The notes beneath the pieces were generated by a model. It did not search any database. It saw nothing but the letters and a program-made list of their open reading frames with translations, and was not told the DNA's origin. Positions 1 through 64,000 of a stretch of 64,000 bases of DNA are shown here, in pieces. The stretch spans positions 576,001 through 640,000 of the forward strand of contig JAVJQW010000023.1 in NCBI GenBank assembly GCA_040218735.1, given 5' to 3'. The DNA comes from Deltaproteobacteria bacterium. GTDB lineage: Bacteria; Myxococcota; Kuafuiibacteriia; Kuafuiibacteriales; Kuafuiibacteriaceae. Made by a program: the position numbers and the translations under genes. Every line of letters begins with the position of its first letter. The first letter of the stretch is position 1.

Positions 1-1218
1 GACGGCCCTCGCAACGCCGTTCGAGCCACTCAGAGCACGCTGCGCGTCGAGGGTCTGCCAGCGCTGCCGCATGCGCCACAGCGTCGTGCGGTGAATGCCC
101 AAGGCTTCGGCCGCGCGCTTCACGCTCCCGTGCACCGCGAGCGCGCGCTCCACGGCGCTTCGTTCGAGCGCGTCCAAAGGTGCCGACGTTCTCGGTGCCG
201 TCGTCGGTGTGTCGGCCGCGCTGCGGAGCTCCGGTGCGAGCGCGCAGAGCTGCGTCGCGGTGAGCACCGGGCCCGCAGAGATCGACATGACGCGGTCGAC
301 GATGTTCTTCAGCTCGCGCACGTTCCCGGGCCAGTCGTGCTCACACAGCGCTGCGCGCGCGCACGGCGCGAGCGAGACCTCGCCGGCGCGGTCGTGGGCC
401 GCGATGAACCGGTCGATGAGCTCAGCGAGATCGTTGGGGCGGCAGCCGAGCGCCGGGACGTCCAAACGGAAGGTGGAGAGGCGGTAGTAGAGGTCCGCGC
501 GGAACCGCTGCGTGGCGCTCTCTTCGAGGAGGTTGCGGTTCGTCGCGGAGACGACGCGGACGTCGACCGGGGTCGGGGTCGCCGCGCCGACCGGTTGGAC
601 CTGCCCGGTCTCCAACACCCGAAGGAGCTTCGCCTGCATTGCCGGCTCGAGCTCTCCGACCTCGTCGAGGAACAACGTCCCGCCGGCGGCCTCCCGAAAC
701 GCGCCGAGCGTGTCCTGGTCGGCGCCCGTGAAGGCGCCGCGTCGGTGCCCGAACAGCAGGCTCTCGGCGAGGTGCGGACTGATCGCTGCGCCATTCACGG
801 CGATGAACTTGCCCGTACGACGCGAGCGGTCGTGCAGGCGTTTCGCGAGGAGCTCCTTGCCGACGCCCGTCGGGCCCGCGATCAGCACACTCCCCGGGCG
901 CGGTGCGATGCGTTCGGCGACGCGCAGCGCTTCGCGCATCGGCGGATCGACCGCGACGATCGGGTCGCGGCGACGCGCGAGCCGCGCCCCCGCCACGGAC
1001 CGGAGCTCCGCGGTCGAAAACGGGATGGTGAGGTCGCGGCCGATGATCAAGACCCGCGAAGGCGTAGGTTGTGGCTCGTCGCCGTCGACGACGACGAGAT
1101 CGGCCTCCTCCTTCGCGGCGATCCGCCACGATGGCGCCGAGCGCTGCAGGACGGCGGCGATCGCGCACCCGAGCGGGCCCTCGAAGTCGACGCAGACCGA
1201 GGGGGCGACGAGGCTCAT
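1..1218 (-). CDS. Sigma54-dependent transcriptional activator (bEBP: AAA+ plus Fis-type HTH); 3' end runs off the window
   Basis: Not in the ORF track because it has no stop inside the window. My translation from ATG 1218 (ATGA overlap with the upstream gene) gives Walker A GPTGVGKELLA, the LFGHRRGAFTGA loop, Walker B LFLDEVGEL and C-terminal HTH KRAAEALGIHRTTLWR. The N-terminus is at most a degenerate receiver-like region. Confidence 0.9.
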   Translation of the reverse strand, partial: MSLVAPSVCVDFEGPLGCAIAAVLQRSAPSWRIAAKEEADLVVVDGDEPQPTPSRVLIIGRDLTIPFSTAELRSVAGARLARRRDPIVAVDPPMREALRVAERIAPRPGSVLIAGPTGVGKELLAKRLHDRSRRTGKFIAVNGAAISPHLAESLLFGHRRGAFTGADQDTLGAFREAAGGTLFLDEVGELEPAMQAKLLRVLETGQVQPVGAATPTPVDVRVVSATNRNLLEESATQRFRADLYYRLSTFRLDVPALGCRPNDLAELIDRFIAAHDRAGEVSLAPCARAALCEHDWPGNVRELKNIVDRVMSISAGPVLTATQLCALAPELRSAADTPTTAPRTSAPLDALERSAVERALAVHGSVKRAAEALGIHRTTLWRMRQRWQTLDAQRALSGSNGVARAV

Positions 1219-1838
1219 CGCGCGACCTCCAGCTCGATGCGAACGACGACGCGGCCCTCACGGAGCTCGACGGTCAGCGAGCGCTGCTGACTCGAAAGGG
1301 CCGCCGCGATCGGCTCGACCTGTGTTCGCACGGAGATCGCGTCGCCCTCCGCCAGACCCGAGGGGTGTGAGCGCTCCATCTCGAGGCCGTCGATGTCGTC
1401 CGATGAGCGGCGAAATGCGAGCACGCCACCGCTTCCGCCCACACGACAGAGCACGCCGACTACGGCTGCGACCGCGGCGCGATCGCGATCGCGATCGCAC
1501 CGGGCGTCGCTGAGCGCATCGAGCTCATCGATGACGTGAATCTCGGTCCGCTCCAGGTACGTAGCGAGCGGTGCGATGGTCTCCCTCACGAGGCGAGGTG
1601 CGGCGACCGAGGTGGGTGCGCCGATCTGCTCGCTGACCTCGGCGACGAGTGATTTAGCAGCAGACGCACAATGACTAATCTCATCGTCGAGGGCGATCAC
1701 GACAGCGACGAAGTCATCGTGGGACGAGGACAAGGCTTCGCGCACTAGCTGAACACGGAGTCGAGCCGCGGCCAGACGATGAAGGAGAGCAACGGTCTGA
1801 GCGTGTACGTTCGACCACGCCGCTTCCTCACGAAACAC
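1215..1838 (-). CDS. Hypothetical protein, possibly a degenerate histidine-kinase-like partner of the sigma54 activator
   Basis: ORF 1215..1871; GTG at 1838 follows a GGAAGGGGGA RBS. Helical N-half and HATPase-like tail (LTVELREGRVVVRIELEV), but no clear H, N or G boxes. Translationally coupled to the activator. Confidence 0.45.
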   Translation of the reverse strand: MFREEAAWSNVHAQTVALLHRLAAARLRVQLVREALSSSHDDFVAVVIALDDEISHCASAAKSLVAEVSEQIGAPTSVAAPRLVRETIAPLATYLERTEIHVIDELDALSDARCDRDRDRAAVAAVVGVLCRVGGSGGVLAFRRSSDDIDGLEMERSHPSGLAEGDAISVRTQVEPIAAALSSQQRSLTVELREGRVVVRIELEVAR

Positions 1839-1913
1839 AAGTCCCCCTTCCCCGCTCGACTGGCGGCCCAAGCGCCGTCGCGACCGCGCCAGGCATTGGG
1901 TCTACGATCGTGG

Positions 1914-1951
1914 TGTGTCGGATCTGACACAGAAATCGAATGCGATTCGAT
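1914..1951. promoter_or_regulatory. Two adjacent inverted repeats (operator-like) in a divergent intergenic region
   Basis: TGTGTC-GGATCT-GACACA (1914-1931) and ATCGAAT-GCG-ATTCGAT (1935-1951), between the divergent starts at 1838 and 2023. Confidence 0.4.
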
Positions 1952-2022
1952 CACGTCGGAAGTGAGTCTTCGCGGGCGATACGCTCGGCGATTCGTAGGT
2001 GATTCGTGATAGTTTGGTGAGC

Positions 2023-2454
2023 ATGGCCGAGCTCGTCGCGGTGCAAGGAGCGACCGTCAAGCTGTCCCCCGTCGTGAAGTCGTTGAGTATCTCGGTCGAC
2101 ACACACGTACTGAGCATCGTGACCTCCGGCCCGCTCGCGACGGTCGACGATCTGGAGATCCTCCTCGAGAAGGACGTAGACTCGTCGTTCGCGACGTACG
2201 TGACGCCGTACGACAACGCGGCCTATGTCGGCGGCGTGCTCAAGTACTCCAAGCTGACGGTGATCGAACAGCTGTCGACGATCACAACGAAGGACGGCGA
2301 TCCCATCGTCCTCAAGAAGACGACCGGCAAGATATCTTGCTCGGTGACCAAGCCGGCGCAGGATCCCGCGCAAGGCACACCGGACCCCGTTGCTACCTAT
2401 GACTTGGAGATCGAGTTCACGGATGTGAGTCAGTCGATTCTCACGAGCGACTGA
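2023..2454 (+). CDS. CIS spike-tip protein (Afp10/Pvc10, PAAR-like)
   Basis: 143 aa. The pattern YVTP...GGVLK...QLSTITTKDGDPIVLK...SVTKPAQDP...PDPVATY parallels Afp10/Pvc10 spike-tip proteins as I recall them. No other PAAR gene in the operon. Confidence 0.65.
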   Translation: MAELVAVQGATVKLSPVVKSLSISVDTHVLSIVTSGPLATVDDLEILLEKDVDSSFATYVTPYDNAAYVGGVLKYSKLTVIEQLSTITTKDGDPIVLKKTTGKISCSVTKPAQDPAQGTPDPVATYDLEIEFTDVSQSILTSD

Positions 2455-3562
2455 ATTCTTCCGCCTGGGCGATCAAACTCACAGCGAGCGCCGAGACCTC
2501 CGCGGCCGGATCCATCGTCGCGGCCTGAAGGATCTGCAGCACCTGCGGATCAGCGTAGGTTTGCGGCGGCCGCCAGTGCATCAGCCCCAAACCCATCACG
2601 GCGCGGAGCCGACGCACCGGGTCACGCGCGTGGACCGCCGTGAGTTTGAGGAGGAGGACGGGGAGCACCGGCAGCCGCCGGCTCAACGTCCACGCTAGGC
2701 CCGAGGCCTCGGGTCCCGACAGACTCACCGTTCCGATGCCGAACCTGCGGTCGACGAGCGCTTCGATCGCGGTCGCGTCCAAGCGCATTTGCGCGCCGGC
2801 GACGTGGGTGCGGTCGGTGCGCTCCACGAGCTCGACGCCGGGCACCTCCAGGGTGATCTGCAGGATGTGCTCCGCGACCTCGGGTGCGAGCATGGGGAGC
2901 ACGACCTCCTCCTCCGACGCGGACGGGTCGAGGAACTCGGTCCAGTTGTCGATGAGCCCCTCCTCATCGCCGTCCTCTTCCCACGTGTCTTCGAGGACCG
3001 CGGTGAGGACGTCTCGCACGGCGCCGTGGGTTGGGTCGTCCGCGAGCGCTTGCACGCGCGCGCGGCCGTCGGGGGGAGGCTCCGACAGGAGCGCCAACAT
3101 CGCGCCCGACACCGTGAGATCGACGTCCCCCGTCGCCACCGCTGCTTCGACGGAGCGCCGGGCTTCGTCGTCCCAGAAGATCCCGTGCACCGGGTCCATG
3201 TACAGCGACGTCAGCGTGTCGAGCGCATCCAAGCGCGCCTCGGGGTCGGCCTGCGCGTTTCGGGCGTCGAGGTGCACCAGCGGCGTCGGGACGAGGTGCA
3301 GACGCTCGGCGATCTGAAACGCCGCGTCGACCGCGGTGGGGCCCGACACGTCCGCGACGCAGATCCCTCGGGCACCGGCGACGAGCGTGACCTCCGCGTC
3401 GCGGTCGTCACCCGAGAGTTGAAACGTCGCGCTGGGGCGTTCGTCGTCTTCCTCTTCGCCGTCGAGCTGCTCACCGTCGAGCTGTCCGGTGATTCGTGAG
3501 ACGAGCGCGTCGAAGTCACCGCCGTCGAAAAACGCGAGGCGCAGGGAGTCCGGCGGAATCAC
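2441..3562 (-). CDS. Acidic, internally duplicated protein with HEAT-like helices; candidate immunity protein or chaperone for the upstream effector
   Basis: GTGA overlap with the 1334-aa gene. Two similar halves (VSGPTAVDAAFQIAERLHLVP / LSGPEASGLAWTLSRRLPVLP), each followed by DPxxRLxA. Confidence 0.6.
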   Translation of the reverse strand: MIPPDSLRLAFFDGGDFDALVSRITGQLDGEQLDGEEEDDERPSATFQLSGDDRDAEVTLVAGARGICVADVSGPTAVDAAFQIAERLHLVPTPLVHLDARNAQADPEARLDALDTLTSLYMDPVHGIFWDDEARRSVEAAVATGDVDLTVSGAMLALLSEPPPDGRARVQALADDPTHGAVRDVLTAVLEDTWEEDGDEEGLIDNWTEFLDPSASEEEVVLPMLAPEVAEHILQITLEVPGVELVERTDRTHVAGAQMRLDATAIEALVDRRFGIGTVSLSGPEASGLAWTLSRRLPVLPVLLLKLTAVHARDPVRRLRAVMGLGLMHWRPPQTYADPQVLQILQAATMDPAAEVSALAVSLIAQAEEFSRS

Positions 3563-6500
3563 GATTGAGACTCATACTTCTTCTTGAGGGCCCGCTCTAG
3601 CTCGAGGATGTGTTTGTGCATCTGGTCGGGGAGGACGACGACGTTCTGCCCCAACTCCTTCTCGAGCTGCAGCCCGTGTTTCTTCACGAGTTTTCGCGCC
3701 GCCTCCGTCATGATCGCCGCACTGCGTCTCTCGTGCTTGGAGACGAACTGCTTCATGACGTGCGGCAGGACCGACGTCTGGAACACCTTGACGAGGTCGG
3801 GGCCCGACTCGGCGTTGGCGATATTCTCCAGCACGAGCTCCCACGCGCTGCCTTCACGGCTGAACTCGACGTGGATCAGCGTCTCCAGGCGCTCGACCAT
3901 GAGGTTGAAGGACTGGTCTTCCTGTACCCTCCCCTTCAAGGTTACGTCGATCTCTCCGTCGATCTGAATTGGGTGCCCTTGGAGCCGCTTCCTGAGCTTC
4001 TCCGCCTGAACCTTGGAGAGCTTGGCCAAGGTCGCGTTGATGTCGTCGTACGTGCCGATGCCTGCGACTTCCTCGGCCTTGCTGTCGACGACCGTGACTG
4101 CGCTCTTGGGCACGTCCGTCGCGCCGGTGAGGCCCTCCACGGGTAGCTTCGGCTTCTCACGGAGTTGGCCTTTGTCATTCCGCGTCCCGGTGGCGGCCAA
4201 GGCCTTCCGGCGCGTCCTCTCGATCATGTGTCGAGCCTTCGCGGCTGTGCGGTAGCGCTTTCCTTTCGGAGCCGACTTCGAGATCTGCGTGACCACGTTG
4301 TCGACCGCCCGCTGGAGGATCTTACCCAAGCTCACGACCGTGTAGGCCGCCATGATGTTCACGCCGGGCACCAGCGCGCCGAAGTGGTCCGTGACCTCCT
4401 TGAGAGTCGGAGCACCCTTCTTGCCGCTGACGAGGGCGTGCGCCTCCCGGTCCACCTGAGCCGCCTTCTCTCGCACCTTGGCGGCCCCGTTCGCGACGGT
4501 ATCCGCCTTGATCAGAGCCTTCTGCCTGCGTGCGATCGTCTCGAACCGCTTCGCGGTCGTCGTGAGCCGGTTCGGGCTCTTCGTAGCGCTCACGACTCCG
4601 CGTTGCCCGCTGATCATGACGTGCGTCGAGCGCTTCGTCTTTCTGAACGAGAGCTCCCCGGCCTTGTACTTGGCGCGGAGCGGGAGCTCCGTCGCGCCGG
4701 GGTGTTCGCCGAAGTAGCGGTAGATCGTGGAGAGCACGTACGCGAGGCTCTGCTGGCGGCGCACGAGGTCTTTCTGATAACGCCCCCGAGCTGCGCCCTC
4801 CGCCGTGCGGAACGCACGTACCGTGGCGTCGGCCGTATCGTCCGCGAGAATGACGAGGCGCTTGGCCTTCTTGATCTCGGCGCGCGCCTTCGACCGCCGA
4901 GACACATCGTGAATCTCGTCGAGCCGCGCCGTGAACTGGTCGAGTCGCGCCCGCACCTCCATCGGGTACGACGCGACCATCGGCACCGCGTCGTCGCCGC
5001 GACGCACGAAGTACATCTTGTGGTCACCGCCGGGCGCCGGCACCGGGACGACTTCGCCGATCGCCGAGTTCTCCTTCGCCGGCGACTCACCCGGCTTCGC
5101 GAGGCCGATCTTCGTCGCGATCCACGCGATCGCCTTGTCCAGGGCCCGGTCGACCATCGCCTGCAGGCCGCCAACGATCTGCTTCACCTTGTCGGGGAGT
5201 CCGCCGAGGCCGAGGATCTTCGCGAGCAGGTCGATCACGATCGGGACGAGCTTCGCCAGCGCTTGCTCGATGAGGTTCGCGGCGGCGCCGATCGCCCCGG
5301 ACATGATGCTCGCCGCACCGGTGACGACGGCGTCGATCAGCGAGAAGATCTTCGCCGCGTTGTCGATGATCCAGCTGACCACCTTGTAGATCATCTCGAC
5401 GGCCTGGATGATCGCACCCACAGGGTTGAACATCGCGATCAGCCGCGCGGTGGCGACCTTCACAATCGTCGTCACGATGTAGTCCTTGATCGCGGCCATC
5501 ACCGTGTTGACGATCGTCTCGGGGTTGATCTTGTCCTGGAGGAGCTTCCAGAGGCCCTCCCAGCCCTCCTTCATCAGGATGGTTACGAACTCGAGCGCCA
5601 TCTCGATGCGCCGCATGTTCTTCTCACCGATGTATTTGACGAGCTTCGTGCGAATGCGCGGCCAGCTGATGCCGAGGATCTGAAGAATCAACTTCAGCAC
5701 GGCCTTGACCGAGAACTCCGTCGGTACCTCGACCCCGACGTCTTTGAGCTTCGACGTCAGCCACTCGAGGAGGCCCTTGATCAGGTGCTTTCCGATGTTC
5801 GCCTTGAACTGCTCGAAACCCTTCTTCAGCGCCTTCACCACGTTGTTCGCGAACTTCTTGGGTTTGTCCGCAATCTTGTCGACCACGGCGGCGAACCGCC
5901 GGACCAGGCCCCAGAACGTCGGCGGCGGAATACCGAGGATCCGCAGGAGTCCGTTGACCATCGCGCGCAGCGGGTCGTCCATGAACTCACTCACGAAGTC
6001 GGCGAACTTCTGGAAGAGGCCCTTCGACATCTCCCGGAGCTTGGTGATCTTCGCCCTCTTCTCGGCGACGGTGCGCTTCAGACGGTTTCCGAGCTGCTTG
6101 TTGAAGTCCTTCCGCGTGTTCTCTACGTCCGTCTCCAGCTTCTTGAACTTCTTGTCGAACTTCGCCTGCTGCTCCAGGACGAAGTTCTCCATCCCCTTCG
6201 GTACCTTGGAGAGCTCGGTCTTGATCTTCGTGCGGGCGTCCTTGATGAGTTTGCGGCACGTCTTGATGACCCCGCGAACCCACGAGCTGATCGTGAGCGC
6301 GAGCTTGGACGCGCCGTTGACGAAGTCCTGCTCCGCGCGCTCGTAGAGCCGCACGATCCAACCCGGCAGCCCCACGAAGAAGTCGCGAATGCTGGAGAGC
6401 GTCGAGTCCTTGCGCTTCTTGATGTGTTTGTCGACGCGCTTCAGCGTGCGCTCGAAGTTCTCGCTGAGCGGTTTGATGCCGTCGTCCCACTGCTTGAGAG

Positions 6501-7563
6501 CGCTCGGCACGAGCGCCTCGAGCTTCGGCTTCACCTGCGTTTCGGCCTCCGCGAAGATGCCGTCGAGCTTCTTGCCGAGGGCGTCGCGCAGCTTCTCCTC
6601 CTCCGTCTTGAACGTCTTCTTGTCCTGGTCGACCGCGGGGATCTGGGACGCGCGCGCCTCCAGCATGCGCTTCCGTGCTTCCTTCTCCGCCTTCGCAAAC
6701 GACGCGCTCGCGCCCGCACGCAGCTGCTTGTCGGTCTTGAGAACCGCCTTGGGCCCCTGCTTCGCGAGGTCACCGAACTGCGACTGTGCAGCCCGCGCGT
6801 TCGCCACCGGTCCGTCCTTCACGAGCGGCGCCATCTCGTGGTCGAGCTTGGCGTCCTTCGCCTTGGTGTTCAGCTTCGTCTGGTGGGCCGTGAGGGAGAC
6901 GTCGGCCTCCCGCACGGGGTCGGGCGTCGCCGTCTGCGCGTCGATCGCGGGGGTCTTCGGGGCGGCGTCGTGCGCGGTCAGCGGCGTGACCTTCTTCTTG
7001 CTCTGAACGCTGGGCCGCGCCTTGACCGCGCGCTGGTAGCTCGTCTGGGTCTTCGAAACCTCGACGTCGATGTCGTTGTTGAGCTCCTTCCCGGCCGCCT
7101 TCGCCATCTCCTTGGGGTCCGCCTTGCCGAGGTCGTCCTCGTCGGCGGGGCGCTTCAGCCACATCGCGATCTTCAGGCGCATCACCAGGGCTTGAATCTC
7201 GGGATCCGGTGGCTCGTGTTTCTCGATCGTCTCCGCGTGGCCTTCGAGGGCCCGCCCGTCGACCTCCTTCTTCGGTTCGACGACCGCCGCCCGCGATGCG
7301 GCGACGGAGGTCTTCGTCGTCTCGTGGGACCCCTCGGCGATGCGTTTCTGATCCGCGCGGTGTTTGACGGATTCGACGCGCTTGCGCTCTCGCGCGGAGA
7401 GTCGCGTCGGATCCCGCTTCGGCTTCTTCTTCTTCGCGACGACCTTCCGCTTGGGGGGTCGGCTCGCCGACTTGTCCCGGCCGCGCGCCGGTGCCTTCGG
7501 CTTGGCCGCACGCTTCGGCGTGTCCTTCTTGGCGGCGCTCGGAGCCTTGGCTGACGCTCTCAT
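3559..7563 (-). CDS. Large eCIS-associated protein, candidate effector (Lys-rich leader, coiled coil, amphipathic/hydrophobic helical domain, variable C-terminus)
   Basis: 1334 aa directly after the ATPase gene. Central region (ILQILGISWPRIR...FNPVGAIIQAVEMIY...LAKILGLGG) resembles the helical domain common in eCIS-linked DUF4157-family proteins. Confidence 0.75.
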   Translation of the reverse strand: MRASAKAPSAAKKDTPKRAAKPKAPARGRDKSASRPPKRKVVAKKKKPKRDPTRLSARERKRVESVKHRADQKRIAEGSHETTKTSVAASRAAVVEPKKEVDGRALEGHAETIEKHEPPDPEIQALVMRLKIAMWLKRPADEDDLGKADPKEMAKAAGKELNNDIDVEVSKTQTSYQRAVKARPSVQSKKKVTPLTAHDAAPKTPAIDAQTATPDPVREADVSLTAHQTKLNTKAKDAKLDHEMAPLVKDGPVANARAAQSQFGDLAKQGPKAVLKTDKQLRAGASASFAKAEKEARKRMLEARASQIPAVDQDKKTFKTEEEKLRDALGKKLDGIFAEAETQVKPKLEALVPSALKQWDDGIKPLSENFERTLKRVDKHIKKRKDSTLSSIRDFFVGLPGWIVRLYERAEQDFVNGASKLALTISSWVRGVIKTCRKLIKDARTKIKTELSKVPKGMENFVLEQQAKFDKKFKKLETDVENTRKDFNKQLGNRLKRTVAEKRAKITKLREMSKGLFQKFADFVSEFMDDPLRAMVNGLLRILGIPPPTFWGLVRRFAAVVDKIADKPKKFANNVVKALKKGFEQFKANIGKHLIKGLLEWLTSKLKDVGVEVPTEFSVKAVLKLILQILGISWPRIRTKLVKYIGEKNMRRIEMALEFVTILMKEGWEGLWKLLQDKINPETIVNTVMAAIKDYIVTTIVKVATARLIAMFNPVGAIIQAVEMIYKVVSWIIDNAAKIFSLIDAVVTGAASIMSGAIGAAANLIEQALAKLVPIVIDLLAKILGLGGLPDKVKQIVGGLQAMVDRALDKAIAWIATKIGLAKPGESPAKENSAIGEVVPVPAPGGDHKMYFVRRGDDAVPMVASYPMEVRARLDQFTARLDEIHDVSRRSKARAEIKKAKRLVILADDTADATVRAFRTAEGAARGRYQKDLVRRQQSLAYVLSTIYRYFGEHPGATELPLRAKYKAGELSFRKTKRSTHVMISGQRGVVSATKSPNRLTTTAKRFETIARRQKALIKADTVANGAAKVREKAAQVDREAHALVSGKKGAPTLKEVTDHFGALVPGVNIMAAYTVVSLGKILQRAVDNVVTQISKSAPKGKRYRTAAKARHMIERTRRKALAATGTRNDKGQLREKPKLPVEGLTGATDVPKSAVTVVDSKAEEVAGIGTYDDINATLAKLSKVQAEKLRKRLQGHPIQIDGEIDVTLKGRVQEDQSFNLMVERLETLIHVEFSREGSAWELVLENIANAESGPDLVKVFQTSVLPHVMKQFVSKHERRSAAIMTEAARKLVKKHGLQLEKELGQNVVVLPDQMHKHILELERALKKKYESQS

Positions 7564-7569
7564 GTCGAA

Positions 7570-9474
7570 TCAGTGCAGCGGCGCCATGAAGGCCTCGAGC
7601 TCCCCGCGGGCGTAGAGGCGGTCCATCTTCTCCAGCTCGCGCGCGATCGCCCGCCCGAGGTGTCGTCGACCGATCGCGACGTCCTCCGCGGCCGCGAGGT
7701 ACGCCGCCTTCGTCACGATGCTCTTGATCGCCCCCCCCGACAGCTCGAACTTCTCCGCGAGCACCTGCACGTCGACGTCCGCGTCCACCGGCGCCTCCGG
7801 GGGGAACGTGATGCTCCAGATTCGTTCGCGCGCCGCGAGGTCCGGCGCGGGGAACTCGACGACGTGGTGGAGCCGGCGCAGGAACGCCTCGTCGATGTTG
7901 GACTTCATGTTCGTCGTCAACACCGCGACGCCCGGGTACTCGTCGAGGCGCTGGAGCAGATAGTTGACCTCCATGTTGGCGTAGCGGTCGGTCGCGGTGC
8001 CGATGCTCGTTCGCTTTCCGAAGAGGCTGTCGGCCTCGTCGAAGACCAACACGGCGGGGGCGCGTTCGACCTCGTCGAAGAGTCGCGAGAGCGCCCGCTC
8101 GCTCTCGCCTACCCACTTCGACACGATCTTGGCCGTGTCGATCCGGAGGAGCGGGAGCCCCAGCGTCGTGGCGACGACTTCCGCCGCGAGTGTCTTGCCG
8201 GTCCCCGACGGCCCGTAGAACAACGACTTCACGCCGCGACCGAGCTGGTGGTGTCGCGCGAAGCCCCACGCCTCGTCGACCTGTTCGCGACGCTCGACCT
8301 GCGCGCACATCGTTCGCAGCGCGTCGACCGCGGGGTCGGGCAACACGATGCGGTCCCAGCCCACGTTGCGCATCCGACGCTCTCCGAAGGTGCGGCGGTG
8401 TTCGTCGGCCTGCAGCCGACACGCCCGATCGATGTCGTCGCCGTCGAACTGCGCGGCGGCCCGTCGGATCTCCTCGGCGCCGAACGTGTAGCGCTCACTC
8501 GCCCACCGCACCCGGTCGTCCTCGGCGTCGAGGCTCGTGTAACCCGCCCAGAGCCGCCGTCGCTCGGCGACACCCAACGCGGCGAGCTCCACGCGAGCCA
8601 ACGGCACTTCACGCAGCGCGTTCGGCAGACGATCGTCCTCCTCGAGGACGACACACAGCGGGACGCCCTCGGGTACTCGATGCAGAGGCCCCGTGACGAG
8701 GAGGCGCGCGTCGAGGATCCTCGCGTCGCGCTCCGCGATCGCCAGCGCGTCCGCCGGTCCGCCCTCGCCCACGTGGAGGTGGAGCAGCGCACGCCCCTCG
8801 TCGCGCGCGATCTGCAGCGCGGCGCGGACCGCGTCCTCGCGGTGCCGACCCCAGAACAGGACGTGACGCCCGCCCACGTGCGCCGTGCGCCGGACGTCGA
8901 CGTCGTCGAGCGGCCGATCCGGCACCACCGTCAGCGACGCGCCGTCCGACTCGAGCGGGGGCATCGCTCCGCTCGCGACGAACGCGACGAGGCGATCGTC
9001 GAGCGCCAAGAGCGCGTCCGGGCCGCTTCGATCCTTGTCGACGACCCCGTAGCGAACGAGTGCCCCTGACCCCGCGAGCGCGCACGCCACGCCCCGAGGG
9101 TCCAGCGCCCACGCGAGCGCAGCGTGGGACGGGCGGTCACGCGCGAGGTCACCGTGGAGGTGCCCAATCAGCTCGCCGATGGCGGGTTCGAGGGACCACG
9201 CGACGAGGAGTCGGAGCACGTCGCGCTCCGACCGCTCCAACGTCAACCCCTCCTCGATCCGCGCGAGCGGGTGCTCCGGCTCGAGCTCGACCTCGCCATC
9301 GAGCAGCACGCGCGCCTCGAACGCCGCGCCATCACGGTCCAGACCACGCGCCCCCCCGGCCTCACACGTCGCGAGCAACGTGTGGAGCTCGTCGTCCGGA
9401 CCGAGGCGTCGTGTGATCGCCTCGTGGAGCGCGCGCGCTGCGAACCGGCGGGTGGTGTCGAGGACCGAAGTCAT
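7570..9474 (-). CDS. eCIS AAA+ ATPase (Afp15/Pvc15 family)
   Basis: GVKSLFYGPSGTGKTLAAE, LVFDEADSLFGKRT, DRYANMEVNYLLQRL, ELSGGAIK. Confidence 0.93.
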   Translation of the reverse strand: MTSVLDTTRRFAARALHEAITRRLGPDDELHTLLATCEAGGARGLDRDGAAFEARVLLDGEVELEPEHPLARIEEGLTLERSERDVLRLLVAWSLEPAIGELIGHLHGDLARDRPSHAALAWALDPRGVACALAGSGALVRYGVVDKDRSGPDALLALDDRLVAFVASGAMPPLESDGASLTVVPDRPLDDVDVRRTAHVGGRHVLFWGRHREDAVRAALQIARDEGRALLHLHVGEGGPADALAIAERDARILDARLLVTGPLHRVPEGVPLCVVLEEDDRLPNALREVPLARVELAALGVAERRRLWAGYTSLDAEDDRVRWASERYTFGAEEIRRAAAQFDGDDIDRACRLQADEHRRTFGERRMRNVGWDRIVLPDPAVDALRTMCAQVERREQVDEAWGFARHHQLGRGVKSLFYGPSGTGKTLAAEVVATTLGLPLLRIDTAKIVSKWVGESERALSRLFDEVERAPAVLVFDEADSLFGKRTSIGTATDRYANMEVNYLLQRLDEYPGVAVLTTNMKSNIDEAFLRRLHHVVEFPAPDLAARERIWSITFPPEAPVDADVDVQVLAEKFELSGGAIKSIVTKAAYLAAAEDVAIGRRHLGRAIARELEKMDRLYARGELEAFMAPLH

Positions 9475-9478
9475 GGCC

Positions 9479-10162
9479 TCAGGCGTCGTCGTCCGTCGAG
9501 GGCGTTTCCGTGGTGGTGTCCGTGCTCGGCGGAGGCGGCGGCGCCAACACCTCCTCGGCCGCCTTGCGCTCCTCGTTCAGGCTCTCGAGCTTCGACTTCG
9601 CCGACGCGAGCCGTGTCCCGATCGTCGCGTTCTCCTTTTCACGATCCGCGACCAGCGCCTGGGCGACGGCGATCTCTTCGTCGAGCGCAGCGATGCGCGC
9701 ACGCGCGCCCTCTTTGGCCTCGGACGCCTCGTACGCTTCTTTCGTCGACGCAAACGTCTTCTCCGCCTCATCCGCCGAACCGGCTGCCTTGGCTTCGGCC
9801 TCCGCCGCGGTGACGGCATCTTTCAGCGGCTTCACGACGTCCGGCGCGGAGCCGTTGGCTTCGGCGATGGCCACACGGCGCTTCGCCTCGGCGACCTTCG
9901 ACTGCTTCTCCGCGATGTCGAGGACGCGCTTGGCGGCCTCGTGCCACTTCGTCGCGTCCGACGCGACGGACGCGAGCGTCGTCGCGCGCGTCTCGTCGTC
10001 GGCGAGCTCCTTCTTGGCCGCCTTCAGCTGCGCGTTCAGCGCCGCCACGGTCTCCTTGCGACGCTTGCATGCGTCCTCGACGTTCTTGTGGGCGACCGTC
10101 GCCTCCCAACACTTCAGACGTGCTTCGTCGTACCGGGTGCGCGCCCGCTCTAGATGCTCCAT
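9479..10162 (-). CDS. Coiled-coil hypothetical protein
   Basis: Start taken at ATG 10162 (MEHLERAR..., GGAGGA RBS). Ala/Glu/Lys-rich heptads and a Pro/Thr tail. Confidence 0.7.
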   Translation of the reverse strand: MEHLERARTRYDEARLKCWEATVAHKNVEDACKRRKETVAALNAQLKAAKKELADDETRATTLASVASDATKWHEAAKRVLDIAEKQSKVAEAKRRVAIAEANGSAPDVVKPLKDAVTAAEAEAKAAGSADEAEKTFASTKEAYEASEAKEGARARIAALDEEIAVAQALVADREKENATIGTRLASAKSKLESLNEERKAAEEVLAPPPPPSTDTTTETPSTDDDA

Positions 10163-11799
10163 GCCTGTCCTCCTCCGTCGCTCGCGACGAATACGATGTT
10201 GACGGATCGCTCTTCGAACCACGGCACCGCCGCGACGTCGCGCAGCATGTCGGCGAAGAGAAGATCCACGTAGCCGGGCGGAAACTCGAGGCGCACCTCG
10301 AGTGACTCCGCTTCGAGATTGAACGTTCCGCGCGTGCGCAGGATGGCTTCGACGAGCTCGCGGTCGACGAGGCGCCGCGTCACCTCCGCCTCGATCTGCT
10401 CCCCGAGCCGCTCGCCGAAGGCTTCGGGGGCTCGCACCGTCGACGACGACGCCACCCACGCCAGCTCCTCCTCGTCGGGGCAGACCTCGAGTCCCCCGAG
10501 CAGCCACACCGCGGGGTCGTCGATCGGGATCGAGAGGCTCCGCGCCAGAGCACGGAACGCAAAGGCGGCGACCGCGACGTCACCGTTTTGCGCGGCCTCC
10601 GCCTCGGGCGTCGTCAGATCCAACAGCGGCCCGAGCACAAAAACCAGGCCGGCGGCCCGTGAGAAGATCGCCTCGCCCTCGGCGGCGGCCTCGGGGACGA
10701 TCTCGGACGGCGCTTCGACCTCACACAGAAGCTCCGCCTCGGCGGCGGTTGCGCTCGAGACCGGAACCGACGCCGACGGGGGCGCCTCCGGCCGCGACGC
10801 GTGGTCATCCTCGACCACGTCCTCGCTCCCCGACGGTGCGTCGCTCGGCGGATTGTCGACGTCGAGCGACGCTTCCGCGGTTCGATGTGCGTCCGCCGTC
10901 GGGCGCGGGCTCGTAGCGTCGGTGGTCGTGGCCGTCGCCGGCACCACGGTCGGGTCCCCGCCCTCGAACTCCACCGTCCCAGTGTCGAGCAGACGCGGCG
11001 AGAGCCGCGCGAGCAGCGCGACCCGAAGGAGTCGCATCCAAGCGACCTTCTCCGTCGACGGCAGCGGCCCCGCTTCCGCGACCGCCTCGAGCGCGACGAC
11101 GAGTCGATCCACCCGAGCTGCGAGCTGCCGTCGCGTCTCACGCACACAACCGCGCTCGAACGCGGGTGCAGCGCTTCGTCGTCGCCGATGCGTCAGCTCC
11201 TCCTGCACCCGCCTCCACAGCGCTTCGGCCATCCCGGCGTGAGGCAACGCCGTGAGCACGTCCCAGCGGTGCCGCCGAAGCAGTCGAACGATCTGCGGCA
11301 GCGGTGCCTCGGACGACCACAACGCCTCGACGAGGGCCTCGACCGAGGTGTCGTCGACGCCGATGTCCATCACGGCGAGCGCGCGAAGGGCCGCTCGCGG
11401 CGAGCCCGAGTCGGCGACGCGCTTCGCGATCGTGACGAGCCGCTCAGCACGGGCTCGCGTCGTTTCGGGCACAGTGGTCGAAACGGGGTCGCGCTCCTCC
11501 GCGATCGCGGGCAACGCGCTGACGTCCATCGGCGGCAACGTCGCGATGATCTGCATCGCGATCTCACGACCGATGCGTTCGACGAGCGTCCCGAACGACG
11601 CATCGCCCGCGTGGATCTGCAGGTCCAAGCGAAGGGTCGGGATGACGATCGGCCGGTGCATCGCCTCCAGCCGCTGGTCGAGCTGCCGCTCGACCTCGGA
11701 GAGGATCTTCATGACGAAGTCCTCCGCGTCGACGACGTGCCGGGCCGAGACCCCGCGCACCTCGAGACGCCCGCGTCCGATCACGACCTCCCGCGCCAC
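10150..11799 (-). CDS. CIS tape measure protein (Afp14/Pvc14-like)
   Basis: N-terminal IVIPTLRLDL; C-terminal domain AAGLVFVLGPLL...ILRTRGTF...LEVRLE...VDLL...AVPWF, characteristic of CIS tape measure proteins. Sits before the ATPase. Confidence 0.72.
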   Translation of the reverse strand: MAREVVIGRGRLEVRGVSARHVVDAEDFVMKILSEVERQLDQRLEAMHRPIVIPTLRLDLQIHAGDASFGTLVERIGREIAMQIIATLPPMDVSALPAIAEERDPVSTTVPETTRARAERLVTIAKRVADSGSPRAALRALAVMDIGVDDTSVEALVEALWSSEAPLPQIVRLLRRHRWDVLTALPHAGMAEALWRRVQEELTHRRRRSAAPAFERGCVRETRRQLAARVDRLVVALEAVAEAGPLPSTEKVAWMRLLRVALLARLSPRLLDTGTVEFEGGDPTVVPATATTTDATSPRPTADAHRTAEASLDVDNPPSDAPSGSEDVVEDDHASRPEAPPSASVPVSSATAAEAELLCEVEAPSEIVPEAAAEGEAIFSRAAGLVFVLGPLLDLTTPEAEAAQNGDVAVAAFAFRALARSLSIPIDDPAVWLLGGLEVCPDEEELAWVASSSTVRAPEAFGERLGEQIEAEVTRRLVDRELVEAILRTRGTFNLEAESLEVRLEFPPGYVDLLFADMLRDVAAVPWFEERSVNIVFVASDGGGQAWSI

Positions 11800-11802
11800 G
11801 GC

Positions 11803-13764
11803 TCACCCCACGCTCACGAGCACACGAACGACGTTGCCGTTGACCGCGGTCAACGCGGTCCCGACGACCTTGGTGGCCGAGGTGCCCGCCTTGACGGTGC
11901 CCTTCGTCCCCGCGGCCGTCGACAGCACGACCTTCTTGCCGGCCTGGATGTTGTGGCCCGCGTCGACCTCGACGTCGATCGCGCCGCCGACCGCCACCAG
12001 GAGGTCTCCGCTGCTGTGCGCGCCCGCGCCGACCCCCACCGGTCGGTCACTCCCTCCCACGCGACCGATGAACGCGCCGGTCCCGTCGAAGCCGACGAAG
12101 TGGTTGTCGTACGTGGGCAGGTGCGGAACGCCGTTGAGCCGAACGCAGATCGCCTGCACGACGACGCGGCCGTCGAAGCCGACGTCCTGGTTGAAGTTCG
12201 CCGCACCGAGGAACGACGCCGCCTGCCCGAACTGCACCGCGCCGTTGAAGACTGTGGACTGCAACGTCGTGTTGCCCTGGAAGACGGCGTTTGTCTGGAA
12301 CGTGGCGGTGCCCGTGAACGTCGTCGCGGGGAGTGTCATCGTCGCCCCCGCGCCGAAGCCAACACCGCTGTCGAACGTGACCGTGTCTTCGAACGTCACG
12401 GGCTTCTCGAACGTCGACGTGCCCTCGAACAGCGCCTGGTTCTTGAACGTCGACTTCAACTTGAACTGCGTCTGGTCGTCGAACACGGCGAGTTTGTCGA
12501 CGTTGAGCCCGCCCTCGATCTGCACGGCCTCCTCGACGAGGACCGACCCCTTGACCTCCAGCGCGTGCGCGCCGGTGGCGACCGCGTCCTTGACGATCCG
12601 CGTCCGGCCGCTCACGACGAGCGCGTCAACCGGGATGGCGGGGTTCGTCGCCTCGAACTTGATCGTCGTCGTCGCGCCCTCGACGTCGAGCCCCTTCGTC
12701 GCCTTCACGGGCGCGGTCGTGAACACCGCCGCACCCGCGGTGAGCTTCGCGCCCGAATCGATCGTGACGTCCTTCTTTGCGTCGATGACGTCTTTGGTGG
12801 TGAGCTTTCCCTCGACGTCCGTCACGCCGAGGGTGGCGAGACCCGCGACCTTCAACTTCTCGGGTACCTGCAGCTCCGCGCCCCCCGCGCCGACCCGGGC
12901 CGCGAGCGCCGTCTTGGCGTCGGCGCCGTCGCAAATGTCGATCACCACGCCCGGATCGATCGCGCCGCCGCCGGGGTCGTAGGCGACCTTGGCGCTGATC
13001 GACCCGTCGTCGGTGAGGACGAGGCCGCTACGCACGACGAGCGGGTCGTGGAAGTACACACCCTTCTCGCGCCCGATCTCGAAGGCCACGGAGGTCTCCG
13101 TCGCCGTCTGCGCGACGGAGTCCGTGTTGCGGAGCGGGTGCGTGAACGTCGCGCCGGTGACGCCGATGACGTCGACACCTTCGTTGGAGACGTCCTCGCC
13201 CAGCCCGCAACCTACCTTGCGCGTCTGCTTGACAACCTTCAGTTCGTCTTCGAGCGTTCGGTGCACGATGCCGAGACACACGCGCCGGTCCGCTCCGGGT
13301 CGCGTCACGTCGGCGGGGAGCGATGCATGCGGTTCGAGGAGCGCCTTTCGGCGGAGCACCTTGGACGCCCCTTCCTTCTCGAAGGCCTTGATCGCATAGG
13401 CCTCCTCGACACGCGGATCGAGGGCGCGGTTGCAGTACGTGAACTCGCTGTTCTGGCGTTGCTCCTCGGCGAAGTAGAGAAAGACCTCGAACTTCGTGTC
13501 TGGATCGCCTTCCACGAGATCGGCAATGTTGACCGGCTCACGAACCACGATGGCCTTTCCGTCCGGCCCGTACGCGACCCCCGGACTCACGACCGGAGAC
13601 GCCCCCACCATCTCGAGCTCCAGACCCCACGCGACGCCGTAGAGATCACGAGCCAGCGAGCGTCGCTCGAGCGCCGCGCGGAAGTACGTCTGGTCGTCGT
13701 CGAGCTCGTCGGCGCCCAGCGGCATCCCGTCGATGTAAAGGGTTCGAACGTTGTCATTCGCCAC
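11803..13764 (-). CDS. Putative tail fibre (Afp13-like position) with beta-helical F-x5 repeats
   Basis: GTG 13764 after GAGGAG. N-terminal RTLYIDGMPLGADELDDDQTYFR; repeats FEGTSTFEKPVTFEDTVTFDSGVGF...FQTNAVFQGNTTL; C-terminal capsid-cement-like beta domain. Confidence 0.65.
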   Translation of the reverse strand: MANDNVRTLYIDGMPLGADELDDDQTYFRAALERRSLARDLYGVAWGLELEMVGASPVVSPGVAYGPDGKAIVVREPVNIADLVEGDPDTKFEVFLYFAEEQRQNSEFTYCNRALDPRVEEAYAIKAFEKEGASKVLRRKALLEPHASLPADVTRPGADRRVCLGIVHRTLEDELKVVKQTRKVGCGLGEDVSNEGVDVIGVTGATFTHPLRNTDSVAQTATETSVAFEIGREKGVYFHDPLVVRSGLVLTDDGSISAKVAYDPGGGAIDPGVVIDICDGADAKTALAARVGAGGAELQVPEKLKVAGLATLGVTDVEGKLTTKDVIDAKKDVTIDSGAKLTAGAAVFTTAPVKATKGLDVEGATTTIKFEATNPAIPVDALVVSGRTRIVKDAVATGAHALEVKGSVLVEEAVQIEGGLNVDKLAVFDDQTQFKLKSTFKNQALFEGTSTFEKPVTFEDTVTFDSGVGFGAGATMTLPATTFTGTATFQTNAVFQGNTTLQSTVFNGAVQFGQAASFLGAANFNQDVGFDGRVVVQAICVRLNGVPHLPTYDNHFVGFDGTGAFIGRVGGSDRPVGVGAGAHSSGDLLVAVGGAIDVEVDAGHNIQAGKKVVLSTAAGTKGTVKAGTSATKVVGTALTAVNGNVVRVLVSVG

Positions 13765-15586
13765 GGCCGCTCTCCTCTTCGTCGAGCTCCGGCGTCTCCA
13801 GGCGCTCGTCGGCCTCCACCGGCCGGAACGAGTCGAACTCATCCTCCAGACCGCGCTCCTTCAGGAAGGACTGGAGTCGACTCGCCTCGCGTGTCGCGGA
13901 CTCCACCACGTCGAAGTCCTTGAAGTACCGCCCCGCGACCTCGAGCCAGTCGCGTGACAGCTCGCGATCCAACGCCGCGTAGACCCGTTCGACGAGCTTC
14001 TTGCCGTCGCTCCACGACACCAACTCGAAGTCCGTCGTGTCGTGGGCGACAAACGCCTCCTCGATCACCGCGAGCGCCTTGTCGCGCGCCGTGAGGTCCT
14101 CCGTCGCGTCCGGCGCGATCATCGCCAACGCACGTTCGACACGCGGCCGGCGCTCCAGCGTCCCGAGCGCCTCCGCGCGACGCTGCTCGATCGCGTCGGC
14201 CTCGACCGTGTCCGGGACCCTCCCGTTCACCGCGTAGCTGATCTTCAGCAGACGATCGATCGGGACGTCGGCGACACGCTGGTAACCTTCGACGACCAGC
14301 GCATACGCGGCCTCCTTCGTCGCAGTCTCGCGGACCTTCGCGGGGGCCGTCGCCCCGGTGACGATGTTCGCGATGACCTCGGCCTTGTCGCGGCTCGGCT
14401 CACACTGATCACCGCAGTCGACCTTCCACGCTTGCGGCGGCTCCGGGCTCGTCTCGTAGGTCTGCGGCTCGCAGAGCTGTCGACGAATCACCCAGGCCAA
14501 CAGGTACGTCAGGTCCGCGTTCGACAGCACCCGTCGTCGAATCGGCCGCACCGCGACACCGCTCTGCGTCCCCTGGGTCTTGAACAGCACGTGCGCCAGC
14601 AGGACGATCGGCTGGCCTCGACACGGCTGACACGCCACGCCCGAGATCACGTCGATCATCGCCGCCACGGGGTTGTCGCAGCACACCGCCTGACGTGCGT
14701 TCGGCGCCATCACCGTCGCGGGCTCCTTGTCGAGGATCCGCTGCGCGTTGCGGTCCACGTTCCACAGCTTTCGCAGCGCGCGGCTGTAGTGGGCGACGCC
14801 CGCCGCTCCGCGCAGCCCGGTGTCGGGCGTGCACTCGTCGAGGAGCGGCTCGAAGACGTCACACGGATCGTAGATCTCGGACTGCGCCTCCGGCAGGTCG
14901 TCGCACGGATCCGGGAGGCAGCCCGTCACCCAGAAGATGTGGTCCTTCGGGGGCACCTTCTTGATCCAGACGAAGCGCGCGCGCTCCTGCACACGCGTGT
15001 GATCGCAGCCGGGGTCCTCGGACGGACCGCACGGCGTCGTGTAGCGAGGCTTCGCCGCGTCGAGGCAGTCGTCGTAGACGAGCCCGAGGTACCACCCCGC
15101 CGTCGACGGCGGCTCTTCACACGGTTCACAAGGATCGTTGAGCTCGGAAAGATCCGGGCGGCCGAACTGCATCCATCGGCCGCTCACGAGCGGGCGGCCT
15201 TTTGCGTCGTAGGCGACGCCGGGCCCGACCTCGATCTTGCAGCTCTCCTCGTCGATTCGGATCGGATAGCCGCAGTACACGCCCCACCCGCCGATGACGG
15301 AGCTCGCGAGGTGCTGCTGGCTGCGGTGGTACGTGACGGCGGCGGAGAGGTCCGCGTCGGTCACGAGCTGCCCCGGGAAGTAGCGCGGTCGCGGCGCGAG
15401 GCACGCCTCCGTGGGTACGCCGTGGTAGCCGCTGGACTCTTCCGTCCCGGAGGTGCACGCGGACGACGCCGAACCCGAGCCGCACGAGGAACCTCCGCAG
15501 CCGCAACCGCCGGCCGACTTCGACGAAGCGCTCGTACCCGAGCACCCACATGAGCGCGTTTCTGACTTGGTGATCTGTCGGTTCAC
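13754..15586 (-). CDS. Cys-rich eCIS accessory protein (fibre-attachment/baseplate-associated domain)
   Basis: RPRYFPGQLVTDADLSAAVTYHR...GWGVYCG...VGPGVAYDAKGR, a head domain shared with the neighbouring genes. Confidence 0.7.
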   Translation of the reverse strand: MNRQITKSETRSCGCSGTSASSKSAGGCGCGGSSCGSGSASSACTSGTEESSGYHGVPTEACLAPRPRYFPGQLVTDADLSAAVTYHRSQQHLASSVIGGWGVYCGYPIRIDEESCKIEVGPGVAYDAKGRPLVSGRWMQFGRPDLSELNDPCEPCEEPPSTAGWYLGLVYDDCLDAAKPRYTTPCGPSEDPGCDHTRVQERARFVWIKKVPPKDHIFWVTGCLPDPCDDLPEAQSEIYDPCDVFEPLLDECTPDTGLRGAAGVAHYSRALRKLWNVDRNAQRILDKEPATVMAPNARQAVCCDNPVAAMIDVISGVACQPCRGQPIVLLAHVLFKTQGTQSGVAVRPIRRRVLSNADLTYLLAWVIRRQLCEPQTYETSPEPPQAWKVDCGDQCEPSRDKAEVIANIVTGATAPAKVRETATKEAAYALVVEGYQRVADVPIDRLLKISYAVNGRVPDTVEADAIEQRRAEALGTLERRPRVERALAMIAPDATEDLTARDKALAVIEEAFVAHDTTDFELVSWSDGKKLVERVYAALDRELSRDWLEVAGRYFKDFDVVESATREASRLQSFLKERGLEDEFDSFRPVEADERLETPELDEEESGRGE

Positions 15587-16494
15587 CGCATTTTCCTTTC
15601 GAAGGCGAAGAGCAGCAGCTCGGCGATGAGGAAGGTCGGGATGGCAAACGGGCGCACGCAGTTGTCGACGTGACTCACGTGCCCCCGTGGGTCGACGCGC
15701 AGACGCGCGAGCGTCAGGCAGTGACCGAGGCGGTCGCAGGGATCCGGCTCACACGGCGCGCAGTCGCAGGTGAGGTAATCGCAGAGCCACCGGCGTACGT
15801 CGTCGGGGCGGCAGTCGTGGGGGTTGAGGTCCTCAGCGATCGTGCGCGGTAGCCGCGCGGTGCGCTCCGGCTCACCGAAGGGCTCCTCGGTGATCGTGAG
15901 ACACCAGCCGTGCCGAACGCGGGAGTCGTCACACGTAGGCTGGCAGCAGGTCTCGGGACCGCCGAGCGACTGCACGGGGCGCTCGCCGCGCTCCTGGTAG
16001 CAGAGCCCGATCCACAGCTCGACGTGGTCTCTCCAGTAGCGCTCGTCGGTGGGCGTGGGGCGATCTTGATCGCTGGCGTACGCGCCTTCGTCGCGGATCT
16101 CGCGCTTCACCTTGCCGATGAAAGCGCGGCGCGCGGCGGACTCGAGATCGATCTCGACGTCGCGCGACACCTCGATGCGGCGCCCCAGACAGTCCAGCGC
16201 GACACCGCGATTCACCGTGACCTTCCACGGACACGCATCGTCGAGCTCGTGCACCTTCAGGCCGCACACCGTCCCGTAGCCGTGGAGCTCGGCGTTGTGG
16301 TTCCGAATGTTCTGGAGGTGAAACGCCTGGTCGACGGAGAGGTCCTCCGCCTCCAGCAACATGCTGTAGAAGTAGCGGGTGCGGAGCGAGTCGTTCGTCC
16401 CGCGCGCCACACACGGATCCACGCAGTCGTCGGGCTCTGCGTGATCACGTCCGGGCCGGTGCGGGGCCGTGGCGATTGGCTTCTGTACGTGCAT
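15583..16494 (-). CDS. Cys-rich eCIS accessory protein (paralogous head domain)
   Basis: ATG 16494 after AAAGGA. RTRYFYSMLLEAEDLSVDQAFH...HGYGTVCGLKV...VNRGVALDCLGR. Confidence 0.72.
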   Translation of the reverse strand: MHVQKPIATAPHRPGRDHAEPDDCVDPCVARGTNDSLRTRYFYSMLLEAEDLSVDQAFHLQNIRNHNAELHGYGTVCGLKVHELDDACPWKVTVNRGVALDCLGRRIEVSRDVEIDLESAARRAFIGKVKREIRDEGAYASDQDRPTPTDERYWRDHVELWIGLCYQERGERPVQSLGGPETCCQPTCDDSRVRHGWCLTITEEPFGEPERTARLPRTIAEDLNPHDCRPDDVRRWLCDYLTCDCAPCEPDPCDRLGHCLTLARLRVDPRGHVSHVDNCVRPFAIPTFLIAELLLFAFERKMR

Positions 16495-16514
16495 CGTTCG
16501 TCCTTTCTCGGTCC

Positions 16515-18578
16515 TCAGACCTTCGCGCCCATCCCGAGGCGAGGTCCGATACCGACCTGGGCCTCGGCGCGCGTCTCGGGCGCGCGCGTGAGCAACATGG
16601 CGTTTGTCGACGGGGGCTCGTCGGTGAGCACCCACGGTGCGTGGCGTCCGAGCGTCGCATCGAGCCCGAGCCGACCGAGTTGTCCGAGCGCGAGGTGTTG
16701 CGGTGCGACGCGCAGCTCCGCCTCCACTCCGGCCGGCTTCTCCCGCTGGACCATGCGATCGATCTGGGCCACCCGATCGGGATCGCGGCTCGTCGTCGGT
16801 CCGAGGTAGATGATGAGCTTTCCACGTCCCTGCGAGATCGGTCCGAGCTCCGGGTACGGCTTCGAGTCCAGGTTGCCGGCGCCGAGCCGTACCTGGTTCC
16901 CGAGGACGATGCGATCGCCGCCGCACGAGCCGGGCATGATCGAGTCGCAGCCCAGCGTGACGGTCCCGCCGAGTAGGAAGCTCCGTCGCTGTGCGAACGC
17001 TTCGACGATGCGGGCGTCCGAGGCTCCGTACAGCTCGAGGTAGCGCTCGAGCGCCCACCGCGTCCCACGCATCCGATACAGCGCGAACGCCAGGCTCAGC
17101 GCCCGCCGCTTCGTCGCGACGGACCAGTCCGGCTCGAGCACGAAGCCGATGCGTTCGGCGAGCCAGTCGAGCTGCGCGGCTGTCCCCGCGCGGGCGGAGA
17201 AGAACCGGTACGCCTCGTCGATCGTACGGGCGACCTCGACGTTGCTCGCCTCGAACATCGACAGGAACCGCGCGAGGAGATCGCGGCTCGTGGGGTCCTC
17301 GCTGAACACGGCTGGCAGGAACCGCAGGTACGTGACCCGCGGGTACTCGACGCGGAGCCACTCCAAGAGCGGCGCTTGTCGACCGTCGGAGAGCAGCTCG
17401 ATCTCCACGAACGCGAAGCGCCCGACGGCGCCGTCCATCAGGAGCTCACCGATGTCGTCGCCGCGCGGAAACGAGAACGGACGTGGCGCGGACCAGCGCG
17501 GATCCGCGCGGACCTCCTCTGGCGTGACGCCGTCGAGCGTGAGGCAGTCGTCGTCCGCGAGCACACGCGCGCTAAGGTGCGTGGATTGGGTGGCCCGAAT
17601 GACGAGGCGGTGCCACTCGACGCGCGGCGACTTGGCGTCGAGCGGGCCGACGATGAACGACCCGCTCGCGCGCACGAACCCCTCTGGCTCGAGCTCGAGC
17701 GGGTGAAGCGCACACGTCTCGTCGACCGCGACGAGACGCGCGGCGCGGAACGTCGCACCCACGAACGACCCGGACTCGCGCGTCCACCCGAGCGGGATCG
17801 GCTCGGAGCCCGACAGGTCCCACTGCACGACGCGCCCGGTCAGCGTGTCGCCCGCCCTGAGGTGCCCCTCGGAGTCGACCTCGAAGGCCCCGGACCAGCT
17901 CCGCTCGAGCACGTGCCGAACGAGCGCGTTCGCAGGGCCGGACCACACCGATCGCGTCCCGGAGCGCCCGGCGAAGATCGTACCGGTCGAGGAGACCGCG
18001 AGCCGGTTCGCCGGCGCGGAGAGCGCGAAGCGTGCGAGCGGTCGACCTTCGGGATCGATGCGCACGAGCTCGCCGCGCGTGAGCAACCAGATCTGCTCCG
18101 GGTGCAGGACCGCGGCGTCCAGCCGGGGCGGCACGACAGCGACGGCGACGGGCGCTTCGAACGTGCGCGCGCCGACGAGCCCCATCGGGTCGGAGCGGAG
18201 GATGTAGAGCCGGTCCTGGTCCGGGACGGTGACGTAGAGGCGCCCGCGTCCGGAGCGCGCCACGTCCGTCGCTCCCAAGAGGTCGCGCGGCCAGCACGCG
18301 GGCATGTCCAAGCGACGCGCTTCGTCGCCGCACACGTCGAGTCGGCAGAGTCCGTCGGGGCCCACGGCGATCGCGTAACCCGGTCCGTCGAACACGAGCC
18401 CCCCCAGCGGCGGCGCGCGCCCCGGTTCGGCCGTAGTGGTCGGGAGCTGCTTGGCCGGCGCGAGCGTCGTACCCGCGGGGGTACGCATGAGATCCGACGA
18501 CCGTTCGAAGGCGAGCGACCACCCGTTCCACCCGTCCAGGTGGAAGAACTTCTCCGCGCCGACGCCGGGGTTGCGCAC
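16515..18578 (-). CDS. Baseplate wedge / phage tail protein I (P2 gpI-like) with N-terminal beta-propeller-like region
   Basis: YLRFLPAVFSED...LLARFLSMFE...LDWLAERIG...LYRMRGTRWAL...REKPAG. Start taken at GTG 18578, just after the baseplate J stop. Confidence 0.8.
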   Translation of the reverse strand: MRNPGVGAEKFFHLDGWNGWSLAFERSSDLMRTPAGTTLAPAKQLPTTTAEPGRAPPLGGLVFDGPGYAIAVGPDGLCRLDVCGDEARRLDMPACWPRDLLGATDVARSGRGRLYVTVPDQDRLYILRSDPMGLVGARTFEAPVAVAVVPPRLDAAVLHPEQIWLLTRGELVRIDPEGRPLARFALSAPANRLAVSSTGTIFAGRSGTRSVWSGPANALVRHVLERSWSGAFEVDSEGHLRAGDTLTGRVVQWDLSGSEPIPLGWTRESGSFVGATFRAARLVAVDETCALHPLELEPEGFVRASGSFIVGPLDAKSPRVEWHRLVIRATQSTHLSARVLADDDCLTLDGVTPEEVRADPRWSAPRPFSFPRGDDIGELLMDGAVGRFAFVEIELLSDGRQAPLLEWLRVEYPRVTYLRFLPAVFSEDPTSRDLLARFLSMFEASNVEVARTIDEAYRFFSARAGTAAQLDWLAERIGFVLEPDWSVATKRRALSLAFALYRMRGTRWALERYLELYGASDARIVEAFAQRRSFLLGGTVTLGCDSIMPGSCGGDRIVLGNQVRLGAGNLDSKPYPELGPISQGRGKLIIYLGPTTSRDPDRVAQIDRMVQREKPAGVEAELRVAPQHLALGQLGRLGLDATLGRHAPWVLTDEPPSTNAMLLTRAPETRAEAQVGIGPRLGMGAKV

Positions 18579-18580
18579 CT

Positions 18581-20608
18581 TCAGCGATCCCCCCGCTCGA
18601 TGCCGATCTGATGGAGCGCCGAACGCCACAGGTGAGCGCCTTCGCGCATCTCGACGTCCTCGCAGTCGAACGTCTCGCCCCGCACGTGCAGCACGAGCTT
18701 TCGAATGGAACCGACCGACTCCAGCCGGAGCAGCTCGCTCGCGAGTTCGTTGTTCACGATGCGACGGCCCACGGGCCAACCGTCACCTTCGGCGCCGCCG
18801 CGCGTCGGATGCAGGTAGTCCTCGATTCGCGCCGCGACCTCTTCGCGCGCGCGGTCGGCGTCCGTCGGTCGCGCCGGAACCACGACGACCTCGGCCGTGA
18901 CGTCCTCGTAGACGGGCGCGATGACGAACAGCTCCGTGGTCAACACGCGGAACCGATCCAACTCACTGGCTACGTGCGCGAGGAACGTCTGGTCCGGCAT
19001 CGGCGCGACCTCGTCACGCGGTGCCTCGGGGACGACGATCAAAGTCACCGCGCCGGTCGCGGGCGCGGACGGAAAGCGTGGGTCGTGCCGGTCGAGGGCT
19101 ATCGCTCGAGCGGCGCCGGCGTCGAGCGCGAGCGCTTCGAAGTTCGACGCCGTGACGGCGGCGTCCAGCGACCGCACGCGCCCTGGGGCGGTCCGGCGCG
19201 CGACTTCGATGGGTTCTTCGTCCTGACCACCGGTCGCGAGCTCCAGCGGCTCGACGGTGCGAATGTCGGAGATCGCGAACTCACGCGTGAGTGACTTCTG
19301 ACCGTTGCCGACGGCGCCCCCTCCACTGCGGTAGGTGACGAACACGTTGTTCGTCCCGGACGGCGGGATGCGCCCTTCGATGCCGTCGCCGAACACGATC
19401 GACGCGCGGTCCGGGCTCACGGTGAAGATACGCCGTGGGCCGGGTGAGTCGTCGCGCCCTCGCCTGTCGCCGAGATCCTCGACGAGCTCCCAGACCTCCG
19501 GGTCGGGCTCCTTCACGAGCACCGACGGGGGGAAGTCGTCCGTCATGAGGATCGGCGCGTGCCGGACGTCGAAGGTCTGGTTCGGGGAGCCATCGCTCGC
19601 GCCGACACGCTCCTCGGCGTAGGTCCGCCACTGCACGAGCACAACAGCGTTCGGCGCCACGTACCGCACACGTCGTCGTTCCTCGCGCGCGGTGGCGTGG
19701 ACGCGCGCGCGGATCCAGTGTCGGAGCACGCCGTCCGTCGCGGAGCCCACCTGCGGGGCGAGCTTCGACGTCAGGGTGATCTCGATGAACCCATTGCTCC
19801 GCAGCGCGTCGGTCCGATCCGCCGCGACCTCCAGCGCGAACCACTGGCCGTCCTCGTCGAGGCCCTCCCAGACCACGTCCGAGGTGGGTTGCGCGGCCTG
19901 TACGGGCCTCGGGCCCGGCACCGTGGACGCCGGTTGAAGGGCGGCCTCCTCCTCGACCGTGCGCACGTAGATGCGGAGGCGACCCTCGTTCGACACGCCG
20001 AGGATGGGCGAGGGTTTGTTGGTCGCGGCGTCGATCTCCGTGTCGAAGCCGAAGTGGAGCGCGCGGTCCCTGAGGCGCGCCTCCCCGAACGGCGCATAGT
20101 CCTGGTCGGGTGCGAGGTTCAGCGCGGTGAGATCTTGAACCTGGGAGCTCACGCGGTCGTCGAGGAGGAGCGCGCCGAGGTTCGCCTTGATGAGGTGAAC
20201 GTCCTCGATGGCCTCGAAGAAGATGTCGTCGTCTTCACCGGGCGCGGAGAAACGGAGCTCGTGCGCGAGGAGAGATACAACACCGCCGGTCGGTTCCATC
20301 GTCGCCTGCACGGGCATCAACGCGGGCTTCGGTGGTCTCGGCGCGAACCCCAGGAGGTCGAGGAACTCGACGTACATGCGCTCGTCGGGGAGCCGATTGA
20401 GTCGGTAGAGGAGCGTCTCGGTGAGCCACGCGAAGACGTCGACGATCGCGATGCCGGGATCGCTGGTGTTGTACTCACTCCACTGACGCGCCGTTCGGCC
20501 GCGCTGGTCGACCTTCCAGTCGGGCACGTAGGCCGAGATGCGGCGGCGCGCTTCGCTGACCAAGTCCTCGAAGGTTCGGTCGTCGAGGTTTTCGGGGATG
20601 AAGGGCAT
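18581..20608 (-). CDS. Baseplate J-like assembly protein (Afp11-like)
   Basis: NLDDRTFEDLVSEARRRI, YNTSDPGIAIVDVFAWL, SDGSPNQTF, FGDGIEGRIPP, ATGGQDEE, AVTASNFEALA. Confidence 0.92.
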   Translation of the reverse strand: MPFIPENLDDRTFEDLVSEARRRISAYVPDWKVDQRGRTARQWSEYNTSDPGIAIVDVFAWLTETLLYRLNRLPDERMYVEFLDLLGFAPRPPKPALMPVQATMEPTGGVVSLLAHELRFSAPGEDDDIFFEAIEDVHLIKANLGALLLDDRVSSQVQDLTALNLAPDQDYAPFGEARLRDRALHFGFDTEIDAATNKPSPILGVSNEGRLRIYVRTVEEEAALQPASTVPGPRPVQAAQPTSDVVWEGLDEDGQWFALEVAADRTDALRSNGFIEITLTSKLAPQVGSATDGVLRHWIRARVHATAREERRRVRYVAPNAVVLVQWRTYAEERVGASDGSPNQTFDVRHAPILMTDDFPPSVLVKEPDPEVWELVEDLGDRRGRDDSPGPRRIFTVSPDRASIVFGDGIEGRIPPSGTNNVFVTYRSGGGAVGNGQKSLTREFAISDIRTVEPLELATGGQDEEPIEVARRTAPGRVRSLDAAVTASNFEALALDAGAARAIALDRHDPRFPSAPATGAVTLIVVPEAPRDEVAPMPDQTFLAHVASELDRFRVLTTELFVIAPVYEDVTAEVVVVPARPTDADRAREEVAARIEDYLHPTRGGAEGDGWPVGRRIVNNELASELLRLESVGSIRKLVLHVRGETFDCEDVEMREGAHLWRSALHQIGIERGDR

Positions 20609-21027
20609 CAGGGCCTCTCACTTCCCTCCCGCAGGTAGAGCGGGAACACCTGGTTGAAGATGGCGTTGTTCTCGCGGAGTCGATAACTCAGCGAGGCGAC
20701 GAGGCGGGTCTCGATCTCCTCGTCCTCGGCGACCGAGACCTCCAGCACGTCGATACGCGGTTCGTGCGCGGCGAGCGCGTCGCGGATCGCACGTTCGAGG
20801 TGGTCGGCCGTCGCGGAGGTCTTGGCTTCGAAGAGGAGCTGCGGCACCTCCGATCCGAACTCCGGGCGCATCACACGCTCGTTCACACCCGTCCCCAGGA
20901 TGATCCGAATGGCCTCCTGGACGTCGCGCTCCGCTTCGACCATCGCGAAGCGGCCGTTGGCGTCGATGCGTACCGGGAAGGCCCAGCCCACCCCCAGCTC
21001 TCTGCGGCGATCGGAAGTCCTCATCAT
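20608..21027 (-). CDS. GPW/gp25 family baseplate protein (Afp9-like)
   Basis: LGVGWAFPV, IRIILGTGVNERVMRPEFGS, EPRIDV, NQVFPLYL. Confidence 0.93.
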   Translation of the reverse strand: MMRTSDRRRELGVGWAFPVRIDANGRFAMVEAERDVQEAIRIILGTGVNERVMRPEFGSEVPQLLFEAKTSATADHLERAIRDALAAHEPRIDVLEVSVAEDEEIETRLVASLSYRLRENNAIFNQVFPLYLREGSERP

Positions 21028-21611
21028 CAACCCTTCTTGAGCGCGATGCTCGAGGCGACGACCTCGACCGTCGTCGCCTTGACCTTGATGCTGTTGGCGT
21101 TGTCGTCGAGGACGATCTCGTTGCCCCCGGCGCTCTTCACCGTGACCTTCTTGCCCTCGCCGGCCAGCTCGATCGTGTGTTCGTTGGCGATCGTGATGGT
21201 CTTGGATTTCTCGTCGATGAGTACCTTTTGTTTGTTCTTGGTCTCGATCAGGACCTTCTCCTCGCCTTCGACGTCAGATACCAGGACCTGAGTTCCGGCC
21301 TTCGTGTGAAACCTGCGCTCATCGACCTTCGTGGTCGGCGGCTTGCGTTTCTTCGAATAGATCGACCCGAGGACGAAGAGCATCTTGGGATCACCGGCGT
21401 AGTAGGCGACGACGACCTCGTCGCCCTTCTCCGGCACCGAGTAGGCGCCGTGCGTCTCCCCGGCGAACGGCATGAGGACGCGACACCAGTCCGTCTCTCG
21501 GTCCTTCTCGAGCGGAAGCTTGAGCCGCACCCGTCCGAGCTGCTCCTTCTTGTCCTCGCGGTCGACGACGATGCCGACCGTGAGCCCCATGGACTTGGAT
21601 GCGATCGTCAT
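21027..21611 (-). CDS. Phage baseplate assembly protein V (gp5-like spike, OB fold)
   Basis: GRVRLKLP...DWCRVLMPFAG..HGAYSVPEKGDEVVVAY..GDP...VLGSIY, followed by beta-strand repeats. Confidence 0.9.
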   Translation of the reverse strand: MTIASKSMGLTVGIVVDREDKKEQLGRVRLKLPLEKDRETDWCRVLMPFAGETHGAYSVPEKGDEVVVAYYAGDPKMLFVLGSIYSKKRKPPTTKVDERRFHTKAGTQVLVSDVEGEEKVLIETKNKQKVLIDEKSKTITIANEHTIELAGEGKKVTVKSAGGNEIVLDDNANSIKVKATTVEVVASSIALKKG

Positions 21612-22714
21612 GCGTACGCCTTCCTGACCGAGAACGTCGTCTGGTAGCCGGACTGATCGATGCGATGGGTCGACTCGGTCACGTAGTAGGCGCCATCGAA
21701 GCGCTTCCCGAGGCCCTTCAGCTCGATGTTCACGCCGGCACGCAGGGAGGGAATGCCGACCGTCTGTCCGGAGCCGGTGACGAAGGAGTGCGCGTTTCGG
21801 CGCAGGACGGACTCGGCCAGAGTCTGAGCCTCCTCGTCGCTGAGTACGGCTTCCTTGAGGATGACCTCCTCTTTGCCCTTGCCGAACGCCGACTCCAGGA
21901 CCTCACCCGCGTTCTTGCCCTTTTGCTTGAGGTCGTTCAGCTTCGCGCGCGTCGCCGACTTCTCGATGAGTCGACCCTCGATCGGGTGCCAGCACCGCAC
22001 CGTCACCTTCGAGACCTGACGCGCCAACGTGAGGGACGGCGCAAAGGACATCAGCGACTTGCCGTACTCGAGGGTGAGGACGGGGCTGTTGCCTTCGCGG
22101 GTGTGTACGAAGTGGAGGTCGCCGTCTCGGAGGAAGACCTCGAAGTCGAGACGCTTCGCGCGCTCGAGGAGGAAGGAGATGTCGTCCTTGTTGTCCTGCG
22201 GGACGACGTCGTGTCGTTCCTTTGTCGAGTCGATGAGTGCCCCGAACCCATTTTCGCGGGCGATCTCCCCCGCGATCTCGGCGTCGGTCTTCTTCTCCCA
22301 ACTCTTGGTCTTCGGCTGGTTTCGGAGTCGGTGCAGGAGGTCGAGGCCGCGCACGACCAGCGTGGAGGACCCGGTCGGAGGGAACTGCGGGTCGAAGGCG
22401 ATGACCTCCCCCTGCAGCATGCGCTGCATCTTCGGGGCATCCGCGTAACCCATCTCGAGCTCGAACTGCTTGCCGAGGTCGATGGGGTCACCACCGTCCG
22501 AGTACTTGTACGTGGGTGACTCGCTCCGGCTGGTGTGACGGACGTTGTTGAGCACCAGCTCGACGGCAGCGAGGTCCTTGATGCTGTCCTTGAACTGAAC
22601 GCTCAGGACGTCACCCGCCTCTTCGTGCAGCTCCTTCCCGCCGATTCGGAACCGGAACTGCGGCGCGTAGAACCGAGGCGCCTTCCCGGTTCCCTGGTCG
22701 AGTACGACGTCCAT
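21608..22714 (-). CDS. Phage late control D / gp27-like hub protein
   Basis: MGYADA, KTDAEIAGEIARENG, DDISFLLERAKRL, GIPSLRAG, GLGKRFDGAYYVTESTHRIDQSGYQTTF. Confidence 0.9.
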   Translation of the reverse strand: MDVVLDQGTGKAPRFYAPQFRFRIGGKELHEEAGDVLSVQFKDSIKDLAAVELVLNNVRHTSRSESPTYKYSDGGDPIDLGKQFELEMGYADAPKMQRMLQGEVIAFDPQFPPTGSSTLVVRGLDLLHRLRNQPKTKSWEKKTDAEIAGEIARENGFGALIDSTKERHDVVPQDNKDDISFLLERAKRLDFEVFLRDGDLHFVHTREGNSPVLTLEYGKSLMSFAPSLTLARQVSKVTVRCWHPIEGRLIEKSATRAKLNDLKQKGKNAGEVLESAFGKGKEEVILKEAVLSDEEAQTLAESVLRRNAHSFVTGSGQTVGIPSLRAGVNIELKGLGKRFDGAYYVTESTHRIDQSGYQTTFSVRKAYA

Positions 22715-23410
22715 CTACGCCTCCTCCTCGATCCGCGGCACCCGGAGGATCGCGCCCGGGGAGAGATCGGCCGCGTCGCGGAGGTTGTTGGCCGTGGCGA
22801 TCTCGCGCCACTGCGACGCATCACCGTACGCTTCGTGTGCGATGGCCGGCAGCGTGTCCCCGTGGCGAACGACGACCGTCTTGGTGCGGTCGGGGGAGCG
22901 CAGGTTCATCGCGCCGAGCTGCTCGATGACGGTCCGGTAGCGCTTCACGCCCAGAGCCACGTTCACGCGGAGCGGCGTCCCGTCCGGGTCGAAGAGGACG
23001 AACTGGCGCCGCACGGACTCGATGACGCCCTCGACGATGTTCTTGCTCCACTCGAAGACGACGATCGGCGGTGCGTGGCGCTCACCGTCGACCCGCGCGA
23101 GCTGCTGGAGCTTCTCGGCGTGTTTGGAGGCATCGCGCCCCGGTGTCCCCGGTGCCTCGTTGGTGGTGTCCACCAGGAGCTCGAACGTCAGCTTCTCGGT
23201 GTTGCCGCGTACGAACTGGATCACGGGCGCCTCGAGGCCGGGAATGCCGATCTCGGCGAAGGCGTTCGACTGCTCCATCGTGTACTCCTTCGGGTTGAAG
23301 AGCACGTCGACGGCGAGGTACTTGTCGTCCTTCTTTCCCTTGGGAAAGATCTTCATGCGTGTCAGCGGCTGCCGGTCAGCGAAGGGTTTGGTGAAGGAAA
23401 CCATTCTCAC
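22715..23410 (-). CDS. CIS tube initiator with LysM domain (Afp7-like)
   Basis: VLFNPKEYT, QFVRGNTEKLTFELLVDT, LFDPDGTPLRV, LysM VVRHGDTLPAIAHEAYGDASQWREIATANN. Confidence 0.92.
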   Translation of the reverse strand: MRMVSFTKPFADRQPLTRMKIFPKGKKDDKYLAVDVLFNPKEYTMEQSNAFAEIGIPGLEAPVIQFVRGNTEKLTFELLVDTTNEAPGTPGRDASKHAEKLQQLARVDGERHAPPIVVFEWSKNIVEGVIESVRRQFVLFDPDGTPLRVNVALGVKRYRTVIEQLGAMNLRSPDRTKTVVVRHGDTLPAIAHEAYGDASQWREIATANNLRDAADLSPGAILRVPRIEEEA

Positions 23411-23598
23411 TCACCTCCCAAGAGGTCGGGATCGCGTTGCTGGATCTTGCGCTCCTCTTCGAAGCGCCGCGCCGAATCTCGGCGCATCTGCTCGAGGAAC
23501 GCATCACGGACATCCACCGGATCCGGGCCACCGTGGTCCCTGGAGCTCTCCTCGGTGACGGCGATACGCGCGTCGAGATTTCCGATGATCAGCGGCAT
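23407..23598 (-). CDS. Small eCIS protein (Afp6-like position)
   Basis: 63 aa, MPLIIGNLDARIAV..., between tube and initiator genes, with an overlap at its 3' end. Confidence 0.6.
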   Translation of the reverse strand: MPLIIGNLDARIAVTEESSRDHGGPDPVDVRDAFLEQMRRDSARRFEEERKIQQRDPDLLGGE

Positions 23599-23599
23599 T

Positions 23600-24118
23600 T
23601 CACGTCAACCCGATATTCGAGAGCCCGAAATGATCGAGCCCTTCGTGAGCGATGGTGAGTGTTTCGGTCGCTACGCCGTTCTGACCCGCGTTGAGACCAG
23701 GGCCGGTCCATTTCAGCGGGAGCCCCTGCCGGAACATCCACGCTTGCGCTGGGATCCCTCCGTTGGTGAGTAGGACGATGATTCCGTCCTTCCGTTGGTA
23801 GACGCCGTCGCTGACCTTCCGGACCCAGGACCAGAGGTCGGAGGTGATGAGCAACCCGCGCTTCAGAACGAGGTCGGAGGGTTTCGTCCGCGTCGGGAGG
23901 CGGCGCACGTATTTGTTCTGACCGCCCTCGGGATAATCCAGCGTCTCGAGGCTCATCTCGATACCGGAGCACTCCGAGAACCCACCACCGAGGAGGGCCA
24001 ACGCAGCGCCCACCGTGGCCTTGGTGTCGAGCAGACCGGCGCTGTCGCGGAGCATCACGACGTACCGGAATGCGGGGAGCGGGAGCGGATTGAGGCGACC
24101 CGGGCGTTGAACCATCAC
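23600..24118 (-). CDS. Tail tube protein 2 (gp19 family, Afp5-like)
   Basis: C-terminal part of ORF 23600..25933; GTGA overlap with the sheath gene. GFSECSGIEM...YPEGGQN...LVLKRGL...PLKWTGPGLNA...ETLTIAHEGL. Confidence 0.9.
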   Translation of the reverse strand: MMVQRPGRLNPLPLPAFRYVVMLRDSAGLLDTKATVGAALALLGGGFSECSGIEMSLETLDYPEGGQNKYVRRLPTRTKPSDLVLKRGLLITSDLWSWVRKVSDGVYQRKDGIIVLLTNGGIPAQAWMFRQGLPLKWTGPGLNAGQNGVATETLTIAHEGLDHFGLSNIGLT

Positions 24119-26193
24119 GCGCCTCCCTGAATGTCGTCGAGGACGGCGGACCCGTCTCGGGAGAACGCGACCCGAATGAGGATGAACTCGGTGGGGATCG
24201 CGGGCGCGATCTCGACCTCGGCGACGACCATGCCCTGGTCCCGCTCGGCCGGCGTCGTCGTGGAGTCGTCGACGCGAACGCTGTACGACTCTGCGCGCGT
24301 CGTGCCGGCGAGCGCGTTCTTCCGCCACAGCTCGTCGAGGACGGCGTCGATGGTGAGGTGGATGCGGAAGCGAACGTCGGCGTCGTTCGGCTCGAAGACA
24401 AACGTCGACCCGAGCGCGCGCAGCACCCGGCGAACGTAGGCGACGACGCGGCTCGCCGGGATGAAGCGATCCGGGCGGCTCCAAGTCGCGAGGGAACGCA
24501 CGCCGTGGACCAGCGCGCCGCGCCCCGGGATCGCGTGGACGACGCCGAGGTGCGCGGCGTTGAGATCCGCACGGTCGCGATCCGGAAGGACCTCGGCGAT
24601 TCCCACGGCGCCTTCGAGCGTGATGTTGGCGAAGCGCGCACCGGGCGTCCCCTCGCGTGTCGTCGCGGCCATCAGACCTGCGACGTGACCCGACGGCGGA
24701 ACGAGGATGACGCGGCGCCCGCGCGTGCCGGGATCCAGGACGCGGACCCAGGGGTGGAACATCGCGCAGTGCGGGAGCGCGCTCGCGTGCCCTTCGAGCG
24801 CCACTTCGGATCGCATGACGTGGGTCGACGCGATCACCTCGGCCGGGGTGAGCATCGGCAGCGGGTCGAGGAGGAGCGTGCGGTCCAAGCCGCGGTCCAA
24901 CCCCAGCTCCGAGGACGGGAGGGACATCGCGATGAGGTCGCGCTGCAGGGCGGAGATCGCCGACCCGAATCCGGGCATCTGAGACTCGGGCACCACCTCC
25001 GGAGGGATGCTCGGCGCGGGAGTCGGGACGGCGCTCTCGGTCTCGTTCCGCGGCGCGCAAGGAGGCGGCGGTTCGGGTGGAAGCTCGTCGCGCGGGTCGT
25101 CGACCGGCGGTCTCGAGCAGTCGTGCGGCTCGGGCGCGGCGGGCAGCATGAGATCCGGGAACGTGACGATACTGGGCGCAGGGTGGGTCATCATCGCGCG
25201 CCCCGCAGTGAGTACGACGTTGGCGTCCATCGCCTTCGTACCGTCCACGCCGCCGGTGAGTTGGACCCGCCATTCGGGGACATCCGCGACCGCTTCGAGG
25301 GATGGCGTTCCGTTCCATGGGTTGGGTAGCGGCGCGGGCATCGTCTGGGGCGGGAACGACGTGGGGTAGCCGTCGGGCAGCGCGCTGCGGAGGAGCGACG
25401 AGTTCCCGGGTCGCTGCTGTCCCAGCGACAGCGCAATCTCGGAGTCCTCCGCGTAGGGAGTCCAGGACTCGGGGACGGCTGGGCTCCACTCGGTTTGCGG
25501 CCCGCTCGGCATGAAGTATCGCCACACCGCGCGCGGGCTCTCCCACGCGAGCGACAGTTCGCGGTGACGCTCGCGTCCCGCGGCGCTGTCGACGATGACT
25601 TCGACGGTGGGATCGATCACCTCGACGAGGTCGACGGACGGATCCACGGCGGCGTGGGGCCACGCGAACAACCCACCGGTGCCGGCCACCAGGCGCCCGA
25701 ACGTGGGGGGGGATCCCACGCCTCGACGGAAGCGAACGACGTCCCCTTCCCGCAGGCCCGCCGCGAGCGTCGGGAACCCGGCCACCGTACGTCGTCGTCG
25801 CACGCGGAGCGGCATCGCGATCCGTGTGGCGTTGCCCCAGCGCCCCGCGGAGCTCGCGGTGAGTCCGATCGTCGCGCCCGTCGCCGGGTCGATGACTTCG
25901 GCGCGTGCGACGCGCGTCGTGGTCGACGCCCAACGCAGCACGTAGGCCGTCGAGCCTCGGTTCTGAAAATGAGCGTACGCCGCGAGTGGAGTGAGCGCCT
26001 GGCGCTGGGTACCGCGAATGGGTAGGAACCCACCGAACTCGAGCTTGAAGCCCCCCCAGTCCTCGACCCGTCGAGGAACCAGGATGGGCCCGCGCTCGAG
26101 GATGCCCGCGAAGCCGACGATGTCGGCGCGCAAGGCATCCCCGGACCCGCGCGGGGCCTCCTCCTGGACGATTTCGACTCCCGGCGCGAGCAT
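24115..26193 (-). CDS. Tail sheath protein 2 (divergent, with Pro-rich insertion)
   Basis: ATG 26193, MLAPGVEIVQE...FAGILERGP; C-terminal VPPSGHVAG, VFEPND, EIAPAIPTEFILIRV. Confidence 0.88.
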   Translation of the reverse strand: MLAPGVEIVQEEAPRGSGDALRADIVGFAGILERGPILVPRRVEDWGGFKLEFGGFLPIRGTQRQALTPLAAYAHFQNRGSTAYVLRWASTTTRVARAEVIDPATGATIGLTASSAGRWGNATRIAMPLRVRRRRTVAGFPTLAAGLREGDVVRFRRGVGSPPTFGRLVAGTGGLFAWPHAAVDPSVDLVEVIDPTVEVIVDSAAGRERHRELSLAWESPRAVWRYFMPSGPQTEWSPAVPESWTPYAEDSEIALSLGQQRPGNSSLLRSALPDGYPTSFPPQTMPAPLPNPWNGTPSLEAVADVPEWRVQLTGGVDGTKAMDANVVLTAGRAMMTHPAPSIVTFPDLMLPAAPEPHDCSRPPVDDPRDELPPEPPPPCAPRNETESAVPTPAPSIPPEVVPESQMPGFGSAISALQRDLIAMSLPSSELGLDRGLDRTLLLDPLPMLTPAEVIASTHVMRSEVALEGHASALPHCAMFHPWVRVLDPGTRGRRVILVPPSGHVAGLMAATTREGTPGARFANITLEGAVGIAEVLPDRDRADLNAAHLGVVHAIPGRGALVHGVRSLATWSRPDRFIPASRVVAYVRRVLRALGSTFVFEPNDADVRFRIHLTIDAVLDELWRKNALAGTTRAESYSVRVDDSTTTPAERDQGMVVAEVEIAPAIPTEFILIRVAFSRDGSAVLDDIQGGA

Positions 26194-26642
26194 CAGATCA
26201 TCTCGATCCCTTCGTGCGCGAGCTCGAGGGTCTCCAGGGCCGTCTCGTTCTTGTTGGCGGCCATCGCGGGCCCCATCCACTTCACCGGCCAGGCCTTCTT
26301 GAGCTTCCAGGTCGCGACGACCCCTCGCTTCTCGTCGAGGAGGTGGATCTTCACCGAGGTCTTGCCCTCGCTGTCGTCGGCGTTGCCGATGCCGCCGACC
26401 ACCTCGTCGCGCCATCGAAAGAGATCCGAGGCGCCGATCACGCCGCGCTTGAGCACGACGTTGGGGTGCTTCCGGATCCCCGGAATCTTGCGCATCACCG
26501 TGTCTTCGTCCCCGGTTCGGTACTCGACGACGCCCTGTTCGCTGTCGATTCCCGACACCTCCGAGAACGCCGCGATGATTCCGTTGTCGAACTCGACGCG
26601 GAAATTGAATGACCCGTATGGGTTGTTCCTCTCGACCGCCAT
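26193..26642 (-). CDS. Tail tube protein 1 (gp19 family, Afp1-like)
   Basis: NPYGSFNFRVE, FSEVSGI, EYRTGDE, RKIPG, LKRGV, AWPVKWMGP, ETLELAHEG. Confidence 0.95.
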   Translation of the reverse strand: MAVERNNPYGSFNFRVEFDNGIIAAFSEVSGIDSEQGVVEYRTGDEDTVMRKIPGIRKHPNVVLKRGVIGASDLFRWRDEVVGGIGNADDSEGKTSVKIHLLDEKRGVVATWKLKKAWPVKWMGPAMAANKNETALETLELAHEGIEMI

Positions 26643-26658
26643 GATTTATACCTCCTGA

Positions 26659-28725
26659 TCAGCCCTGGCTGTCCGCGGTGAATTGACCGATTCGGAAGAT
26701 CACGAACTCGGCGGGTTTGGTCGGAGCCACACCAATCTCACAGATCAGGCGGCCGTTATCCAAGTCATCCTGACTCATCGTGGAGCGATCACACTTCACG
26801 TAGAAGGCGTCGTCCGGTTTGGTTCCGAGGAGCGCGCCCGTGCGCCACACCGACTCCAGGAACGTCTCGATAGTGCTCCGGACGGCGGCCCAGAGCTGCT
26901 CGTTGTTCGGTTCGAACACGACCCACTGCGTGCCCTTGTCGATCGAGTGCTCGAGGAAGATGAACAGCCGTCGAACGTTGACGTACTTCCACTCCGGGTC
27001 ACTCGAGATGGTGCGCGCGCCCCACACGCGGATGCCGCGTTTGTTCTCGCGGAAGTCACGGATGACGTTGATGCCCTCCGGATTCAGGACCTCCTGGACG
27101 CCGTGCAGCACCTTCGTCACGACGTCGCGTGCGCCGCGTACGACCTCGTTGGCGGGCGCCTTGTGTACGCCGCGGTCGACATCGGAGCGGGCGTAGATGC
27201 CCACCATCGGCCCCGACGGGGGCACCTCGATCTCCCGGGCCGTCTGCGGGTCCGAGCTACGGATCCACGGGTGGTAGATCGCGGCGTACTTGCTGTCGAA
27301 ATTGCCGCGGTGTCCGCGGATGGTCGCGGTCTCGGCGCCGCTCGGGCCGTCGAGGACCGCGAAGCGGTACTTCATCAGCTCGCAGTGGGTGATCAGCGCG
27401 TCCTGCACGGCCGGCGCCGTCACACCGGGGACGGCGGTGATCGAAATCGCCTCCTCGTCTTCGAGCGCCGCGATACCGCTGCGCTGACCCGGGTCGGCGC
27501 CGGAGTTGCCGATGTAGTCGGGGACGTCGGGGAGCTGGTCGTCGGTCCCCACCGCGAGCCCGGCGACGGGCGCCAGCCACTCGGGGTGACCGTTCGTCGT
27601 GGTGGGGTGCGTGTCGAGCGGTGCGGCTGGATCGAAACCCGTCGGCGCCGTCATCGTGATGAGTTTGGAGTCGTCGACCTTCTTCCAGTACGTGCGGGTC
27701 GCGTTGAACTCGGCGGCCTGCGCGGCCGTGAACCCGAGGGTTGCACCGGCCGCGACTTGTCCCCAGGCGCCGCGGAAGGTCTCGACCGTCGCGCCCCAAC
27801 TCACGATGAGGTCGACTTCGCTCAGGAGCGCGACGAGGCGCTCACCGGGGCCCGCGGCGGTCGGCGCGCCGGCGGTTGGGGTGACGATTTCCAGCGTGTT
27901 GCCGGCGATCTTCGCGACCGTGGCGTAGGTGGCTTCGACCAGGTCACCTGTGGCGGTCGCTTCCTTGCGCAGCTCGATCACGCAGCCCGGGTAGAACGCG
28001 GACGCCGACGCCACTGCGATGGCGTTGCCGGAGACGGAACCCACCTCTACGGGGGGCCCGTAGGTCGGCCGCACCTGCACGCCAACGCGCTCGGCCCACA
28101 CGCCAGGCTCCTTGGCGCGGAGCGTGGGTCCGCCGGCCGTTGCGGCGCGGAGACGGACGTACGAGTTCGCCGCCTTGTGTTCGCCCTCGGCGGTGGTGAT
28201 GGGGTTGGCCAGCCCGATCTGGCGGGTCGACGAGATCCCCTTCGAGACCGCGACCGGCGTCGCAGGGTCGTCTCCGCCGAAGAGCGCGACGGTCGTCGAG
28301 TCGTACCCGCGGAGCGTCGTCACGCCGATCTTGTCCATACCCACCGGCGCGTTGGCGCGGAGGCGAGCGAAGATGCCGTGCTGGAGCTGGAGCTCGCGCA
28401 GGTCGACGGCGTTTCCACCCTGGGGCGGGTGCGCCTTGTAGACTCGGCACACGAAGGCACGCTTGCCTCCGTTGTCGAAGAACTGCTTCATCGCGATGGG
28501 CAAGTGTCCGTGTTCGCCGCCCGGTCCCGCTCCGGTCTTGCGCGGAATGAACCCACCGAAGTTTCGCTGGTACTCACCGAAACTCGTCACGAGCTTGGGG
28601 AGCCCCTGAACGGGGCCGCGTTCGGTCATGCCGACGAACCCAGCGGTACTGGTAGATACGCCTTCGATGGTTTTTTTGCCGGGTCGTTCTTCGATGTACA
28701 CGCCTGGCGCGAGATATTCGGGCAT
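26659..28725 (-). CDS. Tail sheath protein 1
   Basis: MPEYLAPGVYIEE, FFDNGGKRAFV, GVHKAPANE, VWGARTIS..PEWKYVNVRRLF, WVVFEPN, GVAPTKPAEFVIFRI. Confidence 0.96.
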   Translation of the reverse strand: MPEYLAPGVYIEERPGKKTIEGVSTSTAGFVGMTERGPVQGLPKLVTSFGEYQRNFGGFIPRKTGAGPGGEHGHLPIAMKQFFDNGGKRAFVCRVYKAHPPQGGNAVDLRELQLQHGIFARLRANAPVGMDKIGVTTLRGYDSTTVALFGGDDPATPVAVSKGISSTRQIGLANPITTAEGEHKAANSYVRLRAATAGGPTLRAKEPGVWAERVGVQVRPTYGPPVEVGSVSGNAIAVASASAFYPGCVIELRKEATATGDLVEATYATVAKIAGNTLEIVTPTAGAPTAAGPGERLVALLSEVDLIVSWGATVETFRGAWGQVAAGATLGFTAAQAAEFNATRTYWKKVDDSKLITMTAPTGFDPAAPLDTHPTTTNGHPEWLAPVAGLAVGTDDQLPDVPDYIGNSGADPGQRSGIAALEDEEAISITAVPGVTAPAVQDALITHCELMKYRFAVLDGPSGAETATIRGHRGNFDSKYAAIYHPWIRSSDPQTAREIEVPPSGPMVGIYARSDVDRGVHKAPANEVVRGARDVVTKVLHGVQEVLNPEGINVIRDFRENKRGIRVWGARTISSDPEWKYVNVRRLFIFLEHSIDKGTQWVVFEPNNEQLWAAVRSTIETFLESVWRTGALLGTKPDDAFYVKCDRSTMSQDDLDNGRLICEIGVAPTKPAEFVIFRIGQFTADSQG

Positions 28726-28734
28726 CGTGTTCTC

Positions 28735-29328
28735 CTAAGGTATGAGTATGGGCTGAACCGAAGTGACTCGATTCAACTCGACGGTAGGGATGTTTGTTGT
28801 TTTGGCTCCGGACGGCCACGTCACGATGACGGTCGCGCTGGATGCTGCGAGCTTCTCGGGCACGTGAACGACGAACTGCCAGCGTTGGGGGAACTCTTCC
28901 TTGGTGACGTAGACGGGCACCGTGTGGTTCGGGACCGACGGCGCCGGATCGACGAGCTGAACGGTGACGTCCTCAGGCGCGAGGTTCGCCACTGCGTTGT
29001 GCACTTCGCCCACCACGCGCGTGTCTTCAGGGCTGAACTGGAACGTCGCGCGTCGGTGGAGCTGAAGTGTCTGCGGTGAGGGCATCGGCGAGACGACCGT
29101 GGGGAGCTTCTTCGTCACGTAGTCGCGAGCCCACACCACGACGTCGTAGGTGCCCGGTGGGGTGTCGAGGACGACGAGATCTCCGCTCAGGTTCGTGACG
29201 ACGGGATAGAACATCCGCCGGTCGCGTAGCGTGTTGCTCGGGCTCTTGGGGACGAGCAGCTCCACGGAGGAGCTGCGAATCCGTCTCCCGGTCGAATAGT
29301 CGACCACCTTGAATCCGAGGTTCGGCAT
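28735..29328 (-). CDS. Carboxypeptidase-regulatory-like (transthyretin-type beta) eCIS accessory protein
   Basis: VTNLSGDLVVLDTPPGTYDVVV motif; typical position between DUF4255 and sheath genes. Confidence 0.65.
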   Translation of the reverse strand: MPNLGFKVVDYSTGRRIRSSSVELLVPKSPSNTLRDRRMFYPVVTNLSGDLVVLDTPPGTYDVVVWARDYVTKKLPTVVSPMPSPQTLQLHRRATFQFSPEDTRVVGEVHNAVANLAPEDVTVQLVDPAPSVPNHTVPVYVTKEEFPQRWQFVVHVPEKLAASSATVIVTWPSGAKTTNIPTVELNRVTSVQPILIP

Positions 29329-29340
29329 GACTTTCGTCCC

Positions 29341-29964
29341 TCAGGGGAGCGGGACCTCGGGCGGCACTTCGCTGGGGTTCGGGGCGCCGATGGTGTGCGG
29401 CGCGTTGCTGCGCTCCTGCACGATGCCGGAGGTGAAGACACGCTGAGACGCGATCGGGATGACGCGCGCCTTGTAGTAGAGCGCGAGCTTGAAGCGCTTG
29501 AACCCGAACGTCGTCCAGATGCGCGCCTGATCTTCGATGCTCGGGTTGTGCAGCGAGAGCTGCACCGTGTCGGCCGGATCCCAGCCGGCGCCGAGGTACA
29601 CGGGCTCGAGCTCGGCGTGGTCGTACATGACACGCAGGACGTCGCCGAGGAGCTGGTGCTCGTCGGTCGTGGAGGCCGCCCAAGCACACACCATGAAGTC
29701 GAGGTCGACGACACACGGCGGGACAACCTGCTGCGAGGTCCCGCCCACGCTCGAGACGACCTGGTGGTCGCGGTTCTTGAGGAAGGGGTTCTCGGAGATG
29801 TTGTAGAGAAAGACCGTCAGGCGCGGGCGCGGGATCGGGTCGGGGAGCAGATCGATGGACTCGATGAAGATCTGGGACGCGGTGATGCTGAGGAGCGAGA
29901 GATTCTCCTGCAGCACGCGCTTGAACGCGTCGCTCACCTGATAGATCGCCCGAGCATCCGCCAC
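29341..29964 (-). CDS. DUF4255 / Pvc16-like cap (tail terminator) protein
   Basis: RLTVFLYNISENPFLKN, PPCVVDLDFMVCAW, EHQLLGDVLRVMYD, IWTTF...LYYKARV. Confidence 0.88.
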   Translation of the reverse strand: MADARAIYQVSDAFKRVLQENLSLLSITASQIFIESIDLLPDPIPRPRLTVFLYNISENPFLKNRDHQVVSSVGGTSQQVVPPCVVDLDFMVCAWAASTTDEHQLLGDVLRVMYDHAELEPVYLGAGWDPADTVQLSLHNPSIEDQARIWTTFGFKRFKLALYYKARVIPIASQRVFTSGIVQERSNAPHTIGAPNPSEVPPEVPLP

Positions 29965-29966
29965 GG

Positions 29967-30290
29967 CTAGTCCTCCGAGAACGCTTCCAACAGCGCGTGG
30001 GGATCGTGGGCGCCGCGTCCGGCCACATGGATGCGGGTGGCGCCCGCGAGGTAGGCGTCGTGGTGGTCTTCGGGCGCCTCGCGGTCGGTGATCAGCCCGC
30101 GGACGCGGACGTGAAGCGGGATGCGCCCGAGCAGCGCCACGCCGGCGTCGTGGTGCCCGCGCGCGTCGATGACGACGGTCTCATCCGAGCCCTCCGTCCA
30201 GAAGCGCGAGGACGACAGATCGACGTAGACGACCCCGTCGGCGGAGCTCCACCGCCCCTCCCCCGCAACGTCCAGTAGCACCGTGCGCAT
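29967..30290 (-). CDS. Hypothetical protein (possible degenerate receiver-like fold), first gene of the eCIS operon
   Basis: 107-aa ORF ending 2 nt before the DUF4255 start; GGGAG RBS; AYLAGATR resembles the receiver motif A..AGA. Confidence 0.55.
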   Translation of the reverse strand: MRTVLLDVAGEGRWSSADGVVYVDLSSSRFWTEGSDETVVIDARGHHDAGVALLGRIPLHVRVRGLITDREAPEDHHDAYLAGATRIHVAGRGAHDPHALLEAFSED

Positions 30291-30303
30291 GACTCCCGGC
30301 TAG

Positions 30304-30404
30304 AGCAGGAAGCGATCCACATCGAGACACTCGCCAGCGGAGCCTGGGCGCCGGAGTGGGTTGCGGAATGCAACATGGGTTGCGCGACCAAGACGTTGCG
30401 CAAC
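30304..30404 (-). promoter_or_regulatory. Candidate sigma54 promoter (-24/-12) with upstream GTTGC/GCAAC enhancer-like repeats
   Basis: Minus strand TGGATCGCTTCCTGCT (30319-30304) has exact GG-N10-GC spacing. Upstream are GTTGC-N5-GCAAC (30360-30374), GTTGC (30379) and palindrome GTTGCGCAAC (30395-30404). Confidence 0.5.
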
Positions 30405-30432
30405 GGCGTCGGCGCGCCGCCCGTGACCGCTT

Positions 30433-33400
30433 TCAGCGGGAGACGCTGAGGTAGTCGATGCGCAGCAGGATGTCGTCGACCTCGTTGAGGCGAAGGCCAT
30501 CACCCACCGGCCGGCCCTCGTCGTCGACGTTCGGCAGCTCGCTCTCGGGGATGAACAACGCGTACTCACCGAAGAGGAGCCTCGCGGCGAGCTCGGTGCT
30601 CTCACCGTCGACGGTGGTGCTCGAGGCGAGCGTCGTCGGGTCCACGTTCAAGCGAGCCTGCAGTCGCGCCGTTGCGAAGTTCCTCGCCGAGTCGTCGACG
30701 AGGTTTGGGACGCCCTCGCCGACCCCGGGGAGGCGGAAGAGGTTTCGACGCGGCCGCGTGCTCGCGACCTGGAACGAGTCGTCGGCCGCACGCGCACAGC
30801 GGTTCGCGTAGAAGGTGTTGGCCTGCTGAATCTCCAGGTTCACCGTCTGCGCCAGCCCTTGGAACATGCGCGCCTCGTCGCCGACGACGGTCGCGTTGAG
30901 GCTCCATACGCGCTCGGCGCACGCGTTCTCGAGCGCAAACGGGATGCCCGAGGCGTCCCCTCGATTGAGCGCCGAGAGCGGCGCGAGGTTGAACGGGATG
31001 CGCACGCCGAGGCGACGACCATCCCTCCGCACCTCGAAGCGCGGGTGAGTCAGGATCGCGCGGAAGCGCTCGGTGGCGTCGAGGATGTGATTGCCCGGAT
31101 CGACTTCGAGCTGATCGGCGACCTGTAGGATCTCGTTCTTGAGGCTGATGACCTGGGTGAGCTCGGCCGGGACCGCACCGTTGACGGAGCCGGTGGCCTT
31201 GATCGCGCGGAGCTCGTCGAGCACCTCGACCAGGTCGTTCGCCTCCTGCGCCGCGAGCACGTCTGCGCGCGCCGACAAGGACTGCTGAAACTCGTACTCT
31301 ACCGCGCGCACGCCGAGGTACGACGCGCGGCGCGCGAGCGCGAACTTCCGACGGAACGCTTCGATGTCGTCGTTCAGCCACGGGTCGCGCCCGACAACGC
31401 TCGCGAGCGAAGCCTCCGCAGCCGCCACGTCGGCGAGCCCGCGCGGCACCCGTCGCACGAGTTGCTCGCGCAGCCCCTCGAACTCGAGGTACCCGGCCGA
31501 CGCTTCTTGCATCGCCCGACGAATACGCAGCTGGGCGGCGTCGAGTCCGACCAGCGCGAGCTCGGCCTCCTTGAAGCAACGCTCCTCCTCGATGTCATTC
31601 TCGATGCCGAGCACCGTGAGGTCGTGGCTGCGCTGGGCGTCGTCCATCGCGGCCTGGATCGCGAGCGAGGCGATCTCGAACCCAGCCGCCACGCCCCCCG
31701 CGGTGCAGGCCGTCCCCGACGCCGCGCCGAACTTCGTGTCCGAACCGACGGCATCGGCACAGTCCGCCACCGCGTGCGAGGCGACGGCGGCGGAGTCCAC
31801 CGCGGTCTTCGCTGCGTTGAGATCGGACATGGTGTTCGCGTGGTCCTCTTCGAGGCCCTCGATCTCTCGATTGCCCGCGCGGAGGATGTCGCAGCTCCGA
31901 ACCTGGATGTCGTACTCGTCGAGGAGCGCGTTGAACTCGGCGCGCGCCGTCGCGATGTCGGTCGCGAGGATGCGGAGGCCGAACGCGACCTCCCCGAGCG
32001 CGCCGGAGTAACACACCGACGGCGGCTGCGCCGTGCTGAGAGCGTCGGGCTGTCCGGGCAGCGGGAACAACAGCTGACACCGTTGCTGCTGCTCGAGGAA
32101 CGCCGTCCGCTGCGACAGCGTGGGATCGGCGGCGAGCGTGGTGAATGGGGCGACGAGGTCGGGATCGTACTCGACCTCGAACGCGTCGCCGGCGCCGGCC
32201 TGGCGGGGTGCGCAGCGGAGGCGCGCGGTCGTCGGATCGTCGCCGGTGAAGACCACCTGCGGCATCACGGCCGGGAAGTCCTCCGGGACGTCGGGGTTGA
32301 GGCACGGGTTCAGCGCCGCCGGCTTCAGCGTCCCGAAGAACGGCGCGCGGACGTAGCCGGGCGTCACGGGGATCGTCGCGACCCTCGGTCCCAGGTCGAT
32401 CTCACCGATCGCAGAGGATTCGCGCACGAAGACATCCGAGCCGCGGACGTCGAACCGGAACTCATCGAGTCGAATGTCTCCGTAGTACGGGCCGAGGCGC
32501 GCACGACGCCGCACCGTTGTGAGGTTCGCGTCCAGGATGCTCCCGAACGAGTCCCCGCCTACGCCGAAGTCGCGGCTGGCCTTCGCGTGGATCTCACTCA
32601 GGAGTGGGGAGGCATAGTCGATGAGGTTGTGGTCGAAGCCGCGCATGTACCGACCGACGTACTGATCGTCCGCCTTCTCTTCTTCGCTCGGCTCTCGACC
32701 CGCTACGTACTCGAATTCAATCGACGTCGCCGTGACTCCGACGCGCCCGGAGGCCATGCAGAGCTCCTGATAGATCGTGCTCCGGACGCTCTCGAGCTCG
32801 CGCTCGGCGTCCGACACTGGGTCGGGTTGCGGGGTGCACACCGGCAGGTCGCTCTGGTACCAGCACCCGTCGATGTCGAGGTCGCCGTCCTCGAGCGCGA
32901 TCGCGAGCGCCTCTGCACCCAGCCCCCCGAAGACATCGTCGCCGCACAGATCCAGGACCTCCGCGCCGAGCGCCACGCGCTCCATGCGGACGAACAGATC
33001 ACGGTCCGCCTGAACGTTCTCGACCTGGACCATCCGCTGCTGCTCCGCGAGGTACGCCGTGCGCGCGGTCGCGAAGGCATCGACCGCGTCCTGCACCAGG
33101 GAGGGCACGGGGGAGAAGGTCGAGAAGTCACTCCCGATCAGATAGTCACTCACCGCGGTGAACCGTGAGCCGGCGTCCGTCGCCACCTGTTCGAAGTACA
33201 GCGGGAGATCCTCGTCCTCGATCCCGAGTGGGTTGCGTCCCGCGTTGACCGCTTGAATGAGCTGCACCGCCTCGGCTTGTGCGTCCGCCGCGCGGGTGAC
33301 CGCACGATCGAGCGCCGCCTTCCACTCGGGCGTTCGTCGGAGCGTGACCCCGGCGAGGAGCTCGTTGACCAGGCCGTTGAGCGGGACCTGCAGCCGCAGC

Positions 33401-36324
33401 GCTTCACTCACTTCCGTCGGCAGCGTCGTGGCGCCGAGCCGAACGTCGTGCTCGACGAGGCGTGCGACGAGCTGACTGTGGACCTCGAGGAGCTCCGTGA
33501 CCGAAGTGAGGAGGCTTTCGTCGGTGGACCACAGGGCCGGCGCGGGATCGTCGACCGCGGTGACGGCGTCGTAGATGTTCTTCTCGGCCAAGACCGCGTC
33601 GTCGAGCGAAGCGAGCGGCGTGAAGACGCGCGGGTGGAGGAGGAGTCTGAGCGCTTGGTTCGTGCGCGCGATGGCGTCGACCAGCGCGCTGCGTTCATCG
33701 GTCGAGTCCACGCCCGGGAGCACCTCGACGCGCTGCACCGCCTCCGAAGCGACGAATGTCGCCGCCTGAACGAACCGCTGCGCGAGCCGCGCGGTCAGGA
33801 CGTCGGGACGCGGATCCTCGGGCGCGCCGTCGGGTGTGCCCACGAGCGCCGCGGCCCGGATCGACTCGCTCACGGCGCCGAAGCGCGTGAGGAACCGAGG
33901 CGCGCTGAGACACGTGCTCTCGTCGAACCCGCCGCGGCCGAGGCGGGCCGAGAGATCTCCGGTCGTGCCGGGCGAAGGCGGCTGAGCGAGCGCTTCGAGA
34001 TCCGAGCGACACGCCGTGAGCAGCTCGTCGGCGGCCCTCGGCTGGTCGAGCCCGACGGCCAGGCCGGCGCCGTTCTCACACTGCAGATCACCCGTCGCCG
34101 GGTCGAGCGCGCTGGTGAATCGGTCGGGCTCGAAGGCGGCCCCATTCGCCGATCGGTGATCGCAGAGGATCGAGGTGACCGCATTCTTCGAGACCGGCCG
34201 CACTTCGCACCCGGCCGTCGCCGTCACGGGGACGATGACGGACTCCAGTCGGATCTGATTGTCCTCCCCCGATATGAGTACGGCGAGCCCGATATTGAAC
34301 TGCCGCGCCTGCACCGTACCGGCGGTGGTCAGATCGATGGGCTCGCACTGGTAGCGCCGAGCCAGCGCCTCGCAGAAGTTGGCGCCGCCCGACGAACGCG
34401 CAGGATCGAAGCGGGGACGATTGTTGTGGGTTCGTCCGTCGGTGCGTACCGAGAAGACGACGTCCGTGGCCGCGTTTTCGAATGCGCAGGGGACGACGGG
34501 TCGTGTGGTCCGACCGCCGATGGTCCACGTGGTCGGGAATGGCGCGTGCGCCGTGGATGCCAGCGAGACGAGGCTCACGTCGGGCTGCGGCTGCTCGTAG
34601 TCACTCACCTCGAGGGTGGAGTCGACGAAGAAGGCCATGGCGATCGACTGGATGCGATCGCGCATCCCGATATCCCTGAATCCGGTGAAGTGACCGAATC
34701 TCGCGAGGACGAACCCATCTAGCCAACCGGCGAAGTCACCCCCCATCCAGTCACCGAAATAGGCCTTGGCGGTGAACTCATCGACGGCGCCTGTCGGGGG
34801 AATCGTCTCCCAGCCGTCGAACCTCGTGAGCATTCCGATGTTGGGTGCATCGTCGGCCGCACCCTGATCCGCAAGCATCGTCGGCGGTCGCGCGTCCGCG
34901 ATGAACCCTCCCAGCACCGTCTGGAGCCACGCTCGTGAGTCGGTCGTGAGCGGCCCTGAGAACGCGGACTGTGGGAGACTCGGCGCGTCCGACTGCGCAC
35001 GACGCCAGACGCTCCGCTGGTCTTCCAGGGTGAGTTGTGTCTGCTCGAGATCCGCGACGAGATCGACGTAGTTCTGTTCGGCGAGGAACCTCGTCGTCGC
35101 CTCCTGCGCCGGGACGTACGCGAGCTGCGCGTCCGAATCGACCGCCGGGGGCGCGCCCTCGGGGAGGTCGTCGGTTCGCTCCAACGCGATCTCGAACACC
35201 GCGATCGGCTCCCGCGCGATGTTCGCCGAGACCCCGGTCAACGTCACCGCGAGCGAGAAGCGGAGGTCTCCGCTCCACGTCTCGGCCAACGGATCGGTGC
35301 GAAGCCCGGCCGGCTCCGCGACCGCGACGACGTGGAGCCGGCCGCTCCCCGCCACGGGCGACGGCGCAGCCCACTCGAAGGCCGGCATCACGACGGAGCC
35401 GAACACGTCATCGTCGTCCGGCGCCAACTCGAGCGTGCCGGTCCACGCTCCGGCGGGGTTCATCAGGCGGCTGTCGTCGATGATCCGGATGCGTGCTTCG
35501 TTGCCGTTCGGCTCGTAGACCTCCGCGCGGATCGGGACCGTGATGCGCGCGACGGGCGGAGCGAGCGAGAACGCGTTTGCGCCCACTTGTACGAGCTGCA
35601 TCTGCCCCGCGTAGACCCCGGCGACCGGGCCAACGGGCGCAGTCACGAGGTCCGGTGCCACCGTCGCCTCGCTGCGTCCCCCCGCGTCGTCCAACACCTG
35701 CACGCGCGCCGACGCGCTCGGTTCGCCCATCATCGAAGGCGACTCCTTCACGGCGATGTCCGTCACCGAGTCGGCCGCCAGACCCTCGAGCATCAGCTCC
35801 GATCCGAAGTCGAGCTCGTCGAGGTCGACGCCGGGCGGTGCGAGCGCGACCTCGACGTTCGCGCCAGGCGCCACGCGAGCCCGGGCGACTGGGCCCCCGT
35901 CGGCGCGAATCGAAAGTGTGTAGATGCCGCTCGGGCTCCTACGGACCTGCGCTTGTTGGAGCGTCGCACGTCCCTTGCCGTCGAGGTTGGCGAGCGGGAA
36001 GACGTTCGTGCCCTCGAGGGCGCAGCGCCCGAAGTCGTCGCAGAGCTCACCGTCGGTGCAATCCGCGTCCGCCGTACACTCGAAGGCACACACCCCCAGA
36101 TCGCAGAACGAGCCGCACGCGCAATGGTCGTCGCGCGTACATCGCCGCGCCTCGAATGTGTCCGGTCGCTCGCAGGCCACGACGGGGGCCGGATCCGGGT
36201 CCGGGCGGGGCCCAGGTTCGTCGCCGGACCCGCAGGCGACCACCAGACCGACAGCGAGGACCGCGACACCTACTCTCTTCGTGGCGATGGTGTGGAGGCC
36301 TGTGTCGTTCCGGTAGTGCTTCAT
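30433..36324 (-). CDS. 1963-aa lipoprotein with Cys-rich N-terminus and TcA-toxin-like C-terminal region
   Basis: Signal peptide with lipobox (GLVVAC), CxxDxxCxxGxxC repeats, long coiled coils around a small-residue hairpin, RASYLGVRAVEYEF and terminal LNEVDDILLRIDYLS. Confidence 0.75.
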   Translation of the reverse strand: MKHYRNDTGLHTIATKRVGVAVLAVGLVVACGSGDEPGPRPDPDPAPVVACERPDTFEARRCTRDDHCACGSFCDLGVCAFECTADADCTDGELCDDFGRCALEGTNVFPLANLDGKGRATLQQAQVRRSPSGIYTLSIRADGGPVARARVAPGANVEVALAPPGVDLDELDFGSELMLEGLAADSVTDIAVKESPSMMGEPSASARVQVLDDAGGRSEATVAPDLVTAPVGPVAGVYAGQMQLVQVGANAFSLAPPVARITVPIRAEVYEPNGNEARIRIIDDSRLMNPAGAWTGTLELAPDDDDVFGSVVMPAFEWAAPSPVAGSGRLHVVAVAEPAGLRTDPLAETWSGDLRFSLAVTLTGVSANIAREPIAVFEIALERTDDLPEGAPPAVDSDAQLAYVPAQEATTRFLAEQNYVDLVADLEQTQLTLEDQRSVWRRAQSDAPSLPQSAFSGPLTTDSRAWLQTVLGGFIADARPPTMLADQGAADDAPNIGMLTRFDGWETIPPTGAVDEFTAKAYFGDWMGGDFAGWLDGFVLARFGHFTGFRDIGMRDRIQSIAMAFFVDSTLEVSDYEQPQPDVSLVSLASTAHAPFPTTWTIGGRTTRPVVPCAFENAATDVVFSVRTDGRTHNNRPRFDPARSSGGANFCEALARRYQCEPIDLTTAGTVQARQFNIGLAVLISGEDNQIRLESVIVPVTATAGCEVRPVSKNAVTSILCDHRSANGAAFEPDRFTSALDPATGDLQCENGAGLAVGLDQPRAADELLTACRSDLEALAQPPSPGTTGDLSARLGRGGFDESTCLSAPRFLTRFGAVSESIRAAALVGTPDGAPEDPRPDVLTARLAQRFVQAATFVASEAVQRVEVLPGVDSTDERSALVDAIARTNQALRLLLHPRVFTPLASLDDAVLAEKNIYDAVTAVDDPAPALWSTDESLLTSVTELLEVHSQLVARLVEHDVRLGATTLPTEVSEALRLQVPLNGLVNELLAGVTLRRTPEWKAALDRAVTRAADAQAEAVQLIQAVNAGRNPLGIEDEDLPLYFEQVATDAGSRFTAVSDYLIGSDFSTFSPVPSLVQDAVDAFATARTAYLAEQQRMVQVENVQADRDLFVRMERVALGAEVLDLCGDDVFGGLGAEALAIALEDGDLDIDGCWYQSDLPVCTPQPDPVSDAERELESVRSTIYQELCMASGRVGVTATSIEFEYVAGREPSEEEKADDQYVGRYMRGFDHNLIDYASPLLSEIHAKASRDFGVGGDSFGSILDANLTTVRRRARLGPYYGDIRLDEFRFDVRGSDVFVRESSAIGEIDLGPRVATIPVTPGYVRAPFFGTLKPAALNPCLNPDVPEDFPAVMPQVVFTGDDPTTARLRCAPRQAGAGDAFEVEYDPDLVAPFTTLAADPTLSQRTAFLEQQQRCQLLFPLPGQPDALSTAQPPSVCYSGALGEVAFGLRILATDIATARAEFNALLDEYDIQVRSCDILRAGNREIEGLEEDHANTMSDLNAAKTAVDSAAVASHAVADCADAVGSDTKFGAASGTACTAGGVAAGFEIASLAIQAAMDDAQRSHDLTVLGIENDIEEERCFKEAELALVGLDAAQLRIRRAMQEASAGYLEFEGLREQLVRRVPRGLADVAAAEASLASVVGRDPWLNDDIEAFRRKFALARRASYLGVRAVEYEFQQSLSARADVLAAQEANDLVEVLDELRAIKATGSVNGAVPAELTQVISLKNEILQVADQLEVDPGNHILDATERFRAILTHPRFEVRRDGRRLGVRIPFNLAPLSALNRGDASGIPFALENACAERVWSLNATVVGDEARMFQGLAQTVNLEIQQANTFYANRCARAADDSFQVASTRPRRNLFRLPGVGEGVPNLVDDSARNFATARLQARLNVDPTTLASSTTVDGESTELAARLLFGEYALFIPESELPNVDDEGRPVGDGLRLNEVDDILLRIDYLSVSR

Positions 36325-36759
36325 CGATCCCGTACGGGTGATATCAACAGAGGTCGGTGTTACGAAATCGTTCCGCGCGCAAGGCAGCGGGAGGTCGCCT
36401 ATCGCCCACGAATCGGGCCCTACGGTGCCGCTGAGCGTCTCCTCGGCCCTTCACGCGATTTGTCCGAGCGGTACGCCCGTTCTCTCATCGTGAAGAGCTC
36501 ACGCGACGCCGGAGACGAAGTCGAGCCCACCCGCGTGATGCCCCGACGCCACCGCATCTCAGTTCTCTCACGCGGTGAGCACGCGTCTCGTGTCGCGCTC
36601 CATCGAGGTGGCTGCCCGGCGCCGTGCAGGTGCGGCGGTCTTGCCTCGATGAAGGCGCGCAAGGTCAACCAACGGTCCACCCGCGACTGAACACAACCGA
36701 ACGCGAGCGTCGCGGTAATTCACGAGCTGCGGGTCCAAGCAGGCGGAGGATCCCGTCGA

Positions 36760-37983
36760 ATGACCATCACCCCCCTGCGCTCACCGGGCTCGATTCACAG
36801 AACGACGACGCCCGAGCACGGTCGACGCCCCGACCTCCGCGACGTACGCGACGTACGCGCACTGACCAACCCCGACACCTTCACGAAGGCGTCGGCGGAG
36901 CCCAAGCGCACAACCACCCAAGCGAAGCGCTCCGCCTGGGTTCAGTCCCCGACCAGGGGGATCGACGCGATCGACGCGCGCCTCCGGAAATCGGGTTTCA
37001 ACGGGACCGTCCTCGTCGCGAAGAACGGGAAGGTACTGATGGAACGCGGCTACGGGCTCGCCAACCGCACCACCGGCGTGAAGAACGGGGCCGACACACT
37101 CTACGACGTCGGGTCCGTCACGAAGCAGTTCACTGCGGCGGCGCTCCTGAAGCTCCAGGAGCAGGGCAAGCTCTCGCTCGACGATCCGATCTCCAAGTAC
37201 TTCGAGGTCCCCGCGGCGCGGCGTGACATCACGCTGCGGCAGCTCCTGCAGCACCGCTCCGGGCTCGGCTATCCCAGCGAGTCGGCGCTCGCGAACACCA
37301 ACCCGGACGACCCGAAGTCGTTCCTCGAAGCCTTCCTGGCGAAGGCCCCGACGATCGGCAAACCCGGGGAGCGCTACGAGTACAGCAACCTCGGCTACAA
37401 CGTCCTCGCCAACGTCGTAGAGCAGGCGAGCGGACGTTCCTACGAGGACTACGTGAAGCGAAACCTGTTCGGACCGGCGAAGATGACTTCCAGCGGATTC
37501 AACGAGCCGGGCTCCGTCGATCCCCAGCGCGCCGCCACCGGCTACGAGAACAGGAACGAGGAGGCGCTCCCCGCCGGCGAGCTCCCGAACAGCTGGGGCT
37601 ACAAGGGCGCGACCGGCGTCGTGACCTCGGCGCGCGACATGCTGCGCTGGGCGGAGGCGTTGAAGGACAACCGCGTCCTTTCGAAGGCGTCCACCCAGGA
37701 GCTCTTCGCGACCGCCGGCGACCGCTCGGGGTACGCGTTGGGCTGGGAGGTCCAACGCGACGCCAAGGGCAACATCACGTCGGTCGGCCACGGCGGCTCG
37801 ACCATCGGCTTCGCGTCCAACTTCACCATCGACCCGCGCAGCGGGATGGTCTTCGTGACCCTCAGCAACGACGAAGCCGGCTCCGAGCGAGCGATCGGCA
37901 TCCCCGAGGAGGAGTGGGCGAAGTACGCGCGCAGGCTCGACGACCTCGGACGCCCGTCCACCTGGCCCAGCCTCGGAAAGTAG
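36760..37983 (+). CDS. Serine hydrolase, beta-lactamase class C / AmpC-like superfamily
   Basis: SxxK (GSVTKQF), LLQHRSGL, YxN (YEYSNLGY), GHGGS. Confidence 0.9.
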   Translation: MTITPLRSPGSIHRTTTPEHGRRPDLRDVRDVRALTNPDTFTKASAEPKRTTTQAKRSAWVQSPTRGIDAIDARLRKSGFNGTVLVAKNGKVLMERGYGLANRTTGVKNGADTLYDVGSVTKQFTAAALLKLQEQGKLSLDDPISKYFEVPAARRDITLRQLLQHRSGLGYPSESALANTNPDDPKSFLEAFLAKAPTIGKPGERYEYSNLGYNVLANVVEQASGRSYEDYVKRNLFGPAKMTSSGFNEPGSVDPQRAATGYENRNEEALPAGELPNSWGYKGATGVVTSARDMLRWAEALKDNRVLSKASTQELFATAGDRSGYALGWEVQRDAKGNITSVGHGGSTIGFASNFTIDPRSGMVFVTLSNDEAGSERAIGIPEEEWAKYARRLDDLGRPSTWPSLGK

Positions 37984-38032
37984 CCGCCGAAATCAATCGA
38001 CCGCGTCGAGGACGGTGGCACGAGCGGCCGCC

Positions 38033-39254
38033 TCACTCGGGTTGTGGGGCTTCGGGATCACCGCGCTGTGGCGCCGTCGCCGGGTCGCAGGGCGGTGAGA
38101 AGACCACGATCACGCGCCCGCTCATTCGCTTGCTGACGGGATGCGGGCCGCGCTCCCAGAAGACGAGGTCCGGGCGCCCGTCCTGGTCGAAGTCCTCGAC
38201 GCCGACGATGTCCGTGAAGTGAGGCTCGACGAAGGGGTAGTCGCGGGTGATGCGGCACGCGGCGATGGGTCGGGTGGGTTCGGCGCCCGCGAGGTCGAAG
38301 GTGCGAAAGAGCAGCTGCTCCTCGCGGCGCTGGTTCGCGAGCTTGTACGCCACCTGCGCGGCCGAGATCAGCCGGTCTCCGACCACGGTGGTCGTGCCGG
38401 GCTGCGCGTAGTCGTAGAACGTCGGGGCGTCCGGGGGCGGGAAGCCGAGCGCGGCCGACGACGGGATTCGAAGCTCGCGAAGATATCCGGGCAGGGCCAG
38501 GGCCTCTCGCAGCTTCGCTCGACTCACCACCCAGATCGCGCCGAGGCCCGCATCGTAGTCGGAGTACCCGGTCGCGAGCACGAGCAAGTCCGGTTGTCCG
38601 TCGCCGTCGAGGTCTCGCACGACGTCGAAACGGGTGCCGGGGGGTCGTGACGCGCACGGTCAGGCAGTCGCCCGCATCGGGGACAGCGCCCGCGCGAGGG
38701 TCGCAGTAGCGGATAGGCCAGCCACCGTGCAGCACGTGGAGCCGGCCGCCGGGCGCCTCGTAGACGTAGTCGTGGCGGGGCAAGAGGGTTTTCGGAGCTT
38801 CGAGCGTGCGCACCCCCTCGTCCGAGGTGACCGCCCAGGTGCGCCCGGTGAAGCTCGCGAAGCCTGGGCCCGGCAGGGCGACCTGCGTCGGCACCCGCCT
38901 TCCCGCGCCGAGATCGCGCCCCGAGAACAGGCTGAGCGTTTGGCCCTGCTGGATCGCGACGTCCGCGATCCCGTCCCCGTCCGCGTCCTGGAGGGTGACC
39001 GGGCAGGTCGGCGGCCGGTCGCGCAGGGCCACTCCGGTGTCCTCGAGGACGAGCACGCGCTGTCCCTCGGCGTAGGCCTGGGTGCGGGTGTGCAAGTCGT
39101 CCGGCAGAGCGTGGGGCCACGGCGCGGGGCTCACAACGGCTGCGGGGGCCGGCGCGCGCGGCGGCGCTGAGCGGCACGCGGCCAGAAGGCCGAGGACCGC
39201 GAGGGCCCGACGACGCGAATGAGGCCGAAGAAGACATCTGAACTCGAACGCCAT
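38033..39254 (-). pseudogene. FG-GAP/VCBS repeat lipoprotein split by a frameshift
   Basis: Lipobox LLAAC and DADGDGIADV in ORF 38058..39254; DLDGDGQPDL and DFDQDGRPDL in ORF 38033..38620. The frames join at a G6 run (38639-38644). Confidence 0.65.
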
Positions 39255-39441
39255 GAGTCGCTACAATAGATTCCACGCCGACGAGACGTGTCCCCACTGC
39301 CATAGCGACGCGGACCTCGCGTTCCAAGCCGACATCGGTCGCCTCGACTGGAGCGACTACCGACCGAACGAGGCAATCCCGCACGCCCCCGTCACCGAGC
39401 CCGTCGGCCCCGACCCGGGCGTCGACTGGTCGCGCCCTTGA
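39253..39441 (+). pseudogene. Small CxxC zinc-ribbon protein, probably truncated at the islet edge
   Basis: MSRYNRFHADETCPHCHSDADLAFQADIG...; only one CxxC pair; ends just before the att-associated repeat. Confidence 0.4.
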
Positions 39442-39499
39442 ATGAAGCAGACGCTCGACGCGTCACCGCAGAGAGCTCGTAGAGGACCGTCTCTGCCCG

Positions 39500-39830
39500 C
39501 AAGCTACCTTGCAATACCATGACACATTTGTGCCAGACACCCGCGTATACATGAGACAGAAGGCACGCATGACATGGTCTACGCGCCGAGCCGGGAGTCG
39601 ATCGGAGGTCGCCGAAGCTAGAGGATCCCGCGGACCTGCCCGGGTTCAGAGCGACACGAAGCCGATGGGCCCTGTGGGAATCGAACCCACGACCTTGGGA
39701 TAAAGATACTCGCGAGGATCGACGCAAACAGCCGGAACATGTCCGGTTGTTCCCGGGACGGGTGGCGCCTGTGGCAAATGCGTGCCGAGCTTAGGGCCGG
39801 CGCCTCAGATCTGTCCCGCACCGCCTGATT
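39500..39830. repeat. attP-like junction A: integrase-tail remnant + tRNA-Lys(TTT) 3'-half core (39666-39704, degenerate) + arm sequence
   Basis: Similar to 45740-46130 and 52400-52745; core TGGGCCCTGTGGGAATCGAACCCACGACCTTGGGA. Confidence 0.82.
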
Positions 39831-40124
39831 GGCCTTCGCGGCTTCGATGTACGTGCAGATCTGGGTCGCCGACTTGTTCCCGACCGGCCCGGCAACGCCC
39901 GCGTCATCGAACAGCGTGATCCGGCGCCAGGCGAACATCGACACAGCCACTCCCTCCGCGGGAAGCGTTGCGATCCGCGCGAGTAACGCCGACATGTCTA
40001 GCTCCATGAACGCGGTTGTCGCGTGGCTCGTAGGGACGAGATTGATGCTACCGACGACGACTGTGTCATAGGCCGGCTGCGTCACCGCTCGGAATCCCAG
40101 CCGTCGGGGCAGCGCCAGATGACG

Positions 40125-40418
40125 TTATTCCAACGCCCCCTCGGCCTCGAGCCACGCGCGAAGCTCCGCCCGAACCTCGTTGGCCTCCCCCGGACGTCCC
40201 TCACCGAAGTGAATCCAACCTTCCCGGGGTCGCCAGGTCCGAAGGTACTCGGTGATTTCTCCGCGGATCGAAGCAGGGACCGCCGACCAGAGCACGGCGC
40301 GCTCCTCGGAGCCCGCGAGCACGCGCATCACCGCCCACTGGATTTCGTCATCGGTGTAGAGCCCCACATCGTACGCCGCGAGGATTGCCTTCAGGTCTTC
40401 GATCGTTGTCATCGTCAT
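40125..40418 (-). CDS. Putative immunity protein for the upstream RHS toxin
   Basis: 97 aa (MTMTTIEDLKAIL...), ATGA overlap with the RHS stop codon. Confidence 0.65.
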   Translation of the reverse strand: MTMTTIEDLKAILAAYDVGLYTDDEIQWAVMRVLAGSEERAVLWSAVPASIRGEITEYLRTWRPREGWIHFGEGRPGEANEVRAELRAWLEAEGALE

Positions 40419-43400
40419 CCACCGCGCATCTTCTTGACGAGCAGGTTGGCCACATCCCACGCCTGCTCGTGAAGGTTGTTGGCCCAGCCACCGTCCAACC
40501 GATCCGCGATCAGCGCGTTCAATCTCCTCACCTGTATCGCACCTTCCTTGTTGAACAGCTCGCGAAGCGCGTTGATTTCGTGCATCTCGTGCGCGATGTG
40601 GGCGACGATGGCTTCGTCGCTCGTGAGGAGCGACTCGTCGAACCTCACGGGCACACGTCCCGTTCTTTGATGAAGGAAGTCCTCCCAGGTCACCCAGTCG
40701 TCTGGAGCGAAGTCTCTCGTGCGCGTGAAGTACTCGGCCCTGGCGTCCTTCCGTGACCACCGTATGAAGCCGATCGCCAAATCGTCGCCGATCTCCACGC
40801 CGTAGGACTTGGCCAGCTCGAGTGCTTCCTTCGGGGTCCTCCTCACCCCACCTGGGTTGGGCCTGAAATCGAACGCGGGCGCGCGCGCTGCGCCGCCGAG
40901 CCGCGCGCCGCCGCGGAGCTTACCCGCCACGAAACCGAACGCAGCCCCCAACACCTTCGCGACCACTGCTCCGAGCACACCCATCAAGGCTCCGCCGGCC
41001 GTGTCCTTGGCGTACGTCTCCGCGGAGCTGACCTCGCCTCGTGTCGCGTCGTGCAGCGCTCGCATACCCGGCGCGGACAGGGCACCGCTGATCATGCCCT
41101 CCAGGATCAAGCTCCCCCCGCCGTAGGCCGCACCCACCTGACCGGCGGCCGCCATGATGGCCGAGTATCCGACGAGCTTGGCGTTGCCGGTCACGACATC
41201 GTCCATCGCCACATCGAGCCTACGGCCGGATCCGGTGGGCGCGCGTTGCACCTGTCCGATGCTCCCGGCCGCTCCGAATGCCATCCGCGCGCAGAAACTC
41301 TCGGGCGCTCCCGCCTCCGTGCAGACCTTGTATTGCGCCTCTGGCGAAAGTGGCTTGGCCTCCGCCGCCGGATCCGCGGTCGCGTTGGCCACGTGGTCCT
41401 CTCGCCCGTCCGCGTCTCTTCGTGTGACCGGGTTGTTGCCCATCGCGACGTACGCGCTCTTGGACGCGTCTTCGACGGGATCTCTCGACAACCACCGTCC
41501 GAGCCAACTCAAGTAGTAGCGAGCCTGGAACGCGTAGAACCCAGTCTCCTCGTCTCGCTCCTCTCCGGAGTACCGAAAACGTTTGGGTCCTGCGGTCAGA
41601 CCGGAAGCCGTCGCACGATACGAGGTCGACCCGAACGGGAAGTACTCTTCGTAGGTCAGCAGGGGAGCTTGCACCGAAGGTCCGACCTCGACGCCGCTCG
41701 AACCCAGATGATCCGTCAGCGGATAACGTGCGCGTGGCGCAGGTGCCATGGAGATACCGTTGCGAACGGTCGCCGTCTCGACGATCGCGATTCGCTCCGC
41801 GCCGTTCATCACGTGGAGGGTTTCGGTCTGCTCCTGATTCCCGCGACGATAGAACTCCCAACCGTCGAGGTACCGACGCTCTACGACCTCGGTCGTTCGT
41901 CGGACGATCTTTCGAAGACGCAGCCCGCTCTCGTCGTAGACATAGTACGCGTGCCCGCCCCCACCGAGGTCCACCTCGACGAGGCGATCGTCCGCGTCCC
42001 AACTCAGCGGACGCATCCCGACGACCCCAGTCATGTTCCCGTGGCCGTCGTGTGCGTAGGTGTCGAGGTACGTCGGACCGATTGTCGGGTCCACGTAGGT
42101 CGGATGGCTCGACGGGCTCCCGGGTGAGCTCGTCGCGACGAGGTGGTTCGAGTTGAGGGCGTACTGATGACGCCGGCGCCACGCCACCGAGACTCCGCGT
42201 CGGTGTGACGTCTCGAGGATGTTGCCGACGGCGTCGTATCGATAGCGCTCAACGTAGCGTTCCAGCGTCGACGCGTCGTTTGCGTGCGGGAGGCTTCGTC
42301 CAGGGGGGAGGCCGGCGCCGGGTTGCTGCCCCGGATGACAGCGTCCCTCGGCGCGCGTGAGCCGGTGGCGAGCGTCGTACTCGAAGCGGCGGTCGGCCGA
42401 TACGACCGCGTTGTCGAAGAACAGACGTGGCTGCGCTCCGTCGAGGATCGCCACGACGTTTCCGAACGGGTCGTACGTGTACGCGCGATCCTGAAGCAGC
42501 GTCCCGTTCGCCCGACGGCTCGTCACCCCGGCCAAACGCTGACTGTCGCGATCGTAGCTGTAGCTCGTCTCGACTTCGTTCCCGAGCACGACCTGCTCAC
42601 GGCGGCCGAGCGCGTCGTACCGCGACGACCGAAGGTAGGGGACGCGGCCACCGACGCCGTGGTGCTGTACTTCGATGCCTTCGAGCTGCCCCCCGACACC
42701 GTAGCGGTAGTGCGTCGTGCTCTGATCCGGAGCGCGCGCGGACACGACGCGGCCCAGCCCGTCGAGCTTGGACACCGCTCGGTACTCCGTGCGCTCCAGC
42801 GCCGCATCGGCGAGCGTCTCCAGCGCCGCCAGATCCGGCGCCGACGTCAGCGCCGTCCAATCCGCGCCCTGCGCCCACGTACTCCACACCGCCACCGACG
42901 CGGCTGCGTCGGGTGCGGCGCGGAGCCGTCGCGCGACTTCGAGTGTGTTGCCGTCGAAGTCTCGACGAAGCACACGCCGAGCTCCCGCGGCGTCGTACAC
43001 GGCGTAGGCGTGACCCACGCATCGTTGCGCGCGCGCGGTCGCCGTCGGGAGATCGCTGCCGTAGACGACGTGACTTCGGACGACCTCCGCGCCAGCACCG
43101 ACGCGCAGATGTCGACTCACCGGACGCCGTAGACGATCGTACGTCATGCGCCACGCGTGGCCCCGGCTGTCCCACGTGCGTGCGGGTTGCCCGTCGGTCG
43201 CGGGGAGCGTCCACCACGATCCGCCGTCGCACGTCGAGGCGGCCAGCGAACGCCCCAGGAGGTCATACGTCGTCGTCGCGCTCGTGTTGCCGCGCCCGTC
43301 GGTGACCAAGACCGGACGGCCCTCGAGGTCGAGCGTCGACGTCGTGGTGTGAAGGTCGGGCGCCGCGGCGGTTCCGTTATCCTCGTCGATGCGGAACGTG

Positions 43401-43650
43401 CGGCCGAGCGCGTCCACGTGCGCCGTCATCGGCGTATCGGCGTGGACCAATGCAAGCGTGCGCGCGCGCTGCTGCTCGGCGCCTCCCGCCGCCGCCGTTC
43501 GCTCCCAGTCGGAGCCCACGACGGTGTCCGAACGGTCGCGCGTCACGTTCGACCAGGTTCGGTAGTCGATGCGCTCCTCGGTCCCGTCGCAGTACTGCAC
43601 CCGAGCTCGACGCCCGATCGGATCGTAGTGGGAGACCGAAGCCGGACGTG
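40415..43650 (-). pseudogene. 5'-truncated RHS/YD-repeat toxin (TcB-TcC fusion type) with HExxE metallopeptidase-like tip
   Basis: YD repeats, YEEYFPFG...RYSGEERDEETGFY, NPVTRRDADG core end, tip AHEMHEINALR. The frame extends upstream only to ~43663 (HYDPIGRR...), i.e. mid-protein, with no N-terminus. Confidence 0.82.
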
Positions 43651-45086
43651 ACAGTTGGGAGCTCTACCGGCGCCGCGACGACGCGGGAGAGATCGAAGCG
43701 ATCGAGACGCTGCACGTCCACGACGACCTGCGCCGAGTCGCCCTCGTGGAGACGCGAACGCGCCGCGAGCGCGCGGTCGAAGCGACGCCCTCTCCGCGCA
43801 CCCGGTATCAGCTCGACGACCACCTCGGCAGCGCGACGCTCGAGGTGGACGCCTCCGCGCAGGCCCGGGTTCTGACCTACGAGGAGTACGGGCCCTACGG
43901 TGCCGTCACCTACCGCGCGACGCGAGGCGGCGTCGATCTGTCGCCGAAGCGCTACCGCTACACCACGAAGGAGCGGGACGAAGAGACCGGCCTCGACGAC
44001 TTCGGCCAACGCCTCTACGCGAGCTGGCTCGCGCGGTGGGTATCGGCGGATCCCGCGGGGCTCATGGACGGGACGAACGTCTACGCGTACGTACGAGGAT
44101 CGCCGATGAACCTCGTGGACCCGGATGGCCTGGAGGGCGACCTCCCGGTCACGGCCTACCCCGAGCCGCCCAAGGGCGAGGTCAGCGGCGACGGGATTCA
44201 CGTCTTCCCGCACCCCGCCGACGACGGGACGCTGATGTGGCTGAAGCGCGAGGGCGGTCAGACGACGGACGCCGCCACGTTTGCGTTCCTCAACGAGAAC
44301 TACAACGACATCCTCGCGCGGGTCGGCGGCGACGAAGACGTTGCGCGCCGGCTCACGGAGGCCGCGACGGCGTTCAACGACTACATCGAGAGCCGCCTCT
44401 ACGCAGGCGAGAACCCGGTCGACGCGCGGAAGCGCTGGCTCGACGTGAACCTCGCGGAGGCCGCGGTCCACGGGTTCTTCTTCGGCGGGGACCCATCGTC
44501 GCCGGACTACGACGACAGCCGCAGCCTGATCGCCCTGGGCTTCAACCTTCTGCCGACGGCGTTTGCCATGCTGGCCGGGATGCGGAGCCGGCCGCGCCGG
44601 TCGTCACGCCGATCGGCCCGCGTGGTGATGGAGCGTGCGTTCCGCACGAAGGAGGAGTCTCAGGCGCCGGACTCGCGCGGGCTGTTCAAGAACCTGATTC
44701 CGAAGGACAAACCGCAGAGGGTGGAGTTCCAGACCGCCCGAGTCGCCGACGACGGAACGGTCACGGGCTTGACGAAGGTCCCCGATCGCCCGGTCGAGTT
44801 CGTTCGAATGCCGGGCGGCGAGCTTCGAATGGGCCGAGGCGGACACATCGATCTGTCGAACGGCGACCCCGTGAAGTTCGCGGGGCTCATCGAGGTCCGC
44901 CGCCGAGCCGACGGTTCGGTGTACGTCCTGGACTGGAACAACGCATCCGGTCATTACCGACCGGGTGCGGCCTGGGCGCGCCAGGCTGGGCTCCTGATGA
45001 ACAAGTTCAACGATGCGTCGCGAGCCTTCGCGATGTTCCGCAACCCCAATGCGAAGGTCTACCGTCGTTCGCAGCTCGGGAGGTGA
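43650..45086 (+). pseudogene. 5'-truncated RHS core + toxin tip with NxSGHYxP motif
   Basis: Frame reads WELYRRR...ETLHV from ~43655; YEEYGPYG...RYTTKERDEETGL, PMNLVDPDG, tip GHIDLSNGDPVKFAG...WNNASGHYRP. Confidence 0.82.
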
Positions 45087-45487
45087 TGCAAATGGACGAG
45101 AACGAAGCCAAGCTGTTGGCGCGCGTGGCCGCTTGGGCCACGGCACAGTCCGGGCGCCCCGAGGCGCCCGAGGCGTTCCCGGACGAGATTCTCGAGCTCG
45201 CCACCGTCGCACGAGTGCGCTCGCTCCTGGGAATCGAGTTCGGCTACCTCCCGCGGATCGGTCTGCTCTTGCTGTTCGAGCACCTCAAGCCCCCGTACGC
45301 CGAGCTCCGCGACGCCTTTCACGAGGGGCTACGACGGGGGGACGTCAGCGCCATCAAACACGACATTCGCATCCTCGGGCCACACATCCAGCGCCGTGAT
45401 ATCGAGCGGATCCTGGAGGACATCGCGGCGACCGATAACGATCACGCGGACGGCATCGTCTACTGGCTGAACCGGACCCCGCTGTAG
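45086..45487 (+). CDS. Putative immunity protein for the NxSGHYxP toxin
   Basis: 133 aa (MQMDENEAKLL...), TGATG overlap with the toxin stop, GGGAGG RBS. Confidence 0.65.
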   Translation: MQMDENEAKLLARVAAWATAQSGRPEAPEAFPDEILELATVARVRSLLGIEFGYLPRIGLLLLFEHLKPPYAELRDAFHEGLRRGDVSAIKHDIRILGPHIQRRDIERILEDIAATDNDHADGIVYWLNRTPL

Positions 45488-45739
45488 TCCGCCGCGTGAC
45501 TGCCTACGCGACGAGCTCGTCGTGTCAGAGCCCGCAAGGTTGTTCGGCGCGTAGCGCGGGAGCGGGCGCTGGGCGTACCTCGATGACCACGTCGGCGCCC
45601 TCCAACTTGCTACCCGCTGGCGTGGTAGGTCAGCGACGCGACCGGCGGGCCTTGAATCTGTGTCTTCGAGGTCGGCCGGGGGGCGAAGTCGGGCCCGAGG
45701 CCCTCACGGGCCCCCGCCGGCCGCCGCATCACGTCCGGC

Positions 45740-46130
45740 CCGCAAGCTAGCTTGCAAGCTTGTGACACATTTGTGCCAGACACCCGCGTATCCATGAGAC
45801 AGATGGCACGCATGACACGGTCTACGCGCCGAGCCGGGAGTCGATCGAACGTCGCCGAAACGAAAGGGCCCCGCGGACCTGCGCGGGATCAGAGGGGGTC
45901 GCCACCCGAATGGGCCCTGTGGGAATCGAACCCACGACCTTGGGATTAAAAATACTCGCGAGGATCGACGTAAGCATACGGAGTATATGGAGTTGTGACT
46001 TTGAACGGGCGGCGCCTGTGGCAAATGTGTACCGAGCTTCGGGCCGACGGGCTTCGATCGGTCCCGCCCACCGTCCGCACTGTGCAGAGCGCATGGGCGC
46101 GTCCGCGTCCGGTTGGTTTTCGGACGAAGT
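45740..46130. repeat. attP-like junction B with tRNA-Lys(TTT) 3'-half core (45911-45951)
   Basis: Reverse complement of the core is TTTTAATCCCAAGGTCGTGGGTTCGATTCCCACAGGGCCCA (anticodon loop, T-arm, 3' acceptor strand). No tRNA 5' half. Confidence 0.88.
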
Positions 46131-46132
46131 TC

Positions 46133-46522
46133 GATAATCGGACGTTGGCGGACGCCACGGTCCTTACGCACACGACCGCACGCCCGGCACGGCGCTCGCG
46201 TCCGACGGACCGGTGTCCATCGCATGTACCGCCTACGTCCCAGGGACGAATCCAGCCGACGCCCTCGACCGGACCACCGGGTTCCCTGAGCCGCCAACTC
46301 GAGTTGCCGCTCGCTGGCTGATCCCCAAACGGCCTCGCACCATTCTTCAACGTGTCATCGCGTTCATGGACACGTGCGTTCAGCTCCTCCCAACGCGCCA
46401 GCCACAGACTCAACAACAGCCTCAACCGAGAAGGCGTGGCACGCCTTTGGTCGGGATCCATGCCGCCCACCGTCCCCCGCGCCATAGGAATCCGCGGATC
46501 TGCGCTTGAACGCCATATCCGG
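46133..46522 (+). mobile_element. Internally deleted (MITE-like) ISCR/IS91-family element
   Basis: Left end GTTC|GATAATCGGACG; transposase start fused directly to its end (GCCTACGTCC|CAGGGACGAATCC); right end GCGCTTGAACGCCATATCCGG|CCTG. Confidence 0.8.
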
Positions 46523-46671
46523 CCTGAGAGCCCCTCTTGTCCTTCCTATTCCCTTGAGTTTTAGACCATGATTGTATCAAGTATCATCGCGCGTTGGTCG
46601 CGCTGTTAGACTTCTGATTTCTAAAGCCACGCGAGCCCCTATCCTTTCCTCCATGCTTGAAGGCAATTGTC

Positions 46672-48651
46672 GTGCGACTCGAAAGTATCACGCTATCAGG
46701 CTTCCGTTGCTTCGGACCGGAGGCAATCACAATCCCTGTCAGCGCCGAGATCACGACCATTGTCGGCCCCAACGCGGCCGGCAAGACTGCACTGCTCCAG
46801 GCGCTCGCCAAGCTGTTCGGGGTCAGCCGGGCACAGCGCACCATTCATCGGTCGGATTTTCACATCGCCGTTGACGATGACCCAGACGATCGTGAGGCCA
46901 AGAACCTCGTCATCGACGTGCTCGTCGCGTTGCCCGAGCTCAAGGGCGGAACGGCAACGCCCGAAAGCGTTGCACCGTCGTTTCGGCATATGCTGATCGT
47001 GCGCAAAAACAAGGCGCCGGTCTGCCGTCTGCGCCTTGAGGCGCGATGGGAGGACGATGGAACCGTTGAGGGCGAGGTCTCGCAGGAACTTTTCTGGGTC
47101 GACACGCTCGACGATGATCCGAAGGACGACAAGAAGCATGCCACCGCCGCCGCCGATCGCGGCTTGATCCAACTCTACTACACGCCGGCGAACCGCGATG
47201 CTGGCGCACAGGTTCGAGCGACGGCCGGCGCCTTGGCCGCGCGCTTACTCCGCGCGATCGAATGGTCCGACGAGGCCCGCGAGAGCGTCGAGGAAGCGAC
47301 CGAGAGTCTCTCGGACGCCTTCGAGGGAGAAGCTGCGATCACGGCGATTGGCAAGGCGTTGCAGAAGCGCTGGGCGACGCTTCATGACGAGACGGTCGAC
47401 ACCAAACCGCGCTTGAGCCTGGTCAGCCGGCGGTTCGAGGAAGTGGTGAGCAAGATCGCCGTTATCTTCGAACAGGGCCCGGACGGGCGCGAGCGCGGAC
47501 TCGACGCACTCAGTGATGGCCAGCAATCCTTGTTCTACTTCGCTTTGGTCGCCGCCGTGTTCGACATGGAGCGGCAGGTCGCGACAGGTAAGGTAGACGG
47601 GTTCGACAAGGATCACTTGCGTATTCCGGCGTTGTCGGTCTTCGCGCTTGAGGAGCCGGAAAACCACCTGTCGCCATATTTCCTCGCGCGCATCGTTCGC
47701 CAGGTTCGCTCGCTCACTGCGGGGGGCAGCGCGCAGGCGCTCGTCACCAGCCATTCGCCGGCGGTGCTTAGCCGAGTTAAACCAGTCGAGGTGCGCTATT
47801 GCCGGTGTGACCCCGAAACCCGCGAATCCTCGGTCAAGAAGATCAAGCTTCCGACTAACAGGAGCGAGGAAGGCAAGTTCGTTCGCGGCGCGATGATGGC
47901 TTTCCCAGAGCTCTATTTCGCGCGCTTCGTATTGTTGGTCGAAGGCGATTCCGAGCGCGTCGTGCTCCCGCGTCTTGCCGAAGCGCTTGATCTACTGATC
48001 GACCCGGCGTTTGTCGCGATCGTCCCGCTCGGAGGTCGTCACGTCCAGCATTTCTGGCGCCTGCTGTCGCAACTCGACGTTCCCTACGCGACCTTGCTCG
48101 ACCTTGACCTCGGGCGGGCAGGAGGCGGCTTCGGGCGCATCAAGACCGCGATTGAAAAGCTGATCGACATGGGCGCCTCTAAGGCTGAGTTGCTCAACAC
48201 CGACAAAGGTATGTTGACCGATGCGGAGTTTGCAGCCATGCACACTTGGCAGGATGCGAAGAATCGCGAGCTCTTGAGCGGGTGGATCGACTGCCTCAAG
48301 GAACACGGCGTGTACTTTTCGGAGCCGCTCGATCTCGACCTGGCGATGCTCGCCGCCTTCGCCTCCGCCTACGAGGCGGTCATTCCTAAAGGCGGTGGCC
48401 CGAAAAACTCCAAGAAAGCCGCAGAGGCTGTGCTCGGAACCTCGGGGCCGGGAACAACGCTCTATTTGGGCCCATACAAGGATTACCCGCAGCTCTTTTC
48501 GGCCTATCGCTATCATTTCCTGACGCATAGCAAGCCCGTGACACATCTGGCGGCGCTCACGAAGATCAAGGACGGCGAGTTGAAGGCGAACATGCCGCGG
48601 GTGTTGGCGGAGGTTCTCGCTCATATCACGAAGCACCTCAGGCGGGATTGA
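46672..48651 (+). CDS. gajA: OLD-family ATP-dependent nuclease (ABC ATPase + TOPRIM), Gabija GajA-like
   Basis: MRLESITLSGFRCFG, GPNAAGKT, LSDGQQSL, LEEPENHL, VTSHSP, TOPRIM LLVEGDSE...LLDLD. Confidence 0.85.
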   Translation: MRLESITLSGFRCFGPEAITIPVSAEITTIVGPNAAGKTALLQALAKLFGVSRAQRTIHRSDFHIAVDDDPDDREAKNLVIDVLVALPELKGGTATPESVAPSFRHMLIVRKNKAPVCRLRLEARWEDDGTVEGEVSQELFWVDTLDDDPKDDKKHATAAADRGLIQLYYTPANRDAGAQVRATAGALAARLLRAIEWSDEARESVEEATESLSDAFEGEAAITAIGKALQKRWATLHDETVDTKPRLSLVSRRFEEVVSKIAVIFEQGPDGRERGLDALSDGQQSLFYFALVAAVFDMERQVATGKVDGFDKDHLRIPALSVFALEEPENHLSPYFLARIVRQVRSLTAGGSAQALVTSHSPAVLSRVKPVEVRYCRCDPETRESSVKKIKLPTNRSEEGKFVRGAMMAFPELYFARFVLLVEGDSERVVLPRLAEALDLLIDPAFVAIVPLGGRHVQHFWRLLSQLDVPYATLLDLDLGRAGGGFGRIKTAIEKLIDMGASKAELLNTDKGMLTDAEFAAMHTWQDAKNRELLSGWIDCLKEHGVYFSEPLDLDLAMLAAFASAYEAVIPKGGGPKNSKKAAEAVLGTSGPGTTLYLGPYKDYPQLFSAYRYHFLTHSKPVTHLAALTKIKDGELKANMPRVLAEVLAHITKHLRRD

Positions 48652-50558
48652 CGATGGGCGTTCTGGCGCGTCGGGTGCGACCCGAAGACTGGACGCCGGT
48701 CGGCGTAGACGAACTTGAGTCGAACGCGATGACAGTGGTGCGTTCGACCGAGAACCGGTCGGTCATCGCTGGTCCTGGTGCCGGCAAAACCGAGCTGCTG
48801 GCACAGCGCGCCGCGTATCTTCTCCGCACCGGAGCGTCGCTGGCGCCGCAACGGATCCTCGCCATCAGCTTCAAGCGGGACGCCGCGTCGAATCTGGGTG
48901 CGCGCGTGCGCAAGCGCTGTCATCGCCAGCACGCAGGCCGTTTCGATTCGATGACCTTCGATGCCTTCGCAAAGGGCTTGCTCGATCGCTTCGGGCAGGC
49001 CCTGCCGGAACAATGGCGTCCATCGCCAGACTATGAGATTTACTTCCCGACCGAGCGCGGCTACCGCGATTATCTTCAGCACACGCTTGGCGCTCCACCA
49101 AAGTGCGTCGGGACCTATGCCGATATTGTGACGCTGACTGTTGAGCGCTTCGAGCGGCGTTACCTTTTCGGGTCGCCCTTGCCGGTCGAGGGCTGGTCCG
49201 AGCCGTCGCCTGGGGAGTGGGCGGCCGACCAGTATTGGCAGTCGTCACTGCGCGGCGGCAAGAGAAGCCGTCTCTCCTTCCCCATGATAGGTCGTCTCGC
49301 CGAACTGCTGCTACGCCTCACTCCGATGGCGCGCGACGCGCTGCGTCTGACCTACTCACATCTGTTCATGGACGAGTTTCAGGATACGACGCAGGTTCAA
49401 TACGATCTGATGCGCGCGATATTTAATAGCGGCGACACGGTCATGACGGCCGTCGGCGACAATAAGCAACAGATCATGCGTTGGGCGATGGCGATGGACG
49501 ATCCGTTCGCGGCATTCGAAGCGGACTTCAAGGCAGTGCGCACGCCGCTCTTCAACAATTACCGCTCCTCGCCGGAACTTGTCCGCATCCAGCATATCCT
49601 GGCGCAAGCGCTGGATGCGAAGTCGGTGAAGCCGGTTTCAAAGAGCGCCGGCACGATCGCCGGTGACAGCTGCGCGATCTGGGATTTTTCATCGCCCGAA
49701 ACCGAGGCTCAGAAACTCGCCGAGTTTGTCGCGTCGGAGATGAAGGCGCACGAACTCGTTCCACGCGATTTCGTGCTACTCGCTCGCCAGAAGGCAGCCG
49801 ATTATGCGGCTGTACTCCAACCTGCTTTCGCGGCCGCAGGCATCCCACTGCGCAACGAGGCCGGTCAGGTTGGTGCGATCATGCTTCAGGATCTGCTCGC
49901 GGAGGAAGCATCCGCGCTCATCATGTGCGTGCTGCGGCTGGCGATGACGGTGCGCGCCGGTCGGCATTGGACGGAGTGTCGGGAAGCACTCGGCGCTCTG
50001 CGTGGCATCGGGCCGGACGACGAAGTCGCGCAAGGCCGCCTCGCACGCGAGTTGGATGTTTATGCCAGGCGTCTGAAATCAGATTATGTGATTGCGCCCG
50101 CCACCGAGCCGACTGCGCGCAAGCTCATTGACGACGTGCTTGAATTCATCGGCCGCGCCAGGCTTGTCGCCGCGCACCCAGCTTATGGGCAGGGAGATTG
50201 GCTGGAGAAAGTACTGGCTTCGGCGGCGGCGCATCTTGCTCAGTCAGCATCCGGCACGAAGGACTGGACCGCGACGCTTGATTTCTATGAGGGATTTCAT
50301 GCGATTCCGCTGATGACAATCCATAAAAGCAAGGGGCTTGAGTACCATACGGTGATCTTCGTCGGGCTCGACGATGGCGCCTGGTGGAGCTTTTCGGCCG
50401 ACCAGGTGGAGGCAACGGCCGGGTTCTTCGTTGCCTTCACGCGAGCCAAACAGCGAGTCGTCTTCACATACTGCGCGCGACGCGGAATGCGCACGAAGAT
50501 CGCCACTCTCTACGACATGCTTGCTCAAGCCGGTGTGCAGAACTTCTGGATTAGTTGA
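48648..50558 (+). CDS. gajB: UvrD/PcrA-like SF1 helicase, Gabija GajB-like
   Basis: AGPGAGKT, DEFQDT, VGDNKQQIM, NYRS, MTIHKSKGLEY, VAFTRAK; overlaps the OLD nuclease stop. Confidence 0.85.
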   Translation: MTMGVLARRVRPEDWTPVGVDELESNAMTVVRSTENRSVIAGPGAGKTELLAQRAAYLLRTGASLAPQRILAISFKRDAASNLGARVRKRCHRQHAGRFDSMTFDAFAKGLLDRFGQALPEQWRPSPDYEIYFPTERGYRDYLQHTLGAPPKCVGTYADIVTLTVERFERRYLFGSPLPVEGWSEPSPGEWAADQYWQSSLRGGKRSRLSFPMIGRLAELLLRLTPMARDALRLTYSHLFMDEFQDTTQVQYDLMRAIFNSGDTVMTAVGDNKQQIMRWAMAMDDPFAAFEADFKAVRTPLFNNYRSSPELVRIQHILAQALDAKSVKPVSKSAGTIAGDSCAIWDFSSPETEAQKLAEFVASEMKAHELVPRDFVLLARQKAADYAAVLQPAFAAAGIPLRNEAGQVGAIMLQDLLAEEASALIMCVLRLAMTVRAGRHWTECREALGALRGIGPDDEVAQGRLARELDVYARRLKSDYVIAPATEPTARKLIDDVLEFIGRARLVAAHPAYGQGDWLEKVLASAAAHLAQSASGTKDWTATLDFYEGFHAIPLMTIHKSKGLEYHTVIFVGLDDGAWWSFSADQVEATAGFFVAFTRAKQRVVFTYCARRGMRTKIATLYDMLAQAGVQNFWIS

Positions 50559-50687
50559 CGAGGAATCAATAGGAAGAGCAAACAGGCCTGCTCGAGTCGC
50601 CGCTGTGTCAGCGTAGATGCGCCTCGACCTGACCCCGAACCTGGGGGTGAGCGAGGCTTAAAGAAGGGGCGATCACTGGATGGTACC

Positions 50688-50808
50688 CCCGACCGAGCAG
50701 GCGCGGCACGCCCTCGGTCGGGATCCATGCCGACCCCGTGTGCGGCTCCACCCGGGTCCCAGAGGCAACTGCGGAGTTGCGCTTGAGCGTCCTATCCAGC
50801 CTATCCCG
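50688..50808 (+). mobile_element. Orphan ISCR-like right end (oriIS) without a transposase
   Basis: Hairpin CCCGACCGAG...CTCGGTCGGG and GCGCTTGAGCGTCCTATCCAG-CCTATCCCG|CTTG, similar to the ends at 46522, 54470 and 58796. Confidence 0.72.
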
Positions 50809-50849
50809 CTTGACGACGACCTGCGGGTGGGCACGCTGTGGCGCCTCCC

Positions 50850-51953
50850 ATGAGCGCCGACCTCGTCATTCCCTCCGACCTACTCCGACCGATCTACGAC
50901 CTCCTGAGAGTCATGCCGGGCACGGGCGGGATTCTCCGCGACCTTGGTGAGTTTCACCTCGTCCTCGATACGAACGTTTTGCTCGCTGACATTCGTTGGA
51001 TGATCCAGAAGGCTCGGAGCCCGGGCGTTCGGACCGCCCTCCTCGAGACACTCGAGTCGGGCACAACCGTGGGGTACTTTCCGGAGGAGGGGCTCGCGGA
51101 GATGAGCGCAAAGCTCGACGCGTTCTCCCAGCGCTACGCCATTCCGCGCGGCGACCTCGAAACAACGTGGCGGCGCTACCGGCTCCGCCTCCGCGTCCTG
51201 GCCACCACGGACGTGCCGCGGGCGCGCTATTTCGTCGCAAGCGCCCTCCGGGATCCGACGGACCTTCCGTTCGTGCTCCTCCATGCGTCCACCGGAACCG
51301 ACGCCGTCTGCAGCCGCGACAAGGACATACCGGCGGCCGGCGTCCCTACCGTCGATCCCCAGATCCTCGATCGAATTCGGCAGCTCGCACGCCACCAAGC
51401 GCCGCGCGCAGCGTTCGTGATCGTTGGCGCCTCCGTCGTCGTCGTCCCCGTCGCGTCGCTCCTCGCGGTCGGAGTCGGCACCGTCGATCTGTTCCGCCGC
51501 GCGCCCCGTTGGGCTCAGGTCCTGATCGGCGCGGGCGCGCTGACCTCGGTCGCGTACCCGCGGTCGCGGCGGTACCTCGCGCGAAACGTCCGGCAGGCCG
51601 CTTCGAAGTTGATTGAACTCGCGAGCGAAGCCGCTCCCATCCTCGTCGTGCTCCAGCAACACGCGGAGGATGGCCGTCACTCCGCCGCCTCCGTGAAGGC
51701 GGACATCGAAGCGACCGGTAACTTCGACGCACCCACGTCATCCGCCGCCGCCTTCAGAATCTGCGCGCGACGCGACACGCCTCTGACGCTCGAGCAAATC
51801 TCGCTCGACCTCGCCATAGAAGGCCTGGTCCACGAAGATCGCGAGGCCCTCGCACGTGCCCTGCACGAACACCCGCACCTGGAACGCCTCGCCGATGGCC
51901 GCTGGCGCAAGCGCGCCGCACGGGCTCCAGCTTCGTCGGCGCCCGCGCCGTGA
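50850..51953 (+). CDS. PIN-domain ribonuclease with two hydrophobic helices and a C-terminal wHTH-like region
   Basis: LVLDTNVLL, RDPTDLPFV, VCSRDKDI; hydrophobic AAFVIVGASVVVVPVASLLAVGVG and WAQVLIGAGALTSVAY. Confidence 0.75.
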   Translation: MSADLVIPSDLLRPIYDLLRVMPGTGGILRDLGEFHLVLDTNVLLADIRWMIQKARSPGVRTALLETLESGTTVGYFPEEGLAEMSAKLDAFSQRYAIPRGDLETTWRRYRLRLRVLATTDVPRARYFVASALRDPTDLPFVLLHASTGTDAVCSRDKDIPAAGVPTVDPQILDRIRQLARHQAPRAAFVIVGASVVVVPVASLLAVGVGTVDLFRRAPRWAQVLIGAGALTSVAYPRSRRYLARNVRQAASKLIELASEAAPILVVLQQHAEDGRHSAASVKADIEATGNFDAPTSSAAAFRICARRDTPLTLEQISLDLAIEGLVHEDREALARALHEHPHLERLADGRWRKRAARAPASSAPAP

Positions 51954-51975
51954 AGTACGCTCCCGTCGCTCCTTC

Positions 51976-52400
51976 ATGGAGACGAAGGAGGGCGACTCGA
52001 ACACCTCGGTACGTCGGCGCGTACGGGCGGAGGTGGAAGACCGGCGGTCCCGCGTCGAGGGCTTCTTCTGGTACCGCGGATGGCCGGACCCCGACGAGCT
52101 CGTCGACACGACGTTCGATCGCGCCGGGGGCCAAAGCTGGCCGCCGGTACGGAGCTCACGAGCGACGTACCTCGATACGCGCTCGGCGTCGCGTGTCGTC
52201 CACCTCGAAACAAACCACGGCGCGCGCCCAGAACGGACGTGCGCTTCGGACCGTGCAGACGCCACCGGACAAAACCGCGGAGCGCCTCGAACACGAGAAA
52301 CGACTGGCCGTGCTCGAGGGCTGCGTAATCGCAGTCGTCGACCGGATCTGCGCTCTCTGTGAGCCCCAGAACAGGGTCTCGTGCGAGCCCAGAAGTAGGA
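51976..52400 (+). pseudogene. Possible ECF sigma factor remnant
   Basis: Two frames give VEGFFWYRGWPDPDELVDTTFDRAG and AERLEHEKRLAVLEGCV; cut off by att junction C. Confidence 0.3.
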
Positions 52401-52745
52401 CTCAACGGCTCCAGAGAGACGAATGAGACCGATGGCACCGTCGCGCAACCGAGCTTGCAAAGACCGAAAGACGAAAAGGTCCCGCGAAGCTGCGCGGGAT
52501 CGAGGCGGTCGCCACCCAATGGGCCCTGTGGGAATCGAACCCACGACCTTGGGATTAAAAATACTCGCGAGGATCGACGTAAGCAGCCGGAACGTATTCG
52601 GTTGTGGCTCGGAACGGGCGGCGTCGGTGGCAAATGTGTACCGAGCTTCGGACCGATGCGCTCGGATCGATCCGACCCATCGTCAGCACTGTGCAGAACG
52701 CACGTCCGCGTCCGCGTCCGCGTCCGCGTGGTTTTCGGACGAAGT
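52400..52745. repeat. attP-like junction C with tRNA-Lys(TTT) 3'-half core (52520-52560)
   Basis: Core identical to B. Left flank (CAACGGCTCCAGAGAGACGAATGAGACCGATGGCACCGTC) recurs at the window end, downstream of the integrase. Confidence 0.88.
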
Positions 52746-52747
52746 TC

Positions 52748-54470
52748 GATAATCGGACGTTGGCGGACGTAACCGTCCAGACGCACACGACCTCACGCCC
52801 GGCACGGCGCTCGCGTCCGGCGGACCGGTGTCCATCGCATGTACCGCCTATGTCCAGGAGATCCGCGCGACGATCCCCTGCAAGCTCTGGTGAAGACGGC
52901 CTGGCCCCGCTACGTCGAGTTGTTCGAAGCCTCCGGAGGCACCGTCCCAAAGTTTGTGACCGCCGCCTTCGACAGCAACCTCAGGTACGGCCTCCCTGAG
53001 GAAGGCGGCTTCATCCGCCTCGGGTGCGCCAAGTGCGGCACCGAGCGTGCCCTGCCGTTATCCTGCAAGCGCCGAGGAATCCGTCCAAGCTGCGGCGCCC
53101 GTCGCATGCACGACCTCGCGCTACGTTTGGTGGAGCGCGTCCTTCCCGATGTCCCGATTCGCCAATACGTTCTATCACCGCCCTTCGAGCTCGTGAGCCT
53201 GCTCGGCGCCCGAACCGAGCCCTCGTCCGCGCTCGCGCGCATCTTCGTTCGCTGCATGTTCGACGCGATCGGCCGACGCATCGATTCGTGCGTTGCCGCG
53301 TACCCAGGTGCAGTCGTTGTGGTGCAGAGGTTCTCCAAAACGCTCGCGCTCTTTCCTCACCTCCATGTGCTCGCGTTGGACGGTGCGTACGTCGAGGTCG
53401 GCGACGAGCTCGAGTTCCGCTTCGATCCCGGGCCCACGCCCGACGACCTCCTCGACCTCGAAGACGAGGTGGAGCGTCGATTCTCGCGATGGCTCGAACA
53501 GCATGGCTATCTCGAGGAGGACGAGGAGGCCCTCGACGGCTGGTTCGGTCCCGCGGCCTACGACACCGTTCAAGGACACCGTCCACCCGCAAAGCCGCAC
53601 GACCCCTTCCGCTTTCAAGTGCACGCTACAGTTCGTGTGCCGGCGGGTGATCGCCCGGGACGAGAACGACTCTGCACCTACGTCGCTCGACCGCCAGTGG
53701 CGGAGGCTCAGATCGAGCCCGTCGATGAAGACCGAGTCCGCCTCTGGCTTCGCAATCCGGGACGAAGCCCCGCCAGCAGCGTCGTCCTCACCTCGGTGCA
53801 GCTCTAGACCGAGGCGCGCCGCGAATGCGGCATGTCCGAGGGCTGTGCCAAGCGCTCCCGCGAAAGCGGGAGGACGTTGTGGTCATTCGCCGCCTCGCCT
53901 GGCAGGTTCCGCCCCCCAACCTCCACCTCGTCCGCTACGCCGGCATCCTCGCCCCCGCGGCTCGACGGCGTCATCGCGTCGTACCTGCGGGACGGGTCGC
54001 CATCCAGGCCGCATGGTTCGGCGCGAGGAAGTTCGAGCCACTCGTTCCCGTTCCGTCCCGGACCGCCTGGGCGAGGCTTTTTGCGAAGGTGTACGATGTC
54101 GACGTCCACCAGTGCCCAGATGCCAAGCTCCGATGCGCCCCATCGGTACGGTACTTCCACCCCGCGCCCGCGCCTGGATCGAACAGGGACGAATCCAGCC
54201 GATGCCCTCGACCGGACCACCGGGTTCCCTGAGCCGCCAACTCGAGTTGCCGCTCGCTGGCTGATCCCCAAACGGCCCCGCACCATTCTTCAACGTGTCA
54301 TCGCGTTCATGGATACGTGCGTTCAGCTCCTCCCAAACGCGCCAGGCCACCGACTCAACAACAGCCTCAACCGAGAAGGCGTGGCACGCCCTTGGTCGGG
54401 ATCCATACCGCCCCACCGTCCCCCGCGCCCCAGAGGCAGCCGCGGATCTGCGCTTGCACGCCCTATCCGG
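52748..54470 (+). mobile_element. ISCR/IS91-family rolling-circle element, copy 1 (inactive)
   Basis: GTTC|GATAATCGG left end; oriIS-like GCGCTTGCACGCCCTATCCGG|CATC right end. Confidence 0.85.
52828..54264 (+). pseudogene. IS91/ISCR HUH transposase, disrupted
   Basis: Zn-binding CAKC...SCKRRG, HUH PHLHVL, RLCTYVARPP. Frameshift near the start, two Cys substituted, 80-bp insertion at 53805-53884 and further indels. Confidence 0.88.
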
Positions 54471-54725
54471 CATCTTCGTGCTCCCGGTGATCTTCGAGCG
54501 GTGGGGCACGGCGTCGACCGAGCCCGACTGATGCGTCCGCTCGTCTGGTGTTTGTTGTCGGCCGCGCTCTTCGGCGTGCCGACCCGGGTTGCTCTACGTC
54601 GGCGCCGCCGTGGTCTTCGGCGCCCTCCGCGATCGCGGACGACTCGCCGCAGCCCTGCAGAATCGAGCCCGTCTCCGGGCACGGTGGCAATGAATCCTGG
54701 AGGCAACCGCGGCGTCGAAGGCCCC

Positions 54726-55676
54726 ATGTCACTGTCCCATCTCCTGAAGGCCAAGGACGTCCGAGCGCAGCTGAACCGAATCACGCCCGACTACCGTCGT
54801 ACGCTCTCTGCGACGACGAACGTCGAGAAGTTGGGCGGCCCCCATCAGCTCATCGGCACCGCATTCGACTACGCGCTTCGATTCGAGATTGGACGACGAT
54901 GCCCGTCCGCGCGCGGCGAGCGTTGGGTAGCCGAGAATGGCGTGAGGCGTCTGGAGCTTGGTCGAGCCTTGGCGGGGACGGCCACGCTCCTCTCGACGCC
55001 CAAGCTGTCGGGGCCTTCACGAGACCTGGACCGCCTCGCCCGAAGGGCGCGGCGATGGATAGACGCAGCGCGCGAGCAAGTACCGACCTATCAGAGTATC
55101 CGAGCCGTTCGACGCTCCGACCTGACTGTGCTCGCCGAACTGACGCTAACGCTCGCGAGACTCGACGTGGTGGCTCGTTGCGGCGATCCCAGCGCCCTGC
55201 GCAGCGAGCCGAGTGCAGAGGAGCGCGAAGAGCTCGTCCGACTGCTGGAGGTCGTTCCTTTCCAGCGACTCGCCCTCGCCGGGGACGTCTTCCTCAATCC
55301 AACGTTCTCGAGCGCCTCGGAAGCGGTCGGCGGCGCGGACGCGGATCTCGTCATCGACGGACGCCTCCTGGACATCAAGACGCTGGCGAATTCGTTCATC
55401 GAGCGACCAGCTGTCCACCAGCTCCTGGGTTATCTGATGCTCGCGCGTCATGCGCGACGCCGCGACACCGCCTTTCCTCGGATTCGATCGGTCGGCTTGT
55501 ACTTCGCGCGACAGGCCGCCATCTGGGAAATCGACGTCGAGCCCATCGTGAGATCAGAGACATTCGCGGACGTCGAACGCTGGTTCGCCGCACGTGCCCG
55601 CTTGGACCAGCCTGCTCCCCGAGCCCGGAGTCGTCCCCGGGCCGACCGCGTTGCGCCTGACACGACCGAGCGCTAG
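54726..55676 (+). CDS. PD-(D/E)XK (Cas4/RecB-like) nuclease
   Basis: C-terminal part of ORF 53832..55676 from ATG 54726: IGTAFDYALR, FLNPTF...GGADADLVIDGRLLDIKT...QLLGY. Confidence 0.78.
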   Translation: MSLSHLLKAKDVRAQLNRITPDYRRTLSATTNVEKLGGPHQLIGTAFDYALRFEIGRRCPSARGERWVAENGVRRLELGRALAGTATLLSTPKLSGPSRDLDRLARRARRWIDAAREQVPTYQSIRAVRRSDLTVLAELTLTLARLDVVARCGDPSALRSEPSAEEREELVRLLEVVPFQRLALAGDVFLNPTFSSASEAVGGADADLVIDGRLLDIKTLANSFIERPAVHQLLGYLMLARHARRRDTAFPRIRSVGLYFARQAAIWEIDVEPIVRSETFADVERWFAARARLDQPAPRARSRPRADRVAPDTTER

Positions 55677-55688
55677 CATTTGCGACGC

Positions 55689-55765
55689 GCGGGGGTAGCT
55701 CAGTGGTCAGAGCACCGGACCAATAATCCGGGGGTCAGGGCGTTCAATTCCTCTCCTCCGCATCA
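55689..55765 (+). tRNA. Atypical tRNA or pseudo-tRNA, anticodon AAT (Ile)
   Basis: Acceptor GCGGGGG/CCTCCGC, D-stem GCTC/GAGC, anticodon stem CCGGA/TCCGG with loop CCAATAA (C33, not U33), T-loop TTCAATT with a bulged T-stem, 3' end ATCA rather than ACCA. Confidence 0.7.
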
Positions 55766-55769
55766 CGAC

Positions 55770-57050
55770 ATGCTGAAATGGCAGGCGGCACATGAGGCTT
55801 GGCAGTCGTTCATGGAGCGACTTACGACGGTTCAGCGCGAGCTTCATTGTTCGTATCGGAATGCGTGGTTTCGAGGCCATCCCGATGCGAACTACAAGCT
55901 AACACCATCGATTCTTCGCCAGGCCCCCCCGCCCGGCCTCGGCGAACTGTCGAAGATGAACAGCCACCGCGGCCCGACATCTGAAGAACTGCGCCGCCCC
56001 AAACCGATGGTCATCGATGGTCTCGAGCCCGTCGACGGGCCGCCGGCGGAGGCTAACTCCGCGAAACGCCACCGGGTCGTCGACGAGCGCAAGCTCGACT
56101 CGACAGAGAAGTTCCTCGAAACGGATGTTCGTAGCGATCTCCGGAGCACGCGTGCAGCACTCGCCAACGCTCTCAACTCGATCGAAGCGTCGTCGGCCGA
56201 GCTCCGTGAGATCAGCCAGCAACTCCAACAGAAACGGGACCGCATCTTCCGGGACGTGCTCATCGCTCGAAGGCGCGACCTCAAGAACAGCATGAGCGAC
56301 GCTCGAGGCACCATCGCGTCTGAGCGCGATAGAATCCTCGTCCTCCGGTCGATCTGCTACGGAGAGCGTGACACGCTGCTGGCCTTTCGCCACCGGAGCA
56401 GCGCGGTGCTCGCGGAGTCGTCATCTTGGGTCACGCTTGCCGCGATGCAGCACCACGGCGTTCCGACAAGGCTCCTCGACTGGACGACTTCCGCGGGCGT
56501 TGGCCTTTACTTTGCCGTGAAGTCGATCCGGGAGCGAATGATCTCGAACCGCGGCTCTATCGAGAACTGGCTCGAGTCGAACTGGGGTGAAATCGACCTT
56601 CGGGAGTTCGACGGTTTGCCTCTTCCGTGCCTTTGGGTTCTCAATCCATACTTCCTCGCTCGGCGCACAACGGGTCAAAATAGAATCGAGGATCCAACTC
56701 TCCGGCCCGACCTCGACTACCTTCTGGCGTTCCACGAGAATCTTTCGTGGCCTTACAACGGTGCCGTCCCGGTCCTCATTCCGTGGCGGTCCGAACGGAT
56801 CTTCGCGCAACGCGGCGTCTTTACGGTTCATGGCCGAGACACACGACCATTGGAGTGTCAGGTGCCGGTCATGGGTGGAGCGGACGCACCACTTCTCGCC
56901 TCCGTCCCCTTGGGTCTCGAGGCGGCCGTGTACGCCGTCCGGCATATCGTCCAGTTCATTGGGCTCGATCAGTTCACGGTATTCCGAGGCGAGGACGACC
57001 TCGGCACATCGATACGGGATCGACACATCGCGCGTGTGGAAAGCGGTTGA
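55770..57050 (+). CDS. FRG-domain protein with a large coiled-coil insertion
   Basis: WFRGHPDANYKLTPSILR...AAMQHHGVPTRLLDWT...RIFAQRGVFTVHG. ATG 55770 used because the ORF-track start lies upstream and runs through the tRNA-like element. Confidence 0.85.
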   Translation: MLKWQAAHEAWQSFMERLTTVQRELHCSYRNAWFRGHPDANYKLTPSILRQAPPPGLGELSKMNSHRGPTSEELRRPKPMVIDGLEPVDGPPAEANSAKRHRVVDERKLDSTEKFLETDVRSDLRSTRAALANALNSIEASSAELREISQQLQQKRDRIFRDVLIARRRDLKNSMSDARGTIASERDRILVLRSICYGERDTLLAFRHRSSAVLAESSSWVTLAAMQHHGVPTRLLDWTTSAGVGLYFAVKSIRERMISNRGSIENWLESNWGEIDLREFDGLPLPCLWVLNPYFLARRTTGQNRIEDPTLRPDLDYLLAFHENLSWPYNGAVPVLIPWRSERIFAQRGVFTVHGRDTRPLECQVPVMGGADAPLLASVPLGLEAAVYAVRHIVQFIGLDQFTVFRGEDDLGTSIRDRHIARVESG

Positions 57051-57132
57051 ACTACCAACTGCATCCGAATCTCCAGGACTTCTCCACCCCGCCTCCAAGT
57101 CTTCGCGCCGCCGGACGGCGATACTCCTCATC

Positions 57133-58796
57133 GATAATCGGACGTTGGCGGACGCCACGGTCCATTCGCACACGACCTCACGCCCGGCACGGCGCTCGCG
57201 TCCGGCGGCCCGGTGTCCATCGAATGCACGGCCTACGTCCCACGAGATCCGCGCAACGGTCCCCTTCATCCTCTCGTGAAGGCGGCCTGGCCTCGCTTCG
57301 TCGAGCAACTCGAAGCCTCCGGAGGCACCGTCCCGAAGTTCGTGACCGCCGCCTTCGATAGCTACCTCAGGTGCGGCCTCCCCGAGGAGGGCGGCTTCAT
57401 CCGCCTCGGGTGCACCCAGTGTGGCAACGAGCGTGCACTTCCGTTGTCCTGCAAGCGCCGAGGAATCTGTCCGAGCTGCGGCGCTCGTCGCATGCACGAC
57501 CTCGCGCAACGTCTGGTCGAGCGCGTCCTCCCCGACGTCCCGATTCGTCAGTACGTCCTATCACCGCCCTCCGAGCTCGTGGGCCTGCTCGGCGCTCGAA
57601 CCGAGCCCTTGTCCGCGCTCGCGCGCGCCTTCGTTCGCTGCATGTTCGACGCGATCGGGCGGCGGGTCGATGCGGGCGTTGCCGCGCACCCCGGTGCGAT
57701 CGTCGTGGTGCAGAGATTCTCCAAGACGCTCGCGCTCTTTCCTCACCTTCACGTGCTCCGCATTGGACGGAGCGTACGTCGAGGTCGGCGACGAGCTCGA
57801 GTTCCGCGTCGATCCCGGCCGCACACCCGACGACCTCCTCGACCTCGAAGACGAGGTGGAGCGTCGATTCTCGCGATGGCTCGAACAGCATGGCTATCTC
57901 GAGGAGGACGACCAGGACGAGGAGGCCCTCGACGGCTGGTTCGGCCCCGCGGCCTACGACACCGTTCAAGGACACCGCCCGCCCGCGAAGCCTCGCGACC
58001 CCAACCGCTTTCAGGTGCACGCCCGTGTTCGCGTAAGAGCCGGTGATCGCCCAGGCCGCGAACGACTCTGCACCTACGTCGCTCGACCGCCAGTGGCGGA
58101 GGCTCAGATCGAGCCCCTCGATGAAGACCGAGTCCGCCTCTGGCTCCGCAATCCGGGTCGAAGTCTCGCCAGCAGCGTCGTACTCACCTCGATGCAGCTC
58201 ATTCGCCGCCTCGCCTGGCAGGTTCCGCCCCCCAACCTCCACCTCGTTCGCTACGCCGGCATCCTCGCCCCCGCGGCTCGACTACGTCAACGCGTCGTAC
58301 CTGCGGGACGGGTCGCCATCAAGGCCGCATGGTTCGGCGAGAGGAAGTTCGAGCCACTCGTTCCCGTCCCGTCCCGGACCGCCTGGGCGAGGCTGCTGGC
58401 GAAGGTCTACGAGATCCACGCTCACCAGTGCCCCAGATGCCACGCTCCCATGCGCCCCATCGCCGCGGTCCTTCCACCACAGGCCCGCGCCTGGATCGAA
58501 CAGGGACGAATCCTGCCCATGCCCTCGACCGGACCACCGGCCCTCGTGAGCCGCCAACTCGACCTGCCGCTCGTTGCGTGATCCCAAACGGCCCCCGCAC
58601 CCATTCCTCAATGCGTCGTCGCGTTCATGGATACGTGCGTTCAGAGCCGCTCAACTCGCCCCCCGCCACCGCAAAGACGGCCTCCGACCGAGCCGGCGCG
58701 ACACGCAATCGGTCGGGATCCAAGCCGACCGAGGGCGTGCCGCTCCCCACGAGTCCCAGAGGCAGCCGCGGAATTGCGCTTGGATGCCCTATCCCG
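57133..58796 (+). mobile_element. ISCR/IS91-family rolling-circle element, copy 2
   Basis: CATC|GATAATCGG left end; oriIS-like GCGCTTGGATGCCCTATCCCG|CTTC right end. Confidence 0.85.
57213..58581 (+). pseudogene. IS91/ISCR HUH transposase with one apparent +1 frameshift (~57759)
   Basis: YLRCG..EGGFIRLGCTQC...SCKRRGICPSCG and PHLHVL, then a frame switch to ALDG...RLCTYVARPP...HLVRYAGILAP...CPRC. Extra C relative to copy 1. Confidence 0.88.
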
Positions 58797-58833
58797 CTTC
58801 CTGGCGATTTCAGTGAAGTACGGCGGGCAACCA

Positions 58834-60297
58834 TCAGCCTTTGGAAAGGTCGCTTGGCTTGGGAAGGCAGCCTCGAACGACGACCACGCCCAGGAGGACT
58901 GACAATCCCTCGCCGACGGGAGGAGCAACTGCGCGCAGGCCGATGTCGTTGACAACGAGCCCGGGAGCGGCGGTCTTCTGGCTGCCGTCCAGCACACAGA
59001 GCGCACCAAAGCGTCGATCGCTCGCAACCACATACTGCGCCGTTTGGCCGAAGTATTTTGTGCACGAATCCAGGCTGAAGGCTGAATCGTTGTTCTCAAC
59101 TTTTAGTTCGAGCCGGATCTTCCGAAACGAGAGATCAGTTTCGCCTCCCCCAGCAGCAGGATGCTCTTCAAGCTCCCCGCCGATCCGCGGATCGAGTCTC
59201 AAGATATCTCTCAATCGTTCCTGGAACTCACGCTCCAGGATCTGTTCGTCAAAAAGGTCGTCCTGCAGCGCCTGTTGAGCCAGACGACAGACGCCGGTCA
59301 TCAAAACCAAGAAGTCGCCAAGCTCGCGGTCTGAGACTCCGGCAAAACTTCGGGCGTTGTTCCGAAGGTCGAGAAGGGCGTTGTCGACTCCCGCGTAGCC
59401 GCTGATCGGGTTGGTTGCAGGATCATGACTCTGCAAATAGAGCTGACGCTGTCCCACCACCTCCAAACGATCGGGCGCCTGCTCGAATCGCGCTCGATAT
59501 GAGAACTGGAGGGGCCGAGACGGCAAACTCTGCCCGACCTTCAATAGCAACCTGCCCGTCGCGGTCAGCCTATAGGGTGCCGCCCCCGTAGAGGGTCTAT
59601 CGATCTCGAACACCGGTAGCTGACAGACCTCGGGCGGTTCGACTGTAATCGGTTCAAGCACGAGCTTGCCATTGCTGGGGTTCCACCGGGAGACCGACAC
59701 GTCGACTGAGAGGTCTTGAACCAGATCGACCGTCACCGTATGTGGTTCCTGAACGGCTGCATCGTCTAGTCTAAATTCTGTGAACACAACGGTGGTCGAC
59801 TCGACGGACTCATGCTCCTCCGTTTTGCGTCTCGGGACCTGTGGCGTCACGCGACTAGTTATGGGCAAAGGGAGACTCAGCAACGAAAGCGATCCGGCAA
59901 GAGCGGCAACATCCTCAACTTCTTCAATTGAAAGAATCTGCTCGATGTGCGGCTTGAATTGAACGCCCCGGGCTTCGTCGTCGCCATCTCGCGCAACATC
60001 CTTGGCGTTGGTCTTGGCGGCCTTGAGGAAACGATCCGCATCGACTTCTGCACTGCGAACCGCATGTCCCCAACGCAGCAGGTCAAGAAAGCAGTGCAAA
60101 AGCGCGCGGTAGCGACGGTATACTTGAGCCGCGCTAGTCTCGCCAACCTCGGAAATCTCCTCGCCGAGTCCTGTGACCGCGTCCGACAGATCCGAGAGGA
60201 CGTCATCACGGCCAGCAGCCTTCCTGAGAAGGCTAACGATTTCAGCCCGGCGGGGGGATATGGTTAAAAAGGCCCCGCTTCTTCTCTCGCCGCTCAT
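58834..60297 (-). CDS. Protein with C-terminal restriction-endonuclease-like PD-(D/E)XK domain
   Basis: EREFQERL...AGGGETDLSF...LELKVE...GQTAQY...LCVLDGSQK. GC visibly lower than in the eCIS region. Confidence 0.7.
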   Translation of the reverse strand: MSGERRSGAFLTISPRRAEIVSLLRKAAGRDDVLSDLSDAVTGLGEEISEVGETSAAQVYRRYRALLHCFLDLLRWGHAVRSAEVDADRFLKAAKTNAKDVARDGDDEARGVQFKPHIEQILSIEEVEDVAALAGSLSLLSLPLPITSRVTPQVPRRKTEEHESVESTTVVFTEFRLDDAAVQEPHTVTVDLVQDLSVDVSVSRWNPSNGKLVLEPITVEPPEVCQLPVFEIDRPSTGAAPYRLTATGRLLLKVGQSLPSRPLQFSYRARFEQAPDRLEVVGQRQLYLQSHDPATNPISGYAGVDNALLDLRNNARSFAGVSDRELGDFLVLMTGVCRLAQQALQDDLFDEQILEREFQERLRDILRLDPRIGGELEEHPAAGGGETDLSFRKIRLELKVENNDSAFSLDSCTKYFGQTAQYVVASDRRFGALCVLDGSQKTAAPGLVVNDIGLRAVAPPVGEGLSVLLGVVVVRGCLPKPSDLSKG

Positions 60298-62803
60298 CCT
60301 CTCTCCGATATTTCTCTGCGATCAGGCGCACCTCTTCCGCGCTCTCAACCAATCGGGCGTTATCCCCCTCTGACGCGGCTATCTCGATCTCGATGGCCTT
60401 TCGGAGCACCGAGGCCCGCAGAGTTAACAACTTGTCCCATTCACTGGATTCCAGGCGGCTCAGCACACGGTCAATCATCGCAGCGGCCGTCGCGTGCATC
60501 CCCGCGTCGCATAGGATCTCACAGAGCTCTTCGGTCCATCCGGTGCCGAATTCAATCAGCTCGTCTGATCGCTTCACAAATGTCGCGTGCAAAGGTCTGA
60601 GGTGCTTGGACGGCACCGCGCGAAGCATCTGAATGACGTCATCGGACTGGTAGGAGCTAACGCGGTCTTGAACTGCCAGATGTATGAGCAGTCTCGGAAA
60701 CCGCGGGTCGGCCTTCATGTCGCCCCAGTACCATCTTAGGATCTCGAGCGCTTCGTATGCCTCCATTCGGAAGCACACTCCGACAACGTATTTCACGAGA
60801 TTTTGGTGCAGCTCCACATCCGTTTTTGAGCTTAGGCGAAAAGATGCGCGGATCGCGTACTTCAGACTGGAGTTGGGCTGAGGATTCTTCCCGTAAGTTG
60901 CGAGCCAATCGATCGAGGACCGGAGTGCTCGCGGCACGAACTTCTGCGGCAGCGTTACTTCGAGCAATGCCTGGAGAGCCCTCCCATGTACTGCCACGTA
61001 AGAGTCAGACAGAAGCACGAGGAACGTCTCATGGACGAGATCGGGCAGATCGTCTGATGAGCCTGCGATCGCCGTGTACGCTTCGACGCCGGCGGCCCTG
61101 ACAGCAACAGACGGGTCGAGCATTGACGCATAGATTTGTGGAAGAACGAGGCGCAGTCCGTCAGGCGATCGTCCGCACGCCCCCAGCGCCCGAACCAAAG
61201 TTGAACGAAGCATCCGGTCCTTCTCATGCACGCTCGGAAGCATTTCAATGAGCGCTGTCCCACACTTGGCGGGAAACCTAGAGGCGAGTTGCCCAATCAG
61301 CTGGGTTACATCTCGAAGGGCCGCTGAAAGTCGTGTCCGCTCATTCTGCTTCTCTAAAAGGGTCAGCGCATTCAATTTGGGCTCTAGAAGGGGGCTGCTC
61401 GGCTTCTCCAGCTCGGTAGCCATTAGTGCGGTGGCGCCAAGCAGATGCTCGATCGATTCGCTTGCTTCTTTGAGGAGGCGACTTTCTAGGTGGGAGAGGG
61501 ATCGGGCTGCGTCCGATAGGCGCTCGTCTCTCGGCAGGCTGACCACTGTTGCGATAAGACGTTGAAGGCAGACGCGCTCCGGTTCGACATCCCGATCTTC
61601 CGCTTCGCGACGAGCAAATCGAAGCACCTCCGTGTACGCCCCGAAGAGCTTCTCTCGTCCATCCTCCGATGCAGCGCTTATCGCTTCCTGCAACAGCTCA
61701 TCTGCTTCAGAGGGCCGTTGCCTAAGCGCCTCTACAATTGCCCTCACCGCGTGCTCTGAGACGCGGGCTCCGTAGCCGTGTCGGCTTTCCGTGAATTCAA
61801 CGCTCTTCGCCAGGACCGGAATGGTTTTTGCGATTGCCGTTGGCTTGTGAGCGAAGAGCGGACGGAGGGCGCGAGCAGCCGCCGCTCTGGTCCAGTCGCT
61901 CTGGCTAGAGAGCGCCCAGGAGAAATAGCTTTCGAGCGTATCCGGAAACAGATCGTAGGCCTTGAGCAATGCAGCCGGACGGGAGTCCAAGCGTTGTCCG
62001 GGAATCAGCTCCGTCGGCGAGGCGATTTCACATATGGATCCCATCGCAGCACGAATCAACTTGGAGTCGTCGGCGGTCATCTCTGACGCGGCTATTTCCG
62101 CGGCCACCGTGGAGCTGTGGCTGGCCCCAAGGTAGACAAGACAAGCTTGGCCCAGGCGGCGCCTGTCGTCTGCGACCAGGTTCAGCACTTGCAGCGCCGG
62201 TTGCGCCTTGGCGGGCTCATCCGATTGGAGCAATGCGTAGAGATGATCCTGAATGTCGCGGAAGGCACCGGGTGCGGCCTGTGCTGCGGCCAAGAGCAGA
62301 GCCGATGCCTCCTTAGTCCCGGTTTCGTCGAGCGCAGAGACGAGATCGAGGACACCTTTCACTCCAGGCGAAGTTTGATCACGCTGCTTGTTTCGTAGCT
62401 CCTCTCGGACTTCTCGTTCCTGCTCCCTCTTTGTTTTCTCTGCCTTCTGACGCTCCTGGCCCAGTTGCTGGTGCCTGTCCCGTTCTCCAACAATCTCCGA
62501 GATGTTTGGAAACCGGACAGGATTTCGATGTTCGCACCCAACGCAGTTCTTGTCGTGAAAGTCCAAAGCAATCCGCCGGAAATCCATCGAGTGGCTGCCC
62601 TTGTGCGCTGCATGTGGACACTGGACGAAGCCCATAAATATTGGCAGCCCGGTCTGCTGCTCAACGAGCCCCATTCCTGCGAACTGTGAGCGCTCGACAG
62701 ATAGGTGAGAGCACCAGTTGTGAAGTAGGTCCCTCGTCCGCTCGTTCCGTCGACCGATCTCGATCGCATCGCGGATTCCCGCTTCTGTGTCTCGCGATCC
62801 CAT
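60242..62803 (-). CDS. HEAT/ARM-repeat protein with N-terminal Cys/His zinc-binding region
   Basis: WCSH...QCPHA...NCVGC, a charged coil, then HEAT repeats (DWTRAAAARALR, DPSVAVRAAGVEAY, DSYVAVHGRALQAL). Start taken at ATG 62803. Confidence 0.75.
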   Translation of the reverse strand: MGSRDTEAGIRDAIEIGRRNERTRDLLHNWCSHLSVERSQFAGMGLVEQQTGLPIFMGFVQCPHAAHKGSHSMDFRRIALDFHDKNCVGCEHRNPVRFPNISEIVGERDRHQQLGQERQKAEKTKREQEREVREELRNKQRDQTSPGVKGVLDLVSALDETGTKEASALLLAAAQAAPGAFRDIQDHLYALLQSDEPAKAQPALQVLNLVADDRRRLGQACLVYLGASHSSTVAAEIAASEMTADDSKLIRAAMGSICEIASPTELIPGQRLDSRPAALLKAYDLFPDTLESYFSWALSSQSDWTRAAAARALRPLFAHKPTAIAKTIPVLAKSVEFTESRHGYGARVSEHAVRAIVEALRQRPSEADELLQEAISAASEDGREKLFGAYTEVLRFARREAEDRDVEPERVCLQRLIATVVSLPRDERLSDAARSLSHLESRLLKEASESIEHLLGATALMATELEKPSSPLLEPKLNALTLLEKQNERTRLSAALRDVTQLIGQLASRFPAKCGTALIEMLPSVHEKDRMLRSTLVRALGACGRSPDGLRLVLPQIYASMLDPSVAVRAAGVEAYTAIAGSSDDLPDLVHETFLVLLSDSYVAVHGRALQALLEVTLPQKFVPRALRSSIDWLATYGKNPQPNSSLKYAIRASFRLSSKTDVELHQNLVKYVVGVCFRMEAYEALEILRWYWGDMKADPRFPRLLIHLAVQDRVSSYQSDDVIQMLRAVPSKHLRPLHATFVKRSDELIEFGTGWTEELCEILCDAGMHATAAAMIDRVLSRLESSEWDKLLTLRASVLRKAIEIEIAASEGDNARLVESAEEVRLIAEKYRREDERREKKRGLFNHIPPPG

Positions 62804-62893
62804 GCTCTTCGTCTCGGACTTTCCGAGACATGCGAACCTAGTCGCGGGTCGGCCGCGTGGCAACGCTGGTCCCCTCTGTTTTCAGGCGTTCAA

Positions 62894-64000
62894 ATGAGCA
62901 GCGGCCCGGGCCGAGTCGGATGCTCAGCGATTCTCCTGCCGCACGTCTCCGCGACAAACGACCTCGTAGTCCTCCGACGGCACGACGCTCCCATTCAGCA
63001 CCGGTTTCGAGCAGCCCGCGCCACGCTCGGACGAGCGCTAGCCACGTCGGTCGCCGCCCTCACCGAGCTGTCGCGCGCCGGGCGGCGTAGCGAGGCCACC
63101 GTCGACTTCCATCGCCGTAAGGCCGGACACCTCGTTCGCATCTTCGAGCAGGGCGGCACTGCCCCGTACCCGCTGAAGACGCTGACGCCGCGTGAGGTCG
63201 ACGCCTACATCTCTCAGCGCCGCGCCGAGGGAGGCCGAGAACACGATCAGCAAGGAGCTCGTGGTCCTTCGGAAGGCTCTGAAGTTAGCGAGGCACAACG
63301 GCGAGTGGGCGGGCGACGTCAACGCCGTGCTGCCGGTCGGCTTCTCGCCAGCGGTACCGCCCACGGGAACGGTTCCTCACCGCAGAGGAGGTGACGGCCT
63401 TGCTCGGGGAGCTGCCGGCCGACCGCGCGGCGCGGGTCGCGTTCATTCTGGCGACCTCCTCGTCATGGGGCCCGACCGACCGAGCGCGGCGGGCCGACGT
63501 CTCCGCCGACCTCTCGCGCGTCCACATCCGACGTACCAAGCGCAGCACCCGAGACCGCGTCGTACCGATCGTCCTCCTGGCGCACCGCGAGCTACTCGAG
63601 TTCGCCGTGCGCCACGCCGGGGGCACGAACGGCCTGCTGTTCCAGCGGTGGAGCAACCACGGTCGTGACATCAGGGCCGCCTGCAAGCGAGCAGGCATCG
63701 CCCCGTGCTCCCCGAACGACCTGCGCCGGACGTTCGGCGTTTGGCTTCGCGCCTCCGGCGCGCCGCCCGATCTGATCGCCCCTTGCATGGGGCACAAGGA
63801 CAGCACAATGGTCGAGCGCGTCTACGGACGACTCCCGCCGGAGCTGCTGGCCGCGCGCATCCAAGACGCCGTGTCGCAGTCCTCGACCGCTTCTACGCTG
63901 CCTGTAGGCCTCCAGGACTGTGTCAAACATGTACCAGACACATGCGATTCAACGGCTCCAGAGAGACGAATGAGACCGATGGCACCGTCTCGCAACCGAG
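62894..64000 (+). pseudogene. Tyrosine recombinase/integrase, 5'-truncated and frameshifted
   Basis: Pieces across frames: VDAYISQRRAEG / ENTISKELVVLRKALK / RFLTAEEV...SPNDLRRTFG...MGHKDSTMVERVY. Shifts at ~63230 and ~63360; continues into att-flank sequence at the window end. Confidence 0.82.

Follow-up and report, generated by a model that had tools for sequence, protein, structure and literature searches.

The gene at positions 30433-36324 on the minus strand of the 64,000-nucleotide stretch analyzed here (the window) encodes a protein of 1963 amino acids, which belongs to an unannotated superfamily of TcA-like lipoproteins in Myxococcota. This superfamily comprises four clades, and the window protein is a member of clade I. 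According to the structural model, the window protein has kept the delivery core of a TcA subunit, i.e., the channel together with the domain that binds TcB, while the outer part appears to have been replaced. It is an evenly balanced proposition, in our judgment, that the window protein acts as the lipid-anchored A subunit of a Tc-type syringe, in which a tethered pentamer would inject into a touched cell, most likely a bacterium, the tip of a TcB-TcC capsule whose gene lies elsewhere.

The window gene and its modeled protein

The window comes from contig C9 of a genome of 11.6 Mb (96.5% complete). The open reading frame list and the translation show a single open frame, 1963 codons long and free of internal stops, whose GC3 is of the coding type. 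A sequence-only reading of this DNA had described a lipoprotein signal, Cys repeats, two long coiled coils flanking a Gly/Ala hairpin, and the motifs AVEYEF and DDILLRIDY, the latter at the C-terminus. All of these were located, as detailed below (all features of the gene are on the minus strand). The protein begins with a positive n-region, a hydrophobic h-region and a lipobox, KRVGVAVLAVGLVVAC, ending at Cys31. This stretch, a predicted signal peptide of the lipoprotein type (residues 1-31, with VVAC as the lipobox; 36232-36324), is followed by a Pro/Asp-rich spacer and by a family-conserved Cys-repeat block (residues 51-101; 36022-36174), for which weak DUF7107 matches were found in clade III and clade IV relatives. 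Using a sequence pattern of our own rather than SignalP, we found a lipobox-type signal in 45 of the 54 full-length family genes (mostly from clade I and including the window gene), whereas 3 of the 324 internal control windows carry one. A lipobox is also present in 8 of 9 clade II genes, 5 of 6 clade III genes and 18 of 21 clade IV genes. As judged by this pattern, the lipobox of the TcA-like family exceeds chance expectation.

The model of the N-terminal half (residues 32-799, pLDDT 71) contains the Cys repeats, an Ig/MSP/PapD-like beta-sandwich at approximately residues 113-226 (35647-35988; Z 8-9.6, a common fold) and a small avidin-like beta-barrel at approximately residues 231-386 (35167-35634; Z up to 10.8); residues ~445-580 are of low confidence. 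TcA subunits are described in the accessible text of PMC6795518 as having a helical shell, a neuraminidase-like domain and a trefoil knot. Neither of our split models gave a match to a helical shell, a neuraminidase-like domain or a receptor-binding domain, and in split models a trefoil knot would not be visible. No TcA is among the listed structural matches to the N-terminal model, although this does not by itself exclude TcA likeness, and an Atlas search with residues 100-770 gave no usable match.

The C-terminal part (residues 770-1963) was modeled with AlphaFold from a 70-row alignment (pLDDT 76, pTM 0.61). The model starts with a helical bundle (residues 771-1028; 33241-34014), a coil of ~40 residues (1031-1071; 33112-33234) and a long helix (1072-1127; 32944-33111), which are followed by a poorly modeled, Cys-flanked insertion (1128-1440; 32005-32943). 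Then come the channel hairpin, in which a G/A-rich tip (1528-1541) separates helix 1441-1527 from helix 1542-1638 (31411-32004), a further helix (1652-1679) terminating in AVEYEF (1674-1679; 31288-31305), and a beta-domain (1718-1962). A TcB-binding-domain fold makes up residues 1718-1961 of the latter (30442-31173), and DDILLRIDY starts at residue 1950. The helical bundle matches generic helical repeats only and may stand in for the TcA helical shell. The coil, which bears a conserved NPLG segment and is near-invariant in 118 homologs, lies where the linker between shell and channel is expected in TcA and could be a pre-channel linker; many TcA structural alignments begin at this segment, but these ranges do not prove residue-level equivalence. 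Judging by the lengths, the descending channel helix would begin with helix 1072-1127. The insertion is variable, ranging from 145 to 428 amino acids across the 70 alignment rows (311 in the window protein). The hairpin contains a Cys pair (1522/1540), and its tip region is of moderate hydrophobicity (the best 19-residue hydropathy has a median of 1.39). Both AVEYEF and DDILLRIDY are conserved in the family, and conservation within clade I is highest over the C-terminal 310 residues.

Structural searches with the C-terminal model consistently lead to TcA. At E≤0.001, Foldseek gave 22 matches, of which the 21 listed are all TcA, with the best non-Tc match at E=0.17. The TM-scores are low (0.15-0.18, rmsd ~30 Å), because the monomer model positions the hairpin and the funnel differently; the domains match and their arrangement does not. 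With VIA, TcA chains occupy ranks 1-16 (Z 14.5-16.6, TcdA1 range ~2005-2516; for 6h6f, Z 16.4, rmsd 4.4, 277 aligned residues, chain range 2008-2516), and designed helical bundles reach Z 13.8 through generic likeness. The TcB-binding domain alone (residues 1718-1961) aligns by VIA with residues 2327-2516 of TcdA1 (6l7i_A; Z 10.3, rmsd 3.4, 152 aligned). A wide search independent of Foldseek ranked TcaA-TcaB first (Z 14.8) and TcdA4 second (Z 14.5), and an Atlas feature match of 0.94 (211 of 256 features) leads to clusters in which 86% of the members carry PF18276. A TcA-like channel and TcB-binding C-terminus had been proposed from the sequence, to be checked against TcdA1. The similarity was indeed found, with Foldseek, VIA and the wide search in agreement and the Atlas lead pointing to PF18276. 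In the predicted structure, the channel hairpin and the TcB-binding domain thus have a TcA-like fold.

These two parts are the most conserved ones in TcA, according to the accessible text of PMC6795518. At the sequence level, the window protein has no link to known families in Pfam, NCBIfam, phmmer or PDB profile searches. PF18276 (TcA_TcB_BD) has no Pfam match in the window protein, in any of the 17 aligned members or in the host genome, and the hhalign probabilities against six PF18276-positive myxobacterial TcA fragments are not significant (0.7-5%).

The family and its TcB-TcC neighbors

We identified 17 full-length homologs among 7990 candidate proteins, and no longer fused forms (3437-5000 amino acids) among 2528 candidates, the latter count being weak evidence. 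One homolog (WP_141199025.1) is encoded by Persicimonas caeni, which has been cultured, and is annotated there as a hypothetical protein. A genome scan gave 114 relatives, and the 79 loci examined among these 114 are almost all from Myxococcota, Bradymonadia or Deltaproteobacteria. In a sample of the phylum, 41 of 301 genomes have a family match, a tally that includes one genome (G180) left out of our own counts. A search with the last 565 residues gave 488 representatives (50% identity level) at E≤0.001. This large family is invisible to Pfam and NCBIfam models, and surveys based on these would therefore have missed it.

Trees were constructed from the last 520-560 residues (one of 92 rows and one of 65 rows, the latter with 26 of the 80 clade I genes), with a midpoint root for drawing only. 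Clade I includes the window protein and two host paralogs (SH-aLRT 98) and joins clade II (SH-aLRT 100). Four more host genes, recovered by a local-profile search of the genome, belong to clade IV (hhalign to clade I, 97.7%), which brings the superfamily members in the host genome to seven. A Gly-rich lipoprotein adjoins 12 of the 80 clade I genes.

The neighborhoods of homologs were searched for TcB and TcC genes, as had been suggested along with the proposal of a surface-tethered injector. A fusion of SpvB, FG-GAP, TcdB_midN and RHS parts, i.e., a TcB-TcC fusion, directly adjoins the family gene at 12 of 12 clade II loci and 4 of 6 clade III loci, most of which had been chosen by score before the neighboring genes were known. 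TcB-TcC fusions are also neighbors at many clade IV loci. By eye, the fusions beside the sister clades have signal-peptide-like N-termini. Their tips vary between close homologs, and Pfam names 6 of the 24 scanned tips, with Ntox43, TseH, PT-HINT and HNH among them. A small ORF (111-171 amino acids) is found at -22 to +9 bp from the fusion stop at seven clade II and four clade III loci, and two of these ORFs match DUF6843 or DUF4259. Their position suggests that the small ORFs are immunity-like genes. By sequence, the operons of clades II and III show the pattern of polymorphic toxin-immunity systems, with a variable tip and a tightly coupled putative immunity gene. The tips and the small linked genes point to bacterial targets for these two clades. 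At the level of the family, the proposed tethered injector is thus supported by the sister clades of clade I, whose genes adjoin TcB-TcC fusions.

Partners, proposed mechanism and alternatives

TcB-TcC-type RHS remnants had been noticed 4-9 kb away from the window gene, and they are present. The sequence upstream of the gene includes a member of the beta-lactamase family, some FG-GAP-like pieces and the two RHS fragments, the latter 4-9 kb from the start codon. One is an N-terminally truncated TcB-TcC-type fragment with a tip (40415-43663, minus strand), followed by an ORF of 97 amino acids (40125-40418), and the other is an orphan RHS core with a tip cassette (43629-45086, plus strand), followed by an ORF of 134 amino acids (45083-45487). 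They share 54% and 68% identity, respectively, with the C-terminal part of a TcB-TcC fusion in another genome (G065), where they align to residues 1384-2139 of a 2397-residue protein with no evident signal peptide. Neither piece has an SpvB or propeller match; missing the SpvB/propeller half through which docking on TcA takes place, they are in their present form unable to bind a TcA funnel. Truncated and resembling another fusion class, the local fragments are probably not the partner of the window protein. In two other runs (X3 and X8), the RHS region past ~39,900 has little or no contig cover, which is not evidence because no contig spans that boundary.

No capsule gene was found beside clade I, neither for the 61 genes with at least 2 kb of downstream sequence nor for the 37 genes with at least 3 kb on both sides; the truncated RHS pieces in the window are below the threshold and were counted as none. 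We then considered the 19 clade I carriers (93-98% complete), which were assigned by score and are mostly incomplete metagenome-assembled genomes related to each other. Among them, 8 have no SpvB match and 9 have no TcdB_midN match; TcdB_midN occurs in 10 of the 19 carriers versus 108 of the 301 genomes overall, a weak difference among related genomes. The host genome has eight SpvB-type ORFs, most of them with signal-peptide-like N-termini by eye. In the main capsule family of the host, the tips lack annotation, and none of the six capsules examined is accompanied by a clear immunity-like ORF. A copy at least 42% identical to this fusion family is found in 25 genomes, all of which carry clade IV and five of which carry clade I. 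Its occurrence tracks clade IV and not clade I, and it was thus rejected as a dedicated partner of clade I.

Under the mechanism that we propose, the window protein would be exported by Sec and lipidated at Cys31, and its conserved Cys residues would stabilize folding after export through disulfides. It would then assemble into a pentamer anchored at the outer membrane. Both the first 770 residues and the insertion may serve to tether the protein and to bind the target, thereby substituting for the receptor-binding and neuraminidase-like domains. The hairpins would form a ten-helix channel to be driven into the target membrane, by analogy with TcdA1, and the TcB-TcC capsule would sit on the funnel and release its tip through the channel. 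With no capsule gene beside the clade I gene, the capsule would have to be loaded in trans. A broader reading, to which we lend slightly less than even credence, is that a branch of Tc toxins has been rebuilt against bacteria in predatory Myxococcota, where a Sec-exported, lipid-tethered TcA syringe on the surface would load interchangeable secreted capsules, their tips polymorphic and paired with immunity, and on contact would fire them at prey or at non-kin cells with no need for the producer to lyse. As part of this reading, such contact-dependent delivery would differ from T6SS, CDI, outer membrane exchange and Tad/Kil, and clade I would be its shared or capsule-free form.

The absence of capsule genes beside clade I and the carriers without an SpvB match could also be explained if clade I has been freed from TcB-TcC altogether. 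The tethered pentamer would then be a contact-triggered pore, to which its moderately hydrophobic tip would be suited, or would thread other cargo, e.g., the Gly-rich lipoprotein encoded next to some clade I genes; the TcdB_midN counts add little in this respect. We regard such a loss as rather unlikely, given that the TcB-binding fold is whole and the most conserved (though it also builds the funnel), that most carriers are incomplete assemblies and that the sister clade is linked to capsules at every locus. The export signals on both partners in clades II-IV, together with nuclease-type tips that need the cytoplasm, could instead indicate another topology. A periplasm-facing lipoprotein might be passed on via outer-membrane vesicles or membrane fusion and pierce the inner membrane of the target, and there is a parallel in the myxobacterial SitA lipoprotein toxins, which are handed on through outer membrane exchange (PMC10433427, in the text available); alternatively, it might pierce the outer membrane of the producer itself as an exit for the toxin. 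We consider this improbable, as the long, Cys-rich and Ig-containing N-terminus appears better suited to a surface tether and no TraA N-terminal domain match was found in the host genome, in a search that had no positive control, since it also gave no match in its controls.

Clade I genes stand alone amid other surface lipoproteins and occur as several paralogs per genome, which would also fit a domesticated, non-toxic surface protein (an adhesin, a scaffold or a cell-contact conduit) that keeps only the TcA fold. Teneurins are a precedent for the reuse of toxin scaffolds as receptors (PMC13018210, in the portion available). Nevertheless, the amphipathic hairpin, the tip and the funnel are all conserved, and the distribution of the family is patchy as in conflict systems, so that domestication has only a small chance of being correct. 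The least probable explanation, and a very unlikely one, assigns the window protein to the adjoining eCIS (7570-29964, minus strand), either as one of its components or as cargo; domain searches identified this operon by its Pvc16, sheath, tubes, baseplate and AAA ATPase. ORFs on the eCIS side begin ~140 bp downstream of the window gene on the same strand, no terminator-like site was seen on the minus strand, and a promoter scan gave 0 sites. The arrangement is real in the species, since a contig of an independent run (X4, 29285-31102) spans the junction, but it is not conserved. A comparison of eleven eCIS-region proteins with the family loci (L001-L110) found an eCIS gene at 0 of 110, and the ortholog in a sister species (92.5% nucleotide identity) is followed by different DNA from 21 bp past the stop. 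Two carrier genomes (G060 and G045) have no sheath match, and the two in-genome paralogs are not near any eCIS. Moreover, lipoproteins are exported by Sec and are not packed into eCIS tubes. The neighboring eCIS looks incidental, and a link to it is not supported.

Relation to known systems and significance

We compared the window protein with the A subunits of Tc/ABC toxins, including Photorhabdus TcdA1 (5lki, 6h6f, 6rw6) and TcdA4 (6rwa), Xenorhabdus XptA1/2, and Yersinia TcaA-TcaB (6rwb) and YenTcA (6ogd). As in these, its helical channel hairpin is followed by a TcB-binding beta-domain at the C-terminus. Unlike these, the window protein has a lipoprotein signal, a Cys-flanked insertion and many conserved Cys residues, is without detectable sequence similarity to them and fails the PF18276 sequence test. 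PF18276-positive TcA genes do occur in 10 of the 301 Myxococcota genomes, and they are not alignable with the family of the window protein. YenTc is set free through lysis, and signal sequences are absent from almost every protein of its secreted cocktail, as stated in the accessible text of PMC10847048. Type 3 ABC toxins (Low et al. 2025, PMC12705794) are similar to the present family in having a single TcA without known receptor-binding domains and, as in clades II-IV, a fused TcBC; the searched text and supplements of that study make no mention of lipoproteins, signal peptides or names beginning with Myxococc. Because the PF18276 sequence test failed and both the predicted export and the modeled outer domains differ, we place the family outside Tc types 1-3, as a new Tc toxin variant that is likely Sec-exported and lipid-tethered. 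No description of a TcA-like lipoprotein family was found in the open full-text literature, which mostly does not include subscription journals; the supplements of PMC7861908 and PMC3482391 could list such loci.

The fusions beside clades II-IV share their architecture with the "TcdB/TcaC" polymorphic toxins of Zhang et al. 2012 (PMC3482391), described there as a signal peptide, SpvB, a propeller, RHS and a variable tip, often with HINT. The accessible text of that paper names no TcA-type translocase for these toxins, and "TcdA" is absent from it. The myxobacterial kin-discrimination toxins SitA and Rhs4/Rhs5 are likewise lipid-anchored or Sec-exported polymorphic toxins with immunity that are independent of T6SS (PMC10433427), but SitA bears its own toxin and needs TraAB, and Rhs4/5 are ~4000 amino acids long. 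CDI-like delivery has been presumed for the large myxobacterial Rhs toxins (2023 review; PMC10433427, PMC10047993, both in the text available), and neither "Tc toxin" nor "ABC toxin" occurs in the searched text of PMC10433427, which makes no mention of a Tc-type syringe. The bacterial teneurin-like proteins in the available portion of PMC13018210 include YD-shell toxins that are predicted Sec/SPII lipoproteins in Myxococcota; in contrast to the window family, the shell itself is lipidated and there is no TcA channel.

In the genome-wide survey of Song et al. (PMC7861908, main text), no immunity genes were reported in any Tc locus, Tc toxins were taken as eukaryote-directed, and names beginning with Myxococc are not mentioned. 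If our proposal is true, a lipoprotein TcA with exported, immunity-linked capsules would overturn the view of Tc toxins as eukaryote-directed and without immunity, as well as that of release by lysis (PMC10847048). The family of the window protein would also supply the TcA-type translocase, and hence a delivery route, for the signal-peptide SpvB-RHS polymorphic toxins in Myxococcota. Because the capsules beside the sister lineages are secreted, carry toxins and come with immunity-like genes, a tethered Tc syringe is likely in use by predatory bacteria, with other bacteria as its probable targets. This would add a candidate contact-killing machine to these predators, including the cultured P. 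caeni.

Clade IV genes and their lipoprotein neighbours

Besides the window protein and its two in-genome paralogues, which belong to clade I of the superfamily, the same genome carries four further genes for TcA-like lipoproteins. These clade IV genes are very divergent and are located at C39:374818-380808(-), C56:44171-50134(-), C66:63901-69447(-) and C70:385384-390936(+), where C-numbers denote contigs. Three of the four have a TcB-TcC fusion gene at most about 5 kb away. Clade IV is present in 44 of the 301 sampled genomes, a count that takes in one unpublished genome (G180). A conserved family of Cys-rich lipoproteins, 600-1300 amino acids in length, adjoins the clade IV genes at nearly all homologue loci examined (L128-L149; for example, L130:1953-3902), even where there is no TcB-TcC fusion gene nearby. 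A Pfam scan of this family returned no family-defining match. Four copies are found in the window's genome, none of them within the window.

Other genes in the window

The genome has three eCIS-like loci, two on the window's own contig (C9, ~517-549 kb and 583-606 kb) and one on C20 (~174-181 kb). Immediately after the eCIS AAA ATPase, positions 3559-7563 of the window encode a 1334-amino acid protein without a family match, which is a candidate cargo of the eCIS. At 40125-45487, two N-terminally truncated RHS toxin cassettes are arranged head-to-head, each overlapped and followed by a small ORF; this arrangement looks like an inversion junction inside a variable island. An OLD-type ATPase/TOPRIM nuclease is paired with a UvrD helicase at 46657-50558, forming a Gabija-like defence module, and PIN, FRG and IS91-type transposase genes come after it.

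Clade I neighbours and wider relatives

Twelve of the 80 clade I genes adjoin a lipoprotein whose beta-rich domain is split by a long Gly-rich stretch (L005, L008, L019, L034, L037, L053, L069, L070, L106 and other loci), a candidate accessory or cargo. At L002:3205-17106, two clade I paralogues that rank with the window protein's closest relatives lie nearly in tandem. A single genome (G050) has 27 SpvB matches, and in it a clade II-like gene with an internal stop adjoins a TcB-TcC fusion gene. In the ESM Atlas, the top feature matches (0.95-0.96) to the C-terminal module are unnamed clusters of ~700 amino acids, most frequent in Verrucomicrobiota, which are possibly additional minimal TcA-like families.

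Follow-up and report, generated by a model that had tools for sequence, protein, structure and literature searches.

The window, by which we mean the whole 64,000-nt stretch of DNA analysed here, holds an island in which the ends of an insertion sequence (IS) separate gene cassettes, including several defence systems (Table 1). Four copies of the tRNA-Lys 3' end, three of them partial and the fourth belonging to the intact gene, bound three tandem islets together with their shared arms, in agreement with the initial annotation, which had placed the elements in tRNA islets. Because these tRNA-Lys 3' fragments bound the islets beside a frameshifted tyrosine integrase gene, the islet boundaries are integrase-made, and the outer ones are att repeats of the integrase, not IS ends.

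The Gabija assignment follows from adjacent genes for GajA (ATPase plus TOPRIM nuclease) and GajB (UvrD-like helicase), the pair by which this system is recognized. The remaining cargo, leaving the transposase motif aside, was largely as first described, with the exception of the reading frame of the nuclease gene, the start of the FRG gene and the cassette initially labelled REase-HEAT. A 370-aa open reading frame (54548-55660) was rejected as the nuclease gene on its GC by codon position (0.72/0.72/0.56), which marks a wrong frame; the likely gene encodes the 316-aa protein in Table 1, whose D..DIK motif we take to be PD-(D/E)xK-like. The FRG reading frame, listed from 55680, probably starts after the tRNA gene, at about 55770. 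The supposed REase-HEAT genes give OloB and OloA matches on adjacent genes, with partial profile cover and without Pfam support.

Table 1. Features of the tRNA-Lys island, in window coordinates.
Feature	Coordinates	Strand	Remarks
Partial tRNA-Lys 3' fragment and first ~120 nt of shared arm	39627-39819	-	Leftmost att-type repeat of island; no IS alongside
Terminator-like hairpin, partial tRNA-Lys 3' fragment and 183-bp arm	45860-46132	-	Arm ends GTTC at IS left end
Mini element, internal-deletion derivative	46133-46522	+	Joins ~108 bp from the left end to ~282 bp from the right end; most similar to the 52748-54470 copy
Gabija operon	46657-50558	+	GajA 46657-48651, GajB 48648-50558 (4-nt overlap); PADLOC, full length, E = 3.8e-247 and 2e-225
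Right-end-only remnant, ~140 bp	50668-50808	+	9-nt tandem duplication of tip
PIN_3-domain protein	50838-51953	+	Two hydrophobic stretches; Pfam; no PADLOC match
Terminator-like hairpin, partial tRNA-Lys 3' fragment and arm	52471-52747	-	Arm ends GTTC at IS left end
Full-length IS copy, 1723 bp	52748-54470	+	Transposase interrupted by ~85-bp dispersed repeat (about 53800-53885)
113-nt "fossil" flank	54471-54583	+	Directly after right end; 86% identical to a gene junction in contig C58
316-aa protein with D..DIK motif in translation	54726-55676	+	Weak PDC-S61 match (8.3e-7)
tRNA gene, anticodon AAT, read as Ile	55689-55762	+	Rfam tRNA, 54 bits
FRG-domain protein	55770-57050	+	PADLOC candidate PDC-S15
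Full-length IS copy, 1664 bp	57133-58796	+	Transposase frameshifted near 57758; 93% identical to the copy at C42:9723-11358
Olokun-like pair	58834-62863	-	OloB-like 58834-60297, OloA-like 60242-62863; E = 1.1e-29 and 1.3e-17
Tyrosine integrase, catalytic part (Phage_integrase domain)	63391-64000	+	Gene frameshifted; reading frame continues to 64134, past the window
Intact tRNA-Lys(TTT)	64068-64140	-	Just past the window end

Ends, copies and transposase of the insertion sequence

A search with the right-end consensus, allowing at most two mismatches, returned four matches, all on the plus strand and ending at 46522, 50799, 54470 and 58796, against a mean of 0.05 in shuffled sequence (0 of 100 shuffles reached four), and the left-end motif matched at 46133, 52748 and 57133, against 0.31 matches expected by chance. 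The four right and three left ends of the initial annotation were therefore recovered well above chance, and its arrangement into two full copies, one mini element and one right-end remnant was confirmed. Directly after the match at 50799 the tip is repeated in tandem over 9 nt (CCTATCCAG CCTATCCCG), so that 50808, the position first given, is the outer tip. Left and right ends are unrelated in sequence, without terminal inverted repeats, and the right end lies downstream of the transposase gene. Its tip, ending in GCGCTTGnnnGnCCTATCCnG, is of the oriIS type, and the left end, GATAATCGGACG preceded by (GT/CA)TC, is of the terIS type. A 13-pair subterminal hairpin and a second stem near the tip are kept in all eight right ends compared, with a double change in one pair only.

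Target-site duplications are absent, the left and right flanks being GTTC/CCTG for the mini copy, GTTC/CATC for the 52748-54470 copy and CATC/CTTC for the 57133-58796 copy. The tetranucleotides following the eight right ends compared here are CCTG, CTTG, CATC, CTTC, CAAG, CCAG, CGTG and CTGA, the flanks originally reported in the window standing as written; CTTG and CTTC occur once each and the rest differ. All eight start with C, which may be part of the element, and no conserved target tetranucleotide was evident beside the right ends in 17 flanks from the relative G012.

Genome-wide, seven complete right ends were counted and only three left ends. The right ends fall into three lineages, the first comprising the mini copy, the 52748-54470 copy and a copy in G001 (84-91% identity), the second the 57133-58796 copy and the C42 copy (96% identity), and the third the remnant at 50668-50808, whose identity to any of the others is 67-78%. 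Frameshifts or an interruption have disabled each of the three full transposase genes in the genome, and the elements in this window are now inactive.

Classical IS91 and IS801 enzymes carry two catalytic tyrosines and have a clear CTTG/GTTC target. Pfam assigns the two window transposase fragments to Y2_Tnp (PF04986; 8.4e-10 and 2.7e-15) and Zn_Tnp_IS91 (PF14319; 5.1e-9), and the same two domains occur in the homologues listed (at least 120). The best NCBIfam model is ISCR_clade_Ia, ahead of transpos_IS91, both for a window fragment (5.4e-46) and for P0002 (2.5e-68), an intact 75%-identical homologue. The corresponding scores (157.2 and 230.9 bits) fall far under the 925-bit cut-off, and the element is thus related to ISCR_clade_Ia but not a member of it. 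The single-tyrosine RLCxY motif proposed from the sequence was found as RLCTY, which aligns with RLCRY of ISCR1, of ISVsa3 and of a third plasmid transposase annotated as IS91 family; the tyrosine column is invariant in all eight aligned transposases, and the HxH motif aligns as well. P0002 is 30-35% identical to the ISCR1 and ISVsa3 transposases over 92-98% of its length (tblastn), and the right-end tip resembles the ISCR1 and ISCR2 tips taken from plasmid records, with a CCTAT-type terminus. The ISCR-type character originally claimed thus holds on domains, best profile, identity, motif and terminus alike, and on these grounds we read the repeats as relics of an undescribed IS of the ISCR group in the IS91 family, with a predicted single-Tyr HUH rolling-circle transposase.

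Carriage of flanking DNA

Sequence comparison provides some evidence that flanking DNA has travelled with this IS lineage. The C58 junction matched by the 113-nt flank consists of the 3' end of one open reading frame and the start of the next. The C42 copy retains 172 bp of the arm at a site that has no tRNA fragment, and its right end is followed by a ~230-nt ftsH fragment. In G012 the right end is present in at least 40 copies, many of them near-identical (86-96%), and full-length copies there show 96-99.9% identity. Seventeen intact right ends lie on one strand within 120 kb of that genome; these copies share one right limit to within a few bases but differ in their left limits, and precise right and variable left limits are the pattern expected of initiation at one fixed end. 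A 6,410-bp duplication in G012 (99.86% identity) contains two IS copies plus cargo and ends to the base at a right end. Right-end fragments are also found right behind a full right end, in G012 (81 and 195 nt) and in run X2 (144 nt). Among the matches listed from assembled contigs of public runs no ori-ter joint occurs, which speaks neither for nor against circular single-strand intermediates. Alternatively, the arm and IS at C42 and the displaced gene fragments could derive from recombination instead of read-through.

A broader form of that alternative would make the IS copies pure passengers that moved nothing, accumulated in a tolerant island whose modules were shuffled solely by the integrase, acting on the repeated att sites, and by homologous recombination between IS copies. 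The four att-type tRNA-Lys repeats that bound the islets are consistent with this, as is the fact that two IS left ends occupy the same arm position, 183 bp from an att repeat, and that the tRNA-fragment-arm-IS junction is also present in contigs of runs X2, X3 and X5. The arms at 46 and 52 kb are 82.5% identical and the adjoining IS parts 93-94%, so that the junction between arm and IS may have arisen in more than one way. Excerpts of the literature offer precedent, one describing experimental movement of the ISCR2-related CR2-sul2 unit between att sites by the GIsul2 integrase (PMC9376610) and another attributing most IS801 fragments in genomes to probable rearrangement (PMC3189936). We nevertheless consider the passenger account unlikely, in view of the arm carried to the C42 site, the G012 duplication with its exact right boundary, and the asymmetric limits of the 17 G012 copies.

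Defence cargo and assembly of the array

The initial annotation went further and proposed an ISCR-type system that captures anti-phage cassettes; ISCR-type ends do lie between defence cassettes, and flank carriage finds support, but the implied preference for defence genes does not. In its full form, with a working platform that assembled these cassettes from non-autonomous cargo-oriIS units mobilised in trans and stacked head-to-tail beside earlier right ends, the proposal seems doubtful. In its favour, the Gabija, PIN and nuclease-tRNA-FRG cassettes each lie between two co-oriented right ends, a layout equated with the capture "sandwich" of ISCR28 in passages of PMC12772301 that cite its reference 9. 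The cassettes also differ in G+C (0.61, 0.67, 0.64 and 0.58), and right ends from three lineages suggest separate arrivals, not local duplications. GajB is followed by a remnant right end after a gap of 110 bp, much as an IetA/IetS operon in G012 is followed by one 126 bp on; the fragments behind full right ends in G012 and run X2 fit the same picture, and the 6.4-kb G012 unit shows recent movement of two copies with their cargo.

Several results weigh against it. An association of oriIS copies elsewhere with defence genes, which the initial annotation had put forward as its test, largely fails: beside the three other complete right ends of this genome none of 10 proteins had a PADLOC match, the neighbours being IS3, IS21 and IS66 genes, and none of 10 beside four further fragments had a convincing defence match, giving 0 of 20 in a survey that is small and without matched control. 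The same limits apply to the 120-kb G012 array, where 6 to 8 of 68 open reading frames match defence profiles and the content is mostly IS66, IS110, Tn3 and IS21 genes together with miscellaneous genes. No second copy of any window cassette was found anywhere searched, so that none can be shown to have travelled with an IS end; every local transposase is defective, the exact right end occurs in only one other record of the genome collection, and the outer boundaries are those of att repeats. Defence specificity of the IS is not supported, and nothing shows specific collecting of anti-phage genes.

In addition, read-through in the IS91 model carries DNA beyond terIS, and a cassette would therefore move together with the right end that lies downstream of it rather than with the one that precedes it.

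We favour, with a probability of roughly 0.5, an account in which relics of this undescribed ISCR-group IS entered integrase-built tRNA-Lys islets and the association with defence genes stems from the island rather than from any preference of the IS. The tyrosine integrase would have built a tandem array of three islets at tRNA-Lys, carrying accessory genes with defence systems among them, and IS copies of three diverged lineages would have entered these islets, all in one orientation. One-ended transposition may have brought in some blocks of a cassette and the right end downstream of it (Gabija with the remnant, and nuclease-tRNA-FRG with the 57133-58796 copy), such units presumably inserting next to a resident right end by analogy with published ISCR "sandwich" structures. 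Counting against this account are the single-copy state of every window cassette wherever searched, the lack of a clear tetranucleotide after the right ends here and in G012, and the unequal identities of the arms and the adjoining IS parts.

A more general capture platform in high-G+C Deltaproteobacteria-type bacteria, in which long one-orientation arrays ride on integrase islets and take up defence operons, Gabija and IetAS among them, is speculative and in our judgement improbable. New cargo and right-end units would then insert beside resident right ends, of which there are four here and at least 40 in G012, and the platform would amount to a natural equivalent, outside the clinic, of ISCR resistance arrays, with an integron-like role for immunity genes.

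Besides the transposase and terminus features given above, the IS shares with ISCR2 (ISVsa3) and ISCR1 its right-end-only shortened copies and the cassettes beside its ends. It differs from them in cargo (anti-phage or accessory here, antibiotic resistance there), in its host, a high-G+C genome of 11.6 Mb whose relatives' proteins are labelled Deltaproteobacteria, in its score of 231 bits against the 925-bit clade Ia cut-off, and in that every copy is broken. As in the ISCR28 "sandwich" (PMC12772301, excerpt), the cargo is flanked by a pair of co-oriented right ends of which one is a remnant, but no circular or second copy of the sandwich was found here. Right-end-only pieces of discrete size (~140 and ~380 bp) recall those of IS801 (229, 360 and 679 nt; PMC3189936, excerpt), and copies with flanking DNA are likewise described for IS801/IS91 (excerpts of PMC3189936 and PMC13181058); unlike these elements, the IS here has a single-Tyr enzyme and flanks without a clear tetranucleotide. 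With GIsul2/CR2-sul2 (PMC9376610, excerpt) it shares residence of an ISCR-type element in an island that was built by an integrase and has more than two att sites, so that the integrase could move sub-units of it, although GIsul2 lies at guaA and carries sul2, whereas the island here occupies tRNA-Lys, has a pseudogene for its integrase and carries defence genes.

ISCR elements are blamed for assembling resistance arrays, and yet their rolling-circle movement is described as lacking experimental demonstration (PMC9376610, excerpt). This IS lineage offers natural evidence in right ends that are precise where left ends vary, in the flanks it has carried and in the 99.86%-identical 6.4-kb unit of G012, and a direct test would become possible if G012 holds an intact transposase. 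As the window shows, defence systems can be found in the "sandwich" arrangement described for resistance genes, an observation that bears on how defence islands form but does not amount to a defence-specific mechanism.

Ends, copy state and family of the element

The right-end (oriIS-type) consensus matches four times in the window, always on the plus strand, with ends at 46522, 50799, 54470 and 58796, against a shuffle mean of 0.05 (0 of 100 shuffles gave four), and the left-end (terIS-type) motif GATAATCGGACG matches three times, at 46133, 52748 and 57133, where 0.31 matches are expected. Repeat finding and alignment resolved these ends into the copies listed in the table, confirming the initial annotation in its count of four right and three left ends, far above chance, and in its division into two full elements, a mini element and an orphan origin; the tetranucleotides flanking the ends also match those it gave. 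At one of the four window ends (50791-50808) the terminal 8-9 nt of the right tip are present twice in tandem, and TATCGGCC is repeated in the flank of two of the 17 right ends (region positions 106392 and 109585) of an array in G012, a same-family genome. Such tip duplications may be the footprint of origin nicking and rejoining. Outward promoters were unsupported: the single promoter-like site that a scan returned (46560-46587) compares with 1.7 on average in shuffles.

Pfam places Y2_Tnp and Zn_Tnp_IS91 domains on the transposase ORF fragments, and 'ISCR element clade Ia' is the top NCBIfam model, outranking 'IS91 family transposase'. The window fragment scores 5.4e-46 against it and P0002, an intact, 75%-identical homologue of 434 aa, scores 2.5e-68, both far under the curated cut-off set for this narrow model. 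P0002 shares 30-35% identity, along 92-98% of its length, with the ISCR1 and ISVsa3 (ISCR2) transposases of plasmid records. The HxH and RLCxY motifs align with the ISCR1 and ISCR2 proteins and the Tyr is invariant in all eight sequences, the motif reading RLCTY here and RLCRY in ISCR1, ISCR2 and a third plasmid transposase. In two plasmid records ISCR1 and ISCR2 terminate on the right in ...TTTATACTTCCTATACCC and ...GCGTTTATTCTTCCTATAC, respectively, and the element here, with the right tip TGCGCTTGnACGCCCTATCCGG, has in common with them the CCTAT-type tip and part of the stretch before it. PMC13181058 describes palindromes in the subterminal part of oriIS, and a target tetranucleotide directly next to oriIS, as IS91-family features. 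A subterminal hairpin of 13 pairs, with a second stem at the tip, is preserved in all eight related right ends. A double change occurs at just one of the pairs, which points to conservation and not to covariation. Left ends folded no better than shuffles (z-scores -0.03, -1.60, 0.68 and -0.23). On the basis of domains, profile ranking, transposase identity, motifs, right tip and subterminal hairpin we therefore accept the earlier designation of the element as ISCR-like, and these sequence comparisons support its placement as a new relative of the ISCR group, outside clade Ia.

None of the three full copies in the genome is intact. The transposase gene of the 52748 copy is interrupted by a ~85-bp repeat (window ~53800-53885), the 57133 copy has a frameshift near 57758, and the copy on contig C42 of the same genome has a frameshift and is without about 22 nt of its left tip. 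With 16 more matches on 12 contigs of the genome (76-90% identity), the ~85-bp sequence belongs to the small dispersed repeats of the REP or MITE kind; on another contig, the fragment at C16:6031-6227 has the same junction of this repeat with the IS. The whole 11.6-Mb genome contains seven complete right ends, four in the window and three in C42:1-11,400, and only three left ends, all within the window. Compared over their last ~135 nt, the right ends fall into three groups: the mini and 52748 copies together with one from G001, a genome of the same genus (84-91%); the 57133 and C42 copies (96%); and the 50808 remnant, which is 67-78% identical to all others. This grouping argues that the four window ends are separate, old arrivals rather than local duplications. 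Right-end-only pieces of ~380 bp occur at C42:3405-3786 (minus strand) and at G001:C773:1245-1625; although in different genomes, both start within about 15 nt of one internal IS position, suggesting a preferred internal stop site. Small right-end pieces of this kind recall the 229-679 nt fragments of IS801 reported in PMC3189936, where most IS801-type fragments in genomes are considered probable rearrangements.

The tRNA-Lys islets and their cargo

An intact tRNA-Lys(TTT) gene lies on the minus strand just beyond the window end (window-equivalent 64068-64140), adjoined by a frameshifted tyrosine-integrase gene (Pfam Phage_integrase). Partial 3' copies of this tRNA gene occur at about 39.66, 45.9 and 52.5 kb and have in common a downstream hairpin and an arm, the 183-bp segment that separates the tRNA fragment from the IS left end. 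With these repeats and the integrase beside the intact tRNA, the region consists of three tandem integrative islets, and the proposed location in tRNA islets is thereby borne out. The proposal that IS ends also delimit the cassettes, the gene blocks between them, holds for the inner boundaries, the outer module boundaries being set by the att repeats. Integrase action on repeated att sites is an alternative route available for every islet; experiments have demonstrated it for the ISCR2-related CR2-sul2 unit carried by GIsul2 (PMC9376610).

Positions and annotation of element copies and cargo genes in the window
Feature	Islet	Position	Strand	Details
Mini IS copy	2	46133-46522		~108 bp left end fused to ~282 bp right end
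Right-end remnant	2	50668-50808		~140 bp; tip with 9-nt tandem duplication
Full IS copy	3	52748-54470		1723 bp
Full IS copy	3	57133-58796		1664 bp
RHS-type ORFs	1	40415-45086		
RHS-repeat ORF	1		minus	1061 aa
ORF with RHS-associated core domain	1		plus	446 aa
Gene order	2			mini IS, Gabija, right-end remnant, PIN_3 protein
Gabija	2			GajA 3.8e-247, GajB 2e-225
PIN_3 protein	2			two hydrophobic stretches
Gene order	3			first full IS, 316-aa protein, tRNA(AAT), FRG protein, second full IS, OloB/OloA-like pair
316-aa protein	3			D..DIK motif
tRNA, anticodon AAT read as Ile	3	55689-55762	plus	Rfam 54 bits vs gathering score 29
FRG protein	3			PDC-S15, 1.5e-28
OloB/OloA-like pair	3			1.1e-29 and 1.3e-17

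The RHS ORFs of islet 1 are polymorphic-toxin-type fragments rather than defence genes. The cassettes have G+C contents of 0.61, 0.67, 0.64 and 0.58. A 370-aa ORF (54548-55660) was rejected as a wrong-frame, high-G+C artefact (GC by codon position 0.72/0.72/0.56); the coding frame downstream of the 52748-54470 IS is that of 53832-55676, and the 316-aa protein that takes the place of the rejected ORF has no sequence relative in the PDB. The tRNA(AAT) gene sits between the nuclease-like gene and the FRG gene, and is the only one of the 79 tRNAs found by ARAGORN in the genome to carry the AAT anticodon. Isoleucine tRNAs with A34 are uncommon in bacteria.

Evidence for carriage of flanking DNA

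According to the IS91 model (PMC13181058), replacement synthesis begins at oriIS and proceeds across the gene as far as terIS; where terIS is missed, the DNA beyond it is taken along. Under such read-through a cassette would accompany the right end that follows it downstream rather than the one preceding it; a downstream right end is present for three cassettes and absent for the Olokun-like pair.

Four lines of evidence, three from this genome and the fourth from G012, suggest that this lineage moves flanking DNA. At a site without a tRNA fragment, the C42 copy is attached to 172 bp of the arm, and its right end directly adjoins a fragment (~230 nt) of an ftsH protease domain, only 70% identical to a locus on contig C23. 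Directly past the 54470 right end, 113 nt match a gene junction on contig C58 at 86% identity, beginning at the exact base where the IS stops.

As for the setting of the copies in the islets, both islet-proximal IS copies occupy the identical spot, 183 bp from the tRNA fragment. This junction of tRNA fragment, arm and IS also appears in contigs from three other public sequencing runs (X2, X3 and X5), which are about 90-95% identical but lack the cassettes, X3 and X5 continuing into different DNA after the right end. The Logan contig joints listed link the two IS copies or relatives of them, none running from ori to ter, as mosaic relatives would give. In an empty-site test, the IS-free arm at 39.7 kb did not resume after any right end, and no inserted block was delimited.

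G012, with a 7.3-Mb genome, carries a related IS with the right tip ...GATTGATTGCCCTATCGGCC and at least 40 right-end copies genome-wide. A 120-kb stretch (G012:C5:3028001-3148000) has 17 intact right ends that all point the same way; a further end is degenerate and another lies on the opposite strand. Right limits are precise and left limits differ. Full-length copies are 96-99.9% identical, and the stretch includes a duplicated 6,410-bp unit (99.86% identity) that comprises two IS copies plus two further ORFs and stops exactly at a right end. This IS may represent a recently active ISCR-type family suited to experiments. A 382-aa ORF of the unit contains three to four tandem repeats of 243 bp (region 12015-12806). 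Full right ends have a right-end fragment directly behind them in two cases in G012 (81 and 195 nt) and in one X2 contig (144 nt); together with the one-orientation arrays, these cases lead us to propose that new units would insert beside resident right ends. The layout here matches the ISCR28 'sandwich' capture layout described in PMC12772301.

The proposed association with defence genes

The initial annotation, which envisaged a gene-capture system for anti-phage cassettes, predicted defence genes beside other oriIS copies. PADLOC surveys, small (10, 10 and 68 proteins) and without matched controls, did not bear this out. The three other complete right ends in the genome gave no hits among 10 neighbouring proteins, the neighbours being IS3-type, IS21 and IS66 genes and sigma-factor and ftsH fragments. 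Four further fragments (C57, C16, C42:515k and G001:C773) gave two rows among 10 proteins, neither convincing: one sits on the cyclic-nucleotide-binding domain of a mechanosensitive-channel protein and the other is a weak mad8 match (3.4e-6), and both were discounted. Between the G012 copies, 6 to 8 of 68 ORFs match defence profiles (IetA, IetS, AbiEii, DrmD, LmuB, mad3, TRIP13 and PDC-M63A, one member each, with LmuB and mad3 on one protein); Pfam identifies among the same ORFs five IS66, three IS110-type, Tn3 and IS21 transposases, together with an aminopeptidase, Hsp33, a beta-lactamase-family protein, GTP cyclohydrolase and others.

The window cassettes were not found by DNA search in five relatives, one of them same-genus and only 75% complete, and a protein search with the transposase fragment for related loci in a species-level genome collection returned nothing. 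Taken together, the neighbour surveys and the unfound cassettes indicate that these elements associate with accessory, transposon-rich islands that count defence genes among their components. It is not shown that capture is specific to defence: the proposed capture system finds partial support as an architecture and as a capacity of the lineage, and is unsupported as a defence-specific or currently active system. Our search of the ISCR/IS91 and defence literature found no description of ISCR capture of defence systems.

The IetA/IetS operon of G012 is followed after 126 bp by a right-end remnant, echoing the 110 bp from GajB to the remnant in the window; the IetAS block has no second copy in all of G012, and the remnant alone recurs. 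The exact right end of the window element was found in one record besides its own genome in the species-level collection, a 3.6-kb MAG contig.
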